A stretch of DNA of 64,000 nucleotides. Source: an uncultured Bacteroidota bacterium. Lineage in GTDB: Bacteria; Bacteroidota; Bacteroidia; JABEUT01. Position numbers and translations under genes: made by a program. The stretch lies in contig CAIWVW010000006.1 of NCBI GenBank assembly GCA_903916255.1, positions 24,026 through 88,025 of the forward strand, given 5' to 3'. The notes beneath the pieces were generated by a model that was not told where the DNA came from, did not search any database, and saw only the letters and a program-made list of their open reading frames with translations. Shown piece after piece: positions 1 to 64,000 of the stretch; the stretch's first letter is position 1; the number at the start of each line of letters is the position of its first letter.

Positions 1-181
1 GTTGTTCTTCGCTAACCTTATGCGGATTGGCATAATGTTTTTTAACTATGTTGTAATATAGACGCTTGATAGCGAGCAAATATACTTTATGTATTGGATA
101 GTAAACCAATAAAAGCGGCAGTGGAAATGCCATAACAGCTATGAAAAACACGGTGAATATGTTTTGTACAGATAATAACAT
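1..181 (-). CDS. Small membrane protein, partial (runs off left edge); paralogue of 50326..50601
   Basis: Not in ORF track; manual translation MLLSVQNIFTVFFIAVMAFPLPLLLVYYPIHKVYLLAIKRLYYNIVKKHYANPHKVSEEQ; A-rich leader; ungapped similarity to the 91-aa ORF at 50326. Confidence 0.75.
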   Translation of the reverse strand, partial: MLLSVQNIFTVFFIAVMAFPLPLLLVYYPIHKVYLLAIKRLYYNIVKKHYANPHKVSEEQ

Positions 182-204
182 AATTTAATTTTGTTGATGT
201 GCTG

Positions 205-330
205 CAAAGGAATACCAAGCGGGAGGCGGGCAGCATGACATTAGCCCTGATTGGGAAATGACTATCGGCAACAAAATGTATGATTTTACAGCATCCTGCA
301 AAAAAAGCGCATTTGCATGATTTACATCAT
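205..330 (-). promoter_or_regulatory. Variant -7 box (TTCCTTTG, 205..212) plus array of FNR/CRP-like half or full sites
   Basis: ATGAC/ATGAT half-sites at 235, 258, 280 and perfect ATGAT-TTAC-ATCAT at 317..330. Confidence 0.55.
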
Positions 331-385
331 ACTATACACGATGATATAACAAGAGTTACGCTGGAATCCAGAGTAGGTTACAGAA

Positions 386-730
386 TTAATTAATTTCAGG
401 AAAGTTGAACGTAACATTTTGGTCTTTAAACTTAAAAGCTACCACATAGTTATCTGAAACATTTTCGGCGCCTTCAAAAAACATGTGCAGCGGGGTGCGT
501 GCCGTTTTAAAATAGGTAGCTATTGTAATATAATTCTCTACACGCGATTTCGGAGCTTTTCCGTTAATGGTGCAATGTCCGTCGGCTATGGCGGTAATGG
601 CTTCGTTTATAAGCATAAGGTCAACACCTCTAACGGTGTTCCTCACTTTTTTGGGCAAGTCTTCAACAAATTCTTTTCTCGATTTGATAGTATGGGCGCT
701 GTTTTTAACAGTAGCAGGTATGGAATGCAT
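386..730 (-). CDS. Hypothetical protein (114 aa)
   Basis: ATG after A-rich leader; same strand as neighbours; no family recognised. Confidence 0.65.
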   Translation of the reverse strand: MHSIPATVKNSAHTIKSRKEFVEDLPKKVRNTVRGVDLMLINEAITAIADGHCTINGKAPKSRVENYITIATYFKTARTPLHMFFEGAENVSDNYVVAFKFKDQNVTFNFPEIN

Positions 731-824
731 TTTGGTTAATTATTAGGTACGGTTGCGTATTTGTGCAATATAAACCTTTTTTGCGGATAATCAAGGAGCA
801 AAGATTAGTAAACCACTATTTTAA

Positions 825-1838
825 TTAAATGGTGGCGGGTTCGCTTAAGTCGTGAATAGTGCACTGGAAGCCCATCATCATATCTTCTGTGGAAAATATA
901 ACTACGTCTTGTTTTACTTTTTTGCGCAACCCTGTGCGGGTTACCAATTCGAATTCGGAGGTTTGTTCCTTTATTTTGTTCTTAAATTGAGTATAGTATC
1001 CGTTTTTAATAGATTCTACATAATCAGCGGCAACCAAAAAGGTAAAGTGTTTTCCAGTAATTTCTTCGGGCGTATAGCCTGTAAGTTTTGAAATGTTGGG
1101 TGTAGCAAAGGTTATTTTGCCGTAATAATCGCACGTATATATAAAACTGCCAACATTCTGGGCAATAGTCCTGTATCGTATTTCACTTTCACTCACTTGT
1201 TTTTCCGATTCTATCCTCTTTTTCATGTCTCCATTGAGCTTAAACAGAACGAAAAAAATAATAAGAAAAGCAATCAGTTCGCCTAGAATAATGGTAAAAT
1301 TGGTTTTACTATTATATAATTCGCCTTGTTGGGTAAACCCGGTGCGTTCCTCGCGCTCCCGTTTGTTGATATTGGCAACCAATGTTCGTATGGTGTCCAT
1401 CAGGGCAATACCGTCTTTGGATGAAACCATTTTCTGCGCACTGTCAAAAGAGAGTTTCCTTACTTTGGCAAGGGTATCTATAAAATGCAACTTTACATAG
1501 ATGTGGTTTGCAAGTATAGTAGCATCTTCCAGCAGGTCTGTGTCATCACCCAGGTCTTTCTGGAGGTTTTTTACAATTCGGTTAATCTTGGCAACTGAGC
1601 TGTCTGAAGGAACCAGATACTTTTCATTTCCGGTGATGATACAGTTCATCACACCTTCGTCGGCAGTGGATGTTATGGCATACATACGTTCTATACGTGC
1701 TATCTGGTGCTCTGAATTAAACGCTTGGTTAGCCAATAGTTCTGTGCGTTTGCTGTTGCTTATGGAATAGTATGTGGCAACGGAAACAATGGCGAGGGAC
1801 AGCAGAAAAACAATTACAATGTATTTATTTATTTTCAT
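825..1838 (-). CDS. Membrane sensor with CHASE3 and PAS domains, no kinase or output domain
   Basis: N-terminal TM; CHASE3-like segment (NCIITGNEKYLVP); second TM; PAS (YTCDYYGKITFATP..GYTPEEITGKHF) ending at the C-terminus. Confidence 0.85.
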   Translation of the reverse strand: MKINKYIVIVFLLSLAIVSVATYYSISNSKRTELLANQAFNSEHQIARIERMYAITSTADEGVMNCIITGNEKYLVPSDSSVAKINRIVKNLQKDLGDDTDLLEDATILANHIYVKLHFIDTLAKVRKLSFDSAQKMVSSKDGIALMDTIRTLVANINKREREERTGFTQQGELYNSKTNFTIILGELIAFLIIFFVLFKLNGDMKKRIESEKQVSESEIRYRTIAQNVGSFIYTCDYYGKITFATPNISKLTGYTPEEITGKHFTFLVAADYVESIKNGYYTQFKNKIKEQTSEFELVTRTGLRKKVKQDVVIFSTEDMMMGFQCTIHDLSEPATI

Positions 1839-1998
1839 TATTTATATTCGCTATATAGTACGGCATGCTGTGCTGCAAAACTAAGCAAATGTTTGAACCC
1901 CGCATACCTCATAATTTTTACGTGTTCATTATCAGCAGGTAATAAAAAGGACAAGAATATCCGCTAATTGAAAGTGGTTTTCATTTGTAAAATGGTTG

Positions 1999-2006
1999 TA
2001 TATTTG
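1999..2006 (+). promoter_or_regulatory. Bacteroidota sigma-A -7 box
   Basis: TATATTTG 43 nt upstream of MarR ATG. Confidence 0.6.
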
Positions 2007-2049
2007 TAAGGTAAACTAACAAGTTAATATACCAAGTTACGCTACATAT

Positions 2050-2475
2050 ATGGATACGATAGAATTGGCATCTTCTTTGCGTTCGGCAGTTTCAAATCTT
2101 CATAAGGGATTGCGGAAGCGGAGCGATTCGGTGAAAGATTATTCCATGACCGAGATAGAAACCATTGCCCACTTGTCCCGTTCTTCTCAGTTACCTACTG
2201 AACTGGCCGCATTAACCCGTATTACAACGCAATCCATGTCGCAGATTTTGAAAAAACTGGAAGGGCAGGGAATTATTAAAAGGACGCCAGCGAAAGATGA
2301 CAAGCGCAAAGTATATATTTCGTTAACCGCCTCCGGAAGAAAATTGGTTGAGAAGACGAGATATGATAGAGACGAGTGGCTGAAAAACGCAATTGAAAAA
2401 GTACTTACCGATAAAGAAAGAGACTTGCTTGTAAAAGTTTTACCTCTTTTATGTAAATTAATAGAAATCAAATAA
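2050..2475 (+). CDS. MarR family transcriptional regulator
   Basis: 141 aa; wHTH (TELAALTRITTQSMSQILKKLEGQGII) and DKRKVYISLT motif. Confidence 0.93.
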   Translation: MDTIELASSLRSAVSNLHKGLRKRSDSVKDYSMTEIETIAHLSRSSQLPTELAALTRITTQSMSQILKKLEGQGIIKRTPAKDDKRKVYISLTASGRKLVEKTRYDRDEWLKNAIEKVLTDKERDLLVKVLPLLCKLIEIK

Positions 2476-2488
2476 TAAATCGAATTAA

Positions 2489-3052
2489 ATGGAACAAAAC
2501 ACAAACAACACAGCACTGTTAGTAATGGATATGCAAATGGGGATTGTTCCCATGCTGCCAACCCCCGGAGAAATTCTCGGCAATGTAAAGAAAGCCATAA
2601 TCACCGCCCGAGAGAGGAAAATTCCGGTTATTTATGTGGTGGTTGGTTTCAGGAAGGGAATGCCGGAAGTAAGCCTAAATAATAAAGGGTTTATGGCAAG
2701 TAAAGCAAGACTGGGCAGTGGAAATATGGAAGAATTTATGAAAATTCATACCGATATTGCTCCGTTGGATGGTGAAATTACGGTAAGCAAGCGCCGGGTA
2801 AGTGCCTTTACAGGCAGCGACCTTGATGTGGTTTTACGAGCACAGGGTATTCAACACATTGTTCTAACAGGCATCTCGACCAGCGGCGTTGTGTTATCCA
2901 CTACCCGTGAAGCTGCCGATAAAGACTACCGCATTACCATATTATCCGATTGCTGCGCCGATGGGGATGAAGAAGTACATCGTGTACTTATCACAAAAGT
3001 GTTCCCCCGCCAGGCCGATGTGCTTTCACTTGAAGATTGGAAGTCTAAATAA
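2489..3052 (+). CDS. Isochorismatase-like cysteine hydrolase
   Basis: ALLVMDMQ, KRRVSAF, LTGISTSGVVLST, AADKDY motifs. Confidence 0.92.
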   Translation: MEQNTNNTALLVMDMQMGIVPMLPTPGEILGNVKKAIITARERKIPVIYVVVGFRKGMPEVSLNNKGFMASKARLGSGNMEEFMKIHTDIAPLDGEITVSKRRVSAFTGSDLDVVLRAQGIQHIVLTGISTSGVVLSTTREAADKDYRITILSDCCADGDEEVHRVLITKVFPRQADVLSLEDWKSK

Positions 3053-3072
3053 TACCGGCTACTTAGGAGGAA

Positions 3073-4329
3073 ATGAAAATAGAGACATTCAGGGCATTCA
3101 AGAGCAGGAACTATCGCTTATATTTTACAGGACAATCCATATCACTCATCGGGACATGGATGCAGAAGACTGCTGTTCCCTGGGTAATTTATGTCCAGAC
3201 ACATTCCCTATTTATGCTCGGATTGTCGGCCTTTGCCACTCAATTTCCAAGTTTTCTTTTTTCACTTTTCGGTGGCGTCGTCTCCGACCGTTATAATAAA
3301 TACAAGGTTCTGCTTGCAACGCAAATACTATCACTCGTGCAGGCTTTATTACTTTCCATACTTGTTTTACTCGAACATTACACGGCTTGGGAAATAATGG
3401 CGGTAAGCGTAATATTGGGTATCATCAATGCGTTTGATGTTCCCGCAAGGCAGTCATTGGTATACAACATGGTGAGCAATAAGGATGATTTGCCGAATGC
3501 CATTGCACTCAACTCATCCATGGTGAACCTTGCCAAAATTGCAGGGCCGGCTTTTGCGGGCCTTGTGCTTGAAAAACTGGGCGCCGGCTTATGTTTTATG
3601 CTGAACGCAGTAAGTTTTCTTGCGGTGATAATTTCCTTGCTTTTCATGCGTTTTGATAAGCCTATAACTTCCGACAGGTCAAAAAAGCCAATCAAGGAAT
3701 TGAAAGAAGGATTTACCTATATAACCACTACTCCTGAAATAGGATTTATACTTTTATTTATAAGCATTATGAGCCTGCTGGTGCTTCCGTATGACGCGCT
3801 GCTGTCGGTTTATGCCAAAGATATTTTCAGTGGGAATGCCTCTACGCTTGGTTATTTGAACAGCTTTATTGGCGTAGGCGCAATAGGCGGAACTATTTTT
3901 TTAGCCTCTTTGAAAGATAAATCGAGTTTGAAAACTATTTTATTAATAGCCACATTTATATTTGGTGTCGGATTGATTTCATTTTCCCATATAGCCGATT
4001 TTAAATGGGCCTGTGTGTTTGCAGTAATGATGGGTTTCGGCATGATGGCGCTGGCAACTATAAGCAATACAATTCTTCAAACCACCTCTGTTCCTGAAAT
4101 GAGAGGCAGGGTAATAAGTTACTTTGCCATGGCTTTTTTCGGGATGCGCCCGCTCGGTTCTTTGCTTATCGGGTGGATTGCAAAATATACCGGAGCTCCT
4201 GATACCGTTTTAGCGGAAGGCATAGCCGCATTGCTTGTTGCAGGCGTATTTTCCTACTTTATGCGGAAGGATATTCTGAAGAAAAGGAACAGGGAGGCAA
4301 TCGATAATGCCGCTTTAGAAATAAGCTAA
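3073..4329 (+). CDS. MFS transporter
   Basis: About 12 hydrophobic segments; GGVVSDRYNK loop motif; AFDVPARQS; PEMRGRV. Confidence 0.92.
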   Translation: MKIETFRAFKSRNYRLYFTGQSISLIGTWMQKTAVPWVIYVQTHSLFMLGLSAFATQFPSFLFSLFGGVVSDRYNKYKVLLATQILSLVQALLLSILVLLEHYTAWEIMAVSVILGIINAFDVPARQSLVYNMVSNKDDLPNAIALNSSMVNLAKIAGPAFAGLVLEKLGAGLCFMLNAVSFLAVIISLLFMRFDKPITSDRSKKPIKELKEGFTYITTTPEIGFILLFISIMSLLVLPYDALLSVYAKDIFSGNASTLGYLNSFIGVGAIGGTIFLASLKDKSSLKTILLIATFIFGVGLISFSHIADFKWACVFAVMMGFGMMALATISNTILQTTSVPEMRGRVISYFAMAFFGMRPLGSLLIGWIAKYTGAPDTVLAEGIAALLVAGVFSYFMRKDILKKRNREAIDNAALEIS

Positions 4330-4350
4330 ACTATAGTTCAAACGTTAGTT

Positions 4351-7300
4351 CTAAATCACTCCCTGACTGTGCATTTTCTGCAGCCGGTCATTATATTCCT
4401 TATATAAATCCTTTTGGTTTCCTGACTGGGCAAGGTATGTAAGGTTTTCCATAACCTGCAGGTTCATATTCATTTCACCTTCGTAATTCTTTTGGTTTTC
4501 CGGCGCAAGTGTTTTTAAATAGGTAACCCATGAGGCGGCCGCATCAAACATTTTCTTTGAAAGTTTGTTTGCTTTGTCGTAGGCCTGCACATCATAATAC
4601 CCTTGCACAATCATAGTTTCGTAGTAATCATACGGGCTGCTCTTTTCCGAAATGGAATCGGTAACCATATTAAGCACTTTAAGCGCCGAATCCTTTTTGT
4701 TTTCACGAATTAACTGAGTTGCCAGTAAGCCCGCTTCAAGCCTTAGGTCGGTGGCCATGCGGCGAATATTATCGTCGCAATAAACGCCCGAACCCATATT
4801 TCCCCAGCGGAATTTATGCATTACATTGTCATACATAACATCAGATGCAATGCGGCGGCCTTCAATGCTGTTGGTGTTTGTATTTACAACAGGCGTAAGT
4901 TCATACACCAATCCATTCGTTTGAAAATACTTTTCAAGACCTAAATAGTTTTCTTCCGGAAGGGTGGTAGCAAAGCAGATGGGGCGTTTCCAATCGTTAT
5001 GGGCAATAGCATCTAGCACCATAATTTTGTTGCGTTCGAGCAATGTACCGCCTACTTTAAAATCCAATTCATTCACAATGCTGTCAGTCATATTAGCAGG
5101 AACCAAACCGCTTTTCAGCACTTGTTGTTTATCCACTTTCAGCGAGAAGAACGGAGTGGGGAAGTAGTTATGCGTTTTTCCATCACCCAACTGTATTTTA
5201 TCGGCTTCATTATCGCTTTTTATAAAGTCGATAACGTTTTTCAAATCGTAAAACTGACCCGCTTTGTATTTTGGGTTGTAATTGGTGGCGATGTATAAAT
5301 AATCGCGGGTGCCTTCCCTGTATTCATCATGTGTAAGCGAAAATGGCATCCTGTCCGATTCATACGCTTTGCGGTTCATTTGGTCAGCATACCATGCCAT
5401 ACCAAGCAGTTCCAAATTACAAACGCGCACATCTGTGCGAATTCCTTCCACTTCCTGTGCATACCAAAGGGGGAATGTATCGCAATCGCCATCAGTAAAC
5501 AAGATTGCATTCGGCGGGCACGATTGTAAATAATCGATTGCCAAATCACGGCAAGTGTATCTTCCGCTGCGGTCGTGGTCGTCCCATTCGGCTCGGCACA
5601 TCACTACCGGCACAATTACAGCAAGCACAGTAGAAAGAATAGCCATGCCTATTCCTGCCTGCCTGTTTTTAGTTGCTTTAGCCAGTAATTCATATAAGCC
5701 AAGCACACCCAACCCTATCCATATTGCAAAAGCATAAAACGAACCGACATAGGAATAGTCACGTTCACGCGGCTGGTAGGGCGGCTGATTGAGATATAAA
5801 ATAATGGCAAGCCCGGTAAAAAAGAAAAGTGTACCCACTACGAGCCAGTTTCGGCGGTCTTTCATAAACTGGAAACCCATGCCAATTAAGCCAAGTATCA
5901 GCGGCAAGCCGTACATGGCATTATGCGCTTTATTATTGGCAAGTTCATCGGGCATACCGTCTTGCGGAGCGCGCATATTATCCAATGCCGGAATGCCGGT
6001 AATCCAGTTGCCATGCAGATTATCGTCGGGGTTGAGGCCGGGAATATCATTTTGTCTTCCGCAGAAATCCCACATAAAATAACGCAGGAACATAAATCCT
6101 ACCTGATAATGGAAAAAGAAGTGAACATTATCGCCAAAAGTAGGGCAATCGACATAGGCAGGTTGGCCGTCTTCTCCAATGCTTTTTACTTTCACCATAT
6201 CTGTTCCGCCCCATTTTTTATAGCCTTCCGGGCGATGCTGAGAAGGGTCAAACATACGGGGAAATATGGTGCACATAGCAGGGTCGTACTTAGGGACTTC
6301 TGTTTTTGTAATCTCTACATATTTTCCTTTCTTTTCGTCTTTGGCATAAACAGCGCTTCCAACATCTGAACTGATTGGCGAAGCTGTGTAATATGGCCCG
6401 TAAAGCTGCGGCCATGAACCATATTGTTTACGGTCTAAGTAATCATTCAAGCTCATCGGGTCGCTTGGGCAATCTTCATTCAGTGGAGTAAAAGCATTTG
6501 CACGAACCACCAGCATTACAAAAGAACAATAGCCGATTATGAGGGTTGCAGAGCATAAAATAGCTGTGTTTAAACCGGGTTTATTATGTTTTTTAGAGTA
6601 GTTAAGCCCCCAAACAATCAATGCGGTTATAAAAGCTCCATAAATAAAAACACCTGAATTAAATGGTAATCCAACGGTATTTACAAAGAATAATTCGAAC
6701 CAGCTGGCAAAACCTACTACGCCAGGAATAACAATGGCTTTAACCCCGCCAAGTATCATAACTCCGACTATAAAACCTGCAATACCTACCTGTGTGCTTT
6801 TGCTTTTTGAAAATTTCGAAAGTATAATATTGGGCCATTTCGAGCGCAATCCGTCGGGATAATTCTTCAGGAAGTAAAGCAATACCGCAGCAGGAATAAA
6901 CAGTAAGCAAAGGAAGTGAACACCGATGGCAAGCCCTATAAGCATGGCAAGCAAAATGAGCCAGCGCTCGCTGTGGTCGGTGGCGCGGGCATATTTGGTG
7001 GAGACCCAGAACATGAGCGACGTAAAGCAAATAGACATGGCCCAAACAGATGCTTCTGTTGCGGAAAACCAAATAGAATCGGCAAAAATGAACGAGGTGG
7101 CTCCAATGAATCCGGCGCCAAGGATAGCATAAATCCGACCTTCTGTTAACTCACCTGAACGGGTATATAATTTCTTTGCAAAAAAGGTGGTTATCCAAAA
7201 TAAGAACATGATAGCCATTGCGCTGAATGTGGCGCAGGCGCGGTTTAATATGGGTGCCACTTTATGCACATCGCCAAAACTGAGCAACGAAATGCAATGT

Positions 7301-7503
7301 TGCAATAACTGCAAGAAAGGCTCCCCGGGCGGGTGGCCTATTTCAAGTTTGTAATAAATGGAAAGGTTTTCGCTGCAATCCCAAAAGCTGGCTGTAGGTT
7401 CCACAGTGCTCCAGTAAACAAAGCAAGCTATAAGGAATACGCACCATCCGACAATATTATTGAGTTTGGTGAATTTGGTTTCTAAAGGTGAGCCGTTAGT
7501 CAT
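4351..7503 (-). CDS. DUF2723 / TMEM260-like GT-C membrane protein
   Basis: SFWDCSE..HPPGEP, FADSIWFSATEA, PRERDYSY, FTDGDCDTFPLWYAQEVEGIRTDVRV motifs; 1050 aa. Confidence 0.9.
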   Translation of the reverse strand: MTNGSPLETKFTKLNNIVGWCVFLIACFVYWSTVEPTASFWDCSENLSIYYKLEIGHPPGEPFLQLLQHCISLLSFGDVHKVAPILNRACATFSAMAIMFLFWITTFFAKKLYTRSGELTEGRIYAILGAGFIGATSFIFADSIWFSATEASVWAMSICFTSLMFWVSTKYARATDHSERWLILLAMLIGLAIGVHFLCLLFIPAAVLLYFLKNYPDGLRSKWPNIILSKFSKSKSTQVGIAGFIVGVMILGGVKAIVIPGVVGFASWFELFFVNTVGLPFNSGVFIYGAFITALIVWGLNYSKKHNKPGLNTAILCSATLIIGYCSFVMLVVRANAFTPLNEDCPSDPMSLNDYLDRKQYGSWPQLYGPYYTASPISSDVGSAVYAKDEKKGKYVEITKTEVPKYDPAMCTIFPRMFDPSQHRPEGYKKWGGTDMVKVKSIGEDGQPAYVDCPTFGDNVHFFFHYQVGFMFLRYFMWDFCGRQNDIPGLNPDDNLHGNWITGIPALDNMRAPQDGMPDELANNKAHNAMYGLPLILGLIGMGFQFMKDRRNWLVVGTLFFFTGLAIILYLNQPPYQPRERDYSYVGSFYAFAIWIGLGVLGLYELLAKATKNRQAGIGMAILSTVLAVIVPVVMCRAEWDDHDRSGRYTCRDLAIDYLQSCPPNAILFTDGDCDTFPLWYAQEVEGIRTDVRVCNLELLGMAWYADQMNRKAYESDRMPFSLTHDEYREGTRDYLYIATNYNPKYKAGQFYDLKNVIDFIKSDNEADKIQLGDGKTHNYFPTPFFSLKVDKQQVLKSGLVPANMTDSIVNELDFKVGGTLLERNKIMVLDAIAHNDWKRPICFATTLPEENYLGLEKYFQTNGLVYELTPVVNTNTNSIEGRRIASDVMYDNVMHKFRWGNMGSGVYCDDNIRRMATDLRLEAGLLATQLIRENKKDSALKVLNMVTDSISEKSSPYDYYETMIVQGYYDVQAYDKANKLSKKMFDAAASWVTYLKTLAPENQKNYEGEMNMNLQVMENLTYLAQSGNQKDLYKEYNDRLQKMHSQGVI

Positions 7504-7663
7504 AAGTCGTAAATCATTTTTAGTAGGCGTGAAAGTAGTATTTATTTTACTTTCAAAAATAATGGCAAGGATTTTTAACTTCTTTTAATAGAGTATCTAA
7601 CTAAATGTATTTTCCTTATAATTGTAGTATCAAACCAGTTAAACCATCGAAACCCTTACAGTT

Positions 7664-8209
7664 ATGAAAATAAAATTAACCTTGATTGCTGCTTTCGGCT
7701 TGTTGTTTACCAGTGCTACAAAAGCGCAAACCCCCGAGACACCTCCAGATCCGAAAATATTTAAAGACACTGCCAACTGTAGAAAATTCGAGAGTAAAGT
7801 GAAGGAATACGTAGAATGGACTATCAAAACGCCTTGCGTTAATAAGGATGTAACTCTCTGGAAGAAAGTGGACGATTTTATATGGGCATGGACGAATGGT
7901 TCATCCGACGTTACAGTTACTATAGGTAAAGTTATAGAACCCATATTAGAAGATAAAAAGGATAAGGGCGGCTATGAGTTATTGATAGCCTATATGGGGG
8001 GAATAGCTGTGTATGAACTGGAAAATCGAAAAGATAAAGATGAGGTAAATATTGAGTATGCCGGCCTTAAAGCGATGCTTGAAATGGTTAAGATAAATGG
8101 TAATTTATTTACCAACGCTAAAGCAGTCAAGAAATATCAGGGCATGGACGATAATGCTCTTAAAAAGTATGTGGCAGATTGCCTTACGGATGACAAGAAA
8201 GGAAAATAA
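7664..8209 (+). CDS. Hypothetical secreted protein
   Basis: Signal peptide ending TKAQ; 181 aa. Confidence 0.8.
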   Translation: MKIKLTLIAAFGLLFTSATKAQTPETPPDPKIFKDTANCRKFESKVKEYVEWTIKTPCVNKDVTLWKKVDDFIWAWTNGSSDVTVTIGKVIEPILEDKKDKGGYELLIAYMGGIAVYELENRKDKDEVNIEYAGLKAMLEMVKINGNLFTNAKAVKKYQGMDDNALKKYVADCLTDDKKGK

Positions 8210-8369
8210 GAGATAAGTTGAATTTAACCTTAGTAGAAAGCAAACTCCAACTTGTTTTTTTTAACCTTATTAATCGTAATAAGGGTATTATATTCTGTAG
8301 TGCTATTTTTTACTAAGGTTAAAATTCAGGAATTAATCCCATCAATTCAAAATAACGGCGTAAATCGCC

Positions 8370-10055
8370 CTATCTCTTTTTCCTGTAATACAAATTTCTG
8401 TACAACATAGTATTCGCACTATCTCCTGTTGCTTGATAATATTGAAACAGTACCTTATAAGGCTGTGCAAAACCGGAATCCATAGAAATTGATTTTTTCC
8501 ATAGGCGCACTCCTTCTGCATAATTGGTATCCCCCTGAAAAACTACTAAGCCTAAATTAAATACGGCAATATTATTATTCGGGTGTTTTGCAATTTCAAT
8601 TTTCAATTCTTTTTCCGCCTCTGGGTACATATTCATGTGGATATAATCGCCTGCAATATTGCTGTGCGTCATGGAAGAATTGGAATCTCTTTTCAATGCT
8701 TCGCGATATGCATCCAATGCATCTTTGTAATCACCTATTTCATCATAATGCTGGGCAAGATAAAGACAGGGAAGTGCCAGTTTGGGCGATGTTTCCATTG
8801 CACTTTTATTAAAGCTGAAACGGTCGTGGAAAATGGGCAAGTGTTCGACTGACAAGGCATAAAAACCAATAATGACAACAATAAGCGATGCAAGCCCTGC
8901 AATGTTTTTTAGCTGCAAAGGTTTCAATGATGCGCTTTTTACCCAATCGAATTGTGTTGAAACAAATATGACACCCATTAAAGGGAGGTAGGCCCTGTGT
9001 TCAAGCCCGGTGAAGCCGGATAAAAAGGATGGTAATAGGAAAAGCAGAAACCAACAAATGCCAAAAGCAACCAATGATTTGTTTTTCCCTTTGCTTAAAA
9101 ACACACAGGCAGCTATTATGCCAATGGCAAGAAACCCTAAAAAATAATTAGTGTCTGCCGCGGTTGACATAACCGAAAGGTTAAAAGGCAAAATGGCTTT
9201 GCCTGCATATTGGATAAAGTATGGTGTGTTAGATAAAAATTGGTGGATAAAACTCCCGAATGAACTATTGCTGTTGTTTTCCGCAAGCGCATGCTGGCGG
9301 ATGAACAGCCATGGTATAATGCAAAGCAGATAGGCGATTCCAAGGTTTTTGTAAATAGGGTTTTTTAACGGTTCGTTATATACAAAACGCAGTAAAATGA
9401 AAACAACAGGAATAAACATAACCGCATTTTCTTTGGTGAAGAGGGCAATTACAAAAAACAGGATATGTGTCGTAAACAACCAGGTTTTATTTTGTTTTCT
9501 ATACTTCAAAAGAGATAAGAGTGAGAGCAAAATAAATATGGCCAACAATGAATCATTCCGTCCTGGTATCCATGCAACGGCTTGGTTTAGCAATGGGTGA
9601 ACCGTGAAAATAAGCGATAACAGCAAAGAGGGCAGGGGAGGGATGTTCAGTTCCAATAACAGCAATAATAAAAGAATGCAGGCAATAGTGTGGTAAAATA
9701 TATTAGCCTCTAAAAAGGGTTTTGGTTTCGGATATTCACCGACGGCGGGAGAAATTTGAGCATCGAGCATGAATGAGAAAATCATTACGGGGCGATAGTA
9801 AGAAGCAAGGGTATCTTTTTGCCCTGTTTCCTGAAAAACCCCTTGCGTAAATGCTTTTGGAGTATTTGAAATATTTTTGAGGAAGGGGTAGTTTTTTACG
9901 ATTATGGTCATATCATCCAAATCCAAAAAGTCGTTATCCTCGGATTTATGATAAAGGGAAAAAGAGAATATGCAAATCAAAAGAATAGCCAAAGGAAGGA
10001 ACCATTTATGGGTTTGTTTATCCCCTCCGGTTTTTGTATTTTCCTTTCCCTTCAT
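8370..10055 (-). CDS. TMTC-like GT-C membrane protein with C-terminal TPRs
   Basis: LDDMTII, YYRPV, HPLLNQAVAWIPGRND, TKENAV, EHRAYLP motifs; TPR-like C-terminus. Confidence 0.85.
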   Translation of the reverse strand: MKGKENTKTGGDKQTHKWFLPLAILLICIFSFSLYHKSEDNDFLDLDDMTIIVKNYPFLKNISNTPKAFTQGVFQETGQKDTLASYYRPVMIFSFMLDAQISPAVGEYPKPKPFLEANIFYHTIACILLLLLLLELNIPPLPSLLLSLIFTVHPLLNQAVAWIPGRNDSLLAIFILLSLLSLLKYRKQNKTWLFTTHILFFVIALFTKENAVMFIPVVFILLRFVYNEPLKNPIYKNLGIAYLLCIIPWLFIRQHALAENNSNSSFGSFIHQFLSNTPYFIQYAGKAILPFNLSVMSTAADTNYFLGFLAIGIIAACVFLSKGKNKSLVAFGICWFLLFLLPSFLSGFTGLEHRAYLPLMGVIFVSTQFDWVKSASLKPLQLKNIAGLASLIVVIIGFYALSVEHLPIFHDRFSFNKSAMETSPKLALPCLYLAQHYDEIGDYKDALDAYREALKRDSNSSMTHSNIAGDYIHMNMYPEAEKELKIEIAKHPNNNIAVFNLGLVVFQGDTNYAEGVRLWKKSISMDSGFAQPYKVLFQYYQATGDSANTMLYRNLYYRKKR

Positions 10056-10097
10056 AAGGGGGTAAAGGTATCAAATTTAAGAATCGGGAATTATAAT

Positions 10098-10769
10098 CTA
10101 TTCGTCTTCCTTACGGAAAATGATATTGCTGACAAACAGGGTTCCGTTCCACTGAAACTCAATAGTGTCGCCGATTAACCATTTTTTATACTTTTCATTT
10201 TCCAAAGTCATTTGAAAATTGATTTTATCTGCCGATTGAATACCCAAGTCGAAAGTGCAATAAGATATTTTACCGATTAAGGATTTTATAGAGTCCGGTG
10301 TTTCCGGTTTAACAAATATGGAATAGCCGAGGTTTTCCTGAATAAGATGCTCCTGATTTTCTTCCAGCGATTTCCCTTTAATATCGTATGCTTTAAAAAC
10401 GTATTTGTCATTTTTATTCACAATATCTCCATCCGTTGTGAAAAATAAAACATATATATTGGCTGCAAGTTTAAATTTCTTTAAGGTGTAAGTAATGTTT
10501 ATTCCTTTACCATTCGAAGAGCTGTATTCGTATGATAAATAATTGTCGGTGGCTGTATCCACGGCATAATCGATTTCGTCTTCGTCTCTTTTCCCTGAAA
10601 TGGTGTATTCACCTTCTTTTATTAAAGCTTTGCGCCCGCTTTCATCCAGGCCGGGAGTGGCATCATCCGGCAGCATCAATAATAAATCGCGCATGGATTG
10701 AGCCGGAGCATATGTGGAAAAAGCGAGTAGCACAAACAATATAATCCGGCAGGATGCAGGTAATTTCAT
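10098..10769 (-). CDS. Hypothetical secreted protein (weak DUF3256-like N-terminus)
   Basis: ATG at 10769 gives signal peptide MKLPASCRIILFVLLAFSTYAPAQ; mature start QSMRDLLLMLPD; family call tentative. Confidence 0.7.
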   Translation of the reverse strand: MKLPASCRIILFVLLAFSTYAPAQSMRDLLLMLPDDATPGLDESGRKALIKEGEYTISGKRDEDEIDYAVDTATDNYLSYEYSSSNGKGINITYTLKKFKLAANIYVLFFTTDGDIVNKNDKYVFKAYDIKGKSLEENQEHLIQENLGYSIFVKPETPDSIKSLIGKISYCTFDLGIQSADKINFQMTLENEKYKKWLIGDTIEFQWNGTLFVSNIIFRKEDE

Positions 10770-10868
10770 TATAGCGAAAATGGTAAATTCAGGCACGCTA
10801 AAATATTATGTAATTAAACGACGGGAATGCCTGCAGTGCGATTGTTATTAACGGACTGATGTGTATGG

Positions 10869-11987
10869 TCAGGTCGTTTTCCTGTAATTAAGAACGGCCC
10901 AGGTGTTTAGCACTATACCCATCAACAACACAATTAATATGTGCGGCAGGATATCATGGAAATGGCTCCCTTTAATTACAATCATCCGCATAACTTGTAT
11001 GAAATAAGAGATTGGGATAACTTCGGTTATTACTTTCGCCCAACCCGGCATACTGTCGATTGGTGTGTAAAGGCCTCCCATCATGTTAAATATCTGCATG
11101 AAAAAGAAGGTAAGCGAATTAGCCTGCATGGGTGTTTCGGAATAGGTGGAAATCAATAACCCAAAGCCCATAATTGCGATGAGGTAAACGGAAACAAAAA
11201 GATATAGCAGTGCAATACTTCCCAATGGGATAATGCCATATACAGCCCAGGCAATAACCAACCCAAGCGTAAATACAATAACACCCAACACCCAGAAGGG
11301 TATTAGTTTCCCAAGGATGAAGAGGTATTTTTTTACAGGAGTAACATTAATTTGTTCAATGGTGCCTTTTTCTTTTTCTATTACAATATTTTGGGATGTC
11401 ATATTGCCGCCTATAAGGGTTACCAGCAATACCAGTATGCCCGGAACCATAAAAAGGTAATAAGAAAGATTAGGGTTGTACCAGTTGGATGATTCCACAT
11501 CGATGGTGGGCATTGGGCTCATTTTTGACGGCTGCATCCAATCCAATCGTATCTGTCCGTTAAAATCTTGTATGATGTTTGTTAAATAACCACTGCCTAC
11601 TGCGGCTTTCACACCATTAATAGCATCAACTGAAAGTGAAACGGTTTGGCTTTGTTCTGTATTCAATTTGCTTTCAAAGCCTTGGGGGATTTCAATAATA
11701 ATATCTGCTTTATCGCTTTCAATAAGTTGGTAAGCCTTGTCATACGACTGGCTGAAGGCCGCCAGTTTGAAATAACCGGAGGACAACACTTTATTGACAA
11801 ACTTTTGCGAATAGGTCGAACGGTCAAGGTCAACCACAGCAATATTGATATTCCTGATGGTATAGTTAGCTGCCTGCGGTAAAATTATTAATTGAATAAT
11901 AGGCGTCATGAACATCATCCGCAATATGTTTTTGTTACGGAAAATCTGCCGGAACTCCTTTTGCAATAAAAATTTCAGCGTTCTCAT
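10869..11987 (-). CDS. ABC-2 type permease (YbhR-like)
   Basis: KEFRQIFR, WYNPNL, MVPGIL, EKEKGTIEQINVTP motifs. Confidence 0.93.
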   Translation of the reverse strand: MRTLKFLLQKEFRQIFRNKNILRMMFMTPIIQLIILPQAANYTIRNINIAVVDLDRSTYSQKFVNKVLSSGYFKLAAFSQSYDKAYQLIESDKADIIIEIPQGFESKLNTEQSQTVSLSVDAINGVKAAVGSGYLTNIIQDFNGQIRLDWMQPSKMSPMPTIDVESSNWYNPNLSYYLFMVPGILVLLVTLIGGNMTSQNIVIEKEKGTIEQINVTPVKKYLFILGKLIPFWVLGVIVFTLGLVIAWAVYGIIPLGSIALLYLFVSVYLIAIMGFGLLISTYSETPMQANSLTFFFMQIFNMMGGLYTPIDSMPGWAKVITEVIPISYFIQVMRMIVIKGSHFHDILPHILIVLLMGIVLNTWAVLNYRKTT

Positions 11988-13093
11988 TATTCCAGGCGGG
12001 TTTTAAAGTTGCGTAAACTAAGCGTCAGGAAAAACACAGTCATGCCAAAAAGTATCAATGTTTCCTTCCAGATATATGAAAAGCCAAGCCCTTTCAGCAT
12101 CACGTCTTTAACAATGATATAAAACCACTTGGCAGGAACTACATTTGAAAGGATTCGCAACACTAAAGGCATGTTTTCAATAGGGAAAATATATCCGCTT
12201 AGCATCATGGTGGGAAGCATCATTCCAACAAGGGAAAGGGTCATAGCGCCATATTGCGACTTGGCTCCTGTGGAAACCAACAGCCCCAGAGCAAGACTTG
12301 TAATAATGTACAAAGTGCTTACAGCATAAAGTAAAAGCAGGCTGCCTTTAATAGGAAGGCCCAATGCAAAGTAACTAAGCAATAAAATTACCGTTAGGTT
12401 AATAAGCGATAGAACCAGATAGGGGACTGCTTTTGCGAGAATCACATACAGCGGCTTGAATGGCGATACCAGCAATACCTCCATGGTTCCTAATTCTTTT
12501 TCCCGGACAATGGAGATGGATGTCATCATTACGCAAATAAGCAACATCACCATGGCAATTACGCCGGGCACAAAGTTTGGGGCACCTTTCAAATCAGGGT
12601 TGTAAAGCATCCGTACATCCAAATTAATTTGTTCGGGCACATCAATAGTTGCATTCATCTGCGATTGGTAGTCGGCTATAATTCCATTTACATAATTGGT
12701 TAGGGTAGTAGCCGTATTGGGGTCGGATGCATCGGCAATAATCTGAATCTGTGCTTTATTTGTATGCAACAAATCGGTGTAGAAGTTTGCAGGGAAAACA
12801 ATGGCCAGTTTAATATCACCTGATTTGAAAGCAGCATCAATCTGCGATGCATTCATTAATTCCCTGCTTATTTTAAAATAAGTGGTGCTTGCTAATTTAG
12901 TGATGATTTGCTGGGAAGCCAAATCCTTTGCATTATCCACAATTACAATATTCGAGTTTTTAATTTCATTGGTAAGTGCAAACCCGAACAGCACAATCTG
13001 CACAACAGGTACGCCAAACAGCATCAGCAAAGTTTTCCTGTCGCGGAAAACGTGCGAAAATTCTTTGCTTATGAATGATAGGAATTGTTTCAT
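11987..13093 (-). CDS. ABC-2 type permease (YbhS-like)
   Basis: KEFSHVFRD, MLYNP, FVPG, REKELGTMEVLLVSP motifs. Confidence 0.93.
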   Translation of the reverse strand: MKQFLSFISKEFSHVFRDRKTLLMLFGVPVVQIVLFGFALTNEIKNSNIVIVDNAKDLASQQIITKLASTTYFKISRELMNASQIDAAFKSGDIKLAIVFPANFYTDLLHTNKAQIQIIADASDPNTATTLTNYVNGIIADYQSQMNATIDVPEQINLDVRMLYNPDLKGAPNFVPGVIAMVMLLICVMMTSISIVREKELGTMEVLLVSPFKPLYVILAKAVPYLVLSLINLTVILLLSYFALGLPIKGSLLLLYAVSTLYIITSLALGLLVSTGAKSQYGAMTLSLVGMMLPTMMLSGYIFPIENMPLVLRILSNVVPAKWFYIIVKDVMLKGLGFSYIWKETLILFGMTVFFLTLSLRNFKTRLE

Positions 13094-13102
13094 AATTTCT
13101 CT

Positions 13103-13855
13103 TTAATCGTCTCCCCGTTTTGCTGTCCTGGCTAATTGATAGAACACTTCTGTTATATTATCTACTTTAAAATTCTGCTTTAGCTGATAGGGCGTATCCA
13201 ATGCTTTAATTTTCCCATCCACCATTATGCAGATGCGGTCGCAATACTCGGCTTCATCAAGGTAGTGCGTGGTGACAAAAATGGTAATTCCCCTTTCAGA
13301 TGCATCATAGATCATGTCCCAAAACTGCTTGCGTGTGGAAGGGTCAACTCCTCCGGTGGGCTCATCTAAAAATACAATTTTAGGCTGATGCACTATTGCT
13401 ACGGAAAAAGCCAATTTCTGCCTCCAGCCAAGCGGCAGAAGGCTTACCAATGTATTCGCCTGGCTTTGCAAATCAAGTTTAGTAATTAACTCTTCGCTTT
13501 TGTCTTTTATCTGTTTATCGGTCAAACCATAAATACCTGCGTAAAACTTAATGTTCTCCAGCACGGTTAAGTCTTCATATAAAGAGAACTTCTGGCTCAT
13601 GTAGCCTATGTTTTTCTTTATGTCTTCCGGGTTGTGGTAAACATCTATCCCTGCAACCTCGGCCTCGCCGGAAGTGGGGCGTGATAAGCCGCAAAGCATC
13701 CGCATGGCGGTGGTTTTTCCTGCACCGTTTGCACCGAGGAAACCAAATATCTCCCCCTTATGGACCTCGAATGAGATTTTGTCCACAGCAATGAAATCAC
13801 CAAATTTCTTGGTGAGTTCTTTGGTTCTAATTACGGTTTCCTTCTTTGTTCCCAT
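13103..13855 (-). CDS. ABC transporter ATP-binding protein
   Basis: Walker A GANGAGKTT; LPLGWRQK signature; Walker B IVFLDEPT; ATG at 13855 preferred. Confidence 0.93.
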   Translation of the reverse strand: MGTKKETVIRTKELTKKFGDFIAVDKISFEVHKGEIFGFLGANGAGKTTAMRMLCGLSRPTSGEAEVAGIDVYHNPEDIKKNIGYMSQKFSLYEDLTVLENIKFYAGIYGLTDKQIKDKSEELITKLDLQSQANTLVSLLPLGWRQKLAFSVAIVHQPKIVFLDEPTGGVDPSTRKQFWDMIYDASERGITIFVTTHYLDEAEYCDRICIMVDGKIKALDTPYQLKQNFKVDNITEVFYQLARTAKRGDD

Positions 13856-14777
13856 CCTTATTTCCAAGTAACCGTATAAAGCAATCTTCCACGGTTGGTA
13901 TTGTTTCTTTAAATATTAAATCAGTATCTCCACGTTCCTGTAAAAAATTTAATAATTGGGCTTCGCTTTCTTTTCCTTCGTGCTTTAATGATAAGTGAAT
14001 ATACTCCCCTGCCGCATAGCAAGTAAGGATGTCCTCATTGGCACGTACGTCTTTCAACAAGCCATGCATGTTGGAAGACTTGATGGCATAAAGCTTTTCG
14101 GGGTAAGCCTTAATAACATTGGCCGGGGTATCCATCGATAATATTTTGCCTTCAATCATTAATGCTATGCGGTCGCACAGGGTTGCCTCATCCATGTAGG
14201 ATGTTGAAACCATAATAGTAATACCCTGCGCTTTCAAGCGTTTCAGCATTTCCCAAAATTCCTTGCGGGAAACCACATCCACCCCTGTGGTGGGCTCATC
14301 TAAAAACAGCACTTCGGGCTTATGTATAAGTGCGCAGCACAGTGCAAGTTTCTGCTTCATCCCACCTGATAGTTTGCCTGCCCGCCTGTTTTTAAAAGGC
14401 TCCAGCATACCATAAATATCTTTAATCTGGTCGTAATTTTCTTCAATGGTTGTACCGAAAACAGTCGCGAAAAATTTCAGGTTTTCCTCTACCGTTAAAT
14501 CCTGGTAAAGTGAAAAACGACCGGGCATATAACCTACAATCCCTCGTATTTTGTGGTAATCTTTTACAATATCATTACCTACTACGGTGCCTGTGCCCTT
14601 GTCGGGAAGCAGGAGTGTGGTAAGTAACCTGAAAATGGTTGTTTTTCCTGCGCCATCGGGGCCAATTAAACCAAATAACTCTCCTTTCTCCACCGCAAAT
14701 GAAATATCATCTACAGCCATAGTGGCTCCTTTGTTATAGGTTTTGGTTATATGGTCTAATGTAATAGCGGCGCTCAT
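13827..14777 (-). CDS. ABC transporter ATP-binding protein
   Basis: GPDGAGKTT; LSGGMKQK; LFLDEPT; overlaps next gene by 29 nt. Confidence 0.93.
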   Translation of the reverse strand: MSAAITLDHITKTYNKGATMAVDDISFAVEKGELFGLIGPDGAGKTTIFRLLTTLLLPDKGTGTVVGNDIVKDYHKIRGIVGYMPGRFSLYQDLTVEENLKFFATVFGTTIEENYDQIKDIYGMLEPFKNRRAGKLSGGMKQKLALCCALIHKPEVLFLDEPTTGVDVVSRKEFWEMLKRLKAQGITIMVSTSYMDEATLCDRIALMIEGKILSMDTPANVIKAYPEKLYAIKSSNMHGLLKDVRANEDILTCYAAGEYIHLSLKHEGKESEAQLLNFLQERGDTDLIFKETIPTVEDCFIRLLGNKDGNKEGNRN

Positions 14778-14783
14778 TTGCTT

Positions 14784-15170
14784 TTATAAAGGAAGAATGT
14801 AAAATACACTAGTTGTAATCAACCCTATAATAATTCCCGTAATTATCATTTTCCATGCTTTTGCACGGTCCTTTTGGAAATTTTCTTTTTGTTCAACTGT
14901 AAAGGTTTTACCAATGTCTCCAAAATTAAAAACACCCTTAAGCCCGAAATTCACACAAAAATGAAAATACCATTGTTGGAAGCTTATTGCTGCGGAAGTT
15001 GCAAGGGGGAATAAGGTTAGCCGCCAAAGTTTGTCGGCGTGAAGTACAATTAATAATATGATTAATACAATGCTTAATAAGGCAGAAATGTATGCAACAT
15101 TCCTTCTTGCCTTAATTTCAGCAGGGCCTATGTTGCAGGTTCCGGGTATATAGTCTCCTCCACTATTCAT
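14784..15170 (-). CDS. Small membrane protein inside the efflux operon
   Basis: 128 aa; YIPGTCNIGPAEI and FCVNFG motifs; about 3 hydrophobic segments; 6-8 nt gaps to neighbours. Confidence 0.85.
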   Translation of the reverse strand: MNSGGDYIPGTCNIGPAEIKARRNVAYISALLSIVLIILLIVLHADKLWRLTLFPLATSAAISFQQWYFHFCVNFGLKGVFNFGDIGKTFTVEQKENFQKDRAKAWKMIITGIIIGLITTSVFYILPL

Positions 15171-15178
15171 ATTTATTA

Positions 15179-16093
15179 TTATTTGGTTGTTGCGCTATTA
15201 AATTTCAAATCTCCATACATGCCTATTTTCAGGTAGCCATCGTTTATTACACGTACTTTAATGGCATAAACTAAATCAGCGCGTTCGTCCTTTGTAGGGA
15301 TGGTTTTCGGGGTGAATTCCGATTTGTCCGAAATCCAATAAATAACACCGGAATAAGACCTGTATTTATTTGCACCTTCGTCGGAGCGGACACTCACTTT
15401 TTGCCCCAGTTTAATTTCTGTTAATTGCGAACCTGTAACATAAGCCCTTAAAATCAAGGTGTCGGTTTCAGCAATCTTATAGAGTGCTTTGCCAGGAGTA
15501 ACCACTTCATGGTTTTCGGCATATTTGGTAAGCACCGTGCCATGAATCGGGTTAATGATTTTGCATTTTAAAAGCTGGTCGTCAATTTGTGCAATCTGCC
15601 TTTCCAGCGGGGTAACGTCCTTGTTTAAAGTTGTAGAGGCTATCCCCAAAGTGTTTTTTTGCGCTTCAATTTGTTTTTTTATCACATCTACCTGTGTGTT
15701 GGCATCATCCAGTTGTTGTTGGGTGGCTGCATTGGCTTTCACAAGGTTTTCCATCCGTTTCTGGTTTATTTGCGCTTCTGCAAGTTGCGATTGCAGCGAA
15801 GCCACCTGCACCGGAATATCCGGCTGCTGGCTGGTGGTAGATGCTATTTGTGCCTGCAATTGTTCTTTCCTGTCATATAGTTGAACACTGTCAACATATC
15901 CAATCCATTGGTTTTTATTCAGCGTTTGCCCTTCTTCCACATCAAACTGCATAAGAGTTCCCGATGATTCGGTGGATACTATGGTTTCTACCGATTCAAA
16001 TGCACCGGCGGCATCCCAGTCATTCTCGGCGTTATGGCAGGATGCAGCAATGAATGCTAAAGATGCTACTGCTAAAATGGATGTTACTTTCAT
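15179..16093 (-). CDS. HlyD-family periplasmic adaptor (YbhG-like), lipoprotein
   Basis: Lipobox AASC; coiled coil; SEFTPKTI..ER.DLVYAIKV motif. Confidence 0.92.
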   Translation of the reverse strand: MKVTSILAVASLAFIAASCHNAENDWDAAGAFESVETIVSTESSGTLMQFDVEEGQTLNKNQWIGYVDSVQLYDRKEQLQAQIASTTSQQPDIPVQVASLQSQLAEAQINQKRMENLVKANAATQQQLDDANTQVDVIKKQIEAQKNTLGIASTTLNKDVTPLERQIAQIDDQLLKCKIINPIHGTVLTKYAENHEVVTPGKALYKIAETDTLILRAYVTGSQLTEIKLGQKVSVRSDEGANKYRSYSGVIYWISDKSEFTPKTIPTKDERADLVYAIKVRVINDGYLKIGMYGDLKFNSATTK

Positions 16094-16113
16094 CGTTTTT
16101 AATTTTGTATGGT

Positions 16114-17391
16114 TTAATTTCCTGTTGTATTCTGGTAGCTGTATTCAGCCAGTAATAATTGTACCTGGTGCAGCAAAAGGCTTTGCTTGGCCTGGTCTTC
16201 GGCATCTAATTCGCTTATATATTCATGGATGGTGGTAACCCCGTTTTCCATCTGCGCTTTTGATGCGTCTTTCACTTCGGTGCGCTTGGCAATAATATCA
16301 TTGTCTTTGTCGAGCATGGCGTGTAGCTTCACGATGTCCGAGCTTTGCTGCTTAAGGGTTATATTGGTGTTAAAAAGGAATGTCTCTTTTTGCACATCCT
16401 GATTTTGCTTGTCAATTTCCAATATTTGTTTTTGGTTTTTCAGTGTATAATAACCTCCCAAATTCCAGCTTAAGCGGAGGCCTGTTATATAATATGCGGC
16501 AGGGTTAACATCAAAAGCATCCAGCCCCGGCATGGCATAGCCACCCTGAAAGAAGGCCAGAAACTTAGGTCGGTTTGATGCATTTAATAATTTTTCCTGC
16601 ACATCGTCATTCTTCTTCTGGAAATCATAAAAGGATAGTTCGGGCCTTTTAATACTGTCGGATGTATTTACGCTTACCGGTATTTGCAGGGAAGTGTTTT
16701 CATCCAGAGTTTGATTGGTGAATACCCCCAGCATATCAATATATGCCTTGCGGGAAGCCTATAGCTGGATTTTGTTCTGTTGCTGCTGCAATAGTTCAGC
16801 CTGGAGTTCGGCAACGGAACTGTTTGTAGCTGTGCCATTTTTCACACCTTCGTTCATTTTATCAATGCTGCTTTGTATGTCTTTTTGGGTCAGGTCATTT
16901 TGTTTTACCTGTTCATCTATCAGCAATGCACCAAAATAAATTTGGTTAATCCTATCCTTTAAGGCATACAATTGTACTTCCACGTTTTGTTCCTGTATAT
17001 TGGCGCTTGCCAAATCCGATTGTTTTTGCTGCTTGATAATACCCCCATCATATATTGTTTGGTCCACTTCGCCATGCACATTAAATTGGTCCTTGGAGAC
17101 AGTTGGGAAATTAATGTCATTAAATGGTTTTGGCAGCCCGCTCACAGAGATTGCCGTTACCGCCGACTGGTAAGTTGCCTGCCCGTTGATGTTAAATTGG
17201 GGATAATAGCCCTTGGCTGCATTTTGTATGCTGTAATCTTTGGTTTTTTCAATCAGGTCGCGCTGCTTTATAAGCGGGTATTGCTGCTTTGCCAGTTTAT
17301 AACAATCCTCAAGGGTTATGGTTTTGGGCGATTGCCCGTAACCGCTAACTCCCATTAAAATAAGGCTGAAAAGTATAAGGATATTTTTCAT
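16114..17391 (-). pseudogene. TolC-family outer membrane protein interrupted by one in-frame TAG (16759..16761)
   Basis: The two ORF-track pieces are in one frame: ...QQQQNKIQL*ASRKAYIDMLGVF...; signal peptide from ATG 17391. Confidence 0.85.
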
Positions 17392-17426
17392 CGGGTAATA
17401 ATATTTTGTAGGTATAGTTTGCATCA

Positions 17427-18047
17427 TTACTTTTTAATTTCAAGCATAGCTTTCATCCATTCGGGAATCATTTTTTTCCTTTCAAGCATTAAGCTTTCGA
17501 ATGCGGCATCATTTATATTTCTTATTCGCTGGAACATAGGGCGTGCCACAAAAGGAAAGATGGATAAGCCAACCATGTTCATCATCAGGTTGCTGGGGTC
17601 TATCTTTTTAACTTTGCCTTTTTTAATTTCCTCCATGAATTGTTTCATAAAGAAAGAATCCATGAGATTAAATTTCATCGGCAGTTTTTCGGGATTATTC
17701 CTCGCTTCATTCATAACGAACAAGGGAACATCCGGATTATCCAGCAAACGGGAAATATAAAAGTCAGCCAGCAATTCCAACTTTTTATAAAAATCTGTTC
17801 TTTCGTCATTCACTATCTCCATTACCCCCTGGAAAAAATGACCCAGGTTTTCAATCATGACTATTTCAAACAGTTTTTCCTTGCTCCTGAAATAATAATT
17901 AAGCAAGGCTAAATTAATTCCGGCTTCCTTAGCAATGTCTCTGGTCTTTGTGGCTGCAAAACCTTTTTGAGTAAAGAGTTTGCGCGCAGCACTCTTTATC
18001 TTTTCTTCTGTGGAACTGTCTGTTTTTATTTTGCCTTTGGGAAGCAT
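17427..18047 (-). CDS. TetR/AcrR family regulator
   Basis: AARKLFTQKGFAATKTRDIAKEAGINLALLNYYFRSKEKLF HTH. Confidence 0.95.
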   Translation of the reverse strand: MLPKGKIKTDSSTEEKIKSAARKLFTQKGFAATKTRDIAKEAGINLALLNYYFRSKEKLFEIVMIENLGHFFQGVMEIVNDERTDFYKKLELLADFYISRLLDNPDVPLFVMNEARNNPEKLPMKFNLMDSFFMKQFMEEIKKGKVKKIDPSNLMMNMVGLSIFPFVARPMFQRIRNINDAAFESLMLERKKMIPEWMKAMLEIKK

Positions 18048-18066
18048 CCTGTATTAATTGACAGCG

Positions 18067-18134
18067 CAAAGATATATGCAAAACAGTAGTGTTAATCATA
18101 TTATTTAATCAAATGATTAAAACTAATGATTAAC
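18067..18134 (-). promoter_or_regulatory. tetR -7 box and palindromic operator
   Basis: TATCTTTG on minus strand (18067..18074); TTTAATCA-AA-TGATTAAA (18104..18121) flanked by GTTAATCAT / ATGATTAAC. Confidence 0.7.
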
Positions 18135-18229
18135 TTGTTGAAACAGAGAAAAATAAATTTTAAAATATTTATACTTTACAACTGTTGGCAAGTTTTAAGT
18201 ATGGCATTTTCATAAAAGGCTTAAAAACG

Positions 18230-18237
18230 TATATTTG
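18230..18237 (+). promoter_or_regulatory. -7 box 4 nt before wzm start codon
   Basis: TATATTTG-ccct-GTG. Confidence 0.65.
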
Positions 18238-18241
18238 CCCT

Positions 18242-19063
18242 GTGGAGTACGAAATTAAACCTCACCAGAAGCTTAACCTGGGCTTAAAAGAGATATGGCA
18301 ATTCAGGGAAATGCTTTTTTTCTTTACCTGGCGCGATATAAAGGTAAAATACAAGCAAACCGTTCTTGGCTTTCTATGGGCCATCCTGCAGCCATTGTTA
18401 CTGATGACCATCTTTTCTCTGGCAGGAAAAGCCTTGAAAATCCCCTCTGAAAGTATTCCGCATCCGTTATTTACTTATTCGGCACTTACCCTTTGGATGA
18501 TATTTTCAACAGGGCTTAATAATGCCGGTAATAGTATGATTTCCAATGCGAATATTATCCGAAAAATATATTTCCCAAGGCTCATCATTCCTATTTCTTC
18601 TGTATTCACAGCCCTGTTCGATTTCCTGATGGCTTTTATCATCCTAATTGGAATGTTAGTTTTTTATCATAATAATATCACCTTCGAATTGGGCAAGTTT
18701 TTACTTTTAGTCCCTGTAAGTATACTTATAACCGCAGTTTCAACTTTTGGAGTCGGTTCACTGCTTGCGGCTTTAACTATTAAATATCGCGATTTTAGGT
18801 ATGTAACGCCATTTTTGGTGCAGGTGCTTATGTTTGTTACACCGGTTATTTATCCCATATCTATGTTCCAGTTTCCGGGAGCCAAATATGTGTTGGCAAT
18901 TAATCCTATGTATAGCGCTATAGAGCTATTCCGTTCCACATTTAACGGGCAAATTTTGGAACTGCGCCTGATTGCCATAAGCCTATTTTTTGCCATTCTT
19001 TTCTTTATTGCCGGAATCTATTATTTCCGCAAAACGGAAGCCTTTTTTGCTGACCTAGCCTGA
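18242..19063 (+). CDS. wzm: ABC polysaccharide export permease
   Basis: WRDIKVKYKQTVLGFLWAILQP, IIRKIYFPR, KYRDF motifs; GTG start at 18242 preferred. Confidence 0.93.
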   Translation: MEYEIKPHQKLNLGLKEIWQFREMLFFFTWRDIKVKYKQTVLGFLWAILQPLLLMTIFSLAGKALKIPSESIPHPLFTYSALTLWMIFSTGLNNAGNSMISNANIIRKIYFPRLIIPISSVFTALFDFLMAFIILIGMLVFYHNNITFELGKFLLLVPVSILITAVSTFGVGSLLAALTIKYRDFRYVTPFLVQVLMFVTPVIYPISMFQFPGAKYVLAINPMYSAIELFRSTFNGQILELRLIAISLFFAILFFIAGIYYFRKTEAFFADLA

Positions 19064-20250
19064 TGATGAAACCCATACTGGAAATAAAAAATATCTCTAA
19101 GAAATTCCGCATTTCGCATAATGGGCAGGCGTATGTGAGCATGCGCGATGCTATTTCTTCCGTATTTAAAAAGTCTGAAGGTACTAAAGAGGATTTTTAC
19201 GCATTAAAGGATATTAGTTTTAATGTAGAACAGGGCGAATGCATAGGTATTATCGGTAAAAACGGTGCCGGTAAATCTACGTTGTTGAAAGTGCTTTCAA
19301 GAATTACACCGCCTACAACAGGTAGCATTATTTCAAGGGGACGTATGGCAAGTTTGCTAGAAGTTGGTACCGGTTTTCATCCGGAACTCACGGGGCGTGA
19401 AAATGTATACCTGAATGGTTCTATACTTGGAATGAGCCGGAAAGAAATCCAAAATAAATTCGATGAGATTATCGATTTCAGTGGTACTGAAAAGTTTTTA
19501 GACACTCCGTTGAAGTTTTACAGCAGTGGTATGCAATTGCGGCTTGCATTTTCTGTGGCCGCTTTTTTGGAGCCGGAAATTATGGTGATTGATGAAGTGC
19601 TTGCTGTGGGCGATGCCGAGTTTCAAAAGAAGTGCATGGGTAAAATGGAAGACATCAATAAACATGGCCGCACAATTCTTTTCGTGAGCCACGACTTAAA
19701 TGCCGTTCAAAACCTTTGCAAAAAAGCAATTTTGCTGAAAGATGGACAGATTGCAATGACCGGAAGTTCGCAGGAGGTGATTACGCATTACCTTCATTCA
19801 GGCTCTATTGCCAGCACCTCATGGGCTCAGAAAAAGGAATTAAGCCATCCGCATTTCAGTAAAATAGATGTGGAAATAAAAGGTAAGCAACCCTATCTGA
19901 AATTGGTTGTTCACTCGGAAATTAAATGTATGCCTGAAATGGCTGCTTCCTTCATTTCATATGATATATTCAGTAAACTGGGTACACCTGTGGGGCAGGC
20001 TATACCTAATTTGGAACCATTTATCAAGTCGGGAGGTGCGGCTATCCACCTTAGCGCCGAAATTGACATGAACGGGTTTATTCCCGGCGATTATTATCTG
20101 GATGCATGGCTGGGCCCGCATTTCAGCGAAACGTATGATTGGCAAAAGGAATGTATAGAGTTCTCTATTATTGAAAGCCCGCAGAAAACCCGCACATACC
20201 AGCACTACCCGGCACATGGCTTTATTGTTCCCGAATCCCGACTAATTTGA
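19063..20250 (+). CDS. wzt: ABC polysaccharide export ATPase with C-terminal extension
   Basis: GKNGAGKST, LLEVGTGFHPELTGREN, YSSGMQLRLAF; about 150-aa C-terminal domain. Confidence 0.95.
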   Translation: MMKPILEIKNISKKFRISHNGQAYVSMRDAISSVFKKSEGTKEDFYALKDISFNVEQGECIGIIGKNGAGKSTLLKVLSRITPPTTGSIISRGRMASLLEVGTGFHPELTGRENVYLNGSILGMSRKEIQNKFDEIIDFSGTEKFLDTPLKFYSSGMQLRLAFSVAAFLEPEIMVIDEVLAVGDAEFQKKCMGKMEDINKHGRTILFVSHDLNAVQNLCKKAILLKDGQIAMTGSSQEVITHYLHSGSIASTSWAQKKELSHPHFSKIDVEIKGKQPYLKLVVHSEIKCMPEMAASFISYDIFSKLGTPVGQAIPNLEPFIKSGGAAIHLSAEIDMNGFIPGDYYLDAWLGPHFSETYDWQKECIEFSIIESPQKTRTYQHYPAHGFIVPESRLI

Positions 20251-20260
20251 TTTTTATTCG

Positions 20261-21016
20261 ATGAAACCCACTACCTATCAGGATAACTTTTATGAATATC
20301 ATTTGCAAGGCGCGCTTGCTTCGGCAGATGCTATTATCCCTATGGTGCAGGAATACGTTAATCCGACTTCTGTAATCGATATTGGTTGCGGTATTGGTGC
20401 ATGGCTAAGTGTTTGGGAAAAAAGAGGCATAAAAGATATTAAAGGAGTTGACGGAGCCTATGTAGATAAAAAGCAACTTCTGATTGAGACAGATAAGTTT
20501 GAAGATTTCAATCTTGAGCAAGGATACAAAAGCACGAAGCGATTTGGTATGGTAACTTGTTTGGAAGTGGCAGAGCATTTGCCCGCCAATTCAGCCGAAC
20601 TGTTTGTGGAATCCTTATGCGCGCTAAGCGATGTCGTTTTGTTTTCGGCAGCAATACCTGCACAGGAAGGTACAATGCACATAAACGAGCAGTTTCATGA
20701 ATATTGGGGGAATATTTTCGCGAAAAACGGATATGCGGTTGTGGATTGTTTGCGGCCAAGAATATGGAATGATTCCAGAATTCAATGGTGGTACAGGCAG
20801 AACATCATGTTTTTTGTAAAGGAATCTGCGTTAGCAAACTATCCTAAATTAAAGGAACTGGCTTTACATAAAGGGCAAAAAGTAATGTCCCTCGTTCATC
20901 CGGAAATGCTGAAAGAGAAAGTACGGAAAATTGATTATTACGAGTCTATACTCCATTCAAGTAAGGCTACATTCAAGTATTTTCTCGATAGCCTCTTCAA
21001 GAAAAAAAACGGATGA
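20261..21016 (+). CDS. Class I SAM-dependent methyltransferase
   Basis: VIDIGCGIGAW; CLEVAEHL; HINEQ. Confidence 0.9.
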   Translation: MKPTTYQDNFYEYHLQGALASADAIIPMVQEYVNPTSVIDIGCGIGAWLSVWEKRGIKDIKGVDGAYVDKKQLLIETDKFEDFNLEQGYKSTKRFGMVTCLEVAEHLPANSAELFVESLCALSDVVLFSAAIPAQEGTMHINEQFHEYWGNIFAKNGYAVVDCLRPRIWNDSRIQWWYRQNIMFFVKESALANYPKLKELALHKGQKVMSLVHPEMLKEKVRKIDYYESILHSSKATFKYFLDSLFKKKNG

Positions 21017-21696
21017 GGGAAGAAAATCAATACCGGTTTGCCGATTACAGCAAGATTGATAAAGCTGACCATTATTATCTTGTATATAAACCGTTAATCA
21101 GGGATTTGGAGTTAGCCGTGAAAAAATACGGAGGCGGAAAAGTGCTTGACATTGGTTGCGGAAACAAACCCTACGAAGGTATGTTTCAGGGAATAGCAAA
21201 AGAGTATGTGGGTTGCGATGTAGTTCAATCAGACCAAAACCGTGTGGATGTTATTTGCGAAGCAACCAGAATCCCGTTGCCCGATTCCAGTTTTGACACC
21301 GTATTCTCCACACAGGTAATTGAACATGTGGAAGACCACCAGGCATTGGTGCGCGAGGCTTTTCGATTGTTAAAACCAGGAGGGCATTTTATTGTTTCAG
21401 GGCCTATGTATTGGCATTTGCATGAAGAGCCATATGATTTTTTCCGCTTTACAAAACATGGTTTTAAATATATTCTTGAAAAGAATGGTTTTACTGTAAA
21501 GGAAATACTTTCCAATGGCGGTAAATGGGCTTTGATGGGACAGGTGATTATACACACTATGCCAGCCAGAATAGTAAAAATGCGTTTTTTCAGAACCTTT
21601 GTGAACCGTATTTTCTCCTATCTTGACAGGAAAAATTTAAACGAGTTCAATACGATGAATTATGTTGTAGTTGGGAAAAAAGAAATTAAACCATGA
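21013..21696 (+). CDS. Class I SAM-dependent methyltransferase
   Basis: VLDIGCGNKPY; FDTVFSTQVIEHV; HEEPYDFFRFT. Confidence 0.9.
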   Translation: MREENQYRFADYSKIDKADHYYLVYKPLIRDLELAVKKYGGGKVLDIGCGNKPYEGMFQGIAKEYVGCDVVQSDQNRVDVICEATRIPLPDSSFDTVFSTQVIEHVEDHQALVREAFRLLKPGGHFIVSGPMYWHLHEEPYDFFRFTKHGFKYILEKNGFTVKEILSNGGKWALMGQVIIHTMPARIVKMRFFRTFVNRIFSYLDRKNLNEFNTMNYVVVGKKEIKP

Positions 21697-22526
21697 ATCC
21701 TGTAATTTCCATAATTATTCCCTGCTACAATCAAGGGCAGTATCTTGAAGAAGCTTTGAAAAGCGCTTTGGGATTTATAGATAAATATTATTGCGAAATA
21801 ATTATTGTTAATGATGGCTCAACGGATTCAGAAACACTTGCTATACTCAATGAGTTGTCGGAAAATGGATGCAGTATAATAAATCAAGTAAATAAAGGCT
21901 TGGGCGCAGCCCGGAATGCCGGAATTAAAGCGGCAAAAGGAAAATATATTTTGCCGCTTGACAGTGATAATAAAATAAGGCCTGAATATATTTCGGAAGG
22001 AATAAAGCTATTAGATGAAAACCCCGAATTAGATGTGGTTTATGGCAATGCTGAATATTTTGGCGAGAAGGCCGGAGTATGGGAAAGCGGAGAGTTCAAC
22101 TTGCAACGATTGATGATTGAAAACTATATCGATGCTTGTGCCGTCTATCGCAAATCTACCTGGGAAAAATTGGGTGGCTATGATGAAAAAATGCCTGTAA
22201 TGGGCTATGAGGACTGGGATTTCTGGCTGCGGATTGCTTTTCAGAATGGAAAATTTAAATACGTAAATAAAGTATTGTTTGATTATCGGTATTCGTCAAA
22301 ATCTATGATACGTTCAATAGAGCAACGCAAAATGGCTTTAATAGATGAGTACATGACGAAAAAGCACAGCCAATATTTAAATCGTTCATACCTGAATAAA
22401 TTGATGCTTTTTAAAGCCAATAGGGACAAAAGACTCGCGATTAGTTTTTTCGTGCGTGCTTGTTTTCCCTCATTCAGTAATCTTTTGCGCAAGGCCGGCG
22501 TTATGAAGAATAAGGATATAATTTGA
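21693..22526 (+). CDS. Glycosyltransferase family 2
   Basis: SIIIPCYN, VNDGSTD, ARNAG, LDSD, GYEDWD. Confidence 0.93.
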   Translation: MNPVISIIIPCYNQGQYLEEALKSALGFIDKYYCEIIIVNDGSTDSETLAILNELSENGCSIINQVNKGLGAARNAGIKAAKGKYILPLDSDNKIRPEYISEGIKLLDENPELDVVYGNAEYFGEKAGVWESGEFNLQRLMIENYIDACAVYRKSTWEKLGGYDEKMPVMGYEDWDFWLRIAFQNGKFKYVNKVLFDYRYSSKSMIRSIEQRKMALIDEYMTKKHSQYLNRSYLNKLMLFKANRDKRLAISFFVRACFPSFSNLLRKAGVMKNKDII

Positions 22527-22543
22527 ACTATATCTGAAGAAAA

Positions 22544-23494
22544 ATGAATGTCTCCGTTGAAATATTGCTCTCTGCTTATAATGGTGAAAAATACCTCGGC
22601 GTTCAGTTGGATAGTATTCTTCAGCAAGATTATACCAATTGGAGATTAACAATTCGGGATGATGGTTCCAAGGATTCGACAAAGTCTATTATTTCTGAAT
22701 ATGTAAGCAAATATCCGGATAAGATAAAGCTTTATAGTGATACAGAAGGCAATCTTGGATTCAATGCTTCCTTCTGTAAATTGCTAAAGCAATGCAGTGC
22801 CGATTATGCCATATATTGCGACCAGGACGATTTCTGGTTCCCCTCTAAAATTTCAACCATGCTATCGGTAATGCTTGAAGAGGAAACCAGATTGCCTGAT
22901 AAAGCGCATATTGTATTTTCCGATTTACAGGTAGCAGATGCAGGATTGAATATGATTTCCGCATCTTTTTTGAAAATGGCAGGGCATAATCCGGATAAAG
23001 GAATGCAGGTTTTTTTTCTGAAGAATTATGTACCCGGTTGCAATATGCTATTTAACAGGAAACTGATAGAACAAGCCATGCAAACTGAAAACATTATCTG
23101 CCTGCACGACCATTGGTTGCTTATGGTTTGCAGTTCTGCGGGCAAACTCAGTTTTATAAATAAGCCCCTTATGAAATACCGAATGCATGATACGAATGCA
23201 ATTGGATACTTTCCGGCGAAAACGCCTTTCATGAAGCAAGTGGGTTTGTTTTTTAAAGATAATTTGAAATATGGGCTGGCCAATAAAAAGTATAGAACCC
23301 TTTTGTATGCTAGAAATATAGCGCAAATGCAAAACATTTGTAGCCATTTAGGAGTAGATGTTTCCAAGGATGCCATTGCATTTGCTGAGATTAACAATAG
23401 TAATTATTTTGTCAGGAAAATTCGGAGCCTTAGTAAGCCTTATATATTGGAAAATTCGCTGTTCAAACAACTGACGTATGTAATCTGTTTTTAA
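22544..23494 (+). CDS. Glycosyltransferase family 2 (rhamnosyltransferase-like)
   Basis: YNGEKYL..QLDSIL, RDDGSKD, CDQDDFW, HDHW, YRMH. Confidence 0.92.
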   Translation: MNVSVEILLSAYNGEKYLGVQLDSILQQDYTNWRLTIRDDGSKDSTKSIISEYVSKYPDKIKLYSDTEGNLGFNASFCKLLKQCSADYAIYCDQDDFWFPSKISTMLSVMLEEETRLPDKAHIVFSDLQVADAGLNMISASFLKMAGHNPDKGMQVFFLKNYVPGCNMLFNRKLIEQAMQTENIICLHDHWLLMVCSSAGKLSFINKPLMKYRMHDTNAIGYFPAKTPFMKQVGLFFKDNLKYGLANKKYRTLLYARNIAQMQNICSHLGVDVSKDAIAFAEINNSNYFVRKIRSLSKPYILENSLFKQLTYVICF

Positions 23495-23503
23495 AGCAAC
23501 AAA

Positions 23504-24391
23504 GTGGACGTATCGATAATCATAGTAAACTACAATACATTCGAGCTTACCTGCTCCTGTATCCAATCGGTTATTCAATTCACAAAGGATTGCAGCTATG
23601 AGATTATTTTGGTAGATAACGCCTCGGCGGAATGTTCCGCTGATTTGTTCCTCCAAAAATTTTCCACTGTAAAATTAATCAAAAGTCCTGTTAACAGAGG
23701 ATTTACAGGAGGCAATAATTTAGGTTTGGAATCTGCAAAAGGCGAAAACTTCTTGCTTTTAAACAGCGATGTCATTTTAACCGGGGATTCTGTTTCCAAA
23801 TGCCTGAATGTTTTGAAGAATAACGAAAAGATAGGACTGGTAACCTGTATGCTTAAATATCCGAATGGCACTATTCAGAATCAATGTCAACGGTTTCCGT
23901 CCATCGGTCGCACAATTATAGAACTGTTTAGGATTCATAAGCTGATTCCGCAACCTAAGCGCGGACTGATTATGGGGAATGGTTTTTGCGACCACAAGGC
24001 AAGCATGTATTGTGATTCTGTTTGGGGCGCATTTTTTATGTTTCCCCGAAAAGTGCTGGAAAAGTTCGATGGAATAAAACTTCCCGGTGAATTTTTTATG
24101 TATGCCGAAGATTTGCTCTGGTGCTACAAAATCCGAAAAATGGGATATTCGATTTATTACAATTCGGAGACTTCTGTTATTCACTATATGGGCGCATCCT
24201 CATCGGAATCTGTGCTGAACTGGAAGCATCAAAATGAATATGATTTTATAGTAGAATATTATAGCTGGTTTTATGCCAAAGCATATGTATTATTGCGCTC
24301 TATGCTTTATGCAACCGCTTTTGACCGTGAGTATGCGGCTAAAATAAGCGGAGTTTATTTTAACTTGTTTGTTAAAGGCAAAACGGTATGA
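23504..24391 (+). CDS. Glycosyltransferase family 2 (WbbL-like)
   Basis: SIIIVNYN, VDNAS, GFTGGNN, LLLNSD, FFMYAED; GTG start. Confidence 0.92.
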   Translation: MDVSIIIVNYNTFELTCSCIQSVIQFTKDCSYEIILVDNASAECSADLFLQKFSTVKLIKSPVNRGFTGGNNLGLESAKGENFLLLNSDVILTGDSVSKCLNVLKNNEKIGLVTCMLKYPNGTIQNQCQRFPSIGRTIIELFRIHKLIPQPKRGLIMGNGFCDHKASMYCDSVWGAFFMFPRKVLEKFDGIKLPGEFFMYAEDLLWCYKIRKMGYSIYYNSETSVIHYMGASSSESVLNWKHQNEYDFIVEYYSWFYAKAYVLLRSMLYATAFDREYAAKISGVYFNLFVKGKTV

Positions 24392-25293
24392 AAACAAGTG
24401 TAATTATACCCAGTTATAATCCGGTTTTAAAACTCCCGGAAACCCTTGAAAAATTGATTCCGCAAGCTGATTTTATAGATGAGCTGATTGTAATAATAGA
24501 TAATACTAACTACACCGATTTCGCAACATCATTGGCAGAGAAGTATGCCGCAACTTTAAAAATAAAAGTATTTCCACAGGAAAACTCAGGCCGCGGCAAA
24601 TCCCGGAACAGGGGAGTGGAATTGGCGATGGGAGATTTGATTATTTTTTTGGATGATGATATGCTTGCGGAAAGTAACCTGATAGAAAGTCATATTAAAT
24701 ACCATCTTGAATGCCCCGATATTATTGTCTCGGGCAATGGATACCGTAATCCTGCCAATGCTGCGTATGATTTTGGTAAGTATCTGATTCAAATGGAAAA
24801 TGGATGGAAAACTAAAAGCCCGATTAAAGAAGATGTAAGCTTGGAGCGATTTAATTTTACATCCTCTAACATGTCTCTGCCAAAAAAGATATTTCAACAA
24901 CTGGGTGGGTTTGATACCCGTTTTTCCGATGGCGAGGATTTTGATTTTGCTGTCAGAGCTATTAATAAAGGTATTTCTGTAAAATATGATAGGGACCTTA
25001 AAGCCTGGCATAATGACTGGCCCGATATAAAGTCATTTTTGCGGCGGCAACGGGAATATACCAATGCAAAAAATGAAATTTTTAAAGTGCACCCTGAATA
25101 TGTAAAGCACTTCCCGAATATGGTGCCGCGGGAAGCTAAAGGCTATAAAAAGAGCCTGGCTAATCTATTAAAATACCCGCTGCTGAACTTTGTTGCTTCC
25201 GATAATGTTATTTTTGCCCCATTACCAATTAAATGGAAATTCATGCTCTACAATATTGCTATCAGTTTTAATTCCATTAATAACTACAATTAA
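24388..25293 (+). CDS. Glycosyltransferase family 2
   Basis: SVIIPSYN, SRNRG, FLDDD, GGFD..GEDFD. Confidence 0.9.
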   Translation: MKTSVIIPSYNPVLKLPETLEKLIPQADFIDELIVIIDNTNYTDFATSLAEKYAATLKIKVFPQENSGRGKSRNRGVELAMGDLIIFLDDDMLAESNLIESHIKYHLECPDIIVSGNGYRNPANAAYDFGKYLIQMENGWKTKSPIKEDVSLERFNFTSSNMSLPKKIFQQLGGFDTRFSDGEDFDFAVRAINKGISVKYDRDLKAWHNDWPDIKSFLRRQREYTNAKNEIFKVHPEYVKHFPNMVPREAKGYKKSLANLLKYPLLNFVASDNVIFAPLPIKWKFMLYNIAISFNSINNYN

Positions 25294-25302
25294 GTTTTTA
25301 TA

Positions 25303-26259
25303 ATGGGCGTAAAAAACATATTTAAATATTTAAGGGCGACCCCCATAATTAATATACCGGTGAGGGTGTTGGTTAAAAATAGAACCGCCTTTGACCAGCG
25401 TGTTTTGAATTTCTTTTCACTTCATTGGCCGGTAACCGGGATTATTTCATTCCATTTGCCAAAAGGCGAAAAGGTGAAAATATATTCAAAAGGCGATGAC
25501 TATGTTTCTACACAAGCCTTTTGGAAAGGTTACATGGGCTATGAAGGGCCTTCGGTACAATTATTTTATTACCTGAGTAAGCAATGCAAAACCATTATTG
25601 ATATAGGAGCCAATGTTGGCTATTTTACTTTGATTGGCGCAAGTTCAAACCCAACTGCAAAGGTGTATTCTTTCGAGCCGGTGAAGCATATTTTCGAACG
25701 CCTGAATAAGAATGTAAACATAAACAACCTGACGAATGTAATTGCTGAAAATTCAGTAGTTGGTAATTCGGAAATGCCCGTAAAATTTTATTTACCGAAA
25801 ACAAATGGGATAGCTCTCGCGGGCTCTACCAAAAGGGGTTGGGCAGATGATGCTGAAGAAATTATGGTTCCCTCCATATCATTGGATAATTATAAAAACA
25901 AGCAATCGATTTCCAACATAGAGCTGATTAAAATGGATTGCGAGTTTCATGAAAAGGAAGTACTGGAAGGAATGAGCGATATCCTGAAAAACGATAAGCC
26001 GCTTATACTGATGGAGGTTTTATTCCCCGAAGGAGAAGGCCAAAAAGGCCATTTTGAAATGGTGACGCATGTGGAGATAGAACGAATCATGAAAGAATAT
26101 GGGTATAGTTTTTATCTGATAAGTAAAGATGCTTTAATTCGTGTCGATAAGCTGGAATATAACCCTGATGAGCGTAATTATTTATTCTCTCCCACACGTT
26201 CCGAAAAAATATACCTCTCCTTTTCCGATATGGATTCGGTGATAAAAAATATAACATAG
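25303..26259 (+). CDS. FkbM family methyltransferase
   Basis: IIDIGANVGYF, YSFEP, LIKMDCEFHE..VLEG. Confidence 0.92.
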   Translation: MGVKNIFKYLRATPIINIPVRVLVKNRTAFDQRVLNFFSLHWPVTGIISFHLPKGEKVKIYSKGDDYVSTQAFWKGYMGYEGPSVQLFYYLSKQCKTIIDIGANVGYFTLIGASSNPTAKVYSFEPVKHIFERLNKNVNINNLTNVIAENSVVGNSEMPVKFYLPKTNGIALAGSTKRGWADDAEEIMVPSISLDNYKNKQSISNIELIKMDCEFHEKEVLEGMSDILKNDKPLILMEVLFPEGEGQKGHFEMVTHVEIERIMKEYGYSFYLISKDALIRVDKLEYNPDERNYLFSPTRSEKIYLSFSDMDSVIKNIT

Positions 26260-26290
26260 TATTATCCTGCAAAGCTTATTAATAAAGGAA

Positions 26291-27409
26291 ATGCACGTCG
26301 TTCATGTAATAGCTAATAATTCTTCGGTTCCTTATCTTAATTGGTTTGCGGAGCGTTTGCACAATTATCCGAATGTGAAGTTTTCATTTATTGTAATGTA
26401 CCCCGAAAAACCTCATTTAATAGATGAAATGAAGGTTTTTGGATGCGATGCCTATTGGGTAAAATTTGATTCATCCAAACGGAAAACCGGAATGATTACG
26501 TCCTTTTTCAAGTTATATAAGCTCTTTAAATGGTTAAAGCCTGATGTGGTAAATGCGCATCTTTTTGATGATTCGCTGCCTGCTCTTTTAGCTGCCCGTT
26601 TTGCCCGAATTAAAAAACGCGTAATCCGCAAACAGGATACTGCTTTTCATTGGTATTTCAAACCGATGTGGGTATGGGCAGACAGGTTTAATAATGTAAA
26701 TTCTACCGATATTATTGCAATCAGCAAAGACTCTGAAAAATTCCTGTTGGAAAAGGAAAAAGCGCCTGCCCGTAAAATCAGGATGATTCATAACGGCATC
26801 CCTATTCGGGCTTTTACGAATCAGGTGGATGCCGACAAAAAAATGCTGATTGAAAAGTATGGACTTCAAGGTAAAATTGTATTGGGAACTATTGCCCGTT
26901 ATATAGAATGGAAAGGCTATAAATACATTATTGAAGCGGCAAAAGCGATTACATTAAAATATAAAAATGTAAAATTCCTTTTTGTTGGTAATGGAGAACA
27001 GCAGCAAGAACTGGAAGATTTGGTAAATAAATACGGCCTTTCTGAATATATTGTATTTACCCAATGGGTGGACAGGAAACATATTCCGTCGCTATATGGT
27101 ATAATGGATGTATATGTACATGCAGCAGTTATGGAGCCTTTTGGCTTTGTACTGGTAGAGGCTATGGCAAACGGAGTACCTATTGTTACATCTAAAACAG
27201 GGGTGGCTGCCGATGCTTTAAAACACAAAGAGACTTGCTATTTTACCGAAGATAAAGACCCTAAAGGCATTGCCGAAGGAGTGGCATGGATGCTTGAAAA
27301 CCCTTCAGAGCGTGATGCAATGAGAGATAAAACAAAGAAATTAGCCTCCGATTTATTCAGCGTGGAAAAGATGCTGGATGAGCATATTAAAGTTTACAGG
27401 GGAGAATAA
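26291..27409 (+). CDS. Glycosyltransferase family 4
   Basis: IHNGI, IARYIEWKG, EPFGFVLVEAMANGVP. Confidence 0.93.
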   Translation: MHVVHVIANNSSVPYLNWFAERLHNYPNVKFSFIVMYPEKPHLIDEMKVFGCDAYWVKFDSSKRKTGMITSFFKLYKLFKWLKPDVVNAHLFDDSLPALLAARFARIKKRVIRKQDTAFHWYFKPMWVWADRFNNVNSTDIIAISKDSEKFLLEKEKAPARKIRMIHNGIPIRAFTNQVDADKKMLIEKYGLQGKIVLGTIARYIEWKGYKYIIEAAKAITLKYKNVKFLFVGNGEQQQELEDLVNKYGLSEYIVFTQWVDRKHIPSLYGIMDVYVHAAVMEPFGFVLVEAMANGVPIVTSKTGVAADALKHKETCYFTEDKDPKGIAEGVAWMLENPSERDAMRDKTKKLASDLFSVEKMLDEHIKVYRGE

Positions 27410-27410
27410 A

Positions 27411-28310
27411 TCATATCTGTTTACTTTTTGCCTTTATACCTAATACCTTTTTGAAAGCCTTTATAAATGCAGGTGGATAAACCATTCCTGCTTTAAGCGC
27501 AAATAGTAACGCTCTGCCTGATTTATGCGCATCGGTATACCAGCTTCCCGAGATAATTAAATACATATTCGATAATACTTTCCGCCTGAATGCGGCTTCG
27601 GGAATAAGGTGCTGTTCTTTAATTTTATGAGCAATGTATAATTCATCTTTTTCAAGCAGCCACACTTTTTTACTCATGCTGCCGGGCGTATTTCGGTATT
27701 TTACCAGTATTTTTGGCAGGTAGGCAGCATAAGCATCTCTGGCAAGTATAATCTTCATATAACGGTCAGCGCAATTGGATAAATGCTCGTCAAACAGAAA
27801 TTTTTCCTTCATCAGGTTTGTTTTAACCATAATGTTGGAGGGTAGAGTAGGTATCGTTTCCCCTTGCCATTGCAACACTTTTTTGAAAAGATTATCGGGT
27901 TCAACCCCTTTTTCAACCCTTTCATCATTCAGTTTTTCATCGCAATGCATTACATCGCAATACACAAAATCTATAATGGAATTACTCAGGAGAAGGTTGT
28001 GTTTTTCTTCGAGATTTGTTGGTAAGTAATAGTCGTCCGCATCCAGAAAGGTAATATAGTTACCTGCCGCAGCCCTTATTCCGGCATTGCGCGCTGCCGA
28101 TACTCCTTTGTTTGGCTGTTTTATCAGTTTAATTCGCTTGTCGGTTAAAAAACCGCTTATAATTTCAGCCGTATTATCGGTAGAGCCATCATCCACCGCA
28201 ATTAATTCCCAGTTGGGATAGGATTGGTTAAGCACCGATGTAATGCTGTCGGCAATGTATTTGGAAACATTGTATGCAGGAATAACTACGCTTATTTCGG
28301 GAGTGCTCAT
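27411..28310 (-). CDS. Glycosyltransferase family 2
   Basis: SVVIPAYN, VDDGSTD, ARNAG, FLDADD. Confidence 0.93.
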   Translation of the reverse strand: MSTPEISVVIPAYNVSKYIADSITSVLNQSYPNWELIAVDDGSTDNTAEIISGFLTDKRIKLIKQPNKGVSAARNAGIRAAAGNYITFLDADDYYLPTNLEEKHNLLLSNSIIDFVYCDVMHCDEKLNDERVEKGVEPDNLFKKVLQWQGETIPTLPSNIMVKTNLMKEKFLFDEHLSNCADRYMKIILARDAYAAYLPKILVKYRNTPGSMSKKVWLLEKDELYIAHKIKEQHLIPEAAFRRKVLSNMYLIISGSWYTDAHKSGRALLFALKAGMVYPPAFIKAFKKVLGIKAKSKQI

Positions 28311-28398
28311 GAGTCTTGTGGTTCACAAAATTATGAATCCCGTGGTTATTACTCGCAATAATCCCTGATATTTGCATTCGAAATAGCCAATATTCTAC

Positions 28399-29616
28399 TT
28401 GAAAACCAGCCGTACCCGCATATTATTTATAACCCAATGGCCTTTTGAAGACGCCCTTGTGCAGACATACACCCTGCCATACGTTCGCATAATTCAAAAT
28501 ATAACGGGCTGTTACCCCTATGTGGTTACCATTGACAAAAATCAAAATGCAATTTCCGTTAAAAGGATGGATGGTATAATATCTATCCGAATACCATCGG
28601 GAAAACGTATGCTTTTCATCGGCTGGCTGCTGAATATTCTTGCGCTCCGCAAAATAATCCGGAAGAAAAGCATTAAAACAGTTCACCCCTGGTGCACCAC
28701 AGCCGGGGCTGTGGGTGCTATTCTGAAAATGTTCGACCGAAATCTGAAACTCAATATTGACAGTTTCGAACCTCATGCAGAAGCGATGGTTGAAAATAAA
28801 ACCTGGAACAAATCAGGTTTGAAATTCAAGGTGCTTTTCTTTTTTGAAAAACTGGAGTCGCGCCTTGCCAATCATTTAATTTTTGCGGCGCCCGGAATGG
28901 AGAAATATATTCTTGAAAAATATAAAACTACCGTAACTAATTATTCTGTAAAGCCTGCCTGTATTGATTTGGATACCTTTTCAGTAAAGTCTGTAAAGAA
29001 TAAGGAATTGCTGAATAAGTACAACCTGGAAGATAAAATAGTATGCGTATATGCGGGAAAATTCGGTGGTATTTATCTGGAAGATGAAACTTTCGCTTTT
29101 ATAAAGGAATGCGCCGAACGGTGGGGCGATGATAATTTTCGGTTTTTATTGCTGAGCAATACAAGTGATGAATACTTGAAAGAAAAATGTACTAACCATA
29201 AAATAGAGCCGTATACTGTAATTAAGTTATTTGTGAAACATGCTGAAGTCCCACTCTACATGGGCCTTGCCGATTTTGCTATTTCTCCCGTTAAGCCCGT
29301 TCCCACCAAGTGGTATTGCACGCCAATAAAAGACGGGGAATATTGGGCCATGGGGTTGCCGGTTGTTATTCCGCCTAATATATCTGTAGATTCCGATATA
29401 ATCAAGGAAAACAAAGCGGGTGCCATACTTCATCGGTTTGATGGAATAGCATATACCGATGCTGCCGAAGAAATAGATGCCATTATTAGAGACAGAAATA
29501 GGTTAGAGGTATTTAATCAGATAAGGCCGTTAGCGGAAAAATACCGGAATTTTAAAATAGCTGAAGAGGTGTACCGCAAAATCTACAGTTCTACCGATAA
29601 ACCCATAGTTACCTGA
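28399..29616 (+). CDS. GT-B (GT4-like) glycosyltransferase
   Basis: VYAGKFGG; CTPIKDGEYWAMGLPVV; TTG start. Confidence 0.82.
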   Translation: MKTSRTRILFITQWPFEDALVQTYTLPYVRIIQNITGCYPYVVTIDKNQNAISVKRMDGIISIRIPSGKRMLFIGWLLNILALRKIIRKKSIKTVHPWCTTAGAVGAILKMFDRNLKLNIDSFEPHAEAMVENKTWNKSGLKFKVLFFFEKLESRLANHLIFAAPGMEKYILEKYKTTVTNYSVKPACIDLDTFSVKSVKNKELLNKYNLEDKIVCVYAGKFGGIYLEDETFAFIKECAERWGDDNFRFLLLSNTSDEYLKEKCTNHKIEPYTVIKLFVKHAEVPLYMGLADFAISPVKPVPTKWYCTPIKDGEYWAMGLPVVIPPNISVDSDIIKENKAGAILHRFDGIAYTDAAEEIDAIIRDRNRLEVFNQIRPLAEKYRNFKIAEEVYRKIYSSTDKPIVT

Positions 29617-30446
29617 AGCAACGATACAGAAAGCGATTTCGGTTCAGTATAGGTCGCTGAACTGATATAGATATTTGACGTGGCGGGATTATTGGTGGTG
29701 GGTGTATAAAGGGCAATGCTATAACTTGAATAATTAATAACCGAACCCGCATACGATACATTCAGGTGAACAGCAATTGGGCCTTCGGCTGCCGTATATT
29801 TTAGTCCTGCTCCAAGGTTATAGCCAAATCCATTTCCCTGCGGAAAGGAATAAAGTGTGCTGACGGGCAAACCGGAATAGGATAGGGTAGGGTAATTGGT
29901 TGATGTAAGCCCGCCCAGCGCTTTCAGTTCGATGGAAAAATATTTGGCAAGCCGCAAATTGTAAATGGGGCCGATAAGGTATTGCAGAATGTAGTAGTTA
30001 TCGCCACTGGTAACAACAGCCGTATTAGGCGGGAAGAACTGGATGTATTGCGAGTTTACCGCATTTATGTTGTAGCCAATATCGCTGCCGCTTAAAAAGA
30101 GCATAATGCTTAATCGTTTATATACCCTGTATGCAAAGTAATATTGATAATGAAAGCCTGACAGCGCATAGCCGCCCAAATGGTTCGTATCCTTACCATT
30201 CAACAAACTGATAGGATATTTTGTCTGGTCTGCCATATGGAAATTTCCTACCGGGAATGCTGTTCCATAATTAAACCCGAAAGAGAACCGTTTAACAATA
30301 CTGTCCTTTTTACGGGCTTTACCGTAGCCCCCGGTAATGGCAAAGGAATGTTTTTTGTCATTTTTGGTGCTGTCTGAACCGCTTTGGGCAATGCCGATAT
30401 TCACCATAAAAACAGATAAAATGGCCAATAGAATAAATCTTTTCAT
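29583..30446 (-). CDS. Putative outer-membrane beta-barrel protein
   Basis: Signal peptide; alternating beta-strand patterns (GFGYNLGAGLKY); C-terminal strand VTMGLSVEL. Confidence 0.75.
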   Translation of the reverse strand: MKRFILLAILSVFMVNIGIAQSGSDSTKNDKKHSFAITGGYGKARKKDSIVKRFSFGFNYGTAFPVGNFHMADQTKYPISLLNGKDTNHLGGYALSGFHYQYYFAYRVYKRLSIMLFLSGSDIGYNINAVNSQYIQFFPPNTAVVTSGDNYYILQYLIGPIYNLRLAKYFSIELKALGGLTSTNYPTLSYSGLPVSTLYSFPQGNGFGYNLGAGLKYTAAEGPIAVHLNVSYAGSVINYSSYSIALYTPTTNNPATSNIYISSATYTEPKSLSVSLLQVTMGLSVEL

Positions 30447-30565
30447 TAAATCTGTTTTTGTAAGGTGCGTGTAATTCTATTTATAGTAACTATACTCACC
30501 GGGCAAAGATATTTTTTATTTGCCAATCAGGCTGTAAAGAAGGGAAGCGAGTAACAGAAATAGCT

Positions 30566-33500
30566 TTAATCCATGCGCTGGCGAGGGTGGTAAACCATAT
30601 AGAATATTATAGGCAGAATCAATAAAACCAATATGGTTGCCGACACAAGTCCGCCAATCATAACAATGGCAAGCGGTTTTTGCGCTTCAGAACCTATTCC
30701 GGTGCTGACAGCTGCGGGGAAAAGCCCTACCATATCAATTAATGCCGTCATGATTACAGGCCTTACCCTTTCCCTTACCCCGTTTACAATTGCTTCTATC
30801 AGGTTTTGCTTTTGTTGTAAATTTCGTTTGAATTGTACTATAAGTATAACGCCATTCTGTATGCATACGCCAAACAGAGCAATAAATCCGATACCTGCCG
30901 AAATACTGAAATTGGTGCCGGTGAGCAAAAGGGCAAAAATACCGCCAATCAATGCGAAGGGCACATTTAGCAGGATAATGGTAGAGTCGCGCAAATTGCC
31001 GAAAGTCATAAAGAGGATGATGAAAATCAGAAGCAAGCTGATAGGCACTACTTGTTTTAAGCGGTTTACCGCCCTCACCTGGCTTTCAAACTCTCCAATC
31101 CAGTCTATTTTATATCCTTTAGGTACTTTTACATTAGCGGTTCTGCGCTGGCATTCAGCAATGGTGCTTCCCATATCGCGGTCGCGGACAGAAAATTTAA
31201 CGGCTATTACCCGTTGATTGTTCGCCCGGTATATAGAACTAATACCTGTTTTTTGTGTAATAGTGGAAATCAATTTAAGTGGAACTTCCCCGGCATTCAT
31301 GGTTGGAACCATAAGATTACCTAGTTCTTCTTCCGTTTTCCTGAATTCAGGAGCGTAACGCACACGTAAATCGAATAGTCGTTCTCCTTCAAAAACCTGT
31401 GTGGCGGCCTGCCCCCCAATGGCCATTTGCACCACCGCATTGGCATTCGCGGTACTTACTCCGTAAAGCCCCATTTTATTCTGTTCCAAATCAATATCCA
31501 ATTCAGGCTGGCCTAAATTTTTCAGTACACCCAAATCCTCAATTCCTTTAATTTTTGTAAGCGTATCGAATATCTGCTTTGCTTTCTCATTTAATACGGC
31601 AAAATCCGTGCCTGAAATCTGGCATCCTAATGCTGCATTCATACCTGAAACAGCCTGTTCCACATTATCGCGGATAGGTTGGGAGAAATTAAATACAACA
31701 CCCACATGTTTCGAAACCAATACGCTATTCATCTCATCAATCAGCGAATCCTTGCTGATATTTCGTTTCCATTCTTCTTTTGGATATAAAATAACATCGC
31801 ATTGGATATCTGAAAAGGCTTCCGGGTCGGAACCGTCATCGGGCCTGCCTGTTTGCGATACAACAGTTTTAACTTCTTTAAAGCTTCCTAATTCTTTGCG
31901 CATGCTATCGGCAAGGGCCGAGGAGTTGGGCAATGCAACACCCAATGGGGTTTGGGCTTTTACCCAAAGTGCGCCTTCGTCCAGGTGCGGTAAAAACTCT
32001 GAACCTAAAAACGTAGAGATATATAAGCTGCCGCCCAGTAAAACAACGGCAAGCAAAAGGCTTGTTTTTTTATGCCTGAACGTAAAATTGAACAGTTTCA
32101 TATATCCCTTTTCAATTCCTATTACAACAGGATTATGTTTTTCGTACACATTTTTGTTTAGCAACATGTGTATTAATACCGGAACAAGGGTTAGGGTGAA
32201 GATAAGTGCGCCGATAAGAGCAAACCCAAGGGTCCATGCAAGTGGAGAGAATATTTTTCCTTCTACATTTTCAAACGAAAAAATAGGAATTAACGCAGTA
32301 ATGATAATAAGTTTGGCAAAAAGAATGGCCTTACCCATATCCATGGTAGTATTCTTTATCCAGCCCATTTTGGAGCGTTTGTTAAACGCTTCCTTGCCCA
32401 ATTCTTTGTACTTTCTGTCGAATACTACAAAGCAGCCCTCGACTAAGACGACCGAGCCATCAATAATTATTCCAAAGTCGACGGCACCAAGGGAAAGCAG
32501 GTTTACAGGCATTCCTTTTATAAGCATGCAGATAAAAGCAAACAAGAGAGAAAGCGGAATGATAATAGCTACTATTAATGTTGCGCGCCAATCGGCCATA
32601 AATAAAAATACCAACCCGATTACCAGAATTATACCTTCTACCAGGTTATGAAGAACAGTTTCGGTGCAATAGGTAATAAGCGTATTGCGGTCATAAAAGG
32701 GCACAATTTTAACATCCGAAGGAAGTATAGATGTATTCAGTTCATCGATTTTGGCACGTACCAATTTCAATACCTCCTGCGGGTTCCTGCCTTTGCGCAT
32801 TACCACTACACCTTCCACCACATCATTGGCAGTATCCATACCCACCCGGCCCAGACGAGGCAGGTTATTTATCCGCACTTCGGCTACATTTTGCACCAAC
32901 AAGGGTACGCCATTCATGTTTTTGATAATGACATTCTTTATTTCATCTATATTGTTCAGCAGTCCGATTCCCCTAACCACAAATGACACTTCTCCCTGGT
33001 CAATTACATCGCCACCGGCATTAATGTTGCTGTTTGAAACAGCGTTGTAAACATCCAATGCGGTGATGTTGTACTTGCGCAACAAATTAGGGTTTACATC
33101 TATTTCATAATCTTTGGTTGGGCCGCCATAGCTGTTAACATCGGCAACCCCTTCCACTGAATGGAGATTGCGCTCTATCACCCAATTTTCTATAGTTTTT
33201 AATTCCAGCGGAGATTTGGTTTTACTTTGAACCGTAAAGCGGAATATTTCGTCGGTAGGGCCATAAGGAGGTTCCACCTCCGGCTGAACTCCTGCCGGTA
33301 ACTGAACATTGCCCAATAAATCCATTACCTGCGCACGTGCATGGTAGTCATCCACTCCATCATTAAAAATAATGGTAATTTGTGACAACCCAAACATAGT
33401 GGTGGAGTGAATAGACGTTTTTTCCTGCACCGAATTCATGGCAAGTTCTATAGGTATGGTAACCTGCCGTTCTACTTCCTGTGCGCCACGTCCCTGCCAT

Positions 33501-33664
33501 TGGGTAATAATTATTATTTGCGTGTTGGTAATATCCGGATATGCCTCTATAGGTGTTTTGCTGTAGGCTATGGCCCCCAGTATGGCAATAACAATGGTGG
33601 CAAAAAGAATAAATATTTTATTCTTTAAGGAGAAGGCAACAATACTTTTTACAAGTTTATTCAT
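30566..33664 (-). CDS. CusA/CzcA family RND efflux transporter
   Basis: IEAYPDIT; GAVDFGIIIDG; ERVRPVIMTA; 1032 aa. Confidence 0.95.
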   Translation of the reverse strand: MNKLVKSIVAFSLKNKIFILFATIVIAILGAIAYSKTPIEAYPDITNTQIIIITQWQGRGAQEVERQVTIPIELAMNSVQEKTSIHSTTMFGLSQITIIFNDGVDDYHARAQVMDLLGNVQLPAGVQPEVEPPYGPTDEIFRFTVQSKTKSPLELKTIENWVIERNLHSVEGVADVNSYGGPTKDYEIDVNPNLLRKYNITALDVYNAVSNSNINAGGDVIDQGEVSFVVRGIGLLNNIDEIKNVIIKNMNGVPLLVQNVAEVRINNLPRLGRVGMDTANDVVEGVVVMRKGRNPQEVLKLVRAKIDELNTSILPSDVKIVPFYDRNTLITYCTETVLHNLVEGIILVIGLVFLFMADWRATLIVAIIIPLSLLFAFICMLIKGMPVNLLSLGAVDFGIIIDGSVVLVEGCFVVFDRKYKELGKEAFNKRSKMGWIKNTTMDMGKAILFAKLIIITALIPIFSFENVEGKIFSPLAWTLGFALIGALIFTLTLVPVLIHMLLNKNVYEKHNPVVIGIEKGYMKLFNFTFRHKKTSLLLAVVLLGGSLYISTFLGSEFLPHLDEGALWVKAQTPLGVALPNSSALADSMRKELGSFKEVKTVVSQTGRPDDGSDPEAFSDIQCDVILYPKEEWKRNISKDSLIDEMNSVLVSKHVGVVFNFSQPIRDNVEQAVSGMNAALGCQISGTDFAVLNEKAKQIFDTLTKIKGIEDLGVLKNLGQPELDIDLEQNKMGLYGVSTANANAVVQMAIGGQAATQVFEGERLFDLRVRYAPEFRKTEEELGNLMVPTMNAGEVPLKLISTITQKTGISSIYRANNQRVIAVKFSVRDRDMGSTIAECQRRTANVKVPKGYKIDWIGEFESQVRAVNRLKQVVPISLLLIFIILFMTFGNLRDSTIILLNVPFALIGGIFALLLTGTNFSISAGIGFIALFGVCIQNGVILIVQFKRNLQQKQNLIEAIVNGVRERVRPVIMTALIDMVGLFPAAVSTGIGSEAQKPLAIVMIGGLVSATILVLLILPIIFYMVYHPRQRMD

Positions 33665-33676
33665 TCAAAGCAAGTT

Positions 33677-34774
33677 TTATTGTCCGTAAACATAAAGACT
33701 GTTTTTGCAAACTACGGCTTCACCAGTTTGCAGGCCTTTTGTTACGTAGGCATCTGTTTCATTGGTACCTTCAATGGTAATCTTTCTTTTTTCAAACTTG
33801 TTATTGCCCTTGGCTACCATTACATAGTAATCATTATCATAAAAAACCAGCGCCTCTTTCGGAACTGCCAATGCTTTTTTATGTTTGTCGATGTGTACAT
33901 TAACTGTGGCAAACATGCCCGACTTTAATAATCCGTCTGAATTATCGAGCACTATTCTTGCCTGCATGGTGCTGGCCGAAGAATCGAGCATATTGGCAAT
34001 TTTTGAAATGGTGCCTTTTATTTTTTTATCCGGATAAGCTACCGTGGTAATATCCGCTGAATCGCCAACGGCTATTTGCGGAATATCGTTTTCATACACA
34101 TTGGCTTGCACCCAAACTGTTTTCAGGAATGAAATGGTGAATAACGGATTGGTATTATCGGCACGTACATTCATGCTTTCGCTGATTGATTTTGAAACCA
34201 CATACCCATCGATAGGGGAGGTAACCGTATAGGTGGAATTACTGTCGGAGCCGGAAACTTTATATGTTTTAAGGTATGTTTCAGCCGTATGGAGGGAAGC
34301 TAAAGCTGATTTATAATCATTCTGGGCCTGCATCACATCCTTTTCCGAATATACTTTGGTTTTATATAGTTCATTGGCTATGTCGAGGTTGCGGGTAGCC
34401 GTTTTTAACTGGCCCTGTGCCACCGCATATTGGCCCTGGTAATTACTTACGTCAGCACTCTTCAATATTGCCAGCACCTGGCCTTTGGTTACATGGTCGC
34501 CTTGCGAAACATTTACTTTCAGTACGTTTCCGCTTACGAAACTGTAAACAGGCGATAAGTAATCCATATCAAATGTCACTTTTCCGCTTAACGCGAGGTC
34601 GGTTCTTTCTTCTTCTATTTTTACTGAATCCATGGTAATTTGCTTCATCTGAATAGCGTTAAGTTCCACCAAATTCGAATCTGCGGGTTGGTCGGCTGCC
34701 TGCGGGGCTGGTTGTTTGCAGCCTGTTAGGAAGAAAACAACAAGTATGAATAATGAAAACAGTTTGTTTAACAT
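33677..34774 (-). CDS. RND periplasmic adaptor (CzcB-like), lipoprotein
   Basis: Lipobox LTGC; TSPIDGYVV; VWVQANVYE; LKSGMFA. Confidence 0.93.
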   Translation of the reverse strand: MLNKLFSLFILVVFFLTGCKQPAPQAADQPADSNLVELNAIQMKQITMDSVKIEEERTDLALSGKVTFDMDYLSPVYSFVSGNVLKVNVSQGDHVTKGQVLAILKSADVSNYQGQYAVAQGQLKTATRNLDIANELYKTKVYSEKDVMQAQNDYKSALASLHTAETYLKTYKVSGSDSNSTYTVTSPIDGYVVSKSISESMNVRADNTNPLFTISFLKTVWVQANVYENDIPQIAVGDSADITTVAYPDKKIKGTISKIANMLDSSASTMQARIVLDNSDGLLKSGMFATVNVHIDKHKKALAVPKEALVFYDNDYYVMVAKGNNKFEKRKITIEGTNETDAYVTKGLQTGEAVVCKNSLYVYGQ

Positions 34775-34776
34775 GG

Positions 34777-36090
34777 TTATTTAATTATGTCAATTCCGGT
34801 TGTGTAATTAAGGGCATGAATGGCATTGAAATATTGCACTTTCATATTTATGAGGTTGGTTTTTCCGTCAATGTAGGTGCTGATTTGGCTCAATAAATCG
34901 AGCAGGTTGATATACCTTTTATCGTAATTGGCAATGGCATTGTCCATCATTTCATTCAAATCGCTTTCATAGTGCGAATCGATTTGCGAATATTGATTAT
35001 TGATGCGGTAAAGATTGGTATACGATGCAGTTACCTGGTTCATTACTGAATATAGGGCAAGGCTGTCATTTAATTCGGCTTGTTTTTTTTGTTCTTTGGC
35101 TTGGGTAACGTTCCATTGGTTGCGGTTAAAGACAGGCAAGTCGATATTGGCAGTTATTCCCCAATAATCGGGAATTACAGAACCTGCGCCAATATTTGCA
35201 ACTCCTAATGTAAGGTCGGGAACAGAAGTAGAATGTTGCAGTTTTAGGTTTTGTTCGCTGTACTGAACCCCTGCGTAAGCCAGTTTAAGGTCGGGCCTGT
35301 TATTTTTTGCGCTGTCCAGAATAGACATGTAAGGCGGTATTTCAGCAGACGGAATACCAAGGTCTCTCACTACTATGTATGTATTTCCTTTGTAGGCAAG
35401 CAATATTCCCAAATCCTGTTCATCACTCGATATGGCCTGACTGGCAGTAATTTCCTGAGCCACTATATCCTGCAGTTGTGCCTGCAGGCGTATTACATCA
35501 TTGCCCGATGCATTACCCAATTTATATTCTGCCTGTGTGCTTTCAACCAAATGCCTTATTTTATTCTCTTCGGATACATACATATTTACCAGCGTCTGGT
35601 TATTGTACAGGTCAGAAATGTCTGTATACATCTGATATTTCAGGCTGCGCAATAAATCAGCCAATTGAAACTCGCTTTGGATAACTCCAACTTTGGCAAG
35701 TTTTGCAGTAGCGCTGTGGCGACCTCCAATAGTGAGCAACTGCTGAAGTTGGAAGGTACGGTCAACTTCCCCTTCTGCGGGATAGTTATTATCAAAAAAC
35801 TTTTTACTGTCCTGATTGTACAAGGTTTGCCCGTATGTCAGGTTCGGATTATACCACAGTTTTGCCTGAAGGTAAGTTGCCTGTGCAATTTTTACATCAT
35901 ATTGCTTTGCAAGAAGGGAAAGATTCATGCTCACAAAGCGTTGTTCTGCAGCAGGAATATTTATAGTAATAGTATCCTCTTTCAAGGGGGTACTATTTTG
36001 CCCCTGCGTAAAAAGGGCAGTAAATACGGAGCACAAAAACAGGAGTGCCTTCAAGTGTAATTTATTTTTGTAATTTTTTCTAAATGGCAT
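34777..36090 (-). CDS. TolC family outer membrane factor (CzcC-like)
   Basis: NLSLLA, NRPDLK, LPVFNRNQ; ATG at 36090 preferred. Confidence 0.9.
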   Translation of the reverse strand: MPFRKNYKNKLHLKALLFLCSVFTALFTQGQNSTPLKEDTITINIPAAEQRFVSMNLSLLAKQYDVKIAQATYLQAKLWYNPNLTYGQTLYNQDSKKFFDNNYPAEGEVDRTFQLQQLLTIGGRHSATAKLAKVGVIQSEFQLADLLRSLKYQMYTDISDLYNNQTLVNMYVSEENKIRHLVESTQAEYKLGNASGNDVIRLQAQLQDIVAQEITASQAISSDEQDLGILLAYKGNTYIVVRDLGIPSAEIPPYMSILDSAKNNRPDLKLAYAGVQYSEQNLKLQHSTSVPDLTLGVANIGAGSVIPDYWGITANIDLPVFNRNQWNVTQAKEQKKQAELNDSLALYSVMNQVTASYTNLYRINNQYSQIDSHYESDLNEMMDNAIANYDKRYINLLDLLSQISTYIDGKTNLINMKVQYFNAIHALNYTTGIDIIK

Positions 36091-36115
36091 TAAACGCTGC
36101 TTTAGTGTAATGGCG

Positions 36116-36175
36116 CAAAAATACACGGCTTTCTTTATGAAGCAATTAGAATACCATTAGAATTTGTTAATTAGA
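36116..36175 (-). promoter_or_regulatory. czcCBA-like promoter with OmpR-type direct repeats
   Basis: -7 TATTTTTG (36116..36123); ATTCTAAT-N3-ATTCTAAT on minus strand (36145..36163, 11-bp period). Confidence 0.65.
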
Positions 36176-36207
36176 TATCAATAGACGATTCCTGCGGCAA
36201 AAACCAG

Positions 36208-37620
36208 TTATGTATGAAATAGTATTGTAAACGTGCTGCCTTCATTAATTACGGATGTTATCCCGATTTTTCCGTTGTGAAGCCGGATTATTTTTTCTGC
36301 CAGGGATAATCCAATACCCGAACCGGGGTGTTTAAAGGCATTTTGGGCGCGGTAAAATGGTTGGAAAATGTGTTGGATTTCTGACGATTCAATTCCAATA
36401 CCCTGGTCTTTTATGGTGATAACTACGTCGGCATCATTGCATGAAATTTCACAAAGCACTTCTTTATCGCCGGAAAACTTAAGAGCGTTCTTTAAGATAT
36501 TGCTTAAGGCTACAAACAACAACCTTCTGTTGCCCTGAATGGTATATTTTTCAGGGTCGTCGGGCAGGTTATAATTTACTTTCACCAAGCCTGATTTATT
36601 GCCCCATTCATCTACTACTTCCCATACTAATTCATCCAGTTGTATTTTTTGCAATTCAGCAGTATCGATGCCCGTTTGAGCGAGTTCAAGCAAGCTTGTT
36701 ATCAATGCATTCAATTTTTCAGCTTCGGTAAGGATGCTTTGCAAAGCGCTTTTATATTCCTCTGTTTCGCGCTTGTTTTTCAGGGTTACCTCGGCTTTGC
36801 CGAATATTTTTGTTAATGGTGTCCGCAGTTCATGCGAAGCATGGGATATAAATGATTGCTGGTCATTAAACGATTGCTCCAAATGTTCCAGCAGATTGTT
36901 AATAGTGGTAGAGAGTTGGTTTATCTCATCATTTTTATAGCGGGTAATGGTAAGGCGCTTATCTAAACTGGTTGACCTGATAATTTTAAGGTTGTTGGTT
37001 ATTTTCAGAATAGGTTGCAAGGCAATGGTTGCAACTATTCTGCCAAGTAAAAATGTAATTACCAAAGAAGAGAGAAATGAAAATAGCATAATATAGGCCA
37101 GCCTTTTCATATTTTGAACACCTGCATCATCAATGGCGGAAGCTATAACCACAAAATTACCGGAGTTATCCACATAATACAAACCCGCTACTTGCTGGTT
37201 TCCGATGGAGAAATGAATTTTCTTTTTGTCGATTACTTGTTGAATAATATCCCTTGACCAGCTTATCGTATCCTCCTTTATAAATACCAGCGAGGAGTGT
37301 ATGTTTTTTAAATTGGCATTCGACCAGCTGATGGAATCTTCCTTAATGAATACGGATTGGAACTTATCATTGTAAATGCGGGTAACCTCATGCGAAAGGG
37401 TTTGGGGATATTTTTCGATAACTTTTTTGAAATTCTCGGGCGACATATTATCCTGTGCAAGGTAGAGTTCCCCCACCGTCAGTGCCCGGTCATCTAATTT
37501 GGCATAAAAACTTTCGCTCCGGTTTTGTTCCACTAAAAAATAAACACCCAGCAGAACTATAAAAAGCAGAACCGCAAACATGAATGTAAACTGGAGCGAT
37601 AAACGGTTTTTTACTTTCAT
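36208..37620 (-). CDS. HAMP sensor histidine kinase
   Basis: 2 TMs; HAMP; ASHELRTPL; NILKNALKF; DQGIGI; GSGIGLS. Confidence 0.95.
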   Translation of the reverse strand: MKVKNRLSLQFTFMFAVLLFIVLLGVYFLVEQNRSESFYAKLDDRALTVGELYLAQDNMSPENFKKVIEKYPQTLSHEVTRIYNDKFQSVFIKEDSISWSNANLKNIHSSLVFIKEDTISWSRDIIQQVIDKKKIHFSIGNQQVAGLYYVDNSGNFVVIASAIDDAGVQNMKRLAYIMLFSFLSSLVITFLLGRIVATIALQPILKITNNLKIIRSTSLDKRLTITRYKNDEINQLSTTINNLLEHLEQSFNDQQSFISHASHELRTPLTKIFGKAEVTLKNKRETEEYKSALQSILTEAEKLNALITSLLELAQTGIDTAELQKIQLDELVWEVVDEWGNKSGLVKVNYNLPDDPEKYTIQGNRRLLFVALSNILKNALKFSGDKEVLCEISCNDADVVITIKDQGIGIESSEIQHIFQPFYRAQNAFKHPGSGIGLSLAEKIIRLHNGKIGITSVINEGSTFTILFHT

Positions 37621-37623
37621 AGC

Positions 37624-38295
37624 CTATAATTCTTTAAGCACGTAGCCACGGCCAATTACAGTTTGAATCAATTTTTGAGAATGGTTCTTATCTATTTTAG
37701 TACGCAGGTAGTTAATATAAACATCAATCAGGTTGGTACCCCGGTCGAAGTTTATGCCCCAAACGGCCTCGGCTATTTCACTTCTCGACAGTACTTTGTT
37801 TTTATTGGAGATAAGTTTTTCGAGCAGTGTAAACTCCTTTGTGGTTAATGGGATTTCAGTTCCGGCCCTGTTCGCTGTCCCTTTATCGCAATCTACTACC
37901 AGGTCGGCTACTTTATACACTCTTCCCGAATTAATTATTCGCCGCCTTGTAAGGGCATTTATCCGTGCAGTCAATTCTTCAAAATGAAAGGGTTTTGTAA
38001 GGTAATCGTCGGCTCCGTTTTCAAATCCTTCCACTTTATTTTTTATGGTTCCCAACGCCGTAAGCATAAGGATAGGCAATTCCTTTTTGTGTTTTCTTAC
38101 CTGCTGGCATACTTTTATTCCGCTATAAGTTGGCAGAACCACGTCCAGAATAAGTAAATCGAAATTCTGTTCAATTGCTGTTTTACTGCCTTCCATGCCA
38201 TCATGTTCCACGGTAACCTGAAACTGCTGTTCTTCCAGCCCTTTTTTTATAAAGGCTGCTACTTCAGGCTCATCTTCAACAAGCAAAATATTCAT
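37624..38295 (-). CDS. OmpR-family response regulator (CusR/CzcR-like)
   Basis: LLVEDE, LILDVVLP, GADDYLTKPF, wHTH with VYINYLRTKID. Confidence 0.95.
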   Translation of the reverse strand: MNILLVEDEPEVAAFIKKGLEEQQFQVTVEHDGMEGSKTAIEQNFDLLILDVVLPTYSGIKVCQQVRKHKKELPILMLTALGTIKNKVEGFENGADDYLTKPFHFEELTARINALTRRRIINSGRVYKVADLVVDCDKGTANRAGTEIPLTTKEFTLLEKLISNKNKVLSRSEIAEAVWGINFDRGTNLIDVYINYLRTKIDKNHSQKLIQTVIGRGYVLKEL

Positions 38296-38386
38296 TGTGT
38301 ACAGGGTTGCATGAATTAACGATACAGGATAAGCAAAGGTATCGTCTTTATTACATTAAGGTAGTACGGGCAGATTAATTATTGTT

Positions 38387-38421
38387 AAAAAAAATCCCCC
38401 GACACTTAAGCCGGAGGATTT
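38387..38421. terminator. Rho-independent terminator (member of a repeated hairpin family)
   Basis: AAAAAAAATCCCCCGACACTTAAGCCGGAGGATTT; U-tract on minus strand after the 68-aa gene. Confidence 0.75.
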
Positions 38422-38442
38422 CTTAGTATAAAAGGATAGCGT

Positions 38443-38649
38443 TTATTGTTTGGTAGCAGAACTTGCAGGAGCTGTTGTTGTTTTGGAAACATTTTTCCTT
38501 GCAGGTACTTTCTTTACTTCTTTCTTCTCTGTTTTTTTGTCCGATTTCTTTTCTGTTTTGGGCTTATCTTGTTTAGTTTGGTAGGCTGAAGCTACAGAAA
38601 CCCCGGTAAACAGAACTACAGTTGCAAGTATGGTGCCTATTTTTTTCAT
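38443..38649 (-). CDS. Small secreted Lys-rich low-complexity protein (68 aa)
   Basis: Signal peptide MKKIGTILATVVLFTGVSVASA; KTEKK repeats; own terminator. Confidence 0.8.
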   Translation of the reverse strand: MKKIGTILATVVLFTGVSVASAYQTKQDKPKTEKKSDKKTEKKEVKKVPARKNVSKTTTAPASSATKQ

Positions 38650-38732
38650 GATGTGTAGATTTGATATATTTATAGTATCTGTAAGGTTGTAAAATAAATG
38701 AAATTGTATGAAGATAAAATGAAGATATTTTT

Positions 38733-39497
38733 TTATTGTTTTATAAGTTGCCCTGAACCAACTACCGAAGACTGGACGGAGGTAGGGTTTCCGGAATAAT
38801 AAACATTCCCCTCGCCATATAGTTGAACCCCTAATCCGCCGGTACAGTTCAAGTACGAATCGCCGGTTGTGTTTGAAGAAAGGAAAGCATAGTTAGTTAC
38901 TACCAGTCCGCTATTGTATATGAAACCTGTTCCACCGAAATAATTGCAGAAAAAATTCTGACAGGTTCCGGTAAGTGTTAAATCGGCTGTGCCGAACATG
39001 TGGGCATTAATATAGCGGGCATTCACATCCAGTGTAATATCACCCGGGGAGTTAGTTGTACCCAGCACCAGCGAATCGAAGGTAAGCGTGCCCTGGCTTT
39101 GCACTGTGCCATACCCCGAATTGGTGATGGTATTCAGGTCGGGCATAGTGATATATACATTTATATGGCTCTTTTTATAGCTGCGGAGCCAGTTGCAAAT
39201 ATTGTTGTTTTTCAAAGTAAGAACATTCCCGTTCACGTCTGCGCCAATATTGGGAATCAGGTTTTTTCCGCCTTCAATAGTGACTGATTGCGGGCTTCCT
39301 GTGGTTATAAATACATTTACATTGTCATTGGCTACAATTTGGTTGAAGGATGGCAAACTTCTGGTTTGTGAAGCATCCGAACCGGCGCTGTCAAAACAAT
39401 CGCAAACAGGCGTTTTATTGCAAGACAATAAACTAATAGCTACCAGAAAATAGCTTATAGCTGATAGCAGTTTTGTTTGTTTTAATTTAAAATGCAT
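38733..39497 (-). CDS. Head GIN domain (DUF2807-like) lipoprotein
   Basis: Lipobox LLSC; Gly/Ser/Asn beta-solenoid repeats; NVYYSGNP C-terminus. Confidence 0.85.
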   Translation of the reverse strand: MHFKLKQTKLLSAISYFLVAISLLSCNKTPVCDCFDSAGSDASQTRSLPSFNQIVANDNVNVFITTGSPQSVTIEGGKNLIPNIGADVNGNVLTLKNNNICNWLRSYKKSHINVYITMPDLNTITNSGYGTVQSQGTLTFDSLVLGTTNSPGDITLDVNARYINAHMFGTADLTLTGTCQNFFCNYFGGTGFIYNSGLVVTNYAFLSSNTTGDSYLNCTGGLGVQLYGEGNVYYSGNPTSVQSSVVGSGQLIKQ

Positions 39498-39507
39498 AAT
39501 TCAAAAC

Positions 39508-40611
39508 TCAAAATTTATAGCCTACGCCCCATTCAATAAAATCGGCTTTAACAAAATGGGTTAATAAAGTAACGTTGGCAATAATATGTTTGTGTGTATA
39601 GTACCTAAGCCCAATGCGGTTATATATGGAGCCGTTGCCCGTAAATTTTGTATAGGCGTAACCACCCATTTCAAGCGGCAGCGATAAATTGCCCAATGTA
39701 ATTTCGTAGGCGGCTTTAAATCCTAACTGAACATCCTGCAAATTATTTTTCAAGGTTATTGAATCCACTTTCAAACGGGCAATATTGGCTTGATTGTAAA
39801 ACACATCCACACCCAGTCCTAATTTGCTTTTCCGGCTCAATTTCCGGAAACCAATATAAGAAACAGTTACTTCCGGATACCTTTCTCCGCCCGGAGGCTC
39901 GATTTCTGAACCGCCTGCCACTAAAAAGAGCTCATGCTCTATTTTCTTCGATTTTACCGTATCGGGATAATCATGCTTCATGCATTTTTCCGGGCTTGAA
40001 ATGCTGTAAGTTATTCCGGTGTTGGCAGTCACAAGGTTTATGCCCAAATTGGGTGTCTGAAAAGCTCCGTTCGAGCAGTGTGTCAGGCCCAAACCGGCTT
40101 CCAGTCTGGTGTGGTCCGATAAATAAAAATGGTAATTCAGCCGGAAATTAAACATAGCGTTTATATGTGAGCCTATCACATCGTTTTTGTGGTTATCGAG
40201 CCGCGTATAGGTAACGGGCATATAGGCCAGCCCCATTCCAATCCTAAAGTACAACCCCTCATGAAAACTTCTTTTTAAATGGAAGTTTATAAAAGGGTAT
40301 ATGCCATATTCATTCCCCAATTGGGCCGGGTTATTCAAATATGCGGAAAAGAAAGCAATGCCCGTTTCGGGGCAGTGGTAGGCGCTGAGCCAGTTATCGG
40401 TGCAGGCCGGTTTGTTTATATAATCCACTTCAAATGCCGGAACATGACCTTGAATCAGGATATTCATGCTGCTTGTATATAGCGGCAATATAAACCCGTA
40501 GTGCAAATCGACAGATAGCCATGAACCCTTGCGGATACTATCCTGCCCCTTTGAGTAAAAACTAAAAGTTATGAACGAAAAGAAAAGTATAAGGAGTTTT
40601 ATTTTCTTCAT
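39508..40611 (-). CDS. Acyloxyacyl hydrolase / PagL-like outer membrane protein
   Basis: NDVIGSHIN; GLTHCSNGAFQTPNLGIN; terminal aromatic EWGVGYKF. Confidence 0.82.
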   Translation of the reverse strand: MKKIKLLILFFSFITFSFYSKGQDSIRKGSWLSVDLHYGFILPLYTSSMNILIQGHVPAFEVDYINKPACTDNWLSAYHCPETGIAFFSAYLNNPAQLGNEYGIYPFINFHLKRSFHEGLYFRIGMGLAYMPVTYTRLDNHKNDVIGSHINAMFNFRLNYHFYLSDHTRLEAGLGLTHCSNGAFQTPNLGINLVTANTGITYSISSPEKCMKHDYPDTVKSKKIEHELFLVAGGSEIEPPGGERYPEVTVSYIGFRKLSRKSKLGLGVDVFYNQANIARLKVDSITLKNNLQDVQLGFKAAYEITLGNLSLPLEMGGYAYTKFTGNGSIYNRIGLRYYTHKHIIANVTLLTHFVKADFIEWGVGYKF

Positions 40612-40619
40612 TTCCTAAT

Positions 40620-41201
40620 CTATTTCCTCCAGCGGAATGACGCTATTAAATGGTTAATGTCTTCTTTCACAAAGTTGACTACCGGCTCCAGCGAATCCTT
40701 GTTCGGCACGGCAAAAAAGTAAAGCGAACCCCGTATAAAATTGCGGGTGCTGTCGGTCAGGTAAAACTGCATATTCGATGCCGCATTGCCTTCAATATCA
40801 TATATCGTTCCGTATATTTTATCTTTCGGATTTTCCACATCCCGCTCATTAATGCCGCTTGCTTTCACTTCATGCTCCACCACATATTTGCGGCATTCGG
40901 CAATTATAGCGCGCACGTCGGTATCTACCGGCAAATAACTCATATATATATTGCAGCGGAACTGCGGAAAAACAATATTCAACCAGCATGAATTGTGCCC
41001 CCCGCCCGAATCGCGCAGCACTGTTGCATATTGCGGATACTCGAATGTAAAAGGGCATTCAGCGGTATACGTCTTGTAGTTGCGTTCTGGTAAGGCTATG
41101 CGAAAATAGCCCAGCCTTTTGGGCGTTGGCTCGTTTGTATTGAAGCAGCCGCAAAGGCCCAATACAATCAATAAACCGACTATGGATAATCTGCGTATCA
41201 T
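40620..41201 (-). CDS. gldD: Gliding motility lipoprotein GldD
   Basis: PKRLGYFRIALP, CPFTFEYP, GNAASNMQFYLTDS..FIRGSLYF..PN.DSL.P; ATG 41201. Confidence 0.92.
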   Translation of the reverse strand: MIRRLSIVGLLIVLGLCGCFNTNEPTPKRLGYFRIALPERNYKTYTAECPFTFEYPQYATVLRDSGGGHNSCWLNIVFPQFRCNIYMSYLPVDTDVRAIIAECRKYVVEHEVKASGINERDVENPKDKIYGTIYDIEGNAASNMQFYLTDSTRNFIRGSLYFFAVPNKDSLEPVVNFVKEDINHLIASFRWRK

Positions 41202-41288
41202 TTTTAAGGACGACAAAAGTAATTATTGCGTGGAAATAGAAAGGCCCTCGCCTTTTAGGGAGAGGTCTTTTCCTGTAACCCTGTTATT

Positions 41289-41360
41289 GCAGGGCTTTAC
41301 AAAGCAATTATACCCTAAATAAAGCTGCCGAATCAGTTAAATTGCTTTGCAAAGCCTTGT
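41289..41360. repeat. 21-bp inverted repeat with 30-nt spacer
   Basis: GCAGGGCTTTACAAAGCAATT pairs with AATTGCTTTGCAAAGCCTTGT (1 mismatch, 2 G-T). Confidence 0.75.
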
Positions 41361-41477
41361 TATGAAGATAGGAGTAGTTGAATGTTATTTTATTCACATT
41401 ATCAGTGATTTATAAGTAAACCACCCCCTTTATATAATAGCCCTTAGCACCCTATAAGAACCTAAATAATAATTTTA

Positions 41478-41507
41478 TTGTACGTAATAATAAAAATTGT
41501 ACATTTG
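41478..41507 (+). promoter_or_regulatory. sigma-A promoter of the RRM gene
   Basis: TTG (41478) - 19 nt - TACATTTG (41500..41507). Confidence 0.7.
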
Positions 41508-41614
41508 CAGCCGATTATCTGAAACCGAAATAAGATTGACGAAAAAATTACAAAGCGTTACGTTTGTGGAGGTTCAGGTTGGAGTTTTTTTATTAATTAA
41601 TTATTTTTTTTAAC

Positions 41615-41938
41615 ATGAACATTTTTGTATCAAACTTGAATTTTAAGGTTCGCAGCGAAGACTTAAAAAACCTGTTCTCCCAGTATGGTGAAGTATTATC
41701 CACCAAAGTTATTACCGACAAATTCTCGGGAAAATCGAGAGGTTTTGGTTTCGTTGAAATGAAAAATGACGAAGAAGGCAACAGAGCCATTGGCGAATTA
41801 GACCAAAAGGATTTTGAAGGCCGTAACATCACCGTATCAGTAGCTAAGCCACGCACCGAAGGCGGAGGCGGCAATGGCGGCGGTAACAGAGGCGGTTTCC
41901 GCAAAAGCAACGGCGGCGGTAACGACTACAGAGACTAA
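41615..41938 (+). CDS. RRM RNA-binding protein with Gly-rich tail
   Basis: RNP2 IFVSNL; RNP1 RGFGFVEM; GGG/RGG tail. Confidence 0.95.
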   Translation: MNIFVSNLNFKVRSEDLKNLFSQYGEVLSTKVITDKFSGKSRGFGFVEMKNDEEGNRAIGELDQKDFEGRNITVSVAKPRTEGGGGNGGGNRGGFRKSNGGGNDYRD

Positions 41939-41961
41939 GTAATTCTACATACAGATACTTG

Positions 41962-41990
41962 AAAGGGGAACAGAAATGTTCCCCTTTTTT
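41962..41990 (+). terminator. Rho-independent terminator
   Basis: AAAGGGGAAC-AGAAAT-GTTCCCCTTT followed by T-run. Confidence 0.88.
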
Positions 41991-42075
41991 GTTTTATTCC
42001 CCCGCCAGGTAGGAGAGGATAGGGTAAGGTCTCCTGATTTTATTTTACCTTTGGCGAAGTACAAAATAAACTGAA

Positions 42076-42489
42076 ATGAAAACTAAATTTCTGATAGTAG
42101 CGTTGTGCGTTACCGGTTGCATTTTCGCGCAGCAATCAAGTGAAAAGCAATTGCAAGCTTCTTCAACTGACAATCATAAACAAGACAAGCTGGTAAAGAG
42201 AAACCGAAATGCCGGAATTACCTTTATAAAGGACCAAATTTACCAGGATGATAAGGTTATTGGCGGTATGCAAGTGGCGCAGAACACGGAAAGGGGCCAA
42301 ATTGTCAGAACCTTTACAATCTTTTTTACCGATGGCTCAAAAATTGCCGAAGCCAAGTCATATGGCAATAAACTGCACGAATGGAACATTATAACAGTAA
42401 AGGATAACCATACACATGTAATTACAGCTACTTCAAATAATGATGCCATTGATGTAATTAAGTATCTGATTAACGGGTATTATTTGTAA
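42076..42489 (+). CDS. Hypothetical secreted protein
   Basis: Signal peptide ending IFAQ; 137 aa. Confidence 0.78.
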   Translation: MKTKFLIVALCVTGCIFAQQSSEKQLQASSTDNHKQDKLVKRNRNAGITFIKDQIYQDDKVIGGMQVAQNTERGQIVRTFTIFFTDGSKIAEAKSYGNKLHEWNIITVKDNHTHVITATSNNDAIDVIKYLINGYYL

Positions 42490-42503
42490 TTCCCGATAAA
42501 ATT

Positions 42504-43676
42504 TTGAAGGGGAATCGGATTGCATATATAGATGGAATTAGAGGTATGGCAGCTTTGATTGTTGTTTTATATCATTACCTTTTGAGTTTTTATCCGGAAT
42601 TATTTCCTTTTAATCCGAATTATATTCACACAGATAATAGTTTGCAAGATGCATTTATCTACAGCCCTTTAAATATTTTTTTTAATTCGGGATTTGCGGT
42701 CTGTCTGTTTTTTGTTATCAGCGGATATGCACTTAGTTATAAATATTTTATTACTAAGGACAGGCAATACCTTAGGGAATCTGTGATAAGGAGATATTTT
42801 AGGCTTGAAATACCAATTTTATTTTCCGTAGTGGTTTCGTATATTCTTTTGAAAACAGAATGTTATTCTAATTTGTATACTGCAACCACTTATACGAAAA
42901 GTACATTCTGGTTTTCGCATTTATGGAACATGTCTCCCGATTTTTTTAAAATGCTTAAAGAAGGACTTTATTCATCATTGTTTTTGGGAGGAACCTCCTC
43001 GTATAACCCGGTACTTTGGACTATGCTTATTGAATTCTTAGGTTCTATGCTTGTATTTGCTACACTCGCTTTGTTTGGGGATTCATCGAAAAGATATTTG
43101 GTTTACTTGTTATTGATAGTGATACTTCATACAAATTGTTTGCCTGCATTTATTATTGGTCTTGCTCTGTGTGATTATTATCATTCTAAAGAAAGAAATA
43201 ATTTTCCAATTAGTATAACTGCCTTAATTTTTGCTTTGGCAATCTATGTAGGAAGTTATCAAAAGATTGGAGCATCTGGTATTTGGAATGTTTTGGATAT
43301 CATTTCAAATGTGGATAAGTCTTTCCCATTTATTATAGGAGCTGTATTGTTTGTTGTGGCTGTAATTAATGGTAAATGGCTGGAGCGATTCTTTTCATCT
43401 CCTTTATTGCAATTTTTGGGTGAAATATCATTCTCAATGTACCTTATCCATCTGCTTATAATCGGTTCTTTGGCTTGCTCCCTATTCAGTTGGTTTTATG
43501 CTATAATGCATTTAAGTTATGGAGTAAGTTTTATGATTACCTTCTTTATTTCATTGTCATTTACGATTGGTGCATCCTTTTTGATGTATAAATACATAGA
43601 CAAAAATGGTATCAAATTTTCCAAGTGGATTTATACCAGGTTCTTTACATTAAAAACAAAAGAAGAAGGTAAATAA
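42504..43676 (+). CDS. Acyltransferase family 3 (O-acyltransferase)
   Basis: IDGIRGMAALIVVLYH, FFVISG, RRYFRL, WTMLIE, LGEISFSMYLIH; TTG start; AT-rich. Confidence 0.92.
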   Translation: MKGNRIAYIDGIRGMAALIVVLYHYLLSFYPELFPFNPNYIHTDNSLQDAFIYSPLNIFFNSGFAVCLFFVISGYALSYKYFITKDRQYLRESVIRRYFRLEIPILFSVVVSYILLKTECYSNLYTATTYTKSTFWFSHLWNMSPDFFKMLKEGLYSSLFLGGTSSYNPVLWTMLIEFLGSMLVFATLALFGDSSKRYLVYLLLIVILHTNCLPAFIIGLALCDYYHSKERNNFPISITALIFALAIYVGSYQKIGASGIWNVLDIISNVDKSFPFIIGAVLFVVAVINGKWLERFFSSPLLQFLGEISFSMYLIHLLIIGSLACSLFSWFYAIMHLSYGVSFMITFFISLSFTIGASFLMYKYIDKNGIKFSKWIYTRFFTLKTKEEGK

Positions 43677-43709
43677 AAAAGTCCCGACAATTATTGCCGG
43701 GACTTTTTT
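43675..43709. terminator. Bidirectional rho-independent terminator
   Basis: AAAAAAGTCCCG-ACAATTATTGC-CGGGACTTTTTT between convergent genes. Confidence 0.9.
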
Positions 43710-43730
43710 ATTTAGTACTATTTGGTAGTA

Positions 43731-45689
43731 TTAATTAATAGCAACCTTTACAACCCTTTGTATGTGGTCGTTACCAACTCTTACCAAATAAATTGCTTTG
43801 GCAAGTGTCGAAATATTGAAAGAGGTTTCTATGGTATTAGAAGCCGTTATCACATCTTTTTGCATCAGCATTCTGCCGTTAATGTCAAAAATTTGTGCAA
43901 CCAGTCTTTCATTTTCAGGGAAATCAGTTCCTTTAATGTTCAACATGCTTCCATTTTGATAAGCCTTAAAGGTAGCTGCATCTGTATTTACAACATTCGG
44001 AACATCGGTAGGGCATTGGGTAATTTGGAAACTAAATATCCATGAACCCACATTGGTTCCATTCCCGAATGAGCTGTTTGTGTACATATTGGTGGCCCAG
44101 AAAGTAATGCCATCGGTTGGGTCGACAGACATTTCAGAATAATCGCCCCAGCGGTTTCCGTTTCCTTGCGGGGTAGCGGCAAGCGCGTTTCCGTTTTTAA
44201 CATCTGTTTCAGTCAGGGTCATAGTATTCAATGCATCGCAGGTTCTTCTTCCGGTATATCGTACACCCGGATAAACACCGGCACTGTCAGAAACTGTATA
44301 TGATAATCCAATGCTTCCATTTTGGTCCATCGCTATACATGGGTTCCAGCGGCTAACCCTATCGTCGGGTGCATAGGTCGATTGTTGGAAAATGCTCCAC
44401 AAGTTTGTTGTGGTATCCTGGTGCAGTTCATACCACCGGATGCCGCCTACGCGGTTGGTTGCATCGCCAACGTTAACTACATGTGCCAATACCGCAGAAT
44501 TGTAGCTTGTCCAGCGCAAATAAGGTATACGGTAAGAGAAGAATCCATCCAAAGCATCCATATCATCGGAAGCATTATTGCCCGGTTGGCGTATATCGGC
44601 ACGGGTTCCTCCGGTAAAGGTAGAGTTGAATGCAGAAGTAAGCAAATGCTGGTATTTCGCATTGATAGTTCCTGTTTTGGTTGTCCAGTTCATTTTTACT
44701 TGCTCGATGCATATAGAATCGGCTCCGCCGCAACCCCAGTTATCATCCCAGTAATAAAATAAGTACTCAGGTGAACCATAAGGAGGAAGTGTGCCATCGC
44801 AATCCAGCATCATAGGGCAGAAGAAGCCCGGTGAATTGCAGCCTAAGTTCCATGGGCCATAGCTCCAGGGTACTGCTATTTCGCCTGCCACAGCGCCTTT
44901 CAGCATACTGTCGCGTTGAAAACAAATTACATAGTCGCTCGATGCGCAATTGCAGGTGCCATAATATCCATCTGCCCAAACTACATATTTAGGATAGTCA
45001 TCTACCTGGCGGCGGTTATTATTGGGAGTAAAGGTGTACATGTGGTAAGTTCCGGTAGGGTCATTTGTTGCCGAAACTGCAAATAAAAGGTCGATAATGT
45101 TATTGGTGCTTGGCCCGTCAAATTCGGTAATTATCCAGCGGTCCGCAGCTTTGTCATACATTACAACGGCATCGCCAAAATCATCCGGATTAAAAACGCT
45201 TTTCAAATCGGTAGAAGCTAATTTAACCGTTCCGGTTTTATTGTAAACGGCATAATCCACATTTACTGTTTGCACAAAATAGTTGGAACCAATCATTCCA
45301 TTCGGGTCGAGCGGATAATAGCCTTGTGAACTTTGTTGTCCATCAATACTTACAGGTGTAAATGTCGACATAGAATGGGTGTTGTGCAGTGTTCCCATTT
45401 CCGTTTGTCTTGCACCATCCACAGCACTTAAACCGGGGTCGTAATTCCATGTATTTTTATGAGCATCCATAGCATCGGCATCGCCGGCAGGCTTCGGTGT
45501 AACTTTTGCAGGTAATTCGCCTTTCGCCCGTTTGGCATCACGCTCTTTTATTAATTCAAGTAAAGGTTTCGATTCCCAATGGGCCTTACATTGCATATAA
45601 TAAGAGCCATTGGCATTGAATTGAACCGTTTGGGCAGGCAGCGAAAAGGCAATAGCCAGTCCTGCGCTTAAGGTTATAAATTTATTCAT
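43731..45689 (-). CDS. T9SS-secreted Cys-rich protein of unknown function (paralogue 1)
   Basis: Signal peptide from ATG 45689; DPNGMIGSNYFVQ, DDYPK, RWGDYS motifs; CTD ..YLVRVGNDHIQRVVKVAIN. Confidence 0.88.
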   Translation of the reverse strand: MNKFITLSAGLAIAFSLPAQTVQFNANGSYYMQCKAHWESKPLLELIKERDAKRAKGELPAKVTPKPAGDADAMDAHKNTWNYDPGLSAVDGARQTEMGTLHNTHSMSTFTPVSIDGQQSSQGYYPLDPNGMIGSNYFVQTVNVDYAVYNKTGTVKLASTDLKSVFNPDDFGDAVVMYDKAADRWIITEFDGPSTNNIIDLLFAVSATNDPTGTYHMYTFTPNNNRRQVDDYPKYVVWADGYYGTCNCASSDYVICFQRDSMLKGAVAGEIAVPWSYGPWNLGCNSPGFFCPMMLDCDGTLPPYGSPEYLFYYWDDNWGCGGADSICIEQVKMNWTTKTGTINAKYQHLLTSAFNSTFTGGTRADIRQPGNNASDDMDALDGFFSYRIPYLRWTSYNSAVLAHVVNVGDATNRVGGIRWYELHQDTTTNLWSIFQQSTYAPDDRVSRWNPCIAMDQNGSIGLSYTVSDSAGVYPGVRYTGRRTCDALNTMTLTETDVKNGNALAATPQGNGNRWGDYSEMSVDPTDGITFWATNMYTNSSFGNGTNVGSWIFSFQITQCPTDVPNVVNTDAATFKAYQNGSMLNIKGTDFPENERLVAQIFDINGRMLMQKDVITASNTIETSFNISTLAKAIYLVRVGNDHIQRVVKVAIN

Positions 45690-45785
45690 GGTTAAGGTTT
45701 GGTATGTTAGTAATGCAAGTATAGGTATATTAAGGCAAAATAAAACTGATATTTTACAGGAATACAATACTTAGGTGGTATAAAT

Positions 45786-45821
45786 AAAAAAGTCCCCGAC
45801 AATTAAGCCGGAGACTTTTTT
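45786..45821. terminator. Rho-independent terminator
   Basis: AAAAAAGTCCCCGACAATTAAGCCGGAGACTTTTTT downstream of the Kelch gene. Confidence 0.85.
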
Positions 45822-45837
45822 AGTAAATCGGAACTGT

Positions 45838-47634
45838 TTATTTTTGAATCAACAGTTTGCCTGTGCCGGTTAATCCGCCCGATTCATTTATAACGCGGTA
45901 TAAATAAAGCCCTGCGGGTTGAGCGCTAAGGTCTATTTTACTTTCGGTGCCTGTAATAATTTCTTTATAAACCTGCTGGCCCAGTTCATTATAAACTTCC
46001 AGCGAGGAGTTATTCATTGCTTGTGCGGTTTCCATGGTAAATAAACCGCTGTTAGGGTTAGGGTAAACCTTTATGGCATTATTTCCGGCAACTGTTGTTT
46101 GCACACTTGTTGTTACACAAGGCAAGGTAAGCAGCGTAGGATTTGAAGCGAACCCGTTGGCAACAACTACCACTGAATAGGTTCCATTTGGCATGGTGGG
46201 AAGGGTAAAGTAGGCTGTGTCTTCCAGGCTGTCGGTCATTACTGCGCCAATTCTGTTCCAATTGGTGGTTTTAGCGTAGTATACGTTAGTGCCGTTGCTA
46301 AGGCGAACCAACGGATAGTTGGTTGAATTTTGGGCATCATCACCATATCCGTTGCCTTCGGAAATGCCATTGAATAGTTTTCCGGTAATTGTGTAATCGA
46401 TACAATTGGTGCTGCTAACGCTGTTAATGGTTGGTTTGCCTTGCGGGATAGCCGCACTGCCCGGAGTATAAATAAAATACTGGTTAGGATTACTGATAGC
46501 GGAACAACCCATAAGAACGGTACCATCGGGCAGGGCCAATAAAGAATTATTTTGAGATATTGAACCGGATAATTCATCGGAACCAATAGTAGGTATGGTG
46601 GCAGTTACCTGTGTAAAAGTATTGGTGGTGTAATCATATTCAAGGAAATAAGTAGGTGTACTGAATTCATTCCGGGCAGTAGGAATGGGCGATACAGCCA
46701 GTAAAATATGTCCGTTTACAAGCATGGCTCCGGGGGCATCAGGTTGCGTTACATAGTTTCCGCTGATTTTTGGGAAATTTGCAGCAGAAGCCCAACTGCC
46801 TTTTGTGCTAGAATTACCTGAAGGAGTGTAAATATCATTGTATTGGGTGGCACCAAAGAAAATGGCATTCCCGTTAGGCAATAAAAACGCATTGCCTGAT
46901 TCAAACCCCCATTGGTCGTAAATATTATTTGGAGCCATTGCATCTACCAGCCATGTATTTGTTTGCGGCACATAGCGGCACGATGAATCTTGTGCAGGAT
47001 TGTTTGGATAGGGCATACCGATAGTAAGAACTGTGCTGTCCGGCAGTTTAAGCCAGGATGCTTCATCATGGTTTTCGGGTTCTGCATTTTCGTTAATATA
47101 ATTTAAGGTAGTGGTATTCAATTGTAAAATGCTGTTACATGGCTGGCCTTGGTTTGCACCAATTTCAGGGCCTTCTAAAATGTTACCGTCATACAACAAT
47201 TCAGATGGGGCATCATAAATATTCCAATTGGCGGGGATATTACCGCATGTGGTCCATGTGTTAGCTACGGGGTCATATATTTCACCATAAGAACCTCCCG
47301 TTCCATATTCGCCGCCTGCAACATATACCTTGCCGCTTGGCAATACCTGCGATGAGAAAGCAAAACGGTCATAATTCATGCTGGTTATGCTTGTCCATGT
47401 TCCATTTACATAACTGCCACTGGCATCGGGTGTAAGTTTATCCCAGCCTGTGCCATATCCCGGCCCTGATGTGTTACTGCATATTACGGTTCCGTCGGTA
47501 AGCAATAGCATAACGCCTTGGTTGGCGTGAGGAGCCTGATTGGTTAATGCTGTCCATGTACCTGTTTGGGCAGTAGATACCGTGAAAATTGAAGAACTGA
47601 TAAGGACGAGTGAACCGATAAGTATTTTTTTCAT
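45838..47634 (-). CDS. Kelch-repeat beta-propeller protein with T9SS CTD
   Basis: MLLLTDGTV, LPSGKVYVAGGEYG, LLPNGN, LPDGTVL repeats; CTD IKVYPNPNSG..GLYLYRV..GKLLIQK. Confidence 0.88.
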   Translation of the reverse strand: MKKILIGSLVLISSSIFTVSTAQTGTWTALTNQAPHANQGVMLLLTDGTVICSNTSGPGYGTGWDKLTPDASGSYVNGTWTSITSMNYDRFAFSSQVLPSGKVYVAGGEYGTGGSYGEIYDPVANTWTTCGNIPANWNIYDAPSELLYDGNILEGPEIGANQGQPCNSILQLNTTTLNYINENAEPENHDEASWLKLPDSTVLTIGMPYPNNPAQDSSCRYVPQTNTWLVDAMAPNNIYDQWGFESGNAFLLPNGNAIFFGATQYNDIYTPSGNSSTKGSWASAANFPKISGNYVTQPDAPGAMLVNGHILLAVSPIPTARNEFSTPTYFLEYDYTTNTFTQVTATIPTIGSDELSGSISQNNSLLALPDGTVLMGCSAISNPNQYFIYTPGSAAIPQGKPTINSVSSTNCIDYTITGKLFNGISEGNGYGDDAQNSTNYPLVRLSNGTNVYYAKTTNWNRIGAVMTDSLEDTAYFTLPTMPNGTYSVVVVANGFASNPTLLTLPCVTTSVQTTVAGNNAIKVYPNPNSGLFTMETAQAMNNSSLEVYNELGQQVYKEIITGTESKIDLSAQPAGLYLYRVINESGGLTGTGKLLIQK

Positions 47635-47984
47635 GTTTGTGTGTGTTAATAATTCCTTATTGAGTAGTAACCCGGATAAGGTTTGAATTTTGGAGGTGTT
47701 TGATTAGTTGAAAGTATGAATACCAATTTTTAAAATCATTCATACTTGGTGGTAAAACAAGCCTCTTGGTAATAGAGAGGTAAAAATGATTTTCGGCAAT
47801 GTAAATAAATAATTCTTTTGCCGGTAACAATTCAAGTTCTTTTCTTGCTTAAAAGTGAGTTAAGGGGAAGGTGTTTTTCTAAATTTCTGATAGTCAGTAT
47901 TTATTTTATTTTATTTAATTCTCAAGCAAGCCGGAATAACTGACATAAATCAGAAAACACAATGTCATAATAAGGAATATGGAT

Positions 47985-48022
47985 AAAATAAAAATGCCCC
48001 CTGACGGAGGCATTTTTATTTT
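47985..48022. terminator. Rho-independent terminator
   Basis: AAAATAAAAATGCC...GGCATTTTTATTTT downstream of paralogue 2. Confidence 0.82.
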
Positions 48023-48036
48023 TAAAAGAATGAGAA

Positions 48037-49998
48037 TTAGTGAATAGCCACCTTAACTACACGTTGAATATGGTCATTACCAATTCTCACCAGATAAATG
48101 GATTTGGCAAGCGATGAAACATTGAAAGAAGTTTGCAATGTTTGTGAATTGGAAACTGTTTCCTGTTGCATAATTGTTTTACCATTTTCATCGAAAAGCT
48201 GAACCACTAACCTTTCGCCCTGCGGGAAATCGACACCCTTTATGTTTAGCGTGCCTCCGTTTTGATAGGCTGTAAGTGATGCATGGTACGAATCTACAAC
48301 AGCAGGTACATCGGTAGAGCATACAGGAACCTGGAATGAGAACACCCTGGTACCAGCATTAATTCCGCTTCCGGCGCCATTTTCAGCATACATGGTAGTT
48401 CCCCAGAAGGTTTTGCCGTCAATAGGGTCAACCGAGAGGTGTGAATAATCGCCCCAGCGGTTACCATTACCTTGTGGCGTATTTACAAGCGTATTACCGG
48501 TAGCGGCAGTACCTTCCGTAAGGGTCATGGTGTTAAGTGCATCGCAATATCTTCTGCCGGTATAACGAATTCCGGGATAAACCGAAGTAGGGTCGGAAAC
48601 GGTGTAAAGCATACCAATATCTCCATTTTGGTCCATAGCTATAGAGGCTTCCCAACGGCTTATTCCATCGTTTGGCCCATAGGTCGATTCCTGGTAAACG
48701 CTCCATTTTTTAGTAGTTGTATCCTGGTGCAATTCATACCAACGGATAGCTGATACAGGAGCCGATAATGTTCCGATATTTACAGGGAACTGCATTACTG
48801 CTGAATTGTAGCTGGCCCATCTTAAATAAGGAATACGGTATCCGAAGAAACCATCTGATGAGGCCAAATAATTGGAGGTTTGGTTGCCTGGTTGAGGAAG
48901 GTTGGCATCAAAATCGGCCGGGAAATTAGAATTGAATGTGGCCATTGTCAGTGTTTGATACTTTGCGTCTATCGAACCGCTACGGCTAGTCCAGTTTACG
49001 CTGATTTGTTCGATAGAAATTGAATCTACAGAACCACCGCAACCCCAGGTATCATCCCAGTAATAGAAAAGATATTCCGGAGCATCTGCGGGAGGAAGGG
49101 TTCCATCACAATCCAGCATTTGCGGACAGAAAAAGTTACCGCCGCAGTTTTCCAAATTGTAAGGGCCATAGTTCCATGGCATGGCTACAAAAGCCGCATG
49201 CTTGCTTCCTACTAACATACTGTCGCGTTCGTAAGCTACTACCATATCGGGCGAGCTGCAATTACAGGTCATGTAATAACCATTTCCCCACACTGCATAT
49301 TTTGGATAATCGTCGAAGCTGTTGGCGTATGGCTCGAATGCATAAATCCAATAGGCTCCTGCAGGGTCGTTTGTTTGAGACACTGCAAACAAAAGTGTAT
49401 CTATATTGTTGTTTGGCGGAATGTAGCCTTCAAATTCGGAAATAATCCAACGGTCGGCTATTTTATCATATATGGTAACCGGGTCTCCGCAATCACATTC
49501 ACCCACTTTTCCAAAAAGAACATCAAGGTCTGTTTGAGGAATATAGGAAGCTCCGGTTTTGTCCCAGGCTGCAAAGGTGCTGTTAATGGTTTGCACATAG
49601 TAGTTCGAACCAATCATCCCGTTAGGGTCCTGCGGATAAGAACCAAGGCCACCCTGACCTTCAAAATTCTCGATAGGGGCAGGAGAAGTCAGGCTTCCGT
49701 AGGTTGTTTGACGGGCGGCATCAGGGATAGGAACATCTATTGCGGGGTGATGCGATGTTCTGGCAAAGTTTTCCATAGATGGACCATCTGCTGCAGGGCC
49801 GAAATGGGTTGCCAATTTGTTTAAGCCTTTGGCATTACGCTCGGCAATAAGGTCTCTGAGGGGCTTTGTAGCCTTTACATAGTAGCATTCTTTGTACATA
49901 GACCCATTGGCATTGTGAATTTCAATGGGCGCATTATTTTGCGCTGACAGCGAAAATGCACACGAAATGCCAACAGAAAGTGTGAGTAATTGTTTCAT
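48037..49998 (-). CDS. T9SS-secreted Cys-rich protein of unknown function (paralogue 2)
   Basis: Same motifs as 43731..45689 (DPNGMIGSNYYVQ, FFCPQMLDCDGTLPP, RWGDYS); CTD ..YLVRIGNDHIQRVVKVAIH. Confidence 0.88.
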   Translation of the reverse strand: MKQLLTLSVGISCAFSLSAQNNAPIEIHNANGSMYKECYYVKATKPLRDLIAERNAKGLNKLATHFGPAADGPSMENFARTSHHPAIDVPIPDAARQTTYGSLTSPAPIENFEGQGGLGSYPQDPNGMIGSNYYVQTINSTFAAWDKTGASYIPQTDLDVLFGKVGECDCGDPVTIYDKIADRWIISEFEGYIPPNNNIDTLLFAVSQTNDPAGAYWIYAFEPYANSFDDYPKYAVWGNGYYMTCNCSSPDMVVAYERDSMLVGSKHAAFVAMPWNYGPYNLENCGGNFFCPQMLDCDGTLPPADAPEYLFYYWDDTWGCGGSVDSISIEQISVNWTSRSGSIDAKYQTLTMATFNSNFPADFDANLPQPGNQTSNYLASSDGFFGYRIPYLRWASYNSAVMQFPVNIGTLSAPVSAIRWYELHQDTTTKKWSVYQESTYGPNDGISRWEASIAMDQNGDIGMLYTVSDPTSVYPGIRYTGRRYCDALNTMTLTEGTAATGNTLVNTPQGNGNRWGDYSHLSVDPIDGKTFWGTTMYAENGAGSGINAGTRVFSFQVPVCSTDVPAVVDSYHASLTAYQNGGTLNIKGVDFPQGERLVVQLFDENGKTIMQQETVSNSQTLQTSFNVSSLAKSIYLVRIGNDHIQRVVKVAIH

Positions 49999-50217
49999 TT
50001 TTTGTATGGTATTGGTATGTTAGTGTTGCAAGTATATGAAATTAAAATGAAATTAAAAGAGATAAGAATCTCATAATTATAAACAAATAGTTATTTCATG
50101 CCGAAAACATGAGCGATGTCATTTTTGGATGTATTAATTTGTAAATATAGCAATACTAAACTAAATAGTAAAATAGTTAAAATATAGTATTAAATGATAA
50201 AAAACGGCAATGTGCGG

Positions 50218-50305
50218 CTGATTAATATCAGCGGTGAAAATGATAAATCTCACTTGTGTCCGGGTGTCAAATCATGATTTTTATTTAACCAGTACTGTTC
50301 TTTTG
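50218..50305 (+). promoter_or_regulatory. FNR/CRP-like site array and variant -7 box
   Basis: CTGAT-TAAT-ATCAG (50218), ATGAT-AAAT-CTCAC (50240), GGGTG-TCAA-ATCAT (50262) at a 22-bp period; TTCTTTTG at 50298..50305. Confidence 0.6.
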
Positions 50306-50325
50306 CGCCACCAAATTAAAAGAAC

Positions 50326-50601
50326 ATGCCAATTACTTTAAGTATCCAGTCTTTTCTTTCGTTTGCATTTGTTGCATTAATTTTTCTACCCTTGCCGATA
50401 TTGATAGTAACTAACCTGTTAGGATATTTGTCTGATTGGTTTATGTTTAACAGTTACCACAAGATAATAGAAAAAAAATACGCGCATCTGCAGTCGATTG
50501 AAGTGGAGCACCTGAAAGAAATTTTTCCGCATAAAAATGAAAAGCATTTGGAAAGCATGGCTGATTATATTAATGGAAAAAGAAATTCGAACGGAAATTA
50601 A
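50326..50601 (+). CDS. Small membrane protein (91 aa), paralogue of 1..181
   Basis: N-terminal TM with PLP motif; A-rich leader; similarity to the ORF at the window start. Confidence 0.8.
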   Translation: MPITLSIQSFLSFAFVALIFLPLPILIVTNLLGYLSDWFMFNSYHKIIEKKYAHLQSIEVEHLKEIFPHKNEKHLESMADYINGKRNSNGN

Positions 50602-50612
50602 AATAAAACATT

Positions 50613-50691
50613 GGGCAGGAATCATAAACATGCTGAGCTACATCAATCTCATAGGCGTAAACGATTTTGCTTGGTAGATTCTTGCCCTTTT
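50613..50691 (+). ncRNA. Candidate structured RNA, copy 1 (3' UTR hairpin)
   Basis: 11-bp closing stem GGGCAGGAATC/GATTCTTGCCC followed by TTTT; core TCTCATAGGCGTAAACGATT. Confidence 0.55.
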
Positions 50692-50722
50692 CCTTTATGT
50701 TTTTCTAATAAAATCAACAGAA

Positions 50723-50766
50723 CTGACGTATATCAGTAAATTTTAAAATAAGTGCAATTACATTTG
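50723..50766 (+). promoter_or_regulatory. Class II-type promoter: FNR-like box plus consensus -7 box
   Basis: CTGAC-GTAT-ATCAG (50723..50736) and TACATTTG (50759..50766); no ORF follows. Confidence 0.7.
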
Positions 50767-50770
50767 CAAC

Positions 50771-50880
50771 CTCAAAAAAGAGTTTAAGCTCTTTAAATGC
50801 GGGGGGAGGTATTAGCTAATGTCCAAGGTTGTTCTCATAGGCGTTAACGATTCAGGCAGGCGATATTCTCCCCGGATTTT
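50771..50880 (+). ncRNA. Candidate sRNA, copy 2 (about 110 nt)
   Basis: Promoter upstream; 5' hairpin AAAGAG/CTCTTT; stem CGGGGGGAG/TTCTCCCCG enclosing TCTCATAGGCGTTAACGATT. Confidence 0.62.
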
Positions 50881-50936
50881 AGAAGGAAAAAATTTTCTTC
50901 TTCAAAAATCTCCGAATACTTAATTTGATTATCGCA

Positions 50937-51989
50937 TTACGAGAATTTGCGGATGCGTTCTAACCCAAACGGATTGAGAACTTTAATTTCCCTTCCGTCT
51001 GTTTCAATCAGCCATTCCCGTTTAAAATCAGACAAGGTGCGTATGAGTGATTCGGTAGATGAGCCTGCAATGCTGGCTAATTCTTCCCGTGAAATCCGAA
51101 TATTATCGTTAGGTGAATTTTTGCGGTGCAATTGTAAAAGCACATCGGCTACGCGTGAACGAACAGAATTATACGCAAGGCTTAGCAGCCTTTCTTCGCG
51201 TTCCGATATATTATTGGCAAGCAATTTTACAAACCGGGTAGATACTTCATGGTTGGAATATATTAGCGACAGGAAATCGTCCTTCGGAATAAGCGCCACT
51301 TCCGCTTCATCGAAAGCACTTGCAGAATCGGTAAACGATGCGCCTTCCAACAAAGCTACATATCCAAAGAAATCTCCGGGGCCATATATTTCGGTAATAA
51401 ATTCTTTCCCTTCCTGATTTACTTTCCAGGTTTTCACTTTTCCTTTTATTACGAAATAAACGGATGTCGGTTTTTCACCTGCTTTATATAAGTCTTCTTT
51501 TCCCCGGAATGATTCGATATGATAATCGGCAGCAACGGATAACGGCAGGCTGAATTTTTTCGCCTCATCTATAAATTCTGCTAAGCCGCTCAAATCGCGG
51601 GAGTAATTCTTCCGGAAAAACTCGGCCCGGCGCAAACGTGTGCGTATGGCATTTAGCAAATCCGCTTCCCTGACGGGTTTGGTAAGATAATCGTCTGCGC
51701 CCAGGTTCATACCCTTGCGCAAGTCGGTTTTTTCGGCTTTGGCCGAAAGAAATATAAATGGGATACCTGCCGTTGATGGGTTTTGCGACACATGCTGAAG
51801 CACACCGTAACCATCAAGACCGGGCATCATAATGTCGCAGATAATAAGGTCGGGCCTTTCGCTCAGGGCCAGTTCTACGCCTTTGTTTCCATTGTCGGCA
51901 GTTACTACCGTATAATTGGCAAGGTCGATAACTTCCGAAATATTCTCGCGCATTTCTGCGTCGTCTTCTATAAGTAGGATTTTTTTCAT
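50937..51989 (-). CDS. Response regulator fused to Crp/Fnr-family domains (REC-cNMP-HTH)
   Basis: LLIEDD..LIICDIMMPGLDG; cNMP-binding fold (GDFFG); ISREELASIAGSSTESLIRTLSDF HTH. Confidence 0.93.
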   Translation of the reverse strand: MKKILLIEDDAEMRENISEVIDLANYTVVTADNGNKGVELALSERPDLIICDIMMPGLDGYGVLQHVSQNPSTAGIPFIFLSAKAEKTDLRKGMNLGADDYLTKPVREADLLNAIRTRLRRAEFFRKNYSRDLSGLAEFIDEAKKFSLPLSVAADYHIESFRGKEDLYKAGEKPTSVYFVIKGKVKTWKVNQEGKEFITEIYGPGDFFGYVALLEGASFTDSASAFDEAEVALIPKDDFLSLIYSNHEVSTRFVKLLANNISEREERLLSLAYNSVRSRVADVLLQLHRKNSPNDNIRISREELASIAGSSTESLIRTLSDFKREWLIETDGREIKVLNPFGLERIRKFS

Positions 51990-52003
51990 AACTATATATC
52001 GGT

Positions 52004-53767
52004 TTAGTTCAATGTGTTAGTAGTGGGTATATTAATGGTAAACGTAGTGCCTACACCCTCTGTGCTCTTAAAATTAATGCTGCCTTTCATCAGGTCGGTA
52101 TATCGTTTTACAATATTAAGACCTAATCCCGTACCTCTGACATTAATAGCATTTTTTGCCCTGAAAAAATTTTCGAACAGATGAGATTGGTCAGTTTCTG
52201 GAATACCCATTCCATGGTCGGTTACATCTATTTCCAGTTCTTTATCATTCAGCTTGGTTGTAAACTCGATTTCCGAACTCTCGGGCGAGTATTTACTTGC
52301 ATTCGAAAGCAGATTTACTATTACATTCTTCATCATTTGGTTGTCCAGAAATACGCCCGTATTATTGCCGATATGCTTATAGGTTATTTTTTGCCCGGTT
52401 TTCAATGTCGAGTTTAATTCATCTATCAAATCTTCTGAAAATAAAACAATATTAAACAGTGTGGGTTTCACTTCTATTTTGCCTTGTTCCAGCTTCTCCA
52501 GCGAAATAAAGCTGTTTAATATATCTACCAAATGGTCCACCGATGATTTTATACGCAGTAAATGCTTGTTGCTTTTATCGCGTATTACATCCACTTCATT
52601 GCTGTTGCGTATGTATTTTTCTATCAGTTCGGTAGAGGATATAATGGTTCCCAGCGGTGTTCTGAATTCATGCGAGGCGATAGAAACAATAAGCGATGTA
52701 AGTTCATTTAAGTGCTTTTCTTTTTCCAGCGATGTCCGTACATCCTGCTCGGCCCTTTTCTGTGCGGTAATATTTTGTTCTACCAGCAAAATTTCGTCAA
52801 TCTCTGTATTTCCGCTGTTCCATAAAGCAACAGCGCTGGCTGTATATAACAGCCCGCGATAGGTAAATTCAAAAGTAGAGTTGATACTTTTCCTTTCGAA
52901 GACCTTCATAAGCTCCCTGGCTATTTCACCTCTCTTTTCCGGCGGAAAACGGGTTAAGTAATCGGTACCCATTAAATCTTCGGGTGCAATCTCGAATTTT
53001 GAAAGTTCTTTTCCGTTGGCAAAAACATATTTTAAGTCGCGGTTAAGAACATTGATGGTACCATCGGGAAAGTTAGTGGCTATCATTTCATACCGCCGCT
53101 GACTGTCGTGTAGCTTTTGTTCGGCCAAGTTTCTTTTTCGGCGGTCGTTCAAATGCAATATGTAGGTAAGAATAAGTAAAAGCACACAAACCACAATACC
53201 CGCAAAATAGAATTTACCGGTTGCACCTGCATTATGCACCATGTCGTCTTCTTTCTCTTCCAGCAATGCTTTGGTCGATTTTTGAAGGCGGTCTATCATG
53301 GCATTTATCGAATCGGAAACATTCTTCTCTGTATCGGATGCTATGATACGCTGGGCGGCCTCGAAACCGTTTTTGCTGCTGCGTAAAATGATACCCGTGT
53401 TCAGTAGTTCGATGCGCATGGATATTAACGAATCGATATGCGTGAACGATTTGCGTTGCTGCAGGGTCGGATTGCCTATTGTCAGCAGTTCGCCCGCTAT
53501 TTTGGTTAACTTGTTGCGGTCGCTTATATAAGGGTCGAGGTACATGTTCTTACTCGTAATTATATACCCCTTTTCGGCATTTTCGGCATCCTTTAGGGTA
53601 GATTGGATGGTTCCCAACGTTTCGATAAGCAGGTGCGTATTTGTTACATCTTTGTCGGATGCTATGTAGGTGGAAGTACTCCGGAATGACTCGAAGCCAA
53701 TAAACCCAAGAATGGCAATAGCTGCAACGTATCCAATCAGGATTAATCTGTCGTAAATACTTTTCAT
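52004..53767 (-). CDS. CHASE3-PAS sensor histidine kinase
   Basis: DAENAEKGYIIT..YLDPY (CHASE3); PAS-like segment; ASHEFRTPLG; NLLSNASKYS; GTGLGL. Confidence 0.93.
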   Translation of the reverse strand: MKSIYDRLILIGYVAAIAILGFIGFESFRSTSTYIASDKDVTNTHLLIETLGTIQSTLKDAENAEKGYIITSKNMYLDPYISDRNKLTKIAGELLTIGNPTLQQRKSFTHIDSLISMRIELLNTGIILRSSKNGFEAAQRIIASDTEKNVSDSINAMIDRLQKSTKALLEEKEDDMVHNAGATGKFYFAGIVVCVLLLILTYILHLNDRRKRNLAEQKLHDSQRRYEMIATNFPDGTINVLNRDLKYVFANGKELSKFEIAPEDLMGTDYLTRFPPEKRGEIARELMKVFERKSINSTFEFTYRGLLYTASAVALWNSGNTEIDEILLVEQNITAQKRAEQDVRTSLEKEKHLNELTSLIVSIASHEFRTPLGTIISSTELIEKYIRNSNEVDVIRDKSNKHLLRIKSSVDHLVDILNSFISLEKLEQGKIEVKPTLFNIVLFSEDLIDELNSTLKTGQKITYKHIGNNTGVFLDNQMMKNVIVNLLSNASKYSPESSEIEFTTKLNDKELEIDVTDHGMGIPETDQSHLFENFFRAKNAINVRGTGLGLNIVKRYTDLMKGSINFKSTEGVGTTFTINIPTTNTLN

Positions 53768-54041
53768 TCTTTTTTAATTACTCAACAGGGTTTAATGGTC
53801 AGTTATAATCCTATGCAACATTACGGAAAAAAAGTAATATTAGTAACTTAATACGCGAATAATCGTAAAGGTTACCGATATTATCGTTAAATTTTAATGG
53901 CTGCCATGATTTGTGTCATTGCAAGCCGTGGGGCAAATCAAGTGGAATATGTTTTATTTGTTGATTATCAGTGCGTAAGTTTATTGTGTACATCCGGAAG
54001 GAACAACAGTATAAATGAATGCTTGGTAAAAATAAGCGGAA

Positions 54042-54055
54042 ATGATTAAAATCAG
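54042..54055. promoter_or_regulatory. FNR-like palindrome
   Basis: ATGAT-TAAA-ATCAG in the kinase / DUF6089 intergenic region; second site ATGAT-TTGT-GTCAT at 53906..53919. Confidence 0.55.
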
Positions 54056-54184
54056 GGTGTAGATTTTTGAAAAAACCCACTTTAGCGTCGGAAAACAAAA
54101 TCGGCTCAGATAAAAACAATTTAAAGATAATATTACGGTAATTTTAACTGACTGCCTGAATAGTATAATTGTAAAAAATAACGA

Positions 54185-55063
54185 ATGCGCAAAATAACTT
54201 ACGTTTTTTCTTTTTTTCTGATGTCGGCCGTTTCGGTCAAAGCTCAATTCGCCACTGAAGTTGGGTTAAACATTGGTGCATCCAACTACCTTGGCGATAT
54301 TGGAGGGCAGTTGCAAAATGCGCGGCCCTGGCTTATCGATATGAAAGTGCAGGAAACCCGCTGGGCAGTGGGCGGATACGTAAAGCAAAAGATTAACAGC
54401 CATTTTTTTGTAGAAGCCCAGCTCAACTGGATTCGCATTTGCGGGGCCGACAGTTTATCGACCAATCATGGCAGGGTAGGGCGCAACCTGTATTTCAGGA
54501 ACGATATTGAAGAGTTATCGGCTATGGCCGATTGGATTTTTTATCAGGTAACGGATATTGGCGGCTACTACAGTTATAAAACTACATTCAATGCCTATTT
54601 AACGGGCGGGGTAAGCGTATTTCACCACAACCCCGAAGCTATGTATGAAGGAGATTGGGTAAGCCTGGAACCTTTGCATACAGAAGGGAAATCGTACAGC
54701 CTTATTCAGCCGGGAATACCTCTTGGTTTTGGGTTTTTCTATATTTTTCAACGTCAGTATAGGGTAGGGTGGAATTTAATATGGACTGAAACCTTTACCG
54801 ATTATCTGGATGATGTAAGCGGAAATTATGTTGCATTGCCCGAAGGTTCGGAGGCTGCTTATATGGCTAACCGCACATCCATGGTGCCGGGAATGACTAA
54901 AAGCTGGGCCGATAACTATTTGCCCGGCAACAAGCGCGGAGACCCAAGTAACAAAGACAGTTTTATTACAACTCAAATATCGCTGGGTTATGTAATTAAA
55001 GGCTCGAGCCATAAGATAATACATAAGTCCCTGTTCAATTACAGGTCGCGCTCTACGTTCTAA
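54185..55063 (+). CDS. DUF6089 / PorT-like outer-membrane beta-barrel protein
   Basis: GASNYLGDIGG, RNLYFRNDI, TFTDYLDDVSG, RGDP..KDSF motifs. Confidence 0.85.
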   Translation: MRKITYVFSFFLMSAVSVKAQFATEVGLNIGASNYLGDIGGQLQNARPWLIDMKVQETRWAVGGYVKQKINSHFFVEAQLNWIRICGADSLSTNHGRVGRNLYFRNDIEELSAMADWIFYQVTDIGGYYSYKTTFNAYLTGGVSVFHHNPEAMYEGDWVSLEPLHTEGKSYSLIQPGIPLGFGFFYIFQRQYRVGWNLIWTETFTDYLDDVSGNYVALPEGSEAAYMANRTSMVPGMTKSWADNYLPGNKRGDPSNKDSFITTQISLGYVIKGSSHKIIHKSLFNYRSRSTF

Positions 55064-55674
55064 TTCTTCAGCTGAACCTTTTCTTCGCAAAACCCGAATT
55101 CTTCTTCGCGGTTGTTTGAGAACACGATAATCGTTTTCCCTTTTGCATACTCGTTAATCATAGCCTTATACCATTGAACCGAATTGGCATCCAGTGCGGT
55201 AACAGGCTCATCCAGCAATAGGAGGGGCGTATCTGACAAAATTGCCAAGCCAAGTTTTACCCGCTGTTTCATACCCGATGAGAAGTTCCTGTAATGCTTT
55301 TCGCGCGTATGCTCGAGGTTAAGAATCCCGATGGCATCTTTTACCGAAATATTGTTTATAAACCGCTTAAACTGTGTATGGAAAGTGATGATTTCTTCCA
55401 ATGTGTATTCCTCCGGAATATCAAGCCAGGGCGCGGCAATAGAAATGTATTGAAATACATCTTCCGGTTTCAATGTTTTATTATTCCACGAATGTGTAAT
55501 GCTTCCTTCCGAAAGTGTTGCCCCGCCTGAAACTATCTTTAACAAAGTGGATTTTCCCGAGCCATTCGGCCCGATTACAACATACTTTTTGCCTGAAATA
55601 AACGCATTCGAGAAATTCCGGAAAATCCAGTTGCTTCCGTACTTTTTGCCTGCATTTGTGAGGGTGATGTTCAA
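55060..55674 (-). CDS. Stand-alone ABC ATP-binding protein
   Basis: GPNGSGKST; FSSGMKQR; LLLDEP; TTG start. Confidence 0.9.
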   Translation of the reverse strand: MNITLTNAGKKYGSNWIFRNFSNAFISGKKYVVIGPNGSGKSTLLKIVSGGATLSEGSITHSWNNKTLKPEDVFQYISIAAPWLDIPEEYTLEEIITFHTQFKRFINNISVKDAIGILNLEHTREKHYRNFSSGMKQRVKLGLAILSDTPLLLLDEPVTALDANSVQWYKAMINEYAKGKTIIVFSNNREEEFGFCEEKVQLKN

Positions 55675-55712
55675 TTTCTGTGAAGGTTTTCCTGTAAGGT
55701 AGATAAATTATT

Positions 55713-56366
55713 TCAGTTGCTGTTATTTACGGGAACATCACTATTGATACCTGCATAAACCAATACTTTGTGTTGCTTTTTTGAATATGCAATACATTGA
55801 TAACATTCTACTCCTATGGAATATTGAAATCCAATAATTGATTGGTCTGAATCTATTTCTTTCATAAATACAGTATCGCTTTGTATCTCATCATCTACAG
55901 GGTTTCCACCGGTAACGGTATCAATGAAAGCTGTAGAGTTCTCAAAAAATGCTTTCACTCGATATTTAATACTGTCGTCAATATTTGCAATACCCGCTCC
56001 TCTGATATCAGACTTGTTGAATAAATCAGAGCTTAAGAAGGTATCAACATAAATCCTTTCTCCCTTGTATGAAATAATAGAAAATATAGCGGTAGCATTA
56101 TACAAGGAATCGCCTATTAGTATTAACTTAAAGGTATCTTTTTGTGAATGGTTAGTAAAGAAATGCGGCGTAATATTGGATGTTAAAATATGCTGAGCTT
56201 GATTTAAAGAAGTAGTCGGCTTAATTGCAACTTGTGTGCCTGCACTATCTTCATTTTTTACAGTTTCATTTTTGTTGCCCCTTGAATTACATGAATAGGC
56301 AATGATACAAATAAGAAGAGTATATGCCGTTACTTTAATTGAATGAAAAAATCGTATTGAAATCAT
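55713..56366 (-). CDS. Hypothetical lipoprotein (AT-rich)
   Basis: Lipobox AYSC; ATG 56366. Confidence 0.78.
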   Translation of the reverse strand: MISIRFFHSIKVTAYTLLICIIAYSCNSRGNKNETVKNEDSAGTQVAIKPTTSLNQAQHILTSNITPHFFTNHSQKDTFKLILIGDSLYNATAIFSIISYKGERIYVDTFLSSDLFNKSDIRGAGIANIDDSIKYRVKAFFENSTAFIDTVTGGNPVDDEIQSDTVFMKEIDSDQSIIGFQYSIGVECYQCIAYSKKQHKVLVYAGINSDVPVNNSN

Positions 56367-56396
56367 AAGCAATCAGCGTCATCTGCGTTCTATGCT

Positions 56397-57206
56397 TTAA
56401 TTCTCCACCGCATCCGATTCTTTCAGGCTGCTCAATGGGCCTTTCATAATGCCATTTGGCGAATTATTAATGAAATCGATAATGCTTTGCTTTTCAGCAG
56501 AGTTTGGTATCTCCGCTTCAATGGCTTTTAATGCTGTGGGTATGCTGGTACCCATTACATAAAGCAGGCGATAAATATCTTCTATCTGTTTAATGACTTC
56601 CGGTTTAAATCCCCGTCGGGACAAACCTACCGTATTTACACCGATATAGGAAAGCGGCTCTCTGGCAGCCTTTACATAAGGGGGCACGTTTTTCCGCACT
56701 TTTGAACTGCCTGCCAGAAAAGCGTGTGCGCCAATGCGGATAAACTGCTGCACCATGGAATAGCCTTCCATAATTACATAATCCTCAATATCTACATGTC
56801 CCGCAAGGCCGCTGTATCCTGAAAGAATAACGTGGTTGCCAATAACGCAGTCATGCGCCACGTGCACATAATTCATGATTAAGCAATTGCTGCCTATAAC
56901 CGTTTTCCAGTTTTCTTTAGTACCGCGGTGGATGGTGCAGTACTCACGGATTACGGTATTATCGCCTATTTCAGTAGTTGTATCTTCACCTGCAAATTTT
57001 AAATCTTGCGGAACAGCACTGATAACAGCTCCGGGAAATATGTTGCAGTTTTTACCGATACGCGCACCGGGAAATATTACCGCATGGCTCTGGATATGGG
57101 TGCCAGCGCCAATTTTTACATTATCATGGATAACTGCAAACGCTTCAATGGTTACATTTTCACCAATCTCCGCATTCTTATGTATTTGTGCCAGTGTACT
57201 TATCAT
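56397..57206 (-). CDS. lpxA: UDP-N-acetylglucosamine acyltransferase
   Basis: Hexapeptide repeats; PQDLKF; IREYCTIHRGT; HVAHDC; ATG 57206. Confidence 0.96.
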   Translation of the reverse strand: MISTLAQIHKNAEIGENVTIEAFAVIHDNVKIGAGTHIQSHAVIFPGARIGKNCNIFPGAVISAVPQDLKFAGEDTTTEIGDNTVIREYCTIHRGTKENWKTVIGSNCLIMNYVHVAHDCVIGNHVILSGYSGLAGHVDIEDYVIMEGYSMVQQFIRIGAHAFLAGSSKVRKNVPPYVKAAREPLSYIGVNTVGLSRRGFKPEVIKQIEDIYRLLYVMGTSIPTALKAIEAEIPNSAEKQSIIDFINNSPNGIMKGPLSSLKESDAVEN

Positions 57207-57211
57207 TTCAT

Positions 57212-58672
57212 TCAATTCTGCTTTACCTTTTCAATTTTATCGGCCTTCTTTTCTATTGCTGCACCATTCGTGTCTTTCACTTTGGCTATTTGCGCCATCA
57301 TTTCAGCTTCGGTAGCTATTTTGTCGCCTACGTAGGCGGTACCCTTCATTTTGAAAATTCCGCGTCTTACAGGTTCCATAAGTTCCAAATGGAAGATAAG
57401 TGTATCGCCCGGCACCACCTGGTTGCGGAAGCGTACATTATCTATTTTCATGAAAAAGGTAAGATAATTCTCCGGGTCGGGAACGGTTTTAAGGGCCAGT
57501 ATTCCACCTGTTTGCGCCATGGCTTCTATTTGCAAAACGCCCGGCATAATTGGGTTTCCGGGAAAATGCCCGCGGAAGAAATCTTCGTTCATGGTTACGT
57601 TTTTAACGCCTACCACATGGGTTTCGCTTAGTTCCAATATTTTATCTACCAGCAGGAAAGGAGGGCGGTGCGGCAGTAAATTCATTATTTCGGTTATGCC
57701 GATTAAAGCCGGTGCGCTTGGATTAAACCGTGCAACCCCTTTCCTGAATCGGTCTTTCTTGGCAGCCTCTTTCAGTTTCTTGGCAAATGCCACATTACCG
57801 GAATGGCCCGGCCTTGCTGCCAGAATATGCGCCTTTAGCGGCATACCTACCAAGGCCAAATCGCCTACCATATCCAACAATTTATGGCGGGCAGGTTCAT
57901 TATAAAAATTTAGCTTGGTATTGTTTAATATTCCGGGTGATTTAACTTCTATTTCGCTGCTTTTTTTGTGGAATACCTTAGCGAGATATTCCATCGTTTC
58001 CTTTGGAATTTCCCTATCAACCAATACAATAGCATTATCAAAATCGCCGCCTTTAATCAGGTTGTGCTTTAAGAGTAATTCCAGTTCATGCAGGAATACA
58101 AATGTGCGGCAAGCCGCTACTTCTTTTTTAAATTCATTAACGCTGTAGATGGTTGCATGTTGGGTCCCCAATACTTCCGAGTTATAATCGACCATTACCG
58201 TTAACCTGAATGTTTCCTGCGGCACGGCCAGCATTTCTATATGCCCTTTGGCATCTTCGTAAGTAAGGTTGTCTTTCAGCTCGAAATATACGCGGGGTGC
58301 ATCCTGTTCTACTATTCCGGCACTTTCGAGCGCTTCCACAAACGGCATGGAACTTCCATTCATTATAGGAATTTCAGGGCCGCTTACTTCTATCAGGCAA
58401 TTATCAATTTCCAATCCAACCAAAGCCGCCAAAAGGTGCTCGGTAGTAGCTATTTTTGCTCCGTTTTGTTCCAGGGTTGTGCCTCTCTCGGTATCGGTAA
58501 CGTTATCTACATCAGCATCTATAATAGGTTCACCGGGAAGGTCAACCCTTTTAAACTTATACCAGTGATTGGCCGGTGCAGGTTTAAAGGTTACCGTAGC
58601 TTCTATTCCTGTATGCAAACCCTTGCCTTTTAAGCTAACAGGGTTCTTAATAGTTCGTTGTTTTTCGCTCAT
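57212..58672 (-). CDS. lpxC-fabZ: Bifunctional LpxC deacetylase / FabZ dehydratase
   Basis: GLHTG, TTEHLLAAL, HKLLDMVGD (LpxC); LPHRPPFLLVD, GHFPGNPIMPGVL (FabZ). Confidence 0.97.
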   Translation of the reverse strand: MSEKQRTIKNPVSLKGKGLHTGIEATVTFKPAPANHWYKFKRVDLPGEPIIDADVDNVTDTERGTTLEQNGAKIATTEHLLAALVGLEIDNCLIEVSGPEIPIMNGSSMPFVEALESAGIVEQDAPRVYFELKDNLTYEDAKGHIEMLAVPQETFRLTVMVDYNSEVLGTQHATIYSVNEFKKEVAACRTFVFLHELELLLKHNLIKGGDFDNAIVLVDREIPKETMEYLAKVFHKKSSEIEVKSPGILNNTKLNFYNEPARHKLLDMVGDLALVGMPLKAHILAARPGHSGNVAFAKKLKEAAKKDRFRKGVARFNPSAPALIGITEIMNLLPHRPPFLLVDKILELSETHVVGVKNVTMNEDFFRGHFPGNPIMPGVLQIEAMAQTGGILALKTVPDPENYLTFFMKIDNVRFRNQVVPGDTLIFHLELMEPVRRGIFKMKGTAYVGDKIATEAEMMAQIAKVKDTNGAAIEKKADKIEKVKQN

Positions 58673-58685
58673 TCTATCTTAGTTC

Positions 58686-58773
58686 AAAGTTTGTAAAGTT
58701 CGTAAAGTTTGTAAAGTGAAAGACATTGATTTTACTTTATGAACTTTCAACTTTATAACTTTATAAACTTTAC
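58686..58773. repeat. Short tandem-repeat hairpin (AAAGT units versus ACTTT units)
   Basis: AAAGT at 58686, 58695, 58704, 58713; ACTTT at 58734, 58743, 58750, 58758, 58767. Confidence 0.85.
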
Positions 58774-58803
58774 GGTACAATAATAAGTTTTTTTGCCGGA
58801 ACT

Positions 58804-59838
58804 TTACTTAGAAATTGTCAGGCTTTCTATTTTCGACTCCAGTTCTTTTATTTTCTTGCTCATTTCAGGCAGGTGCCTGAAAATTACGTATGCTTTTTTA
58901 TAATCCATATGGTCCAGGGCAGGGGAGCCTTGTATGGTGCTGTCACTTTCCACATCGGAACCTATACCTGATTGGGCCGCAATTTTAACCCGGTCACCTA
59001 TAGTTAAATGACCCACAATGCCTACTTGTCCGCCAATCATGCAATCGCGGCCTATTTTGGTTGAGCCGGCAACACCTGATTGAGCTGCTATTACAGTGTT
59101 TTCTCCAATTTCTACATTATGGCCTATCTGAATAAGATTATCCAGCTTAACGCCTTTGTGAATAACAGTGGAGCCCATAGTAGCCCTGTCTATGGTAGTA
59201 TTAGAACCTATTTCGACATTATTTTCTATTACTACATTACCTACTTGCGGCATTTTGCGGTAGTTGTTTTCGTCGTTCGGAACGAATCCAAAACCATCTG
59301 AACCTATAACTACGCCGGAATGAAAAGTGCAGTTATCACCAATTACCGAATCACGGTATATTTTAACGCCCGGGTAGATAATGCAGTTTTTCCCAATCTT
59401 GCAGTTTTCGCCAATATAAACCCCAGGATAAATATAAGTGGCTCCATCTATGGTAGTATCTTCCCCTACAAAGGTAAACGAACCTATATATACATTCCCG
59501 GCAAGGGTCGCTTTTGATGAAACATTGGCATCTTTTTCGACTCCGCTTTTTGCAAATTGCTGTTTATGGTAAGCTTCCATTAAAATGGTGAATGCCTGCC
59601 GCGAATCTTTTACTTTAATTAAGGTTGAAGTTCCTTTTTCATCAGTAATGCCATCTGTTATAATAATAACCGAAGCGCCTGTAGTTTTAAGGTAAGGCAC
59701 ATATTTTGGATGAGAAAGGAAAGTAAGCGAACCGGCAGTGGCTTCTTCAATTTTAGCAAGTTTGCTAACCTTGGCAGATGCGTCACCCTCAACTTTTCCG
59801 TTTACTAATGCTGCTATCTGTTGGGCGGTAAATTCCAT
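58804..59838 (-). CDS. lpxD: UDP-3-O-acylglucosamine N-acyltransferase
   Basis: IGSDGFGF, IGSNTTIDRA, KLDNLIQIGHNV. Confidence 0.97.
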   Translation of the reverse strand: MEFTAQQIAALVNGKVEGDASAKVSKLAKIEEATAGSLTFLSHPKYVPYLKTTGASVIIITDGITDEKGTSTLIKVKDSRQAFTILMEAYHKQQFAKSGVEKDANVSSKATLAGNVYIGSFTFVGEDTTIDGATYIYPGVYIGENCKIGKNCIIYPGVKIYRDSVIGDNCTFHSGVVIGSDGFGFVPNDENNYRKMPQVGNVVIENNVEIGSNTTIDRATMGSTVIHKGVKLDNLIQIGHNVEIGENTVIAAQSGVAGSTKIGRDCMIGGQVGIVGHLTIGDRVKIAAQSGIGSDVESDSTIQGSPALDHMDYKKAYVIFRHLPEMSKKIKELESKIESLTISK

Positions 59839-59842
59839 GCCG

Positions 59843-59850
59843 CAAAAGTA
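59843..59850 (-). promoter_or_regulatory. -7 box 4 nt before lpxD ATG
   Basis: TACTTTTG-cggc-ATG. Confidence 0.7.
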
Positions 59851-60169
59851 CTACTAATTATGAAGTTGAGATGAGTATATATAGTGAGTTATGAGCAATT
59901 AGCTGTTAGTTCTATATGTTTGAAATCAGGCTATTGTGGAATGCATCCGCAGTCTTTTTGCAAATACCGGTCCGAGTTATTAACAATTAATTTGCTTTGG
60001 TTTTCATGTTGTTACGATATAAATAGTTAATAACCTTTTCATGTAATTGCAAAAAGTGCGTATCGTGAAAAGCGTATCGCCGTAGTAAAGCCATACCTGA
60101 TAAATAAACACACGCGATTCATATACCCGCAGGCTTTAACACACCCTGCTTATCAAACCTAAACAACCC

Positions 60170-61390
60170 ATGAAAAGAGCATACTTTATTTTACTTCTTA
60201 ACTTTTCCCTATTTACACATTGCTGCCGGGCACAGGTTACCATGGTAGGAATGTCGCAAAAGGGCGGATTCAGCAACCACGGCACAATTTTCAGTGTCAA
60301 TTCTTCGGGAAATATCGAAACACTTTACAATTTTAATGAAGGCATAAACGGTTGTGTTCCGCATAGCGGTTTGGTGCAGGATAGCGATGGAAGTCTTTAT
60401 GGGGTAGCTGCCGGTTGCGGAATTCATAACGTAGGTACATTGATAAAATACAATGGCGAAAATCACGGCATTACCAAATTGGTCGATTTCCATAATACTA
60501 TTGGAGCCAACCCGGTTGGAGATTTGGTGATAGGTTCAGACGGAGCCCTTTACGGTATGACTAACTCAGGCGGAATAAATGATTTCGGTACCATATTCAA
60601 GTGCACCACCGATGGCAAGTTAACTACTATTGCAAACTTTACACGCGGCAACGGCTCTTACCCGAAAGGAAGCCTGGTGAAAGATTGTTGCGGCAATTTT
60701 TACGGCATGACCCGTTTAGGTGGCGATTACGATAAAGGTGTAATATTCAAATGCACATCATCGGGAGTGGTAACGGTGCTGCATAGTTTTAACGGAAACG
60801 ATGGAGCCATGCCCGAAGGCAACCTTATAATTGTGAAAGACAGTTTGCTTTACGGTGTATCTAAAATAGGCGGAAATGGCGGCGGAAGCATATTCCTCTG
60901 TTCCGTTTCGGGAAAATTCATATTGCTCAATAGTTTTAACAACAAAACAGGCATAAAGCCTTCCGGGAGCCTTTTAAATGGCGGAGATGGTTACTTGTAT
61001 GGCGCAACTGATACAGGAGGAGCCTTTAATTACGGCACATTATTTCGTTGCACGGAAAGCGGAAGAATATCGGTATTGGTTAATTTTAACGATACAAATG
61101 GTGCCGACCCACAGGGAACATTATCAAAAGGCCCTGACGGCATAATTTATGGCATGACCCGCTTTGGTGGTGGCTATTCCGATGCCGGAATAATTTTCAA
61201 ATACACTGTTTCGACCGGAAAACTGGAAACCCTAACCGAGTTTACAAGTACGAATGCTCAAATGACATCGGGCAGTTTAACAGAAATGAAGCTGAATACC
61301 GATTTAAAAGAACTTGCCTCCAACAAAAAACTGGGCAAGCACAACACAGTTGCTAAAAAAGGCAGCAGGAGCGGGATGGGGGAGTTGTAG
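60170..61390 (+). CDS. TIGR03803 / GloVer-type tandem repeat protein
   Basis: Repeats of P.GSL..G.DG.LYG.T..GG..D.GTIF; signal peptide; no T9SS CTD visible. Confidence 0.85.
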   Translation: MKRAYFILLLNFSLFTHCCRAQVTMVGMSQKGGFSNHGTIFSVNSSGNIETLYNFNEGINGCVPHSGLVQDSDGSLYGVAAGCGIHNVGTLIKYNGENHGITKLVDFHNTIGANPVGDLVIGSDGALYGMTNSGGINDFGTIFKCTTDGKLTTIANFTRGNGSYPKGSLVKDCCGNFYGMTRLGGDYDKGVIFKCTSSGVVTVLHSFNGNDGAMPEGNLIIVKDSLLYGVSKIGGNGGGSIFLCSVSGKFILLNSFNNKTGIKPSGSLLNGGDGYLYGATDTGGAFNYGTLFRCTESGRISVLVNFNDTNGADPQGTLSKGPDGIIYGMTRFGGGYSDAGIIFKYTVSTGKLETLTEFTSTNAQMTSGSLTEMKLNTDLKELASNKKLGKHNTVAKKGSRSGMGEL

Positions 61391-61574
61391 GATAAAATAT
61401 TTAGAACACTAGTGCAATAATTTCGAGGTTGTTACGTTATTCACGATGTAGCAAACGATATTAGTAACATATTATAATCTAGGTTGGCTCAAGTTCTTTG
61501 TTTCTGGGTATCTACATGAGATATTAGTTGTAATTCTGTCACATTTTATTGTTAACAAAATTAATTTTACAAAT

Positions 61575-61709
61575 ATGAAAACATTACTTCAAGTTCTCTT
61601 TATTCATCTGAGTCTCTCAATGTTTATAACAAGTGTAGGGCAAATATTGTCTCACGTTGGTGGTCAGGCTGCTCCCGACAGGTTTCGCAACCAAAACAAT
61701 CAATTGTAA
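61575..61709 (+). CDS. Candidate 44-aa leader or small peptide
   Basis: MKTLLQVLFIHLSLSMFITSVGQILSHVGGQAAPDRFRNQNNQL*; TAATTTTA box 5 nt upstream; below ORF-track cutoff. Confidence 0.5.
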   Translation: MKTLLQVLFIHLSLSMFITSVGQILSHVGGQAAPDRFRNQNNQL

Positions 61710-61769
61710 TACCCCAAAAGAATAAGACCTTCATGGGAGGAGCTCCCGGTTCAAATCCGGGGCCTGTCG
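61676..61769 (+). ncRNA. tRNA-like element (acceptor-like stem plus T-arm; no D or anticodon arm)
   Basis: CCCGG-TTCAAAT-CCGGG T-arm (61745..61761) directly followed by GCCTGTCG, which pairs with CGACAGGT (61676..61683). Confidence 0.6.
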
Positions 61770-61773
61770 CATT

Positions 61774-61803
61774 AAGCCACGATTTTCATATCGTGGCTTT
61801 TTT
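61774..61803 (+). terminator. Rho-independent terminator
   Basis: AAGCCACGA-TTTTCATA-TCGTGGCTT followed by TTTT. Confidence 0.88.
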
Positions 61804-62147
61804 ATTTCCAGACCCCACCCTCCAAAGCCCAATGCGTTTAATATTTGCCTGTCGGGCCCCGACTTCGGTACCACTAATTAGTGTCAATGGCCAAATCATC
61901 AAATCTGTGTAATTTGTGGCAAGCATTTACCGGGTATTTGCCTGTTATCAAAAATGTCCAAAAATGCTGAAAAAGCAGGACATACTTCAAAGCCATACCC
62001 ATAAAAGGATGCACGCATTTTGCAATTTTCAAATACGCGTAAAACCCGGACATTTCGTCGGAAGGAATTTTGCGGTTTTTGCATGGTTTTAAAACTGAAA
62101 CCGGTTCCTTCAAAATGCAGATATTTGCATAAATCAAGTTTCATTTT

Positions 62148-62777
62148 ATGAAAATAACCCATTTTATTTTAGGAATAGCAACAGTAGCAATATCATCAAT
62201 TAAAGTTATGGCTCAAACCAGTGATGACCCATTGGCTACCTGGGATAAAGCAGTACTTCAACAAGCCAACACGGCTGAGGCGGTAACGTACCTTACTGAT
62301 GAAGAAAAGAAACTGATATTCTATACGAATCTTTGCCGATTGCAGCCCAAATTGTTTTGCCAAACTGTGCTGGAGGACTATTTGAAAAAGCATCCTGATT
62401 TGAATAAAGGCTCGGTAGGGTTAAGGCGCACCTTATTGGCCGACAAACGCTCTGGTGCCCTTGTACCTGATGAAGAGTTTACAAAAATGGCAAAAGCTTA
62501 TGCCGAAAAAATGGGCAAAGAAGGTAAAGAAGGCCACATCGACTTTGAGCAGCGCATGAAGCCCTTTATGAAAAAATATATGCGGGTAGGCGAAAATTGC
62601 GACTATGGCAATGAACAGGGGTTAGATGCTTTTATGCGCCTGCTGGTTGACCAAAGCGACCCGGTAAACCTTGGGCACCGTAAAAACCTGTTGGATGCAA
62701 ATTTTAAAGCGATAGGAGTTGCAGGTGCGCCCCACAAAACCTATCGCTTTAATTATGTTATGGATTTCGGTGGATGA
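62148..62777 (+). CDS. CAP (SCP-like) domain protein
   Basis: Signal peptide; GHIDF..R; VGENCDYG; LLVD..GHRKNLL..F..IGV. Confidence 0.9.
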   Translation: MKITHFILGIATVAISSIKVMAQTSDDPLATWDKAVLQQANTAEAVTYLTDEEKKLIFYTNLCRLQPKLFCQTVLEDYLKKHPDLNKGSVGLRRTLLADKRSGALVPDEEFTKMAKAYAEKMGKEGKEGHIDFEQRMKPFMKKYMRVGENCDYGNEQGLDAFMRLLVDQSDPVNLGHRKNLLDANFKAIGVAGAPHKTYRFNYVMDFGG

Positions 62778-62846
62778 GTTTGATACGGATTGGAGAAAAC
62801 AGTTTAACCACTGCCTAGCTCAGACAACCCAATACTCATCTATTAT

Positions 62847-64000
62847 TTACAGCCATTGGAAGATGCCCGAAACCCCGTTAAATTTGCCGTTAAAATTATG
62901 CAAAGGATTAGGGCCTCCTCCTGTTCCGCCCTCTTTGGGTGGCAATACCTTTAGTTTATTTTTATACTTGGTGTTGTATTCTTTCATCAGCGATTCTTCT
63001 TTAAACTGGGCCTGTGAAACCTCTCCATCCAGCATCTTTATATTTTCCATTTGCAGGTTAGTTGGCCTAGCTTCCTGAAAACATACCGTTGCGTATACTT
63101 TGGTTATTCTTTCACGCAGCCTTTCTTCATCGGCAAATATAGATGTTTGCTTATTGGCAAGCATACGGCCCTTAAAGGCTTTCAGGGTATCCAGGAATAC
63201 TCCAAGTTTTTTATCCGATTTGTTATTTTCCACCAGTTTTTTAACGGCGTCGATTGCTCCATTAATGCTGTCTACGGCTGAAGCAAGCGCCTCATGCATT
63301 TGCATACATTTAAGTGCGGCGGCATATTGGGCATTGCGGTCGTCATCCGTCATTTTGCCGCTGGTTGGGGCAACTACATTTATGTTTTCGCTATAAGTAG
63401 AGTCTCCAACATATAATTTTATGGTGTATTTACCCGGCAGCACCATCGGAGCAATAAATCCACCCTGGTCCATCTTGGTTCCTCCGGTAGCCGTTTTAGG
63501 CCCGGTGCCACGCAAATCCCATGTAACTTTGTTTAAGCCTTTGCGCTTGGTAGCGGGTAGTTCGCGAAGTTGTTTTCCGTTGGCATCGAATATCTTAATA
63601 GATACATCACCCATCATTACGCGTTTTTTCAAATAATATTGAATAGGTGTAATTTCATCTGCATTGCCGCAAACCCAGCCGTCGTGTTCCGGAAAGCCGC
63701 CTTCATACTTGCCAAATGTAAGTTCAAGGTTTTTAATAGGGTAGAGAAACACATCCTTATTAGCCACTTCTGATGACATATTGCGGATAGCGGTAATATC
63801 ATCCACAATCATAATGCCACGGCCATAAGTAGCCAGAATTAAGTCGTTGGTGCGGGGGTGAATTTGCATATCGCGAACTGGGCAATAATCAGGTATATGG
63901 TTCTTCATCCGGAACCAGTCATCACCGCCGTTAATGCTGCAAAACAAGCCTCTTTCTGTTCCCAGGAATAGGAGGTTTTTGTTTTTCAGGTCTTCTTTAA
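62847..64000 (-). CDS. BNR/VPS10-like glycosyl hydrolase family protein, C-terminal part (continues past right edge)
   Basis: Frame open to the edge: KEDLKNKNLLFLGTERGLFCSINGGDDW; DLILATYGRGIMIVDDI; GLNKVTWDLR; VLPGKYTIKL. Confidence 0.85.
   Translation of the reverse strand, partial: KEDLKNKNLLFLGTERGLFCSINGGDDWFRMKNHIPDYCPVRDMQIHPRTNDLILATYGRGIMIVDDITAIRNMSSEVANKDVFLYPIKNLELTFGKYEGGFPEHDGWVCGNADEITPIQYYLKKRVMMGDVSIKIFDANGKQLRELPATKRKGLNKVTWDLRGTGPKTATGGTKMDQGGFIAPMVLPGKYTIKLYVGDSTYSENINVVAPTSGKMTDDDRNAQYAAALKCMQMHEALASAVDSINGAIDAVKKLVENNKSDKKLGVFLDTLKAFKGRMLANKQTSIFADEERLRERITKVYATVCFQEARPTNLQMENIKMLDGEVSQAQFKEESLMKEYNTKYKNKLKVLPPKEGGTGGGPNPLHNFNGKFNGVSGIFQWL

What the first reader, a model, noticed from the sequence alone, without database searches (positions are those of the whole stretch)
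1..181. Unannotated small membrane protein with a paralogue 50 kb away; both sit beside CHASE3-PAS sensors
Seen: the ORF 181->1 aligns without gaps to the 91-aa ORF at 50326 (LSVQ/LSIQ, PLP, Y..I..K.YA; 16 of 59 identical by hand count). Both have a variant -7 box (TTCCTTTG, TTCTTTTG), similar short leaders containing AAATTAAA, and FNR-like site arrays. Each lies within a few kb of a CHASE3-PAS sensor gene. Inference: a small-protein family that acts as output or modulator of CHASE3/Crp-Fnr signalling.
Basis: partly seen in the sequence, partly recalled or inferred. Interest (0 to 1): 0.62.

Follow-up and report, generated by a model that had tools for sequence, protein, structure and literature searches.

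The report
Small membrane proteins behind phased Crp/Fnr boxes
The ORF at the window's left edge is a real 82-aa membrane-protein gene, one of four paralogues of an undescribed family found only in some uncultured Bacteroidota MAGs, whose promoters carry three evenly spaced Crp/Fnr-type sites and one branch of which stays next to a sensor kinase and receiver-Crp regulator, so the family is most likely a switch-like output of that pathway.

Summary
Extended leftwards, ORF 181->1 is an 82-aa gene. It aligns without gaps to the 91-aa ORF at 50326 over 76 residues (E 2e-11; no shuffle of 5000 comes close). The genome holds four paralogues, not two. The family has no Pfam, NCBIfam, PHROG or PDB relative and is very narrow: 24 clusters among 1.84 billion representatives, 6 of 18 genomes of one genus, and 0 of about 390 other genomes of the class. 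It is under purifying selection. The predicted protein is single-pass, N-out/C-in, with a helical cytoplasmic domain of about 50 aa.

Family promoters share three Crp/Fnr-type boxes 22 bp apart, with the proximal one 29.5 bp before a TTnnTTTGC -7 box (about -41.5). The only triple arrays in this 3.7-Mb genome precede family genes.

The sensor link holds for one clade only. B-clade genes sit beside a kinase (CHASE3-PAS in this genus) and a REC-cNMP-Crp regulator in 9 of 10 contexts, in both convergent and divergent layouts. Copy A, the finding itself, is a fast-evolving, shortened copy with degenerate boxes. Among the genomes compared, only this one has a CHASE3-PAS gene next to it.

The family is most likely a transcriptional output of this Crp-type signalling. 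A role as modulator of the kinase is untested.

The parts
1..181 (-). First 60 codons of copy A. The full gene is 82 aa (G000:C6:24206..23961) and ends 68 nt left of the window. Membrane segment about residues 3-31 with the invariant PLP kink; cytoplasmic tail with KKH..NP..VSEEQL..IFP.KK.
205..212 (-). -7-type promoter box TTCCTTTG of copy A (family consensus TTnnTTTGC), 23 nt before the ATG.
236..292 (-). Degenerate three-box array of copy A in the family frame: cores 236-247 GGGCTAATGTCA, 259-270 TGCCGATAGTCA, 281-292 GCTGTAAAATCA. Only the right half-sites are kept. The proximal centre is 29.5 nt before the -7 box.
318..329 (-). Perfect palindromic box TGATGTAAATCA, out of phase with the array.
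386..730 (-). 114-aa ORF of unknown function directly upstream of copy A. A homologue occupies the same position before the family gene in G016.
825..1838 (-). 337-aa CHASE3-TM-PAS protein without a kinase domain. It neighbours copy A in this genome only.
50219..50274 (+). Three-box array of copy B: TGATTAATATCA (50219-50230), TGATAAATCTCA (50241-50252), GGTGTCAAATCA (50263-50274). Centres are exactly 22 nt apart.
50298..50305 (+). -7-type box TTCTTTTG of copy B. The proximal box centre lies 29.5 nt upstream of it.
50326..50601 (+). Copy B, 91 aa, a member of the clade that is linked to the kinase/regulator pair.
50937..51989 (-). Response regulator REC-cNMP_binding-HTH_Crp (350 aa), convergent with copy B. 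It is the candidate activator of the boxes.
52004..53767 (-). CHASE3-PAS-HisKA-HATPase histidine kinase (587 aa), in an operon with the regulator.
53907..54054 (.). Two further boxes (53907-53918 TGATTTGTGTCA, 54043-54054 TGATTAAAATCA) in the spacer between the kinase operon and a DUF6089 gene. They may reflect autoregulation.

Best explanation
ORF 181->1 is the larger part of a genuine 82-aa gene. It encodes a single-pass membrane protein with a short N-terminus outside, one helix kinked at an invariant Pro-Leu-Pro, and a helical, basic C-terminal domain of about 50 aa in the cytoplasm. It belongs to an undescribed family restricted to some uncultured Bacteroidota MAGs, with four paralogues in this genome. 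Family genes appear to be stand-alone transcription units (a terminator-like hairpin was seen after copy D only). They are driven by activator-dependent promoters: three Crp/Fnr-type boxes (about cTGAt-N4-ATCAt) spaced 22 bp apart, so that they lie on one face of the helix, with the proximal one about 41.5 bp before the inferred start. There is no conserved -33 element, and the -7 box is imperfect (TTnnTTTGC). The most likely activator is the receiver-cNMP-Crp response regulator phosphorylated by the neighbouring CHASE3-PAS kinase, possibly together with its two paralogues, which share the same recognition helix. One clade of the family (copy B) has stayed next to that pair through rearrangements. 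The family is thus a cooperative, switch-like transcriptional output of this phosphorelay. Copy A is a diverged, C-terminally shortened copy with weakened boxes, and its CHASE3-PAS neighbour is incidental. Shown: homology, selection, promoter architecture and gene linkage. Inferred: topology, transcription start, the identity of the activator, and everything about what the protein does in the membrane.
For: The gene is real. The pair aligns without gaps. There are four paralogues and 17 copies in six genomes. dN/dS is 0.05-0.35, or dS is saturated while the protein remains alignable. P20, L21, P22 and L61 are invariant in all 27 aligned members, and F13 and P66 in at least 90%.

Topology and fold. 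On average there are 0.4 K/R before the hydrophobic segment and 5.3 after it. The AF2 model has pLDDT 89.

Promoter. Boxes start at -108/-86/-64 and TTTG at about -25 in about 20 of 27 distinct members, including distant ones. The footprint alignment shows conserved boxes with unconserved spacers although dS is saturated. The only two triple arrays in G000 precede copies D and B. An exact 15-base pattern gives 13 hits in 18 genus genomes against 0 in controls, and 9 of them are upstream of family genes. The array travels with the small gene: non-carrier genomes have neither boxes nor the ORF upstream of the deacetylase/ACIII operon, and copy D is followed by a hairpin and T-run.

Link to the regulator. 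The B clade has 98/99 support. In 9 of 10 contexts it is adjacent to the kinase and REC-cNMP-Crp regulator: convergent in this genus, divergent in L046 and L049, where the boxes lie in the shared spacer. A regulator orthologue of at least 89% identity is found only in genomes that carry the family.
Against: The genome also encodes a classical Cys-cluster FNR-like regulator, and three receiver-Crp paralogues share an identical recognition helix. Sequence therefore cannot say which protein binds the boxes. In other genomes of the class, similar arrays precede ccoS-like and fnr-like genes. The co-occurrence of regulator and family could reflect a single sub-clade. The PWM was built from the family's own sites, so their high scores are partly circular; the exact-pattern search is less so. 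Copy A itself has only weak boxes.
Confidence: 0.6

Rival explanations
1. The proteins are feedback modulators or connectors of the sensor kinases. They would be induced by the regulator, insert into the membrane and bind the kinase (its transmembrane or PAS/DHp region) to damp or amplify signalling, as MgrB does for PhoQ or SafA for PhoQ. This is compatible with the best explanation and adds a protein-level mechanism to it.
For: The proteins are small and single-pass with a conserved cytoplasmic domain. The B clade stays beside the kinase/regulator pair through rearrangement. The genes carry the strongest sites of the presumed regulon. The analogy to MgrB and SafA rests on general knowledge, not on a test.
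Against: There is no interaction evidence and no homology to any known modulator. Three of the four paralogues are not near any kinase. In G017 the B-clade copy is separated from its kinase.
Confidence: 0.25
2. The boxes belong to the classical oxygen-sensing FNR-like regulator, and the family is part of a low-oxygen respiration regulon. The proteins would act on respiratory complexes as assembly or accessory subunits, as CcoS, CcoQ or CydX do, and not on the two-component system.
For: G000 encodes a Cys-cluster FNR-like protein. Box-plus-(-7) promoters also precede genes whose N-termini look like CoxII, SdhB/FrdB, GAPDH and DoxX (identified by eye, not verified) and a cytochrome c gene. The D-type copy always lies just upstream of the ACIII-like operon. 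In other genomes of the class, arrays precede CcoS-like small membrane proteins and fnr-like genes. The carriers are uncultured MAGs whose isolate names (Umea, KR3) suggest lake metagenomes.
Against: The B clade is linked to the receiver-Crp pair, not to the FNR-like gene. In L046 and L049 the array lies in the spacer shared with the kinase/regulator operon. D is a separate unit with its own terminator. There is no homology to CcoS, and the genus lacks PF03597 altogether.
Confidence: 0.3
3. The nearness to sensors is only inherited synteny or chance, and the family has no functional tie to them.
For: This is true for copy A: its CHASE3-PAS neighbour is absent from the orthologous positions in G016 and G015. 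Most family clades have unrelated neighbours. The convergent layout within one genus counts as one event.
Against: G000 has only 5 CHASE3 genes and 4 Crp-type regulators in 3.7 Mb. The B-clade linkage recurs in a different (divergent) layout and in different surroundings in two distant lineages whose regulators are only 59-64% identical.
Confidence: 0.12
4. The ORFs are not translated. The conserved element would be DNA or RNA only.
For: No proteomic or ribosome-profiling data are available.
Against: Protein-level conservation persists with saturated synonymous change, dN/dS is low, residues are invariant, ORFs are intact in all 17 genomic copies, and the fold is predicted with confidence.
Confidence: 0.02

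Closest known systems
MgrB / SafA (B1500) / MzrA: small membrane proteins induced by a two-component system that act back on a sensor kinase (general knowledge)
   Same: A small single-pass membrane protein whose gene probably lies under the system's own regulator and, for one clade, beside the kinase/regulator genes.
   Different: There is no sequence or fold similarity. The predicted orientation puts the conserved domain in the cytoplasm. There are four paralogues per genome with triple activator sites. No interaction has been shown.
FNR / FixK class II promoters (TTGAT-N4-ATCAA centred near -41.5), and FixLJ-FixK control of microaerobic respiration (general knowledge)
   Same: A palindromic TGAT-N4-ATCA box is centred about 41.5 bp before the inferred start, with no -35-type element. 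Other candidate targets are respiratory genes.
   Different: The boxes come as three sites phased at 22 bp, with half-site ATGAT rather than TTGAT, in front of a Bacteroidota-type -7 box. The candidate activator fuses a phospho-receiver to the cNMP/Crp module instead of using an Fe-S cluster or a separate FixJ step.
CcoS/FixS (PF03597), CcoQ, CydX: small membrane proteins of oxidase operons
   Same: A small N-terminal-anchor membrane protein behind FNR-type boxes. In other genomes of the class, similar arrays precede CcoS-like genes.
   Different: The family is not homologous (no Pfam hit) and is longer, with a structured cytoplasmic domain of about 50 aa. The genes are stand-alone rather than inside oxidase operons. 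The genus has no PF03597.

Membership tests
Any curated protein family (Pfam-A, NCBIfam, PHROGs, PADLOC, PDB sequences and folds) | A significant profile or fold match | tested here: not met
   No Pfam hit at E<=0.01. The only NCBIfam hit is a chance one at 13 bits against a cut-off of 590. No PHROG hit. PADLOC gave one hit, E 0.0019, for one paralogue only. Best PDB sequence match E 0.0076, an unrelated nucleolar protein. Best Foldseek PDB match E 7.
Two-component-linked small membrane feedback proteins (MgrB/SafA kind) | A small single-pass inner-membrane protein | tested here: met
   82-96 aa, one hydrophobic segment (KD19 of 1.8-2.8), a strong positive-inside bias and a confident helical model. 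This is prediction only.
Two-component-linked small membrane feedback proteins (MgrB/SafA kind) | The gene is controlled by the system's response regulator | tested here: inconclusive
   Conserved phased Crp-type boxes and linkage of the B clade to the receiver-Crp regulator. However, four Crp-family proteins could bind the boxes, and there are no expression data.
Two-component-linked small membrane feedback proteins (MgrB/SafA kind) | Binds the sensor kinase and changes its activity | not testable with these tools
   This needs two-hybrid or pull-down assays, or a multimer structure prediction. Only single-chain prediction was available.
Class II Crp/Fnr-dependent promoter | A palindromic box centred near -41.5 that replaces the -35 element | tested here: inconclusive
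   The proximal box centre lies 29.5 nt before the first base of the -7 box in both A and B, and there is no conserved -33 element. The transcription start is inferred, not mapped.
Class II Crp/Fnr-dependent promoter | Transcription depends on the activator | not testable with these tools
   This needs reporter or in-vitro transcription assays.
CcoS/FixS (PF03597) | A match to the FixS profile, including the W..K.GQ[FY]DD motif | tested here: not met
   No Pfam hit for any paralogue. PF03597 is absent from all 18 genus genomes. The motif is absent from the family alignment.
Type I toxin, holin or mobile-element small hydrophobic protein | A phage or mobile-element context, or a partner antisense or antitoxin gene | tested here: not met
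   The chromosomal positions are syntenic across genomes, with housekeeping neighbours. No PHROG hit. Antisense RNAs were not searched for.

The most novel reading that the evidence does not exclude
The family is the dedicated membrane arm of an uncharacterised receiver-Crp phosphorelay in uncultured Bacteroidota MAGs. On this reading, three phased activator sites give each paralogue a cooperative, switch-like response, and the proteins then act through their cytoplasmic domain on the sensor kinases (feedback, or cross-talk between the three paralogous systems) or on the respiratory chain. That would be a new class of small-protein regulator with no relative among known ones.
Probability: 0.25. 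Interest if true: 0.65.

Novelty: new variant of a known kind. Interest (0 to 1): 0.5.

Why it matters
Small membrane proteins are routinely missed or left as 'hypothetical', yet several of the best-studied ones tune sensor kinases or respiratory complexes. This is a clean, testable case. The family is under selection and has a confident predicted fold. Its promoter design is unusually regular, with three phased Crp/Fnr sites. It is also genetically tied to a receiver-Crp fusion regulator for which two full-text literature searches found no study. If the link holds, these promoters give ready-made reporters for that pathway. They would also give a first handle on what a CHASE3-PAS/receiver-Crp system controls in uncultured Bacteroidota. 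The reach is limited, because the family is confined to a narrow uncultured lineage and no function has been shown.

Tried and rejected
- The search for related loci with family alignments failed three times for lack of a conserved stretch. A single-protein scan only returned two MAG records of the same genus.
- Terminator and promoter consensus scans around A, B and D were uninformative. The D terminator was seen by eye.
- PDB sequence search and Foldseek gave nothing.
- Two literature searches found no paper on receiver-Crp regulators of Bacteroidota or on this family.
- CcoS presence or absence could not discriminate between readings, because the whole genus lacks it.
- A recent duplication of sensor plus small gene as the origin of the A and B loci: rejected. 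The sensors are 24% identical and A and B are 29% identical, and the layouts differ, co-directional at A and convergent at B.
- The array as the promoter of the ACIII operon, with the small ORF as a leader: rejected.
- The earlier scan note on the boxes was treated as a lead only. I re-derived the boxes independently.

Full report
**1. The observation**

The window is G000:C6:24026-88025. ORF 181->2 on the minus strand runs off the left edge. On the contig it is an 82-aa ORF, MLLSVQ...AEILQD.

- The newly recovered C-terminus also matches (EEQLYAIFPYKK against VEHLKEIFPHKN). The full alignment is 22/76 without gaps, E 2e-11.
- The Smith-Waterman score is 109. The maximum was 65 in 5000 global shuffles and 61 in 5000 shuffles that keep the hydrophobic and polar parts separate (z = 11.8). 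Each part is significant on its own.

**2. A family, not a pair**

- tblastn of the genome finds two more paralogues, on C107 (51% identical to A) and C101 (44%).
- A profile search of 5.8 billion clustered proteins returns 29 clusters, all unnamed or 'hypothetical protein'.
- An exhaustive HMM search of 1.84 billion representatives returns only 24.
- In species-representative genomes the family occurs in 6 of the 18 genomes of the window's genus, which is also the whole GTDB family and order. Those genomes carry up to four copies each. It occurs in none of about 390 genomes of 202 other genera of the class.
- Record titles call the carriers 'MAG: uncultured Bacteroidetes bacterium', isolates Umea_bin-09912 and KR3_bin-0479.
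- There is no Pfam, NCBIfam, PHROG or meaningful PADLOC hit.

**3. It is a protein**

- Between orthologues dS is mostly saturated while the proteins stay 35-88% identical. Where dS can be estimated, dN/dS is 0.05-0.35.
- P20, L21, P22 and L61 are invariant over 27 diverse members, and F13 and P66 are nearly so.
- The region before the hydrophobic segment has on average 0.4 K/R, and the 15 residues after it have 5.3 K/R against 1.1 D/E. By the positive-inside rule the N-terminus is outside and the C-terminal domain of about 50 residues is in the cytoplasm.
- AlphaFold2 with 24 sequences gives pLDDT 89 and pTM 0.62. The model has helix 2-18, a kink at PLP, a long helix 20-47 running from the membrane into the cytoplasm, then helices 58-64 and 70-81.
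- Neither Foldseek against the PDB nor a profile search of PDB sequences finds a relative.

**4. Promoters**

The upstream DNA of almost all members has the same design. Boxes of the type TGAT-N4-ATCA (consensus cTGAtaaAAATCAT) start at about -108, -86 and -64 from the ATG, and a TTTG element lies at about -25.

- A MAFFT alignment of 20 upstream regions shows three conserved boxes separated by unconserved spacers, no conserved -33 element, and a conserved TTnnTTTGC followed by an A-rich leader. Because dS is saturated between these genomes, this is a real footprint.
- In copy B the cores are at 50219-50230, 50241-50252 and 50263-50274, with centres exactly 22 nt apart.
- In both A and B the proximal centre is 29.5 nt before the first base of the -7 box. 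If that box starts near -12, the site is centred near -41.5. This is the class II position known for FNR and CRP (general knowledge). The start itself is not mapped.
- A PWM scan of all 3.74 Mb, chaining sites 21-23 nt apart, finds only two triple arrays, upstream of copies D and B, and one of the best pairs upstream of C. At threshold 8 a reversed-sequence control gives 1 pair against 26.
- A search that does not use the PWM is less circular. An exact 15-base pattern for the triple array gives 13 hits in the 18 genus genomes against 0 in controls, and 9 of the 13 lie directly upstream of family genes.
- Across 401 genomes of the class the pattern occurs about 62 times against 4 in controls. 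Where I could read the context, it precedes CcoS/FixS-like small membrane proteins and Cys-cluster FNR-like genes. The box type is therefore that of a respiration or oxygen-type Crp/Fnr regulon.
- In G000, single boxes at the fixed 39-nt offset from TTTG number 82 against 25 in the control, and 27 against 1 when an ORF start must follow. They precede genes whose N-termini look like CoxII, SdhB/FrdB, GAPDH and DoxX. I identified those products by eye and did not verify them.

**5. The link to sensors**

G000 has only five CHASE3 genes and four Crp-type HTH proteins, so nearness is not expected by chance. Synteny and a tree separate the family into clades.

*B clade (98/99 support).* It contains copy B and relatives. 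It is adjacent to a 569-588-aa histidine kinase plus a 350-aa REC-cNMP_binding-HTH_Crp regulator in 9 of the 10 contexts that can be judged.
- The layout is convergent in G000, G010, G016, G015, L047, L048 and L051.
- It is divergent, with the boxes in the shared spacer, in L046 and L049. These come from distant organisms (regulators 59-64% identical, kinases about 46%) and have quite different surroundings.
- The tenth copy (G017) lies 8 kb from a paralogous receiver-Crp gene.
- A close orthologue of this regulator (at least 89% identity) exists only in genomes that carry the family. That could reflect one sub-clade.

*Other clades.* They are not beside any such system.
- D-type copies always precede a polysaccharide deacetylase and an ACIII-like operon. 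Non-carrier genomes have neither boxes nor a small ORF there, and D is followed by a hairpin and T-run. The array therefore belongs to the small gene, and D is monocistronic.
- C-type copies lie near rsmI.

*Copy A, the actual finding.*
- It sits on a long branch with P0033, which lies beside an RsmI-type methylase.
- It lacks the C-terminal ..SYKDN tail that most members have.
- It has only weak boxes, with PWM scores of 3-7 against 10-17 in B and D.
- At the orthologous position in G016 and G015 there is no CHASE3-PAS gene.
- The 337-aa CHASE3-PAS protein has no kinase domain and is only 24% identical to the kinase.
- The co-directional layout at A differs from the convergent layout at B.

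**6. Which regulator?**

The three receiver-Crp paralogues of G000 have an identical recognition helix, S[T/P]ESLIRTLSDFK. A fourth, classical FNR-like protein with an N-terminal Cys cluster has RETVIR. All could read TGA-type half-sites, so sequence cannot assign the boxes.

The argument for the receiver-Crp regulator is co-localisation: the B-clade linkage and the shared spacers in L046 and L049. The argument for FNR is the respiratory flavour of the other targets. I rank 'output of the receiver-Crp phosphorelay' first (0.6 for the package: real gene, Crp/Fnr-activated promoter, this regulator). The FNR/respiration reading (0.3) and the kinase-feedback reading (0.25) are live alternatives or additions.

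**7. Comparison with known systems**

- In function, the nearest are the small membrane proteins induced by two-component systems that act back on kinases (MgrB, SafA, MzrA), and the small oxidase-associated proteins under FNR/FixK control (CcoS, CcoQ, CydX). The family is homologous to none of them.
- The promoter resembles class II FNR/FixK promoters, but with three sites phased at 22 bp before a Bacteroidota -7 box.
I re-derived it independently, and I add that the triple arrays are a signature of this protein family.

**8. Limits**

All carriers are uncultured MAGs. Independent linkage events number two or three, not ten.

**9. Verdict**

The finding is real and more interesting than a chance pair of hydrophobic ORFs, but its reach is narrow and its function is unproven. 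I rate the novelty as a new variant of a known kind, and the interest as 0.5.

Noticed in passing
window 4351-7503 (-) and G000:C6:20553-23777 (-): Two paralogous TMEM260-like (DUF2723) putative protein O-mannosyltransferases of 1050 and 1074 aa flank the copy-A locus. The same pair flanks the family gene in G016, and one of them lies beside the family gene in G015.
   Followed up: partly
window 2050-4329 (+); L040 1998-4321: A MarR / isochorismatase-like / MFS_3 trio next to copy A recurs next to a distant family member (P0044) on an unrelated metagenomic contig.
   Followed up: no
window 386-730 (-): A 114-aa ORF with no family hit lies directly upstream of copy A, and a homologue lies directly upstream of the family gene in G016. 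It may be a conserved partner.
   Followed up: partly
L033 8550-9433 (G017:C7): In G017 a RES-domain toxin and Xre/MbcA-type antitoxin pair occupies the place next to the B-clade copy where other genomes have the regulator and kinase.
   Followed up: no
window 50724-50735; 53907-53918; 54043-54054: There are further perfect or near-perfect boxes: one in the convergent spacer between copy B and the regulator gene, and two upstream of the kinase operon and DUF6089 gene. These may reflect autoregulation.
   Followed up: no
G000:C53:11983-29421: A second receiver-Crp regulator with a PAS kinase lies beside an aa3-type cytochrome oxidase operon. Box pairs precede the CoxII-like gene and a cytochrome c gene. 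A classical Cys-cluster FNR-like gene is in the same region.
   Followed up: partly
L084, L090, L091 (other genomes of the class): Phased box arrays precede CcoS/FixS-like genes of 54-58 aa and, divergently, FNR-like regulator genes. The window's genus has no PF03597 at all.
   Followed up: partly
G012:C208:2029-2084 (L063): The one non-family triple array with canonical geometry (TTTG 27 nt after the last box) precedes a 462-469-aa secreted protein.
   Followed up: no

What the first reader, a model, noticed from the sequence alone, without database searches (positions are those of the whole stretch)
205..330. Candidate Crp/Fnr regulon: FNR-like boxes centred at -41.5 in several promoters, some in 22-bp arrays
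Seen: the -7 box sits 4 nt before the start codon at wzm and lpxD, so TSS was taken as box end +5. On that basis, NTGA(T/C)-N4-(A/G)TCAN full or half sites centre at -41.5 for promoters at 200(-), 50310(+), 50771(+) and 54007(-). Extra copies recur every 22-23 bp (235/258/280 and 50218/50240/50262). Established: TTGAT-N4-ATCAA at -41.5 is the class II FNR activation geometry. Inference: the REC-Crp/Fnr protein at 50937..51989 is the cognate activator. Caveat: several half-sites and -7 boxes are degenerate and the TSSs are predicted.
Basis: partly seen in the sequence, partly recalled or inferred. Interest (0 to 1): 0.7.

Follow-up and report, generated by a model that had tools for sequence, protein, structure and literature searches.

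The report
Receiver-Crp regulator boxes at fixed promoter positions
The FNR-like DNA boxes are real binding sites, kept at fixed promoter positions (-41.5, -63.5) across Bacteroidota, and most likely belong to an uncharacterised regulator that joins a phosphorylation receiver to a Crp/Fnr DNA-binding module; this window holds a side branch of it with a different sensor.

Summary
The exact box TGAY-N4-RTCA occurs 9 times in the window against 2.9 expected, and 6 of the 7 best matrix hits are intergenic. The fourth, 54007(-), has no credible -7 box. The third copies (280, 50262) are half-sites only.

In 160 loci carrying orthologues of the REC-cNMP-HTH_Crp regulator, the box is about 4-fold enriched. 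The excess is almost entirely intergenic. Boxes pair at 22-23 bp, which never happens in shuffles. The box centre lies 36.5 or 58.5 bp upstream of the G of TAnnTTTG, which corresponds to -41.5 and -63.5.

Conserved targets are the kinase-regulator operon itself, cbb3 oxidase, FixI/CcoI, Usp and Hsp20. In an independent set of 80 cbb3 oxidase loci, 51 carry the box with the same geometry. Most partner kinases have a FixL-like haem-PAS domain.

The window's regulator keeps the family's DNA-reading helix. However, it belongs to a small clade whose members lack a haem-PAS kinase; here the kinase is CHASE3-PAS. Its clearest targets are two paralogous small membrane proteins and a short structured transcript.

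No paper in the searched library describes this regulator. Transcription starts and binding remain predictions.

The parts
235..248 (-). Promoter-proximal box of the 82-aa gene promoter, centre 241.5 (-41.5). The half nearest the promoter (GTCAT) is intact and the other half is degenerate.
   Evidence: Matrix score 7.0, top 0.11% of the window. Lies 36.5 bp from the G of TTCCTTTG. The composite score is the best in the window.
258..271 (-). Second box, centre 264.5 (-64.5), 23 bp from the first.
   Evidence: Matrix score 7.3. A 23-bp spacing occurs in 11 of 64 family promoters.
280..293 (-). Only the ATCAT half is present.
   Evidence: Matrix score -1.5, at the 8th percentile. Not significant on its own.
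317..330 (.). Full palindrome ATGATTTACATCAT, centre 323.5. It is out of phase with the array and has no -7 box at a canonical distance.
   Evidence: Exact match. Matrix score 12.2. No box found at canonical distances.
205..212 (-). -7-like box TTCCTTTG (5 of 6 consensus letters). Predicted transcription start near 200, giving a 19-nt leader.
2..181 (-). 5' part of an 82-aa small membrane protein gene, a paralogue of the 91-aa gene at 50326.
   Evidence: Full length recovered in L241. 29% identity over 76 residues, E 2e-11.
47940..47953 (.). Strong orphan box CTGACATAAATCAG, 312 bp upstream of the Kelch/T9SS-tail gene 45838..47634(-).
   Evidence: Exact match. Matrix score 13.9. No canonical -7 box.
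50218..50231 (+). Distal box of a triple array, centre 50224.5 (-85.5).
   Evidence: Exact match. Matrix score 13.3. Lies 80.5 bp from the G of TTCTTTTG.
50240..50253 (+). Middle box, centre 50246.5 (-63.5): TGATAAATCTCA. It has the CTCA form that is common in the family.
   Evidence: Matrix score 10.5. Lies 58.5 bp from the G.
50262..50275 (+). Proximal half-site, centre 50268.5 (-41.5). Only ATCAT is intact. The paralogous promoter has the same half at the same place.
   Evidence: Matrix score 1.1. Alignment of the two promoters. Of 64 family promoters, 12 have a strong distal and a weak proximal box.
50298..50305 (+). -7-like box TTCTTTTG. Predicted transcription start near 50310, giving a 16-nt leader.
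50326..50601 (+). 91-aa small membrane protein gene with no known family.
50723..50736 (+). Single strong box CTGACGTATATCAG, centre 50729.5 (-41.5).
   Evidence: Exact match. Matrix score 13.4. Lies exactly 36.5 bp from the G of a perfect TACATTTG.
50759..50766 (+). Perfect -7 box TACATTTG. Predicted transcription start at 50771.
50771..50935 (+). Predicted short transcript, convergent with the regulator gene. It is either a structured RNA or the mRNA of a 34-aa ORF (50819-50923).
   Evidence: Folds into three hairpins, z = -2.5. ORF listed. No Rfam family.
50937..51989 (-). Response regulator with three domains: receiver, cNMP-binding-like beta-roll and Crp-type HTH (350 aa).
   Evidence: Pfam. 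Helix TESLIRTL. Confident model, pLDDT 87. A single Cys, so no Fe-S motif.
52004..53767 (-). Sensor histidine kinase, CHASE3-PAS-HisKA-HATPase (587 aa), 15 bp upstream of the regulator gene.
   Evidence: Pfam. Its PAS domain has no haem-PAS relative in the PDB.
53906..53919 (.). Strong box ATGATTTGTGTCAT, 145 bp upstream of the kinase start codon. Likely autoregulation, but the -7 box is weak.
   Evidence: Exact match. Matrix score 12.0. Box TAATATCG matches 4 of 6.
54042..54055 (.). Strong box ATGATTAAAATCAG between the kinase gene and the PorG-like/DUF6089 gene 54185..55063(+). The promoter it serves is undetermined.
   Evidence: Exact match. Matrix score 13.8. Only 4-of-6 boxes in either direction.

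Best explanation
The boxes, consensus (A/C)TGA(T/C)-N4-(A/G)TCA(T/G), are operator sites for a dimeric Crp/Fnr-type activator. In this activator the N-terminal sensing part is a two-component receiver domain.

Proposed mechanism:
1. The adjacent histidine kinase phosphorylates Asp52 of the receiver.
2. The active regulator binds a box centred at -41.5. This position overlaps the place where a -33 element would be; these promoters have none. Usually a second dimer binds 22 bp upstream at -63.5, and sometimes a third at -85.5. All dimers sit on the same face of the DNA helix.
3. The bound regulator recruits sigma-A RNA polymerase to a TAnnTTTG -7 box.

In most Bacteroidota the kinase carries a FixL-like haem-PAS domain. 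There the regulon covers cbb3 oxidase, its FixI/CcoI assembly ATPase, Usp, Hsp20 and the kinase-regulator operon itself. That makes it a one-step low-oxygen switch.

The window holds a diverged branch with a CHASE3-PAS kinase. In it the same box most clearly drives two paralogous small membrane protein genes (start codons at 181- and 50326+) and a short transcript starting near 50771. It probably also drives the kinase-regulator operon.

Shown here: site enrichment, spacing, fixed distance to the -7 box, target gene families, and conservation of the helix and of the haem histidine. Inferred: binding by this particular protein, activation rather than repression, control by phosphorylation, and the stimulus.
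For: Window:
- 9 exact boxes against 2.9 expected.
- 6 of the 7 top matrix hits are intergenic, and 5 of them lie within 3.1 kb of the kinase-regulator operon.

Family (80 genome loci):
- 272 exact boxes against 69 +/- 9 in shuffles.
- 200 of them lie in the 11% of sequence that is intergenic.
- 32 pairs are spaced 21-23 bp apart, against 0 in shuffles.

Geometry:
- The distance from box centre to the G of TAnnTTTG shows sharp peaks at 36.5 and 58.5-59.5 bp.
- 25% and 30% of site-gene pairs fall on these peaks, against about 1% at other offsets.
- There is no conserved -33 element, and A is enriched at the predicted +1.

Replication:
- In 80 metagenome loci: 151 boxes against 36 expected, 18 pairs at 22-23 bp, and the same two peaks.
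- In 80 cbb3 oxidase loci chosen without regard to the regulator: 51 have a box within 400 bp upstream, with the same geometry. Loci labelled outside Bacteroidota (Verrucomicrobiota, Kiritimatiellota, Blastocatellia, Chlorobiota; one labelled Comamonadaceae excepted) have none.

Targets: kinase-regulator operon (47 loci), Usp (24 loci), FixI/CcoI (13), CcoNO (7), Hsp20 (6), DoxX (9).

Proteins:
- Recognition helix: E, I and R are invariant or nearly so in 79 of 79 regulators.
- The regulator is the only Crp-family gene in 79 of 80 loci.
- The partner kinase PAS domain matches FixL haem domains at E 5e-13, and the proximal His is conserved in 67 of 68.

Published support: the -7 box is mapped at -12 to -5 in F. 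psychrophilum, and cbb3 is strongly induced there under oxygen limitation (PMC9723704).
Against: - No transcription start, binding assay or expression data exist for this organism. No RNA run holds the region.
- Four of the strongest window boxes (323.5, 47946.5, 53912.5, 54048.5) have no -7 box with at least 5 of 6 matches at a canonical distance.
- The proximal boxes of both small-protein promoters are half-sites.
- The window's kinase lacks the haem-PAS domain. The regulator sits in a separate clade (support 0.999) with no haem-PAS partner, so the stimulus is unknown.
- A single-domain FNR-like protein with a Cys cluster and the same E-T-V-I-R helix exists in one related locus. A similar protein could bind the same boxes.
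Confidence: 0.72

Rival explanations
1. The boxes are real operators, but their main binder is a different Crp/Fnr paralogue. It could be a classical single-domain FNR-type protein with an Fe-S cluster, or the canonical haem-PAS-coupled REC-Crp copy encoded elsewhere in this genome. On this view the local CHASE3-coupled regulator is only one of its targets, or a competitor for the same sites.
For: - L022 encodes a 232-aa protein with an N-terminal Cys cluster (MKHCESCSARKSGIFC) and the helix ETVIR.
- All family members share one helix, so paralogues would cross-bind.
- At least one MAG carries two family copies (L036 and L038).
- The window's clade lacks haem-PAS kinases.
Against: - Only 1 of 80 loci has such a single-domain gene nearby.
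- Boxes sit upstream of the REC-Crp operon in 47 of 80 loci.
- Five of the seven best window boxes lie within 3.1 kb of the local operon.
- Orphan members of the window's clade have a box at -41.5 of their own gene (L001).
Confidence: 0.17
2. The regulator acts mainly as a repressor or roadblock at these sites, at least at the orphan boxes (323.5, 47946.5, 53912.5, 54048.5), rather than as a class II activator.
For: - The orphan boxes have no canonical -7 box partner.
- Box 323.5 lies just after the stop codon of the upstream gene.
Against: - The fixed -41.5/-63.5 placement and the missing -33 element are hallmarks of activator-dependent promoters.
- cbb3, a conserved target, is induced under low oxygen in a flavobacterium (PMC9723704).
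Confidence: 0.08
3. The window's weaker elements arise by chance in AT-rich intergenic DNA. These are the half-sites at 280 and 50262 and the promoter at 54007(-). Only the full palindromes are functional.
For: - Matrix scores are -1.5 and 1.1.
- The box TTCATTTA matches only 4 of 6.
- A lone RTCAT half-site is expected about once per 100 tries when +/-1 bp is allowed (my estimate).
Against: - The two paralogous promoters keep the same promoter-side half (RTCATG) at the same distance from TTCYTTTGC.
- Of 64 family promoters, 12 combine a strong distal box with a weak proximal one.
Confidence: 0.4

Closest known systems
FNR / ANR / FixK class II promoters (TTGAT-N4-ATCAA centred at -41.5)
   Same: - Same protein superfamily: beta-roll plus Crp-type HTH.
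- Same core half-site TGA and the same 14-bp palindrome.
- Same centre at -41.5 relative to the predicted start.
- The E and R of the recognition helix are kept.
- Overlapping regulon: cbb3 oxidase and fixI.
   Different: - No Cys cluster. The N-terminus is a receiver domain instead.
- The helix has Ile where FNR has Ser212 (from memory). In line with that, the flanking base is A/C rather than T.
- Sites usually come as 22-bp tandems at -41.5 and -63.5.
- The promoter uses the Bacteroidota sigma-A -7 box TAnnTTTG.
FixL-FixJ-FixK cascade of rhizobia and Caulobacter
   Same: - Haem-PAS kinase with a conserved proximal His in the main family.
- The output is a Crp/Fnr-type protein acting on cbb3 oxidase and fixI-type genes.
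   Different: - The FixJ and FixK roles are fused into one polypeptide, so there is no transcriptional relay.
- The window's own copy has a CHASE3-PAS kinase instead of a haem-PAS kinase.
DosS/DosT-DosR hypoxia regulon of Mycobacterium tuberculosis
   Same: - A haem-sensing kinase plus a response regulator.
- The regulon is rich in universal stress proteins and an Hsp20/alpha-crystallin (the DosR regulon content is from memory).
   Different: - DosR has a NarL/LuxR-type output domain and a different DNA motif.
- Its kinases sense through GAF domains, not PAS domains.
E. coli CRP (class I, II and III promoters)
   Same: - Closest solved folds are CRP and FNR family structures, with Foldseek E down to 2e-17.
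- The -41.5 and roughly -62 positions are the classic activating positions.
   Different: - NCBIfam CRP score is 86 against a cut-off of 266.
- cAMP-contacting residues are not conserved, judged by eye on the sequence.
- Abutting dimers 22 bp apart are not the usual CRP arrangement (from memory).

Membership tests
Crp/Fnr transcription factor superfamily | A cNMP-binding-type beta-roll followed by a dimerisation helix and a C-terminal Crp-type HTH | tested here: met
   Pfam cNMP_binding at 3.7e-20 and HTH_Crp_2 at 1.2e-15. The model shows a beta-roll at 157-235, a long helix at 262-290 and an HTH at 301-324. The top PDB folds are all CRP or FNR family.
FNR proper (oxygen-labile 4Fe-4S sensor) | An N-terminal cluster of three Cys plus one central Cys that ligate the Fe-S cluster | tested here: not met
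   The protein has a single Cys, C51, inside the receiver domain.
CRP proper (cAMP receptor) | Equivalog-level similarity and cAMP-contacting residues | tested here: not met
   NCBIfam PRK11753 scores 86 bits against a cut-off of 266. The stretch GDFFGYVALLEGASFTDSASA lacks the CRP Glu and Arg-Ser pattern (inspection; CRP residues from memory).
Two-component response regulator | Receiver domain with an acidic pocket, a phospho-acceptor Asp, a Thr/Ser and a Lys, plus an adjacent histidine kinase | tested here: met
   Pfam Response_reg at 1.7e-27. D9, D52 (CDIMMP), A83 and K104-P105 are invariant or near-invariant in 71 sequences; D10 is Asp here but Asn in most members. The kinase gene ends 15 bp upstream.
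Class II activator-dependent promoter | Activator site centred near -41.5 from the transcription start, replacing the -35/-33 element | tested here: inconclusive
   The distance to the -7 box is fixed at 36.5 bp. The -7 box is mapped at -12 to -5 in a flavobacterium. No -33 element is present. However, no transcription start has been mapped in this organism or at these promoters.
FixL-type haem-PAS oxygen-sensor kinase (partner kinase) | PAS domain homologous to the FixL haem domain, with the proximal His | tested here: not met
   For the window's kinase, the PAS domain finds no haem-PAS structure and shows no match to the family haem-PAS domain. For the wider family the feature is met: E 5e-13 to RmFixL, and His conserved in 67 of 68.

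The most novel reading that the evidence does not exclude
Aerobic Bacteroidota share a master switch with no experimental description. It is a phosphorylation-gated Crp/Fnr activator that binds as side-by-side dimers at -41.5 and -63.5, effectively a tetramer held together by the receiver domains. In the window's branch the haem oxygen sensor has been replaced by an extracytoplasmic CHASE3 sensor, while the DNA specificity is unchanged. As a result, oxygen and an envelope or external cue would converge on the same box. The two small membrane proteins that this box drives, each encoded beside a CHASE3-PAS protein, would be feedback partners of those sensors.
Probability: 0.3. Interest if true: 0.75.

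Novelty: new variant of a known kind. Interest (0 to 1): 0.62.

Why it matters
How aerobic Bacteroidota sense low oxygen and switch on the high-affinity cbb3 oxidase has no named regulator in the literature I could search. These bacteria include soil, freshwater, marine and fish-pathogenic flavobacteria. The F. psychrophilum transcriptome paper reports the induction of cbb3 but names no regulator for it.

This analysis provides four things that make the question directly testable:
- a defined operator sequence;
- a strict promoter architecture (-41.5 / -63.5 / -7 box);
- a candidate regulator family found in well over 500 genomes;
- a core regulon.

The tests are knock-outs, DAP-seq and reporter assays in cultured species.

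The window adds a further point. The same DNA-binding module has been rewired to a different sensor (CHASE3) and to different targets. This is a compact example of how a regulon diversifies.

Tried and rejected
The positional test was therefore run on the window and on 240 related loci.
- RNA evidence: the region is found only in DNA runs from lake or freshwater metagenomes, and no RNA run holds it.
- Close relatives for footprinting the window's own promoters: the best regulator matches are only 61-68% identical in genome contigs and 63% in metagenome contigs, with different neighbouring genes.
- Relatives of the 91-aa protein: none found in genome contigs or in the 80 regulator loci.
- Rfam: nothing reaches a gathering score between 47600 and 54300.
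- Literature: seven searches found no paper on a receiver-Crp regulator or its box in Bacteroidota.
  - The anammox CRP/FNR meta-regulon paper treats the Bacteroidota homologues as MalR-like.
  - RgzAB of F. johnsoniae is a different system, a GAF hybrid kinase plus a CheY-like regulator.
- A canonical -7 box for the four orphan boxes: none with at least 5 of 6 matches in either orientation.
- A mobile-element explanation for the fixed spacing: rejected, because the sequence between box and -7 box is not conserved.

Full report
**What is in the window.**

The window is Bacteroidota DNA with 40% G+C. It is held by lake and freshwater metagenome runs.

The gene at 50937..51989(-) encodes a 350-aa protein with three domains: a receiver, a cNMP-binding-like beta-roll and a Crp-type HTH. 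It follows a CHASE3-PAS-HisKA-HATPase kinase gene at 52004..53767(-).

The exact pattern TGAY-N4-RTCA occurs 9 times, against 2.9 +/- 1.5 in shuffles, and none of 100 shuffles reaches 9. Six of the nine are intergenic: 318, 47941, 50219, 50724, 53907 and 54043.

I built a position matrix from related loci only. With it, six of the seven best hits in the window are intergenic, and five of those lie within 3.1 kb of the kinase-regulator operon.

I scanned every -7-like box with at least 5 of the 6 consensus letters of TAnnTTTG, on both strands (1164 boxes). Each was scored for a site 36.5 bp upstream of its G plus a second site 21-23 bp further upstream.

The top three are G205(-) at 14.3, G50305(+) at 11.6 and G50766(+) at 9.5. 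Scores of at least 14 occur 0.01 times per shuffled window, and scores of at least 11.5 occur 0.1 times.

The fourth promoter, 54007(-), rests on TTCATTTA, which matches only 4 of 6. It is not supported, although its box (54048.5, score 13.8) is among the best.

In each array two copies are good: 241.5 and 264.5 score 7.0 and 7.3, and 50224.5 and 50246.5 score 13.3 and 10.5. The third copy of each (286.5 and 50268.5) keeps only the RTCAT half.

**The two arrays serve paralogous genes.**

The gene that runs off the window at 181(-) is complete in another assembly (L241) and encodes 82 aa. It is a paralogue of the 91-aa gene at 50326, with 29% identity over 76 residues and E 2e-11.

Both promoters have the same promoter-side half-site RTCATG at the same distance from TTCYTTTGC. 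Their leaders are short, 19 and 16 nt. Each gene lies beside a CHASE3-PAS protein: 825..1838 in one case and the kinase in the other.

**Comparative test 1: loci with the regulator.**

I examined 80 genome loci encoding relatives of the regulator at 47-68% identity. They span Cytophagales, Chitinophagales, Sphingobacteriales, Flavobacteriales and Saprospirales.

- They hold 272 exact boxes, against 69 +/- 9 in block shuffles.
- 200 of the boxes lie in the 11% of sequence that my crude gene calls leave intergenic. The 72 coding hits are about the number chance predicts.
- Pairs of exact boxes are spaced 22 bp apart 26 times and 23 bp apart 6 times. Shuffles give no pairs at 21-23 bp.

A second set of 80 metagenome loci gives the same picture: 151 boxes against 36 expected, and 18 pairs at 22-23 bp.

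**Comparative test 2: distance to the promoter.**

I oriented each intergenic box towards the gene it precedes. The G that ends an exact TAnnTTTG then lies 36.5 bp from the box centre in 25 cases and 58.5-59.5 bp away in 42 cases, with almost nothing in between.

Allowing one mismatch in the -7 box, 25% and 30% of 281 site-gene pairs fall on these two offsets, against about 1% at any other offset. The metagenome set repeats both peaks.

In Flavobacterium psychrophilum the sigma-A box TAnnTTTG has been mapped at -12 to -5 (PMC9723704). A leaderless lpxD-like gene in this window has the box 4 nt before its ATG. The box centres are therefore at -41.5 and -63.5.

The aligned promoters show three further features:
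- There is no conserved -33 element.
- There is no sequence conservation between the box and the -7 box, so this is not a repeated element.
- A is enriched at the predicted +1.

Of 64 such promoters, 35 have two good boxes, 12 have a good distal and a weak proximal box, 7 have a proximal box only, and 5 have a third box. All three architectures seen in the window therefore have precedents in the family.

**What is regulated.**

Genes behind the boxes fall into recurrent families:
- the kinase-regulator operon itself (47 loci);
- universal stress proteins (26 genes in 24 loci);
- a FixI/CcoI-type P-type ATPase (13);
- DoxX-like proteins (9);
- fused CcoNO cbb3 oxidase (7);
- Hsp20 (6);
- TerB-like proteins (4).

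As an independent check I fetched 80 loci encoding CcoNO, chosen without regard to the regulator. Of these, 51 have an exact box within 400 bp upstream of the oxidase gene, again with the 37 and 59 offsets. The loci labelled Verrucomicrobiota, Kiritimatiellota, Blastocatellia or Chlorobiota have none.

**The kinase.**

The usual partner kinase is about 400 aa with a PAS domain. That domain matches the FixL haem domain (1d06, E 5e-13) and DosP. The proximal haem histidine is conserved in 67 of 68 partner kinases. For the family as a whole this points to oxygen sensing.

**Who binds.**

- The recognition helix T-[AS]-T-E-[ST]-[VL]-I-R-T-L is nearly invariant. E and R are present in 79 of 79 regulators and I in 76 of 79. 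The window's copy, TESLIRTL, fits.
- The regulator is the only Crp-family gene in 79 of 80 loci.
- It has one Cys, so there is no Fe-S site.
- It scores far below the CRP equivalog cut-off.
- The receiver has all its catalytic residues.
- From memory, FNR reads TTGAT with Glu209, Ser212 and Arg213. Here Ser is replaced by Ile, which fits the loss of the flanking T: the observed flank is A/C on the left and T/G on the right.
- An AlphaFold model is confident (pLDDT 87). It shows the receiver, a linker helix, the beta-roll, a long dimerisation helix and the HTH.
- The PDB holds only single-module CRP/FNR relatives. None has a receiver domain.

**What is special about this window.**

In a tree of 159 family members the window's regulator falls in a clade of six with support 0.999: the window, L001-L004 and L161.

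None of the six has a haem-PAS kinase next to it. Four have no adjacent kinase. One (L004) has a kinase cut by the contig end, whose kinase core closely resembles the window's. The window itself has CHASE3-PAS. By contrast, 120 of the 159 members have a haem-PAS kinase. The window's PAS domain finds no haem-PAS structure.

The box and the geometry are therefore inherited from the family, but the stimulus for this copy is unknown. If the genome also encodes a canonical paralogue, both proteins would read the same boxes.

**Mechanism proposed.**

1. The kinase phosphorylates Asp52.
2. Dimers occupy -41.5 and -63.5 on one face of the helix, plus -85.5 at 50326. At 22 bp centre to centre they must abut, so cooperative binding through the receiver domains is likely (inference).
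3. The proximal dimer stands in for the missing -33 element and recruits sigma-A polymerase.

Positive autoregulation is typical of the family. It is plausible here through box 53912.5, but the -7 box there is weak.

**Limits.**

- No transcription start, expression or binding data exist for this organism.
- The window's own genome could not be scanned.
- My gene calls are crude.
- One related locus encodes a single-domain FNR-like protein with the same helix. A second binder therefore cannot be excluded.

**Novelty.**

Seven full-text searches found no description of this regulator or its box. Earlier AI notes from this same scan on other genomes reach the same family-level reading. I re-derived their claims here and do not count them as independent evidence.

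Noticed in passing
window 50647-50666 and 50833-50852: A 20-nt direct repeat, TCTCATAGGCGT(A/T)AACGATT, occurs twice against 0.02 expected. The second copy lies inside the short transcript predicted from the 50771 promoter. Both copies could encode the peptide stretch LIGVND.
   Followed up: partly
window 50771-50935 (+): The best-formed box promoter in the window drives no annotated gene. The 165-nt region folds into three hairpins (z = -2.5), and one of them sequesters the start of a 34-aa ORF. It has no Rfam family. It is convergent with the 3' end of the regulator gene.
   Followed up: partly
window 825-1838 (-) and 386-730 (-): A CHASE3-PAS protein with no kinase domain (337 aa) is followed by a 114-aa protein with no known family and then by the box-driven 82-aa gene. 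This looks like a partial duplicate of the sensor and small-protein module at 50-54 kb.
   Followed up: partly
L241 12087-15311 and window 4351-7503 (-): Two paralogous proteins of about 1050 aa, TMEM260-like (TMEM260_N/DUF8416). One lies directly downstream of the 82-aa gene and is followed by a SusC/SusD pair and an ECF sigma factor.
   Followed up: no
window 43731-45689 (-), 45838-47634 (-), 48037-49998 (-): Three genes, two of them shown to carry type IX secretion sorting tails; the first and third are 55% identical paralogues and the middle one has Kelch repeats. Orphan boxes lie at 47946.5 and 50115.5 in their upstream regions.
   Followed up: partly
It is therefore a probable leaderless mRNA. 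This fits the published -12 to -5 position of the -7 box.
   Followed up: yes
L022 5282-5980 (-): A 232-aa single-domain Crp/Fnr protein with an FNR-like N-terminal Cys cluster and the same E-T-V-I-R recognition helix as the receiver-Crp family. It may be a second reader of the same boxes.
   Followed up: partly
window 54185-55063 (+): A DUF6089 outer-membrane beta-barrel protein with a sub-threshold match to the T9SS PorG model (85 bits against a cut-off of 130). It is divergent from the kinase gene, and two strong boxes lie between the two genes.
   Followed up: no

What the first reader, a model, noticed from the sequence alone, without database searches (positions are those of the whole stretch)
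50613..50880. Two tandem 75-nt hairpin RNAs with different stems but the same 20-nt core, beside the REC-Crp/Fnr gene
Seen: copy 1 (50613..50687) closes with GGGCAGGAATC/GATTCTTGCCC plus a U-tract and forms the 3' end of the small-protein mRNA. Copy 2 (50800..50874) closes with CGGGGGGAG/TTCTCCCCG. Both are 75 nt and carry TCTCATAGGCGT(A/T)AACGATT (19 of 20 identical) at offsets 34 and 33. Different stem sequences with the same length and core suggest selection on RNA structure. Copy 2 has its own consensus -7 box with an FNR-like box at -41.5 and no ORF. Established: FnrS is an FNR-activated sRNA in enterobacteria, and 3' UTR-derived sRNAs exist. Inference: a regulator-induced sRNA pair; the CUCAUAGGCGU core could pair with start-codon regions (CCUAUGAG) or titrate an RNA-binding protein such as the RRM protein.
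Basis: partly seen in the sequence, partly recalled or inferred. Interest (0 to 1): 0.86.

Follow-up and report, generated by a model that had tools for sequence, protein, structure and literature searches.

The report
Sibling hairpin sRNAs sharing one loop
Two related ~75-nt RNA hairpins keep an identical 12-nt loop: one ends a small membrane-protein mRNA, the other is a stand-alone small RNA behind a Crp/Fnr-type promoter, and together they form an uncatalogued small-RNA family found only in a narrow group of uncultured freshwater, soil and peat Bacteroidota.

Summary
Hairpin 1 (50613-50687) and hairpin 2 (50800-50874) lie on the + strand and share the 20-mer TCTCATAGGCGTWAACGATT. It occurs twice in the window against 0.02 expected.

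They are paralogues, not unrelated stems. The closing stems align in register, with three compensatory double changes and a shared G.U.

Across 21 distinct homologues from about 10 lineages the architecture holds, and CUCAUAGGCGUW is always in the unpaired apical loop (one copy reads UUCAUAGGCGUA). The hairpins are 79-96% identical to the window's, against 11-77% (11-35% in all but the closest relative) for the spacer and 78-85% for the regulator gene. No Rfam family matches, and no ORF is conserved.

Hairpin 1 begins 12 nt after the stop codon of a 91-aa membrane protein. That gene has two conserved TGA-N6-TCA boxes upstream.

In 7 lineages hairpin 2 has such a box 22-23 nt before a Bacteroidota -7 box. 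In others it follows hairpin 1 directly, is the only hairpin, or is a stand-alone gene elsewhere.

Peat metatranscriptome contigs show a ~107-nt RNA ending at the U-tract.

The most likely reading is a pair of sibling sRNAs controlled by the adjacent CHASE3 kinase and REC-Crp regulator, acting through the loop. Targets are unknown. This is a new sRNA family of a known kind.

The parts
50218..50231 (.). Box A, CTGATTAATATCAG. A perfect Crp/Fnr-type palindrome (TGAT-N4-ATCA core) upstream of the small-protein gene.
   Evidence: Equivalent boxes occur in L095 (CTGACGAATATCAT), L232 (CTGATTAAAATCAT) and L071 (TGATATTAATCA).
50240..50253 (.). Box B, ATGATAAATCTCAC (TGA-N6-TCA). Its centre is 22 nt from that of box A. 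It is the better conserved of the two boxes.
   Evidence: Box B is conserved as TGACAAATCTCA in L024/L223 and L232, TGACAAATATCA in L071 and TGATAAATCTCA in L095.
50326..50601 (+). Gene for a 91-aa protein with a hydrophobic N-terminal segment and no Pfam family. Hairpin 1 forms its 3' end.
   Evidence: Homologues (44-70% identity) lie in front of the hairpins in L024, L071, L095, L212, L213, L215, L219 and L232.
50613..50687 (+). Hairpin 1 (copy 1). P1 has 11 bp, followed by a 7-nt internal loop, then P2 with 8 bp, then a 30-nt apical region that carries CUCAUAGGCGUA unpaired.
   Evidence: fold; 99.3% of cells paired and 4 pairs with double changes across 8 sequences. A soil metatranscriptome contig runs from the coding region through the hairpin.
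50688..50705 (+). U-rich tract after hairpin 1 (TTTTCCTTTATGTTTTTC). This is the likely intrinsic termination point of the small-protein mRNA.
   Evidence: U-rich tails follow copy 1 in all homologues.
50723..50736 (.). Crp/Fnr-type box CTGACGTATATCAG of the hairpin-2 promoter. It is centred about -41.5/-42.5 if the transcription start lies 5-6 nt after the -7 box.
   Evidence: The box is 22-23 nt from the -7 box in the window, L095, L212, L213, L121, L122 and L124.
50759..50766 (+). Bacteroidota-type -7 promoter box TACATTTG (consensus TAnnTTTG).
   Evidence: The consensus is recalled from the Bacteroides promoter literature. The transcription start was not mapped.
50777..50794 (+). Small 5' hairpin of the predicted stand-alone sRNA (AAAGAG-loop-CUCUUU).
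   Evidence: fold. The stem is conserved and the loop varies in L095, L212 and L213. L121-type RNAs carry a different 5' hairpin.
50800..50874 (+). Hairpin 2 (copy 2). P1 has 9 bp, P2 has 4+2 bp, P3 has 2 bp and P4 has 7 bp (three of them G.U). The 12-nt loop CUCAUAGGCGUU is unpaired.
   Evidence: 95.5% of cells paired and 3 pairs with double changes across 13 distinct sequences. Model R1 scores 78-105 bits in 13 loci. Peat metatranscriptome contigs cover it.
50875..50885 (+). Short U-tract (GAUUUUAGAAG) ending the predicted ~110-nt sRNA. It lies 52 nt before the convergent regulator gene.
   Evidence: Relatives have longer U-tracts (7-8 U in L095, L024, L212, L213 and L219). The X14 contig ends right after this tract in the L121 type.
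50937..51989 (-). Response regulator with REC, cNMP-binding and HTH_Crp_2 domains. It is the presumed binder of the TGA-N6-TCA boxes.
   Evidence: Pfam. It is 94-98% identical in L024 and L095.
52004..53767 (-). CHASE3-PAS-HisKA-HATPase histidine kinase, upstream of the regulator and probably in one operon with it.
   Evidence: Pfam. The same gene pair is present in all syntenic loci.

Best explanation
The two hairpins are sibling members of one lineage-restricted small-RNA family that has not been catalogued.

Shown:
- They are paralogous RNA structures on the + strand.
- Their stems are kept by compensatory and G.U changes.
- The 12-nt apical loop CUCAUAGGCGU(A/U) is conserved and unpaired in all 21 distinct copies from about 10 lineages; one copy (L213 copy 1) has U for the first C.
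- The hairpins are more conserved than the flanking coding DNA.
- RNA covering them is present in soil and peat metatranscriptomes.

Inferred from anatomy:
- Hairpin 1 is the intrinsic terminator and 3' UTR of a small membrane-protein mRNA. Its promoter region carries two Crp/Fnr-type TGA-N6-TCA boxes.
- Hairpin 2 is the body and terminator of a separate ~110-nt sRNA. In this genome it is transcribed from its own -7 promoter, with one such box at the class II position of about -41.5.
- Both are therefore switched on together by the adjacent CHASE3 kinase and REC-cNMP-HTH(Crp) response regulator.

Inferred mechanism (least secure): the exposed loop, which begins with a YUNR-type CUCA, is the working part. 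It contacts other RNAs by loop-initiated base pairing to sites resembling ACGCCUAUGAG. Such sites could include an AUG start codon, which would alter translation or stability of unlinked targets.

Likely history: one hairpin in the 3' UTR (as in L215 and L232), then a tandem duplication (as in L024), then capture of a regulator-dependent promoter (as in the window and in the stand-alone L121 type).
For: - The core occurs 2 times in the window against 0.02 expected.
- The + strand folds at -25.6 and -26.8 kcal/mol, the - strand at -17.4 and -14.2 kcal/mol.
- All 20 sequences folded adopt the same two architectures, with the loop nucleotides mostly unpaired.
- Copy 1: 99.3% of cells paired, 4 pairs with double changes, and 3 of 500 shuffles reach the covariation score.
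- Copy 2: 95.5% of cells paired, 3 pairs with double changes, and 1 of 500 shuffles reaches the score.
- Sliding the 3' partners drops pairing to 37-63%.
- Between the paralogues, 3 of 9 P1 pairs differ by double compensatory changes and the G.U is kept (sequence).
- Nucleotide identity to the window is 79-96% in the hairpins, 11-77% in the spacer (11-35% in all but L095), 18-72% in the small-protein coding region and 78-85% in the regulator gene.
- No conserved ORF: the ATG is absent in L212, L024 and L121, and a 4-nt indel separates copy 1 of the window from that of L024.
- The box lies 22-23 nt from TAnnTTTG in 7 lineages.
- Boxes A and B are conserved upstream of the small-protein gene.
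- A stand-alone gene with the same promoter lies next to unrelated genes in L121-L124.
- The X14 peat metatranscriptome contig consists of a read-1 adapter, 16 nt, and 91 nt identical to L121 340-250, ending just after the U-tract. That gives a ~107-nt RNA at depth 8.4.
- X15, X16 and X13 contigs also cover the hairpins.
- No Rfam match at E <= 10.
Against: - No target was found. Loop-complementary sites are not enriched in the window (8 against 9.5 expected). The best start-region match is only 9-10 bp and partly uses paired bases.
- The covariation rests on few, closely related sequences and on alignments fitted to the model.
- P1 of copy 2 and P4 are almost invariant, so they say little about structure.
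- Transcript ends come from assembled contigs without direction, and metatranscriptomes can contain DNA.
- X15 and X16 contigs read 77-87 nt past the hairpin.
- The box promoter is missing in L024, L071, L215, L219 and L123.
- Close relatives whose regulator is >=90% identical lack the module next to that gene (L220/L229, L227/L228).
- Binding of the regulator to the box is untested.
Confidence: 0.55

Rival explanations
1. The hairpins are protein-binding RNAs. The invariant loop, together with the invariant AA/CA internal loop, is a recognition site for an RNA-binding protein. That protein could be an RRM-type chaperone as in Bacteroides, a nuclease or a termination factor. The RNAs would then titrate, recruit or be stabilised by the protein rather than pair with mRNAs.
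For: - The loop is conserved in all 21 distinct copies (one substitution, in L213 copy 1) while the stems drift. That degree of conservation fits a protein contact at least as well as a seed.
- No complementary target was found.
- An RRM_1 protein is encoded in the window (41615-41938).
- From general knowledge, Bacteroidota lack Hfq and ProQ.
Against: - The RRM gene is 9 kb away and is not linked to the hairpins in any other locus examined.
- Known titrating sRNAs carry many repeats of a short motif, whereas each of these RNAs has one loop.
- There is no direct evidence for any protein partner.
Confidence: 0.2
2. The hairpins act only in cis, as unusually long intrinsic terminators or 3'-UTR stability elements of the small-protein mRNA. 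Hairpin 2 could also serve as a bidirectional terminator or antisense brake for the convergent regulator gene. They would have no trans function.
For: - Hairpin 1 starts 12 nt after the stop codon and is followed by a U-tract.
- In L215 and L232 a single hairpin ends the mRNA.
- In L024 the two hairpins are 15 nt apart with no promoter between them.
- An A-tract before hairpin 2 and a U-tract after it extend the stem.
- Read-through transcripts exist. In the window they would run antisense into the regulator gene.
Against: - A terminator needs no invariant 12-nt loop and no conserved inner helices.
- L121-L124 carry the hairpin as a stand-alone unit with its own box and -7 promoter, away from the small-protein and regulator genes.
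- The - strand cannot form P4, and overall it folds poorly.
- The paralogous small-protein gene does without such a hairpin.
Confidence: 0.15
3. The conserved core works at the DNA level as a protein-binding site, or it encodes a short peptide (LIGVND is readable in both copies).
For: - Both copies can be read as ...LIGVND... in one frame.
- Copy 2 of the window has GGAGG 9 nt before an ATG.
- GTTAAC in copy 2 is a DNA palindrome.
Against: - The ATG is absent in L212, L024 and L121.
- In L095 the frame stops after 13 codons.
- A 4-nt indel just upstream of the core shifts the frame between the window and L024.
- The palindrome is lost in copy 1 (GTAAAC).
- Compensatory stem changes and strand-specific G.U pairs are not explained by a DNA site.
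Confidence: 0.03

Closest known systems
FnrS (enterobacterial FNR/CRP-family-activated sRNA, Rfam RF01796)
   Same: It is a small RNA whose promoter carries a Crp/Fnr-family palindrome at the class II position. It ends in an intrinsic terminator and acts as the RNA arm of a transcription factor's regulon.
   Different: There is no sequence or structure similarity, and no Rfam hit at E <= 10. The regulator here is a phosphorylation-driven REC-cNMP-HTH fusion paired with a CHASE3 kinase, not an oxygen-sensing Fe-S FNR. The presumed seed lies in the terminator loop, not in a single-stranded 5' or central region. The phylum lacks Hfq (general knowledge).
DapZ/GcvB and other 3'-UTR-derived sRNAs (CpxQ, SroC, NarS) of enterobacteria
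   Same: One sibling is the 3' end of an mRNA and shares its terminator. The other is a stand-alone gene that carries the same conserved functional sequence. DapZ likewise carries a GcvB-like seed.
   Different: The two RNAs here are true paralogues produced by tandem duplication and lie side by side. Processing of hairpin 1 from the mRNA has not been shown. The known cases depend on Hfq.
LhrC family, RsaE/RoxS and RNAIII of Firmicutes (seeds in hairpin loops, including the terminator loop)
   Same: The conserved unpaired motif is presented in the apical loop of stable hairpins, and multiple sibling copies occur.
   Different: Those loops are C-rich or UCCC motifs that pair with Shine-Dalgarno sequences. 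Here the loop is CUCAUAGGCGUW, with no anti-SD character. Bacteroidota rarely use SD sequences (general knowledge).
Known Bacteroidota RNA motifs and sRNAs (Flavo-1, Bacteroidales-1, Bacteroides-1/2, Bacteroid-trp, GibS, etc.)
   Same: They occur in the same phylum, are intergenic, and have -7-box promoters.
   Different: None matches by covariance model. The distribution here is restricted to a few uncultured lineages. Eighty loci with 47-68% identical regulators in Cytophagales, Chitinophagales and Flavobacteriales lack the hairpins.
Sibling sRNAs such as OmrA/OmrB and Qrr1-5
   Same: They are tandem or multiple paralogues with an identical functional core and diverged remainder, under one two-component or regulator input.
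   Different: In those cases the conserved part is a 5' single strand and the copies each have their own promoter. Here one copy rides on an mRNA, and the copy number (1 or 2) and promoter status vary between close relatives.

Membership tests
Any Rfam 15 family (including FnrS, Flavo-1, Bacteroidales-1, Bacteroides-1/2) | Covariance-model score at or near the family's gathering threshold. | tested here: not met
   Searches used the permissive E-value mode on window 49000-52500 and on L071, L213 and L211. They returned only chance hits (ST7-AS2_2 at 13.9 bits, ceN41 at 20.2 bits). One search (whole window, gathering threshold) returned 0 hits.
Intrinsic (Rho-independent) terminator | A G+C-rich stem directly followed by a U-tract on the transcribed strand, downstream of a gene. 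| tested here: met
   Copy 1 has an 11-bp stem followed by UUUUCCUUUAUGUUUUU, 12 nt after the stop codon. Copy 2 has a 9-bp G-rich stem followed by 4 U in the window and 7-8 U in L095, L024, L212, L213 and L219. The X14 RNA contig ends right after the U-tract. The hairpins are atypically long (75 nt).
Stand-alone trans-acting sRNA gene | Own promoter and terminator, with no conserved ORF. | tested here: met
   A -7 box and a box 22-23 nt upstream are present in 7 lineages. The terminator is as described above. The ORF is not conserved. The promoter is missing in L024, L071, L215, L219 and L123.
Stand-alone trans-acting sRNA gene | A discrete, abundant transcript of defined ends. | tested here: inconclusive
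   The X14 contig has an adapter-defined 5' end and a 3' end at the U-tract, giving ~107 nt at depth 8.4. X15 and X16 contigs read through. Contigs carry no direction and DNA carry-over is possible. No RNA run of the window's own organism was found.
Stand-alone trans-acting sRNA gene | A conserved single-stranded seed with complementary sites in target mRNAs. | tested here: inconclusive
   The seed-like loop is conserved and unpaired. No enriched or convincing complementary site exists in the 64-kb window.
3'-UTR-derived sRNA | Lies in the 3' UTR and shares the terminator of a protein-coding mRNA. | tested here: met
   Copy 1 lies 12 nt after the stop codon of the 91-aa ORF. The arrangement is the same in 8 further loci. 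The X13 contig spans the end of the coding region and the hairpin.
3'-UTR-derived sRNA | A stable fragment released by processing, or an internal promoter. | not testable with these tools
   This needs 5'-end mapping (dRNA-seq or TIER-seq) or a Northern blot in a carrier organism.
Class II Crp/Fnr-dependent promoter | A palindromic TGA-N6-TCA site centred near -41.5 that replaces the upstream promoter element. | tested here: met
   The box centre is at 50729.5 and the -7 box at 50759-50766. That places the box near -41.5/-42.5 if transcription starts 5-6 nt after the -7 box. The spacing is conserved at 22-23 nt in 7 lineages. The transcription start itself was not mapped.
Class II Crp/Fnr-dependent promoter | The regulator binds the site and activates transcription. 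| not testable with these tools
   The regulator has an HTH_Crp_2 domain. Similar boxes recur next to orthologous regulators across Bacteroidota. This is correlative only.

The most novel reading that the evidence does not exclude
The locus captures the birth of a stand-alone sRNA gene from an mRNA terminator. The steps would be a regulator-controlled 3'-UTR hairpin (single in L215 and L232), a tandem duplication (L024), capture of its own class II Crp/Fnr-type promoter (the window), and in another lineage an unlinked gene (L121-L124). The loop CUCAUA... is identical over its first six nucleotides to the start of the tRNA-Met anticodon loop CUCAUAA (recalled, not checked here). It would recognise AUG start-codon contexts (CCUAUGAG) of a regulon. 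That would give a CHASE3 kinase/REC-Crp two-component system an RNA arm in a phylum without Hfq or ProQ.
Probability: 0.25. Interest if true: 0.6.

Novelty: new member of a known kind. Interest (0 to 1): 0.42.

Why it matters
Few sRNAs are known in Bacteroidota outside gut Bacteroides, and almost none in the uncultured freshwater and soil lineages.

This family has a clear anatomy: sibling hairpins with an invariant loop presented on a terminator. It also has a predicted transcriptional input, a widespread but uncharacterised CHASE3 kinase/REC-cNMP-HTH(Crp) two-component system with a TGA-N6-TCA box.

The variable states across close relatives are 3'-UTR only, tandem, own promoter, and unlinked gene. 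They make it a compact natural series for studying how 3'-UTR elements become independent sRNA genes.

The practical impact is limited. The carriers are uncultured, no target is known, and the kind of element is well established: regulator-dependent sibling sRNAs and 3'-UTR-derived sRNAs.

Tried and rejected
- tRNA or tmRNA: ARAGORN finds none in the window.
- Known RNA family: three Rfam scans were negative.
- Dispersed repeat or mobile element: only 2 copies occur in 64 kb by pattern and by covariance model with filters off. In species-representative genomes the exact core occurs only at this one locus per genome.
- Peptide coding: rejected because the start codon is missing and the frame shifts in homologues.
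- Function on the opposite strand (3' UTR or terminator of the regulator gene): unlikely, given poor - strand folds and G.U pairs, and given stand-alone copies away from any regulator gene.
- Wider phylogenetic spread: 80 loci around 47-68% identical regulators gave no hit with model R1 and no core-like motif.
- Hairpin behind the paralogous small-protein gene: absent.
- Local targets: an RNAduplex scan of the window, a start-region scan and a pattern search gave nothing above chance.
- RNA runs for the window's own sequence: none for hairpin 2.
- Literature searches for a described system returned nothing relevant.
Genome-wide copy number, regulon and target searches in the window's own genome could therefore not be done.
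- The first combined MAFFT alignment of both copy types put P1 out of register. It was replaced by per-type alignments.
Full report
**1. The observation**

- Hairpin 1 (50613-50687) closes with GGGCAGGAAUC/GAUUCUUGCCC and is followed by UUUUCCUUUAUGUUUUU.
- Hairpin 1 begins 12 nt after the stop codon of a 91-codon ORF (50326-50601).
- Hairpin 2 (50800-50874) closes with CGGGGGGAG/UUCUCCCCG and is followed by GAUUUUAG.
- The 20-mer TCTCATAGGCGT(A/T)AACGATT occurs only at 50647 and 50833, even with three mismatches allowed. The chance expectation is 0.02.
- On the + strand the hairpins fold at -25.6 kcal/mol (z -3.1) and -26.8 kcal/mol (z -2.0). Their complements reach only -17.4 and -14.2 kcal/mol.
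- ARAGORN finds no tRNA.
- Rfam finds nothing in the region, in three homologous loci, or in the whole window.

**2. The two hairpins are paralogues**

The closing stems align in register when read from the outer end.
- Pairs 2, 3, 7 and 8 are identical, and so is the G.U at position 6.
- Pairs 1, 4 and 5 differ by double compensatory changes: G-C/C-G, C-G/G-C and A-U/G-C.
- The second helix is also recognisably the same: UGCUGAGC/GCUUGGUA in the window's copy 1 (UACUAAGC in most relatives) against UAUU(A)GC/GC..GAUA in copy 2.
- The copy-2 model detects copy 1 (E 0.007), and the copy-1 model detects copy 2 (E 7e-6 to 5e-3).

'Different stems' therefore overstates the difference. The inference of selection on structure still holds.

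**3. Homologues**

Sequences were gathered by three routes:
- pattern scans of species-representative genomes and of JGI metagenomes;
- contig look-ups through the small protein;
- contig look-ups through the >=90% identity cluster of the regulator.

This gave 21 distinct hairpin sequences from about ten lineages. All are uncultured Bacteroidota from lake, soil and peat samples. The arrangements vary:
- Both hairpins between the small-protein gene and the convergent regulator gene, with a promoter-bearing spacer: the window, L095, L212 and L213. L219 has the same layout but no recognisable box.
- Both hairpins only 15 nt apart with no promoter between them: L024 and L223-226. In L071 the spacer is 63 nt, also without a recognisable promoter.
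- A single copy-2-like hairpin ~95 nt after the small-protein gene: L215-218 and L232.
- A stand-alone copy-2-type hairpin next to unrelated genes (an MFS transporter and a dihydroorotase-like protein): L121-L124.
- No hairpin and no small-protein gene beside a >=90% identical regulator: L220/L229 and L227/L228.

Eighty loci around 47-68% identical regulators from Cytophagales, Chitinophagales, Flavobacteriales and others have no match. The family is therefore narrow.

**4. Evidence for selection on an RNA**

- Every sequence folded adopts one of the same two architectures.
- The segment CUCAUAGGCGU(A/U) sits in the apical loop, with most loop nucleotides predicted unpaired (0.95-1.0 in nearly all copy-2 sequences, lower in copy 1).
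- The following AACGAU is paired with a variable upstream partner.
- Copy 1 (8 sequences): 99.3% of cells form standard pairs, four pairs show double changes, and 3 of 500 shuffles reach the covariation score.
- Copy 2 (13 distinct sequences): 95.5% of cells are paired, three pairs show double changes, and 1 of 500 shuffles reaches the score.
- Sliding the 3' partners drops pairing to 37-63%.
- These figures are moderate. The sequences are few and related, and alignments A5 and A6 were fitted to the models. The MAFFT-based counts point the same way but more weakly.
- Five to seven G.U pairs per copy-2 hairpin, three of them in P4, fix the strand.
- Compared with the window, the hairpins are 79-96% identical at the nucleotide level. 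The spacer between them is 11-35% identical (77% in the closest relative), the small-protein coding region 18-72% and the highly conserved regulator gene 78-85%.

**5. Not a peptide and not a repeat**

- The window's 34-codon ORF through hairpin 2 has a GGAGG upstream. Its ATG is absent in L212, L024 and L121, and in L095 it stops after 13 codons.
- Copy 1 shows a 4-nt indel just before the core.
- The window has only two copies with filters off.
- In each representative genome that carries the core, it is found only at this locus.

**6. Transcriptional input**

- Hairpin 2 is preceded by TACATTTG (50759-50766). This matches the Bacteroidota -7 consensus TAnnTTTG (recalled from the literature).
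- 22 nt upstream of that lies the palindrome CTGACGTATATCAG (50723-50736).
- The same box at 22-23 nt from a -7 box is found in L095, L212, L213, L121, L122 and L124.
- If transcription starts 5-6 nt after the -7 box, the palindrome is centred near -41.5/-42.5. That is the class II position of Crp/Fnr-type activators (established for CRP and FNR, inferred here).
- The small-protein gene carries two such boxes 22 nt apart: 50218-50231 and 50240-50253. The second is conserved in L024, L071, L095 and L232.
- The paralogous small-protein gene (window 1..181, - strand) has ATGATGTAAATCAT upstream.
- The adjacent operon encodes a CHASE3-PAS histidine kinase and a REC-cNMP_binding-HTH_Crp_2 response regulator.
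- Similar boxes recur immediately beside orthologous regulators in distant Bacteroidota. There they precede small genes such as YtxH-like proteins.
- That this regulator binds the box is a reasonable inference, but it is untested.
- Nothing links the system to oxygen.

**7. Transcripts**

- No RNA run holds the window's hairpin 2.
- A soil metatranscriptome (X13) has a 210-nt contig from a relative. It runs from the end of the small-protein coding region through hairpin 1 to 23 nt beyond the last window position it matches, 50691.
- Three peat metatranscriptomes hold the L121-type hairpin.
- In X14, a 127-nt contig (depth 8.4) consists of Illumina read-1 adapter sequence, 16 nt of leader, and 91 nt identical to L121 340-250. 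It ends one base after UUAUUUUUCA. That corresponds to an RNA insert of about 107 nt with a shared 5' end and a 3' end at the terminator's U-tract.
- If the library is dUTP-stranded (not verifiable here), the adapter orientation places the RNA on the predicted strand.
- X15 and X16 contigs continue 77-87 nt past the hairpin, so termination is not complete in all relatives.
- Contigs have no direction and DNA carry-over cannot be excluded. I rate 'discrete transcript' as partly supported.

**8. Mechanism**

What the loop does is not shown. I favour loop-initiated base pairing with unlinked RNAs for three reasons:
- The loop is conserved and single-stranded on a stable hairpin.
- It begins with a YUNR-type CUCA. 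This motif is known from antisense-RNA loops (recalled, not tested here).
- Two siblings keep the loop while everything else drifts. This is the pattern of seed conservation seen in OmrA/B, Qrr, LhrC and DapZ/GcvB.

Against this, I found no complementary site above chance in the window.

A protein-recognition role for the loop explains the near-invariance equally well and remains a serious rival.

A purely cis role as terminator is hard to reconcile with the stand-alone L121-type genes and with the invariant loop.

**9. Comparison, novelty and verdict**

Functionally the closest analogues are:
- FnrS, a Crp/Fnr-family-activated sRNA;
- 3'-UTR-derived sRNAs that share a seed with a stand-alone sRNA (DapZ/GcvB);
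- Firmicute sRNAs that present seeds in hairpin and terminator loops (LhrC, RsaE, RNAIII).

It is a member of none of these families: Rfam is negative, and the regulator type, phylum and motif all differ.

It is best classed as a new sRNA family of a known kind. It has an attractive evolutionary series running from 3'-UTR hairpin to independent gene.

Interest is moderate. The element is real, conserved and uncatalogued. However, it is narrow in distribution, sits in uncultured organisms, and has no identified target.

Noticed in passing
window 1-181 (-), 316-329, 386-730 (-), 825-1838 (-); L214 1852-2100: A second module lies at the window's start. It holds a paralogous 82-aa small membrane protein with its own box ATGATGTAAATCAT upstream, a 114-aa protein of no known family, and a 337-aa CHASE3-PAS protein that lacks kinase domains. 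The paralogue has no hairpin with the conserved core behind it.
   Followed up: partly
L126-L205 (for example L162 and L170 at about 4750; L136, L138, L149, L157 and L169 at about 4180-4280): The REC-cNMP-HTH(Crp) regulator is conserved at ~50% identity across Cytophagales, Chitinophagales and Flavobacteriales. TGA-N6-TCA boxes often lie just beyond its 3' end, in front of small convergent genes. In Niastella these genes encode YtxH-like proteins (Pfam PF12732). This suggests a widespread, uncharacterised two-component regulon.
   Followed up: partly
window 47940-47953 and 54042-54055: Two further near-consensus boxes are present: CTGACATAAATCAG between the two T9SS-cargo genes, and ATGATTAAAATCAG between the kinase gene and a DUF6089 outer-membrane-protein gene. 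Neither has a -7 box at the 22-23-nt spacing seen at the sRNA promoter.
   Followed up: partly
window 50266-50277; equivalent sites in L024, L071, L095, L219: The motif CAAATCAT(G/A)G(A) is conserved between box B and the start of the small-protein gene in the loci read. It includes a short, non-conserved upstream ATG. Its role is unexplained.
   Followed up: no
window 41615-41938 (+): A 107-aa RRM_1 protein (Pfam E 6e-20). Two weak hairpin hits of model R1 lie just downstream (41964-41995 and 42011-42045, E about 1-2). These are probably ordinary terminators.
   Followed up: no
L122 385-404 (+) and 8309-8328 (-): This metagenome contig carries the sRNA and its flanks as a terminal inverted duplication. 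It is probably an assembly artefact.
   Followed up: no
L220/L229 2604 onward; L227/L228 2799 onward: In close relatives (regulator >=90% identical) the small-protein/sRNA module is replaced by a SprB/CHU_C-type gene or by transketolase genes. The module is therefore gained or lost on short evolutionary timescales.
   Followed up: partly
L121 position 313 (X16 contig): Several reads of one peat metatranscriptome share an insert end inside the 5' arm of the hairpin, in the internal loop before CUAAAG. This could be a processing or reverse-transcriptase stop site.
   Followed up: no
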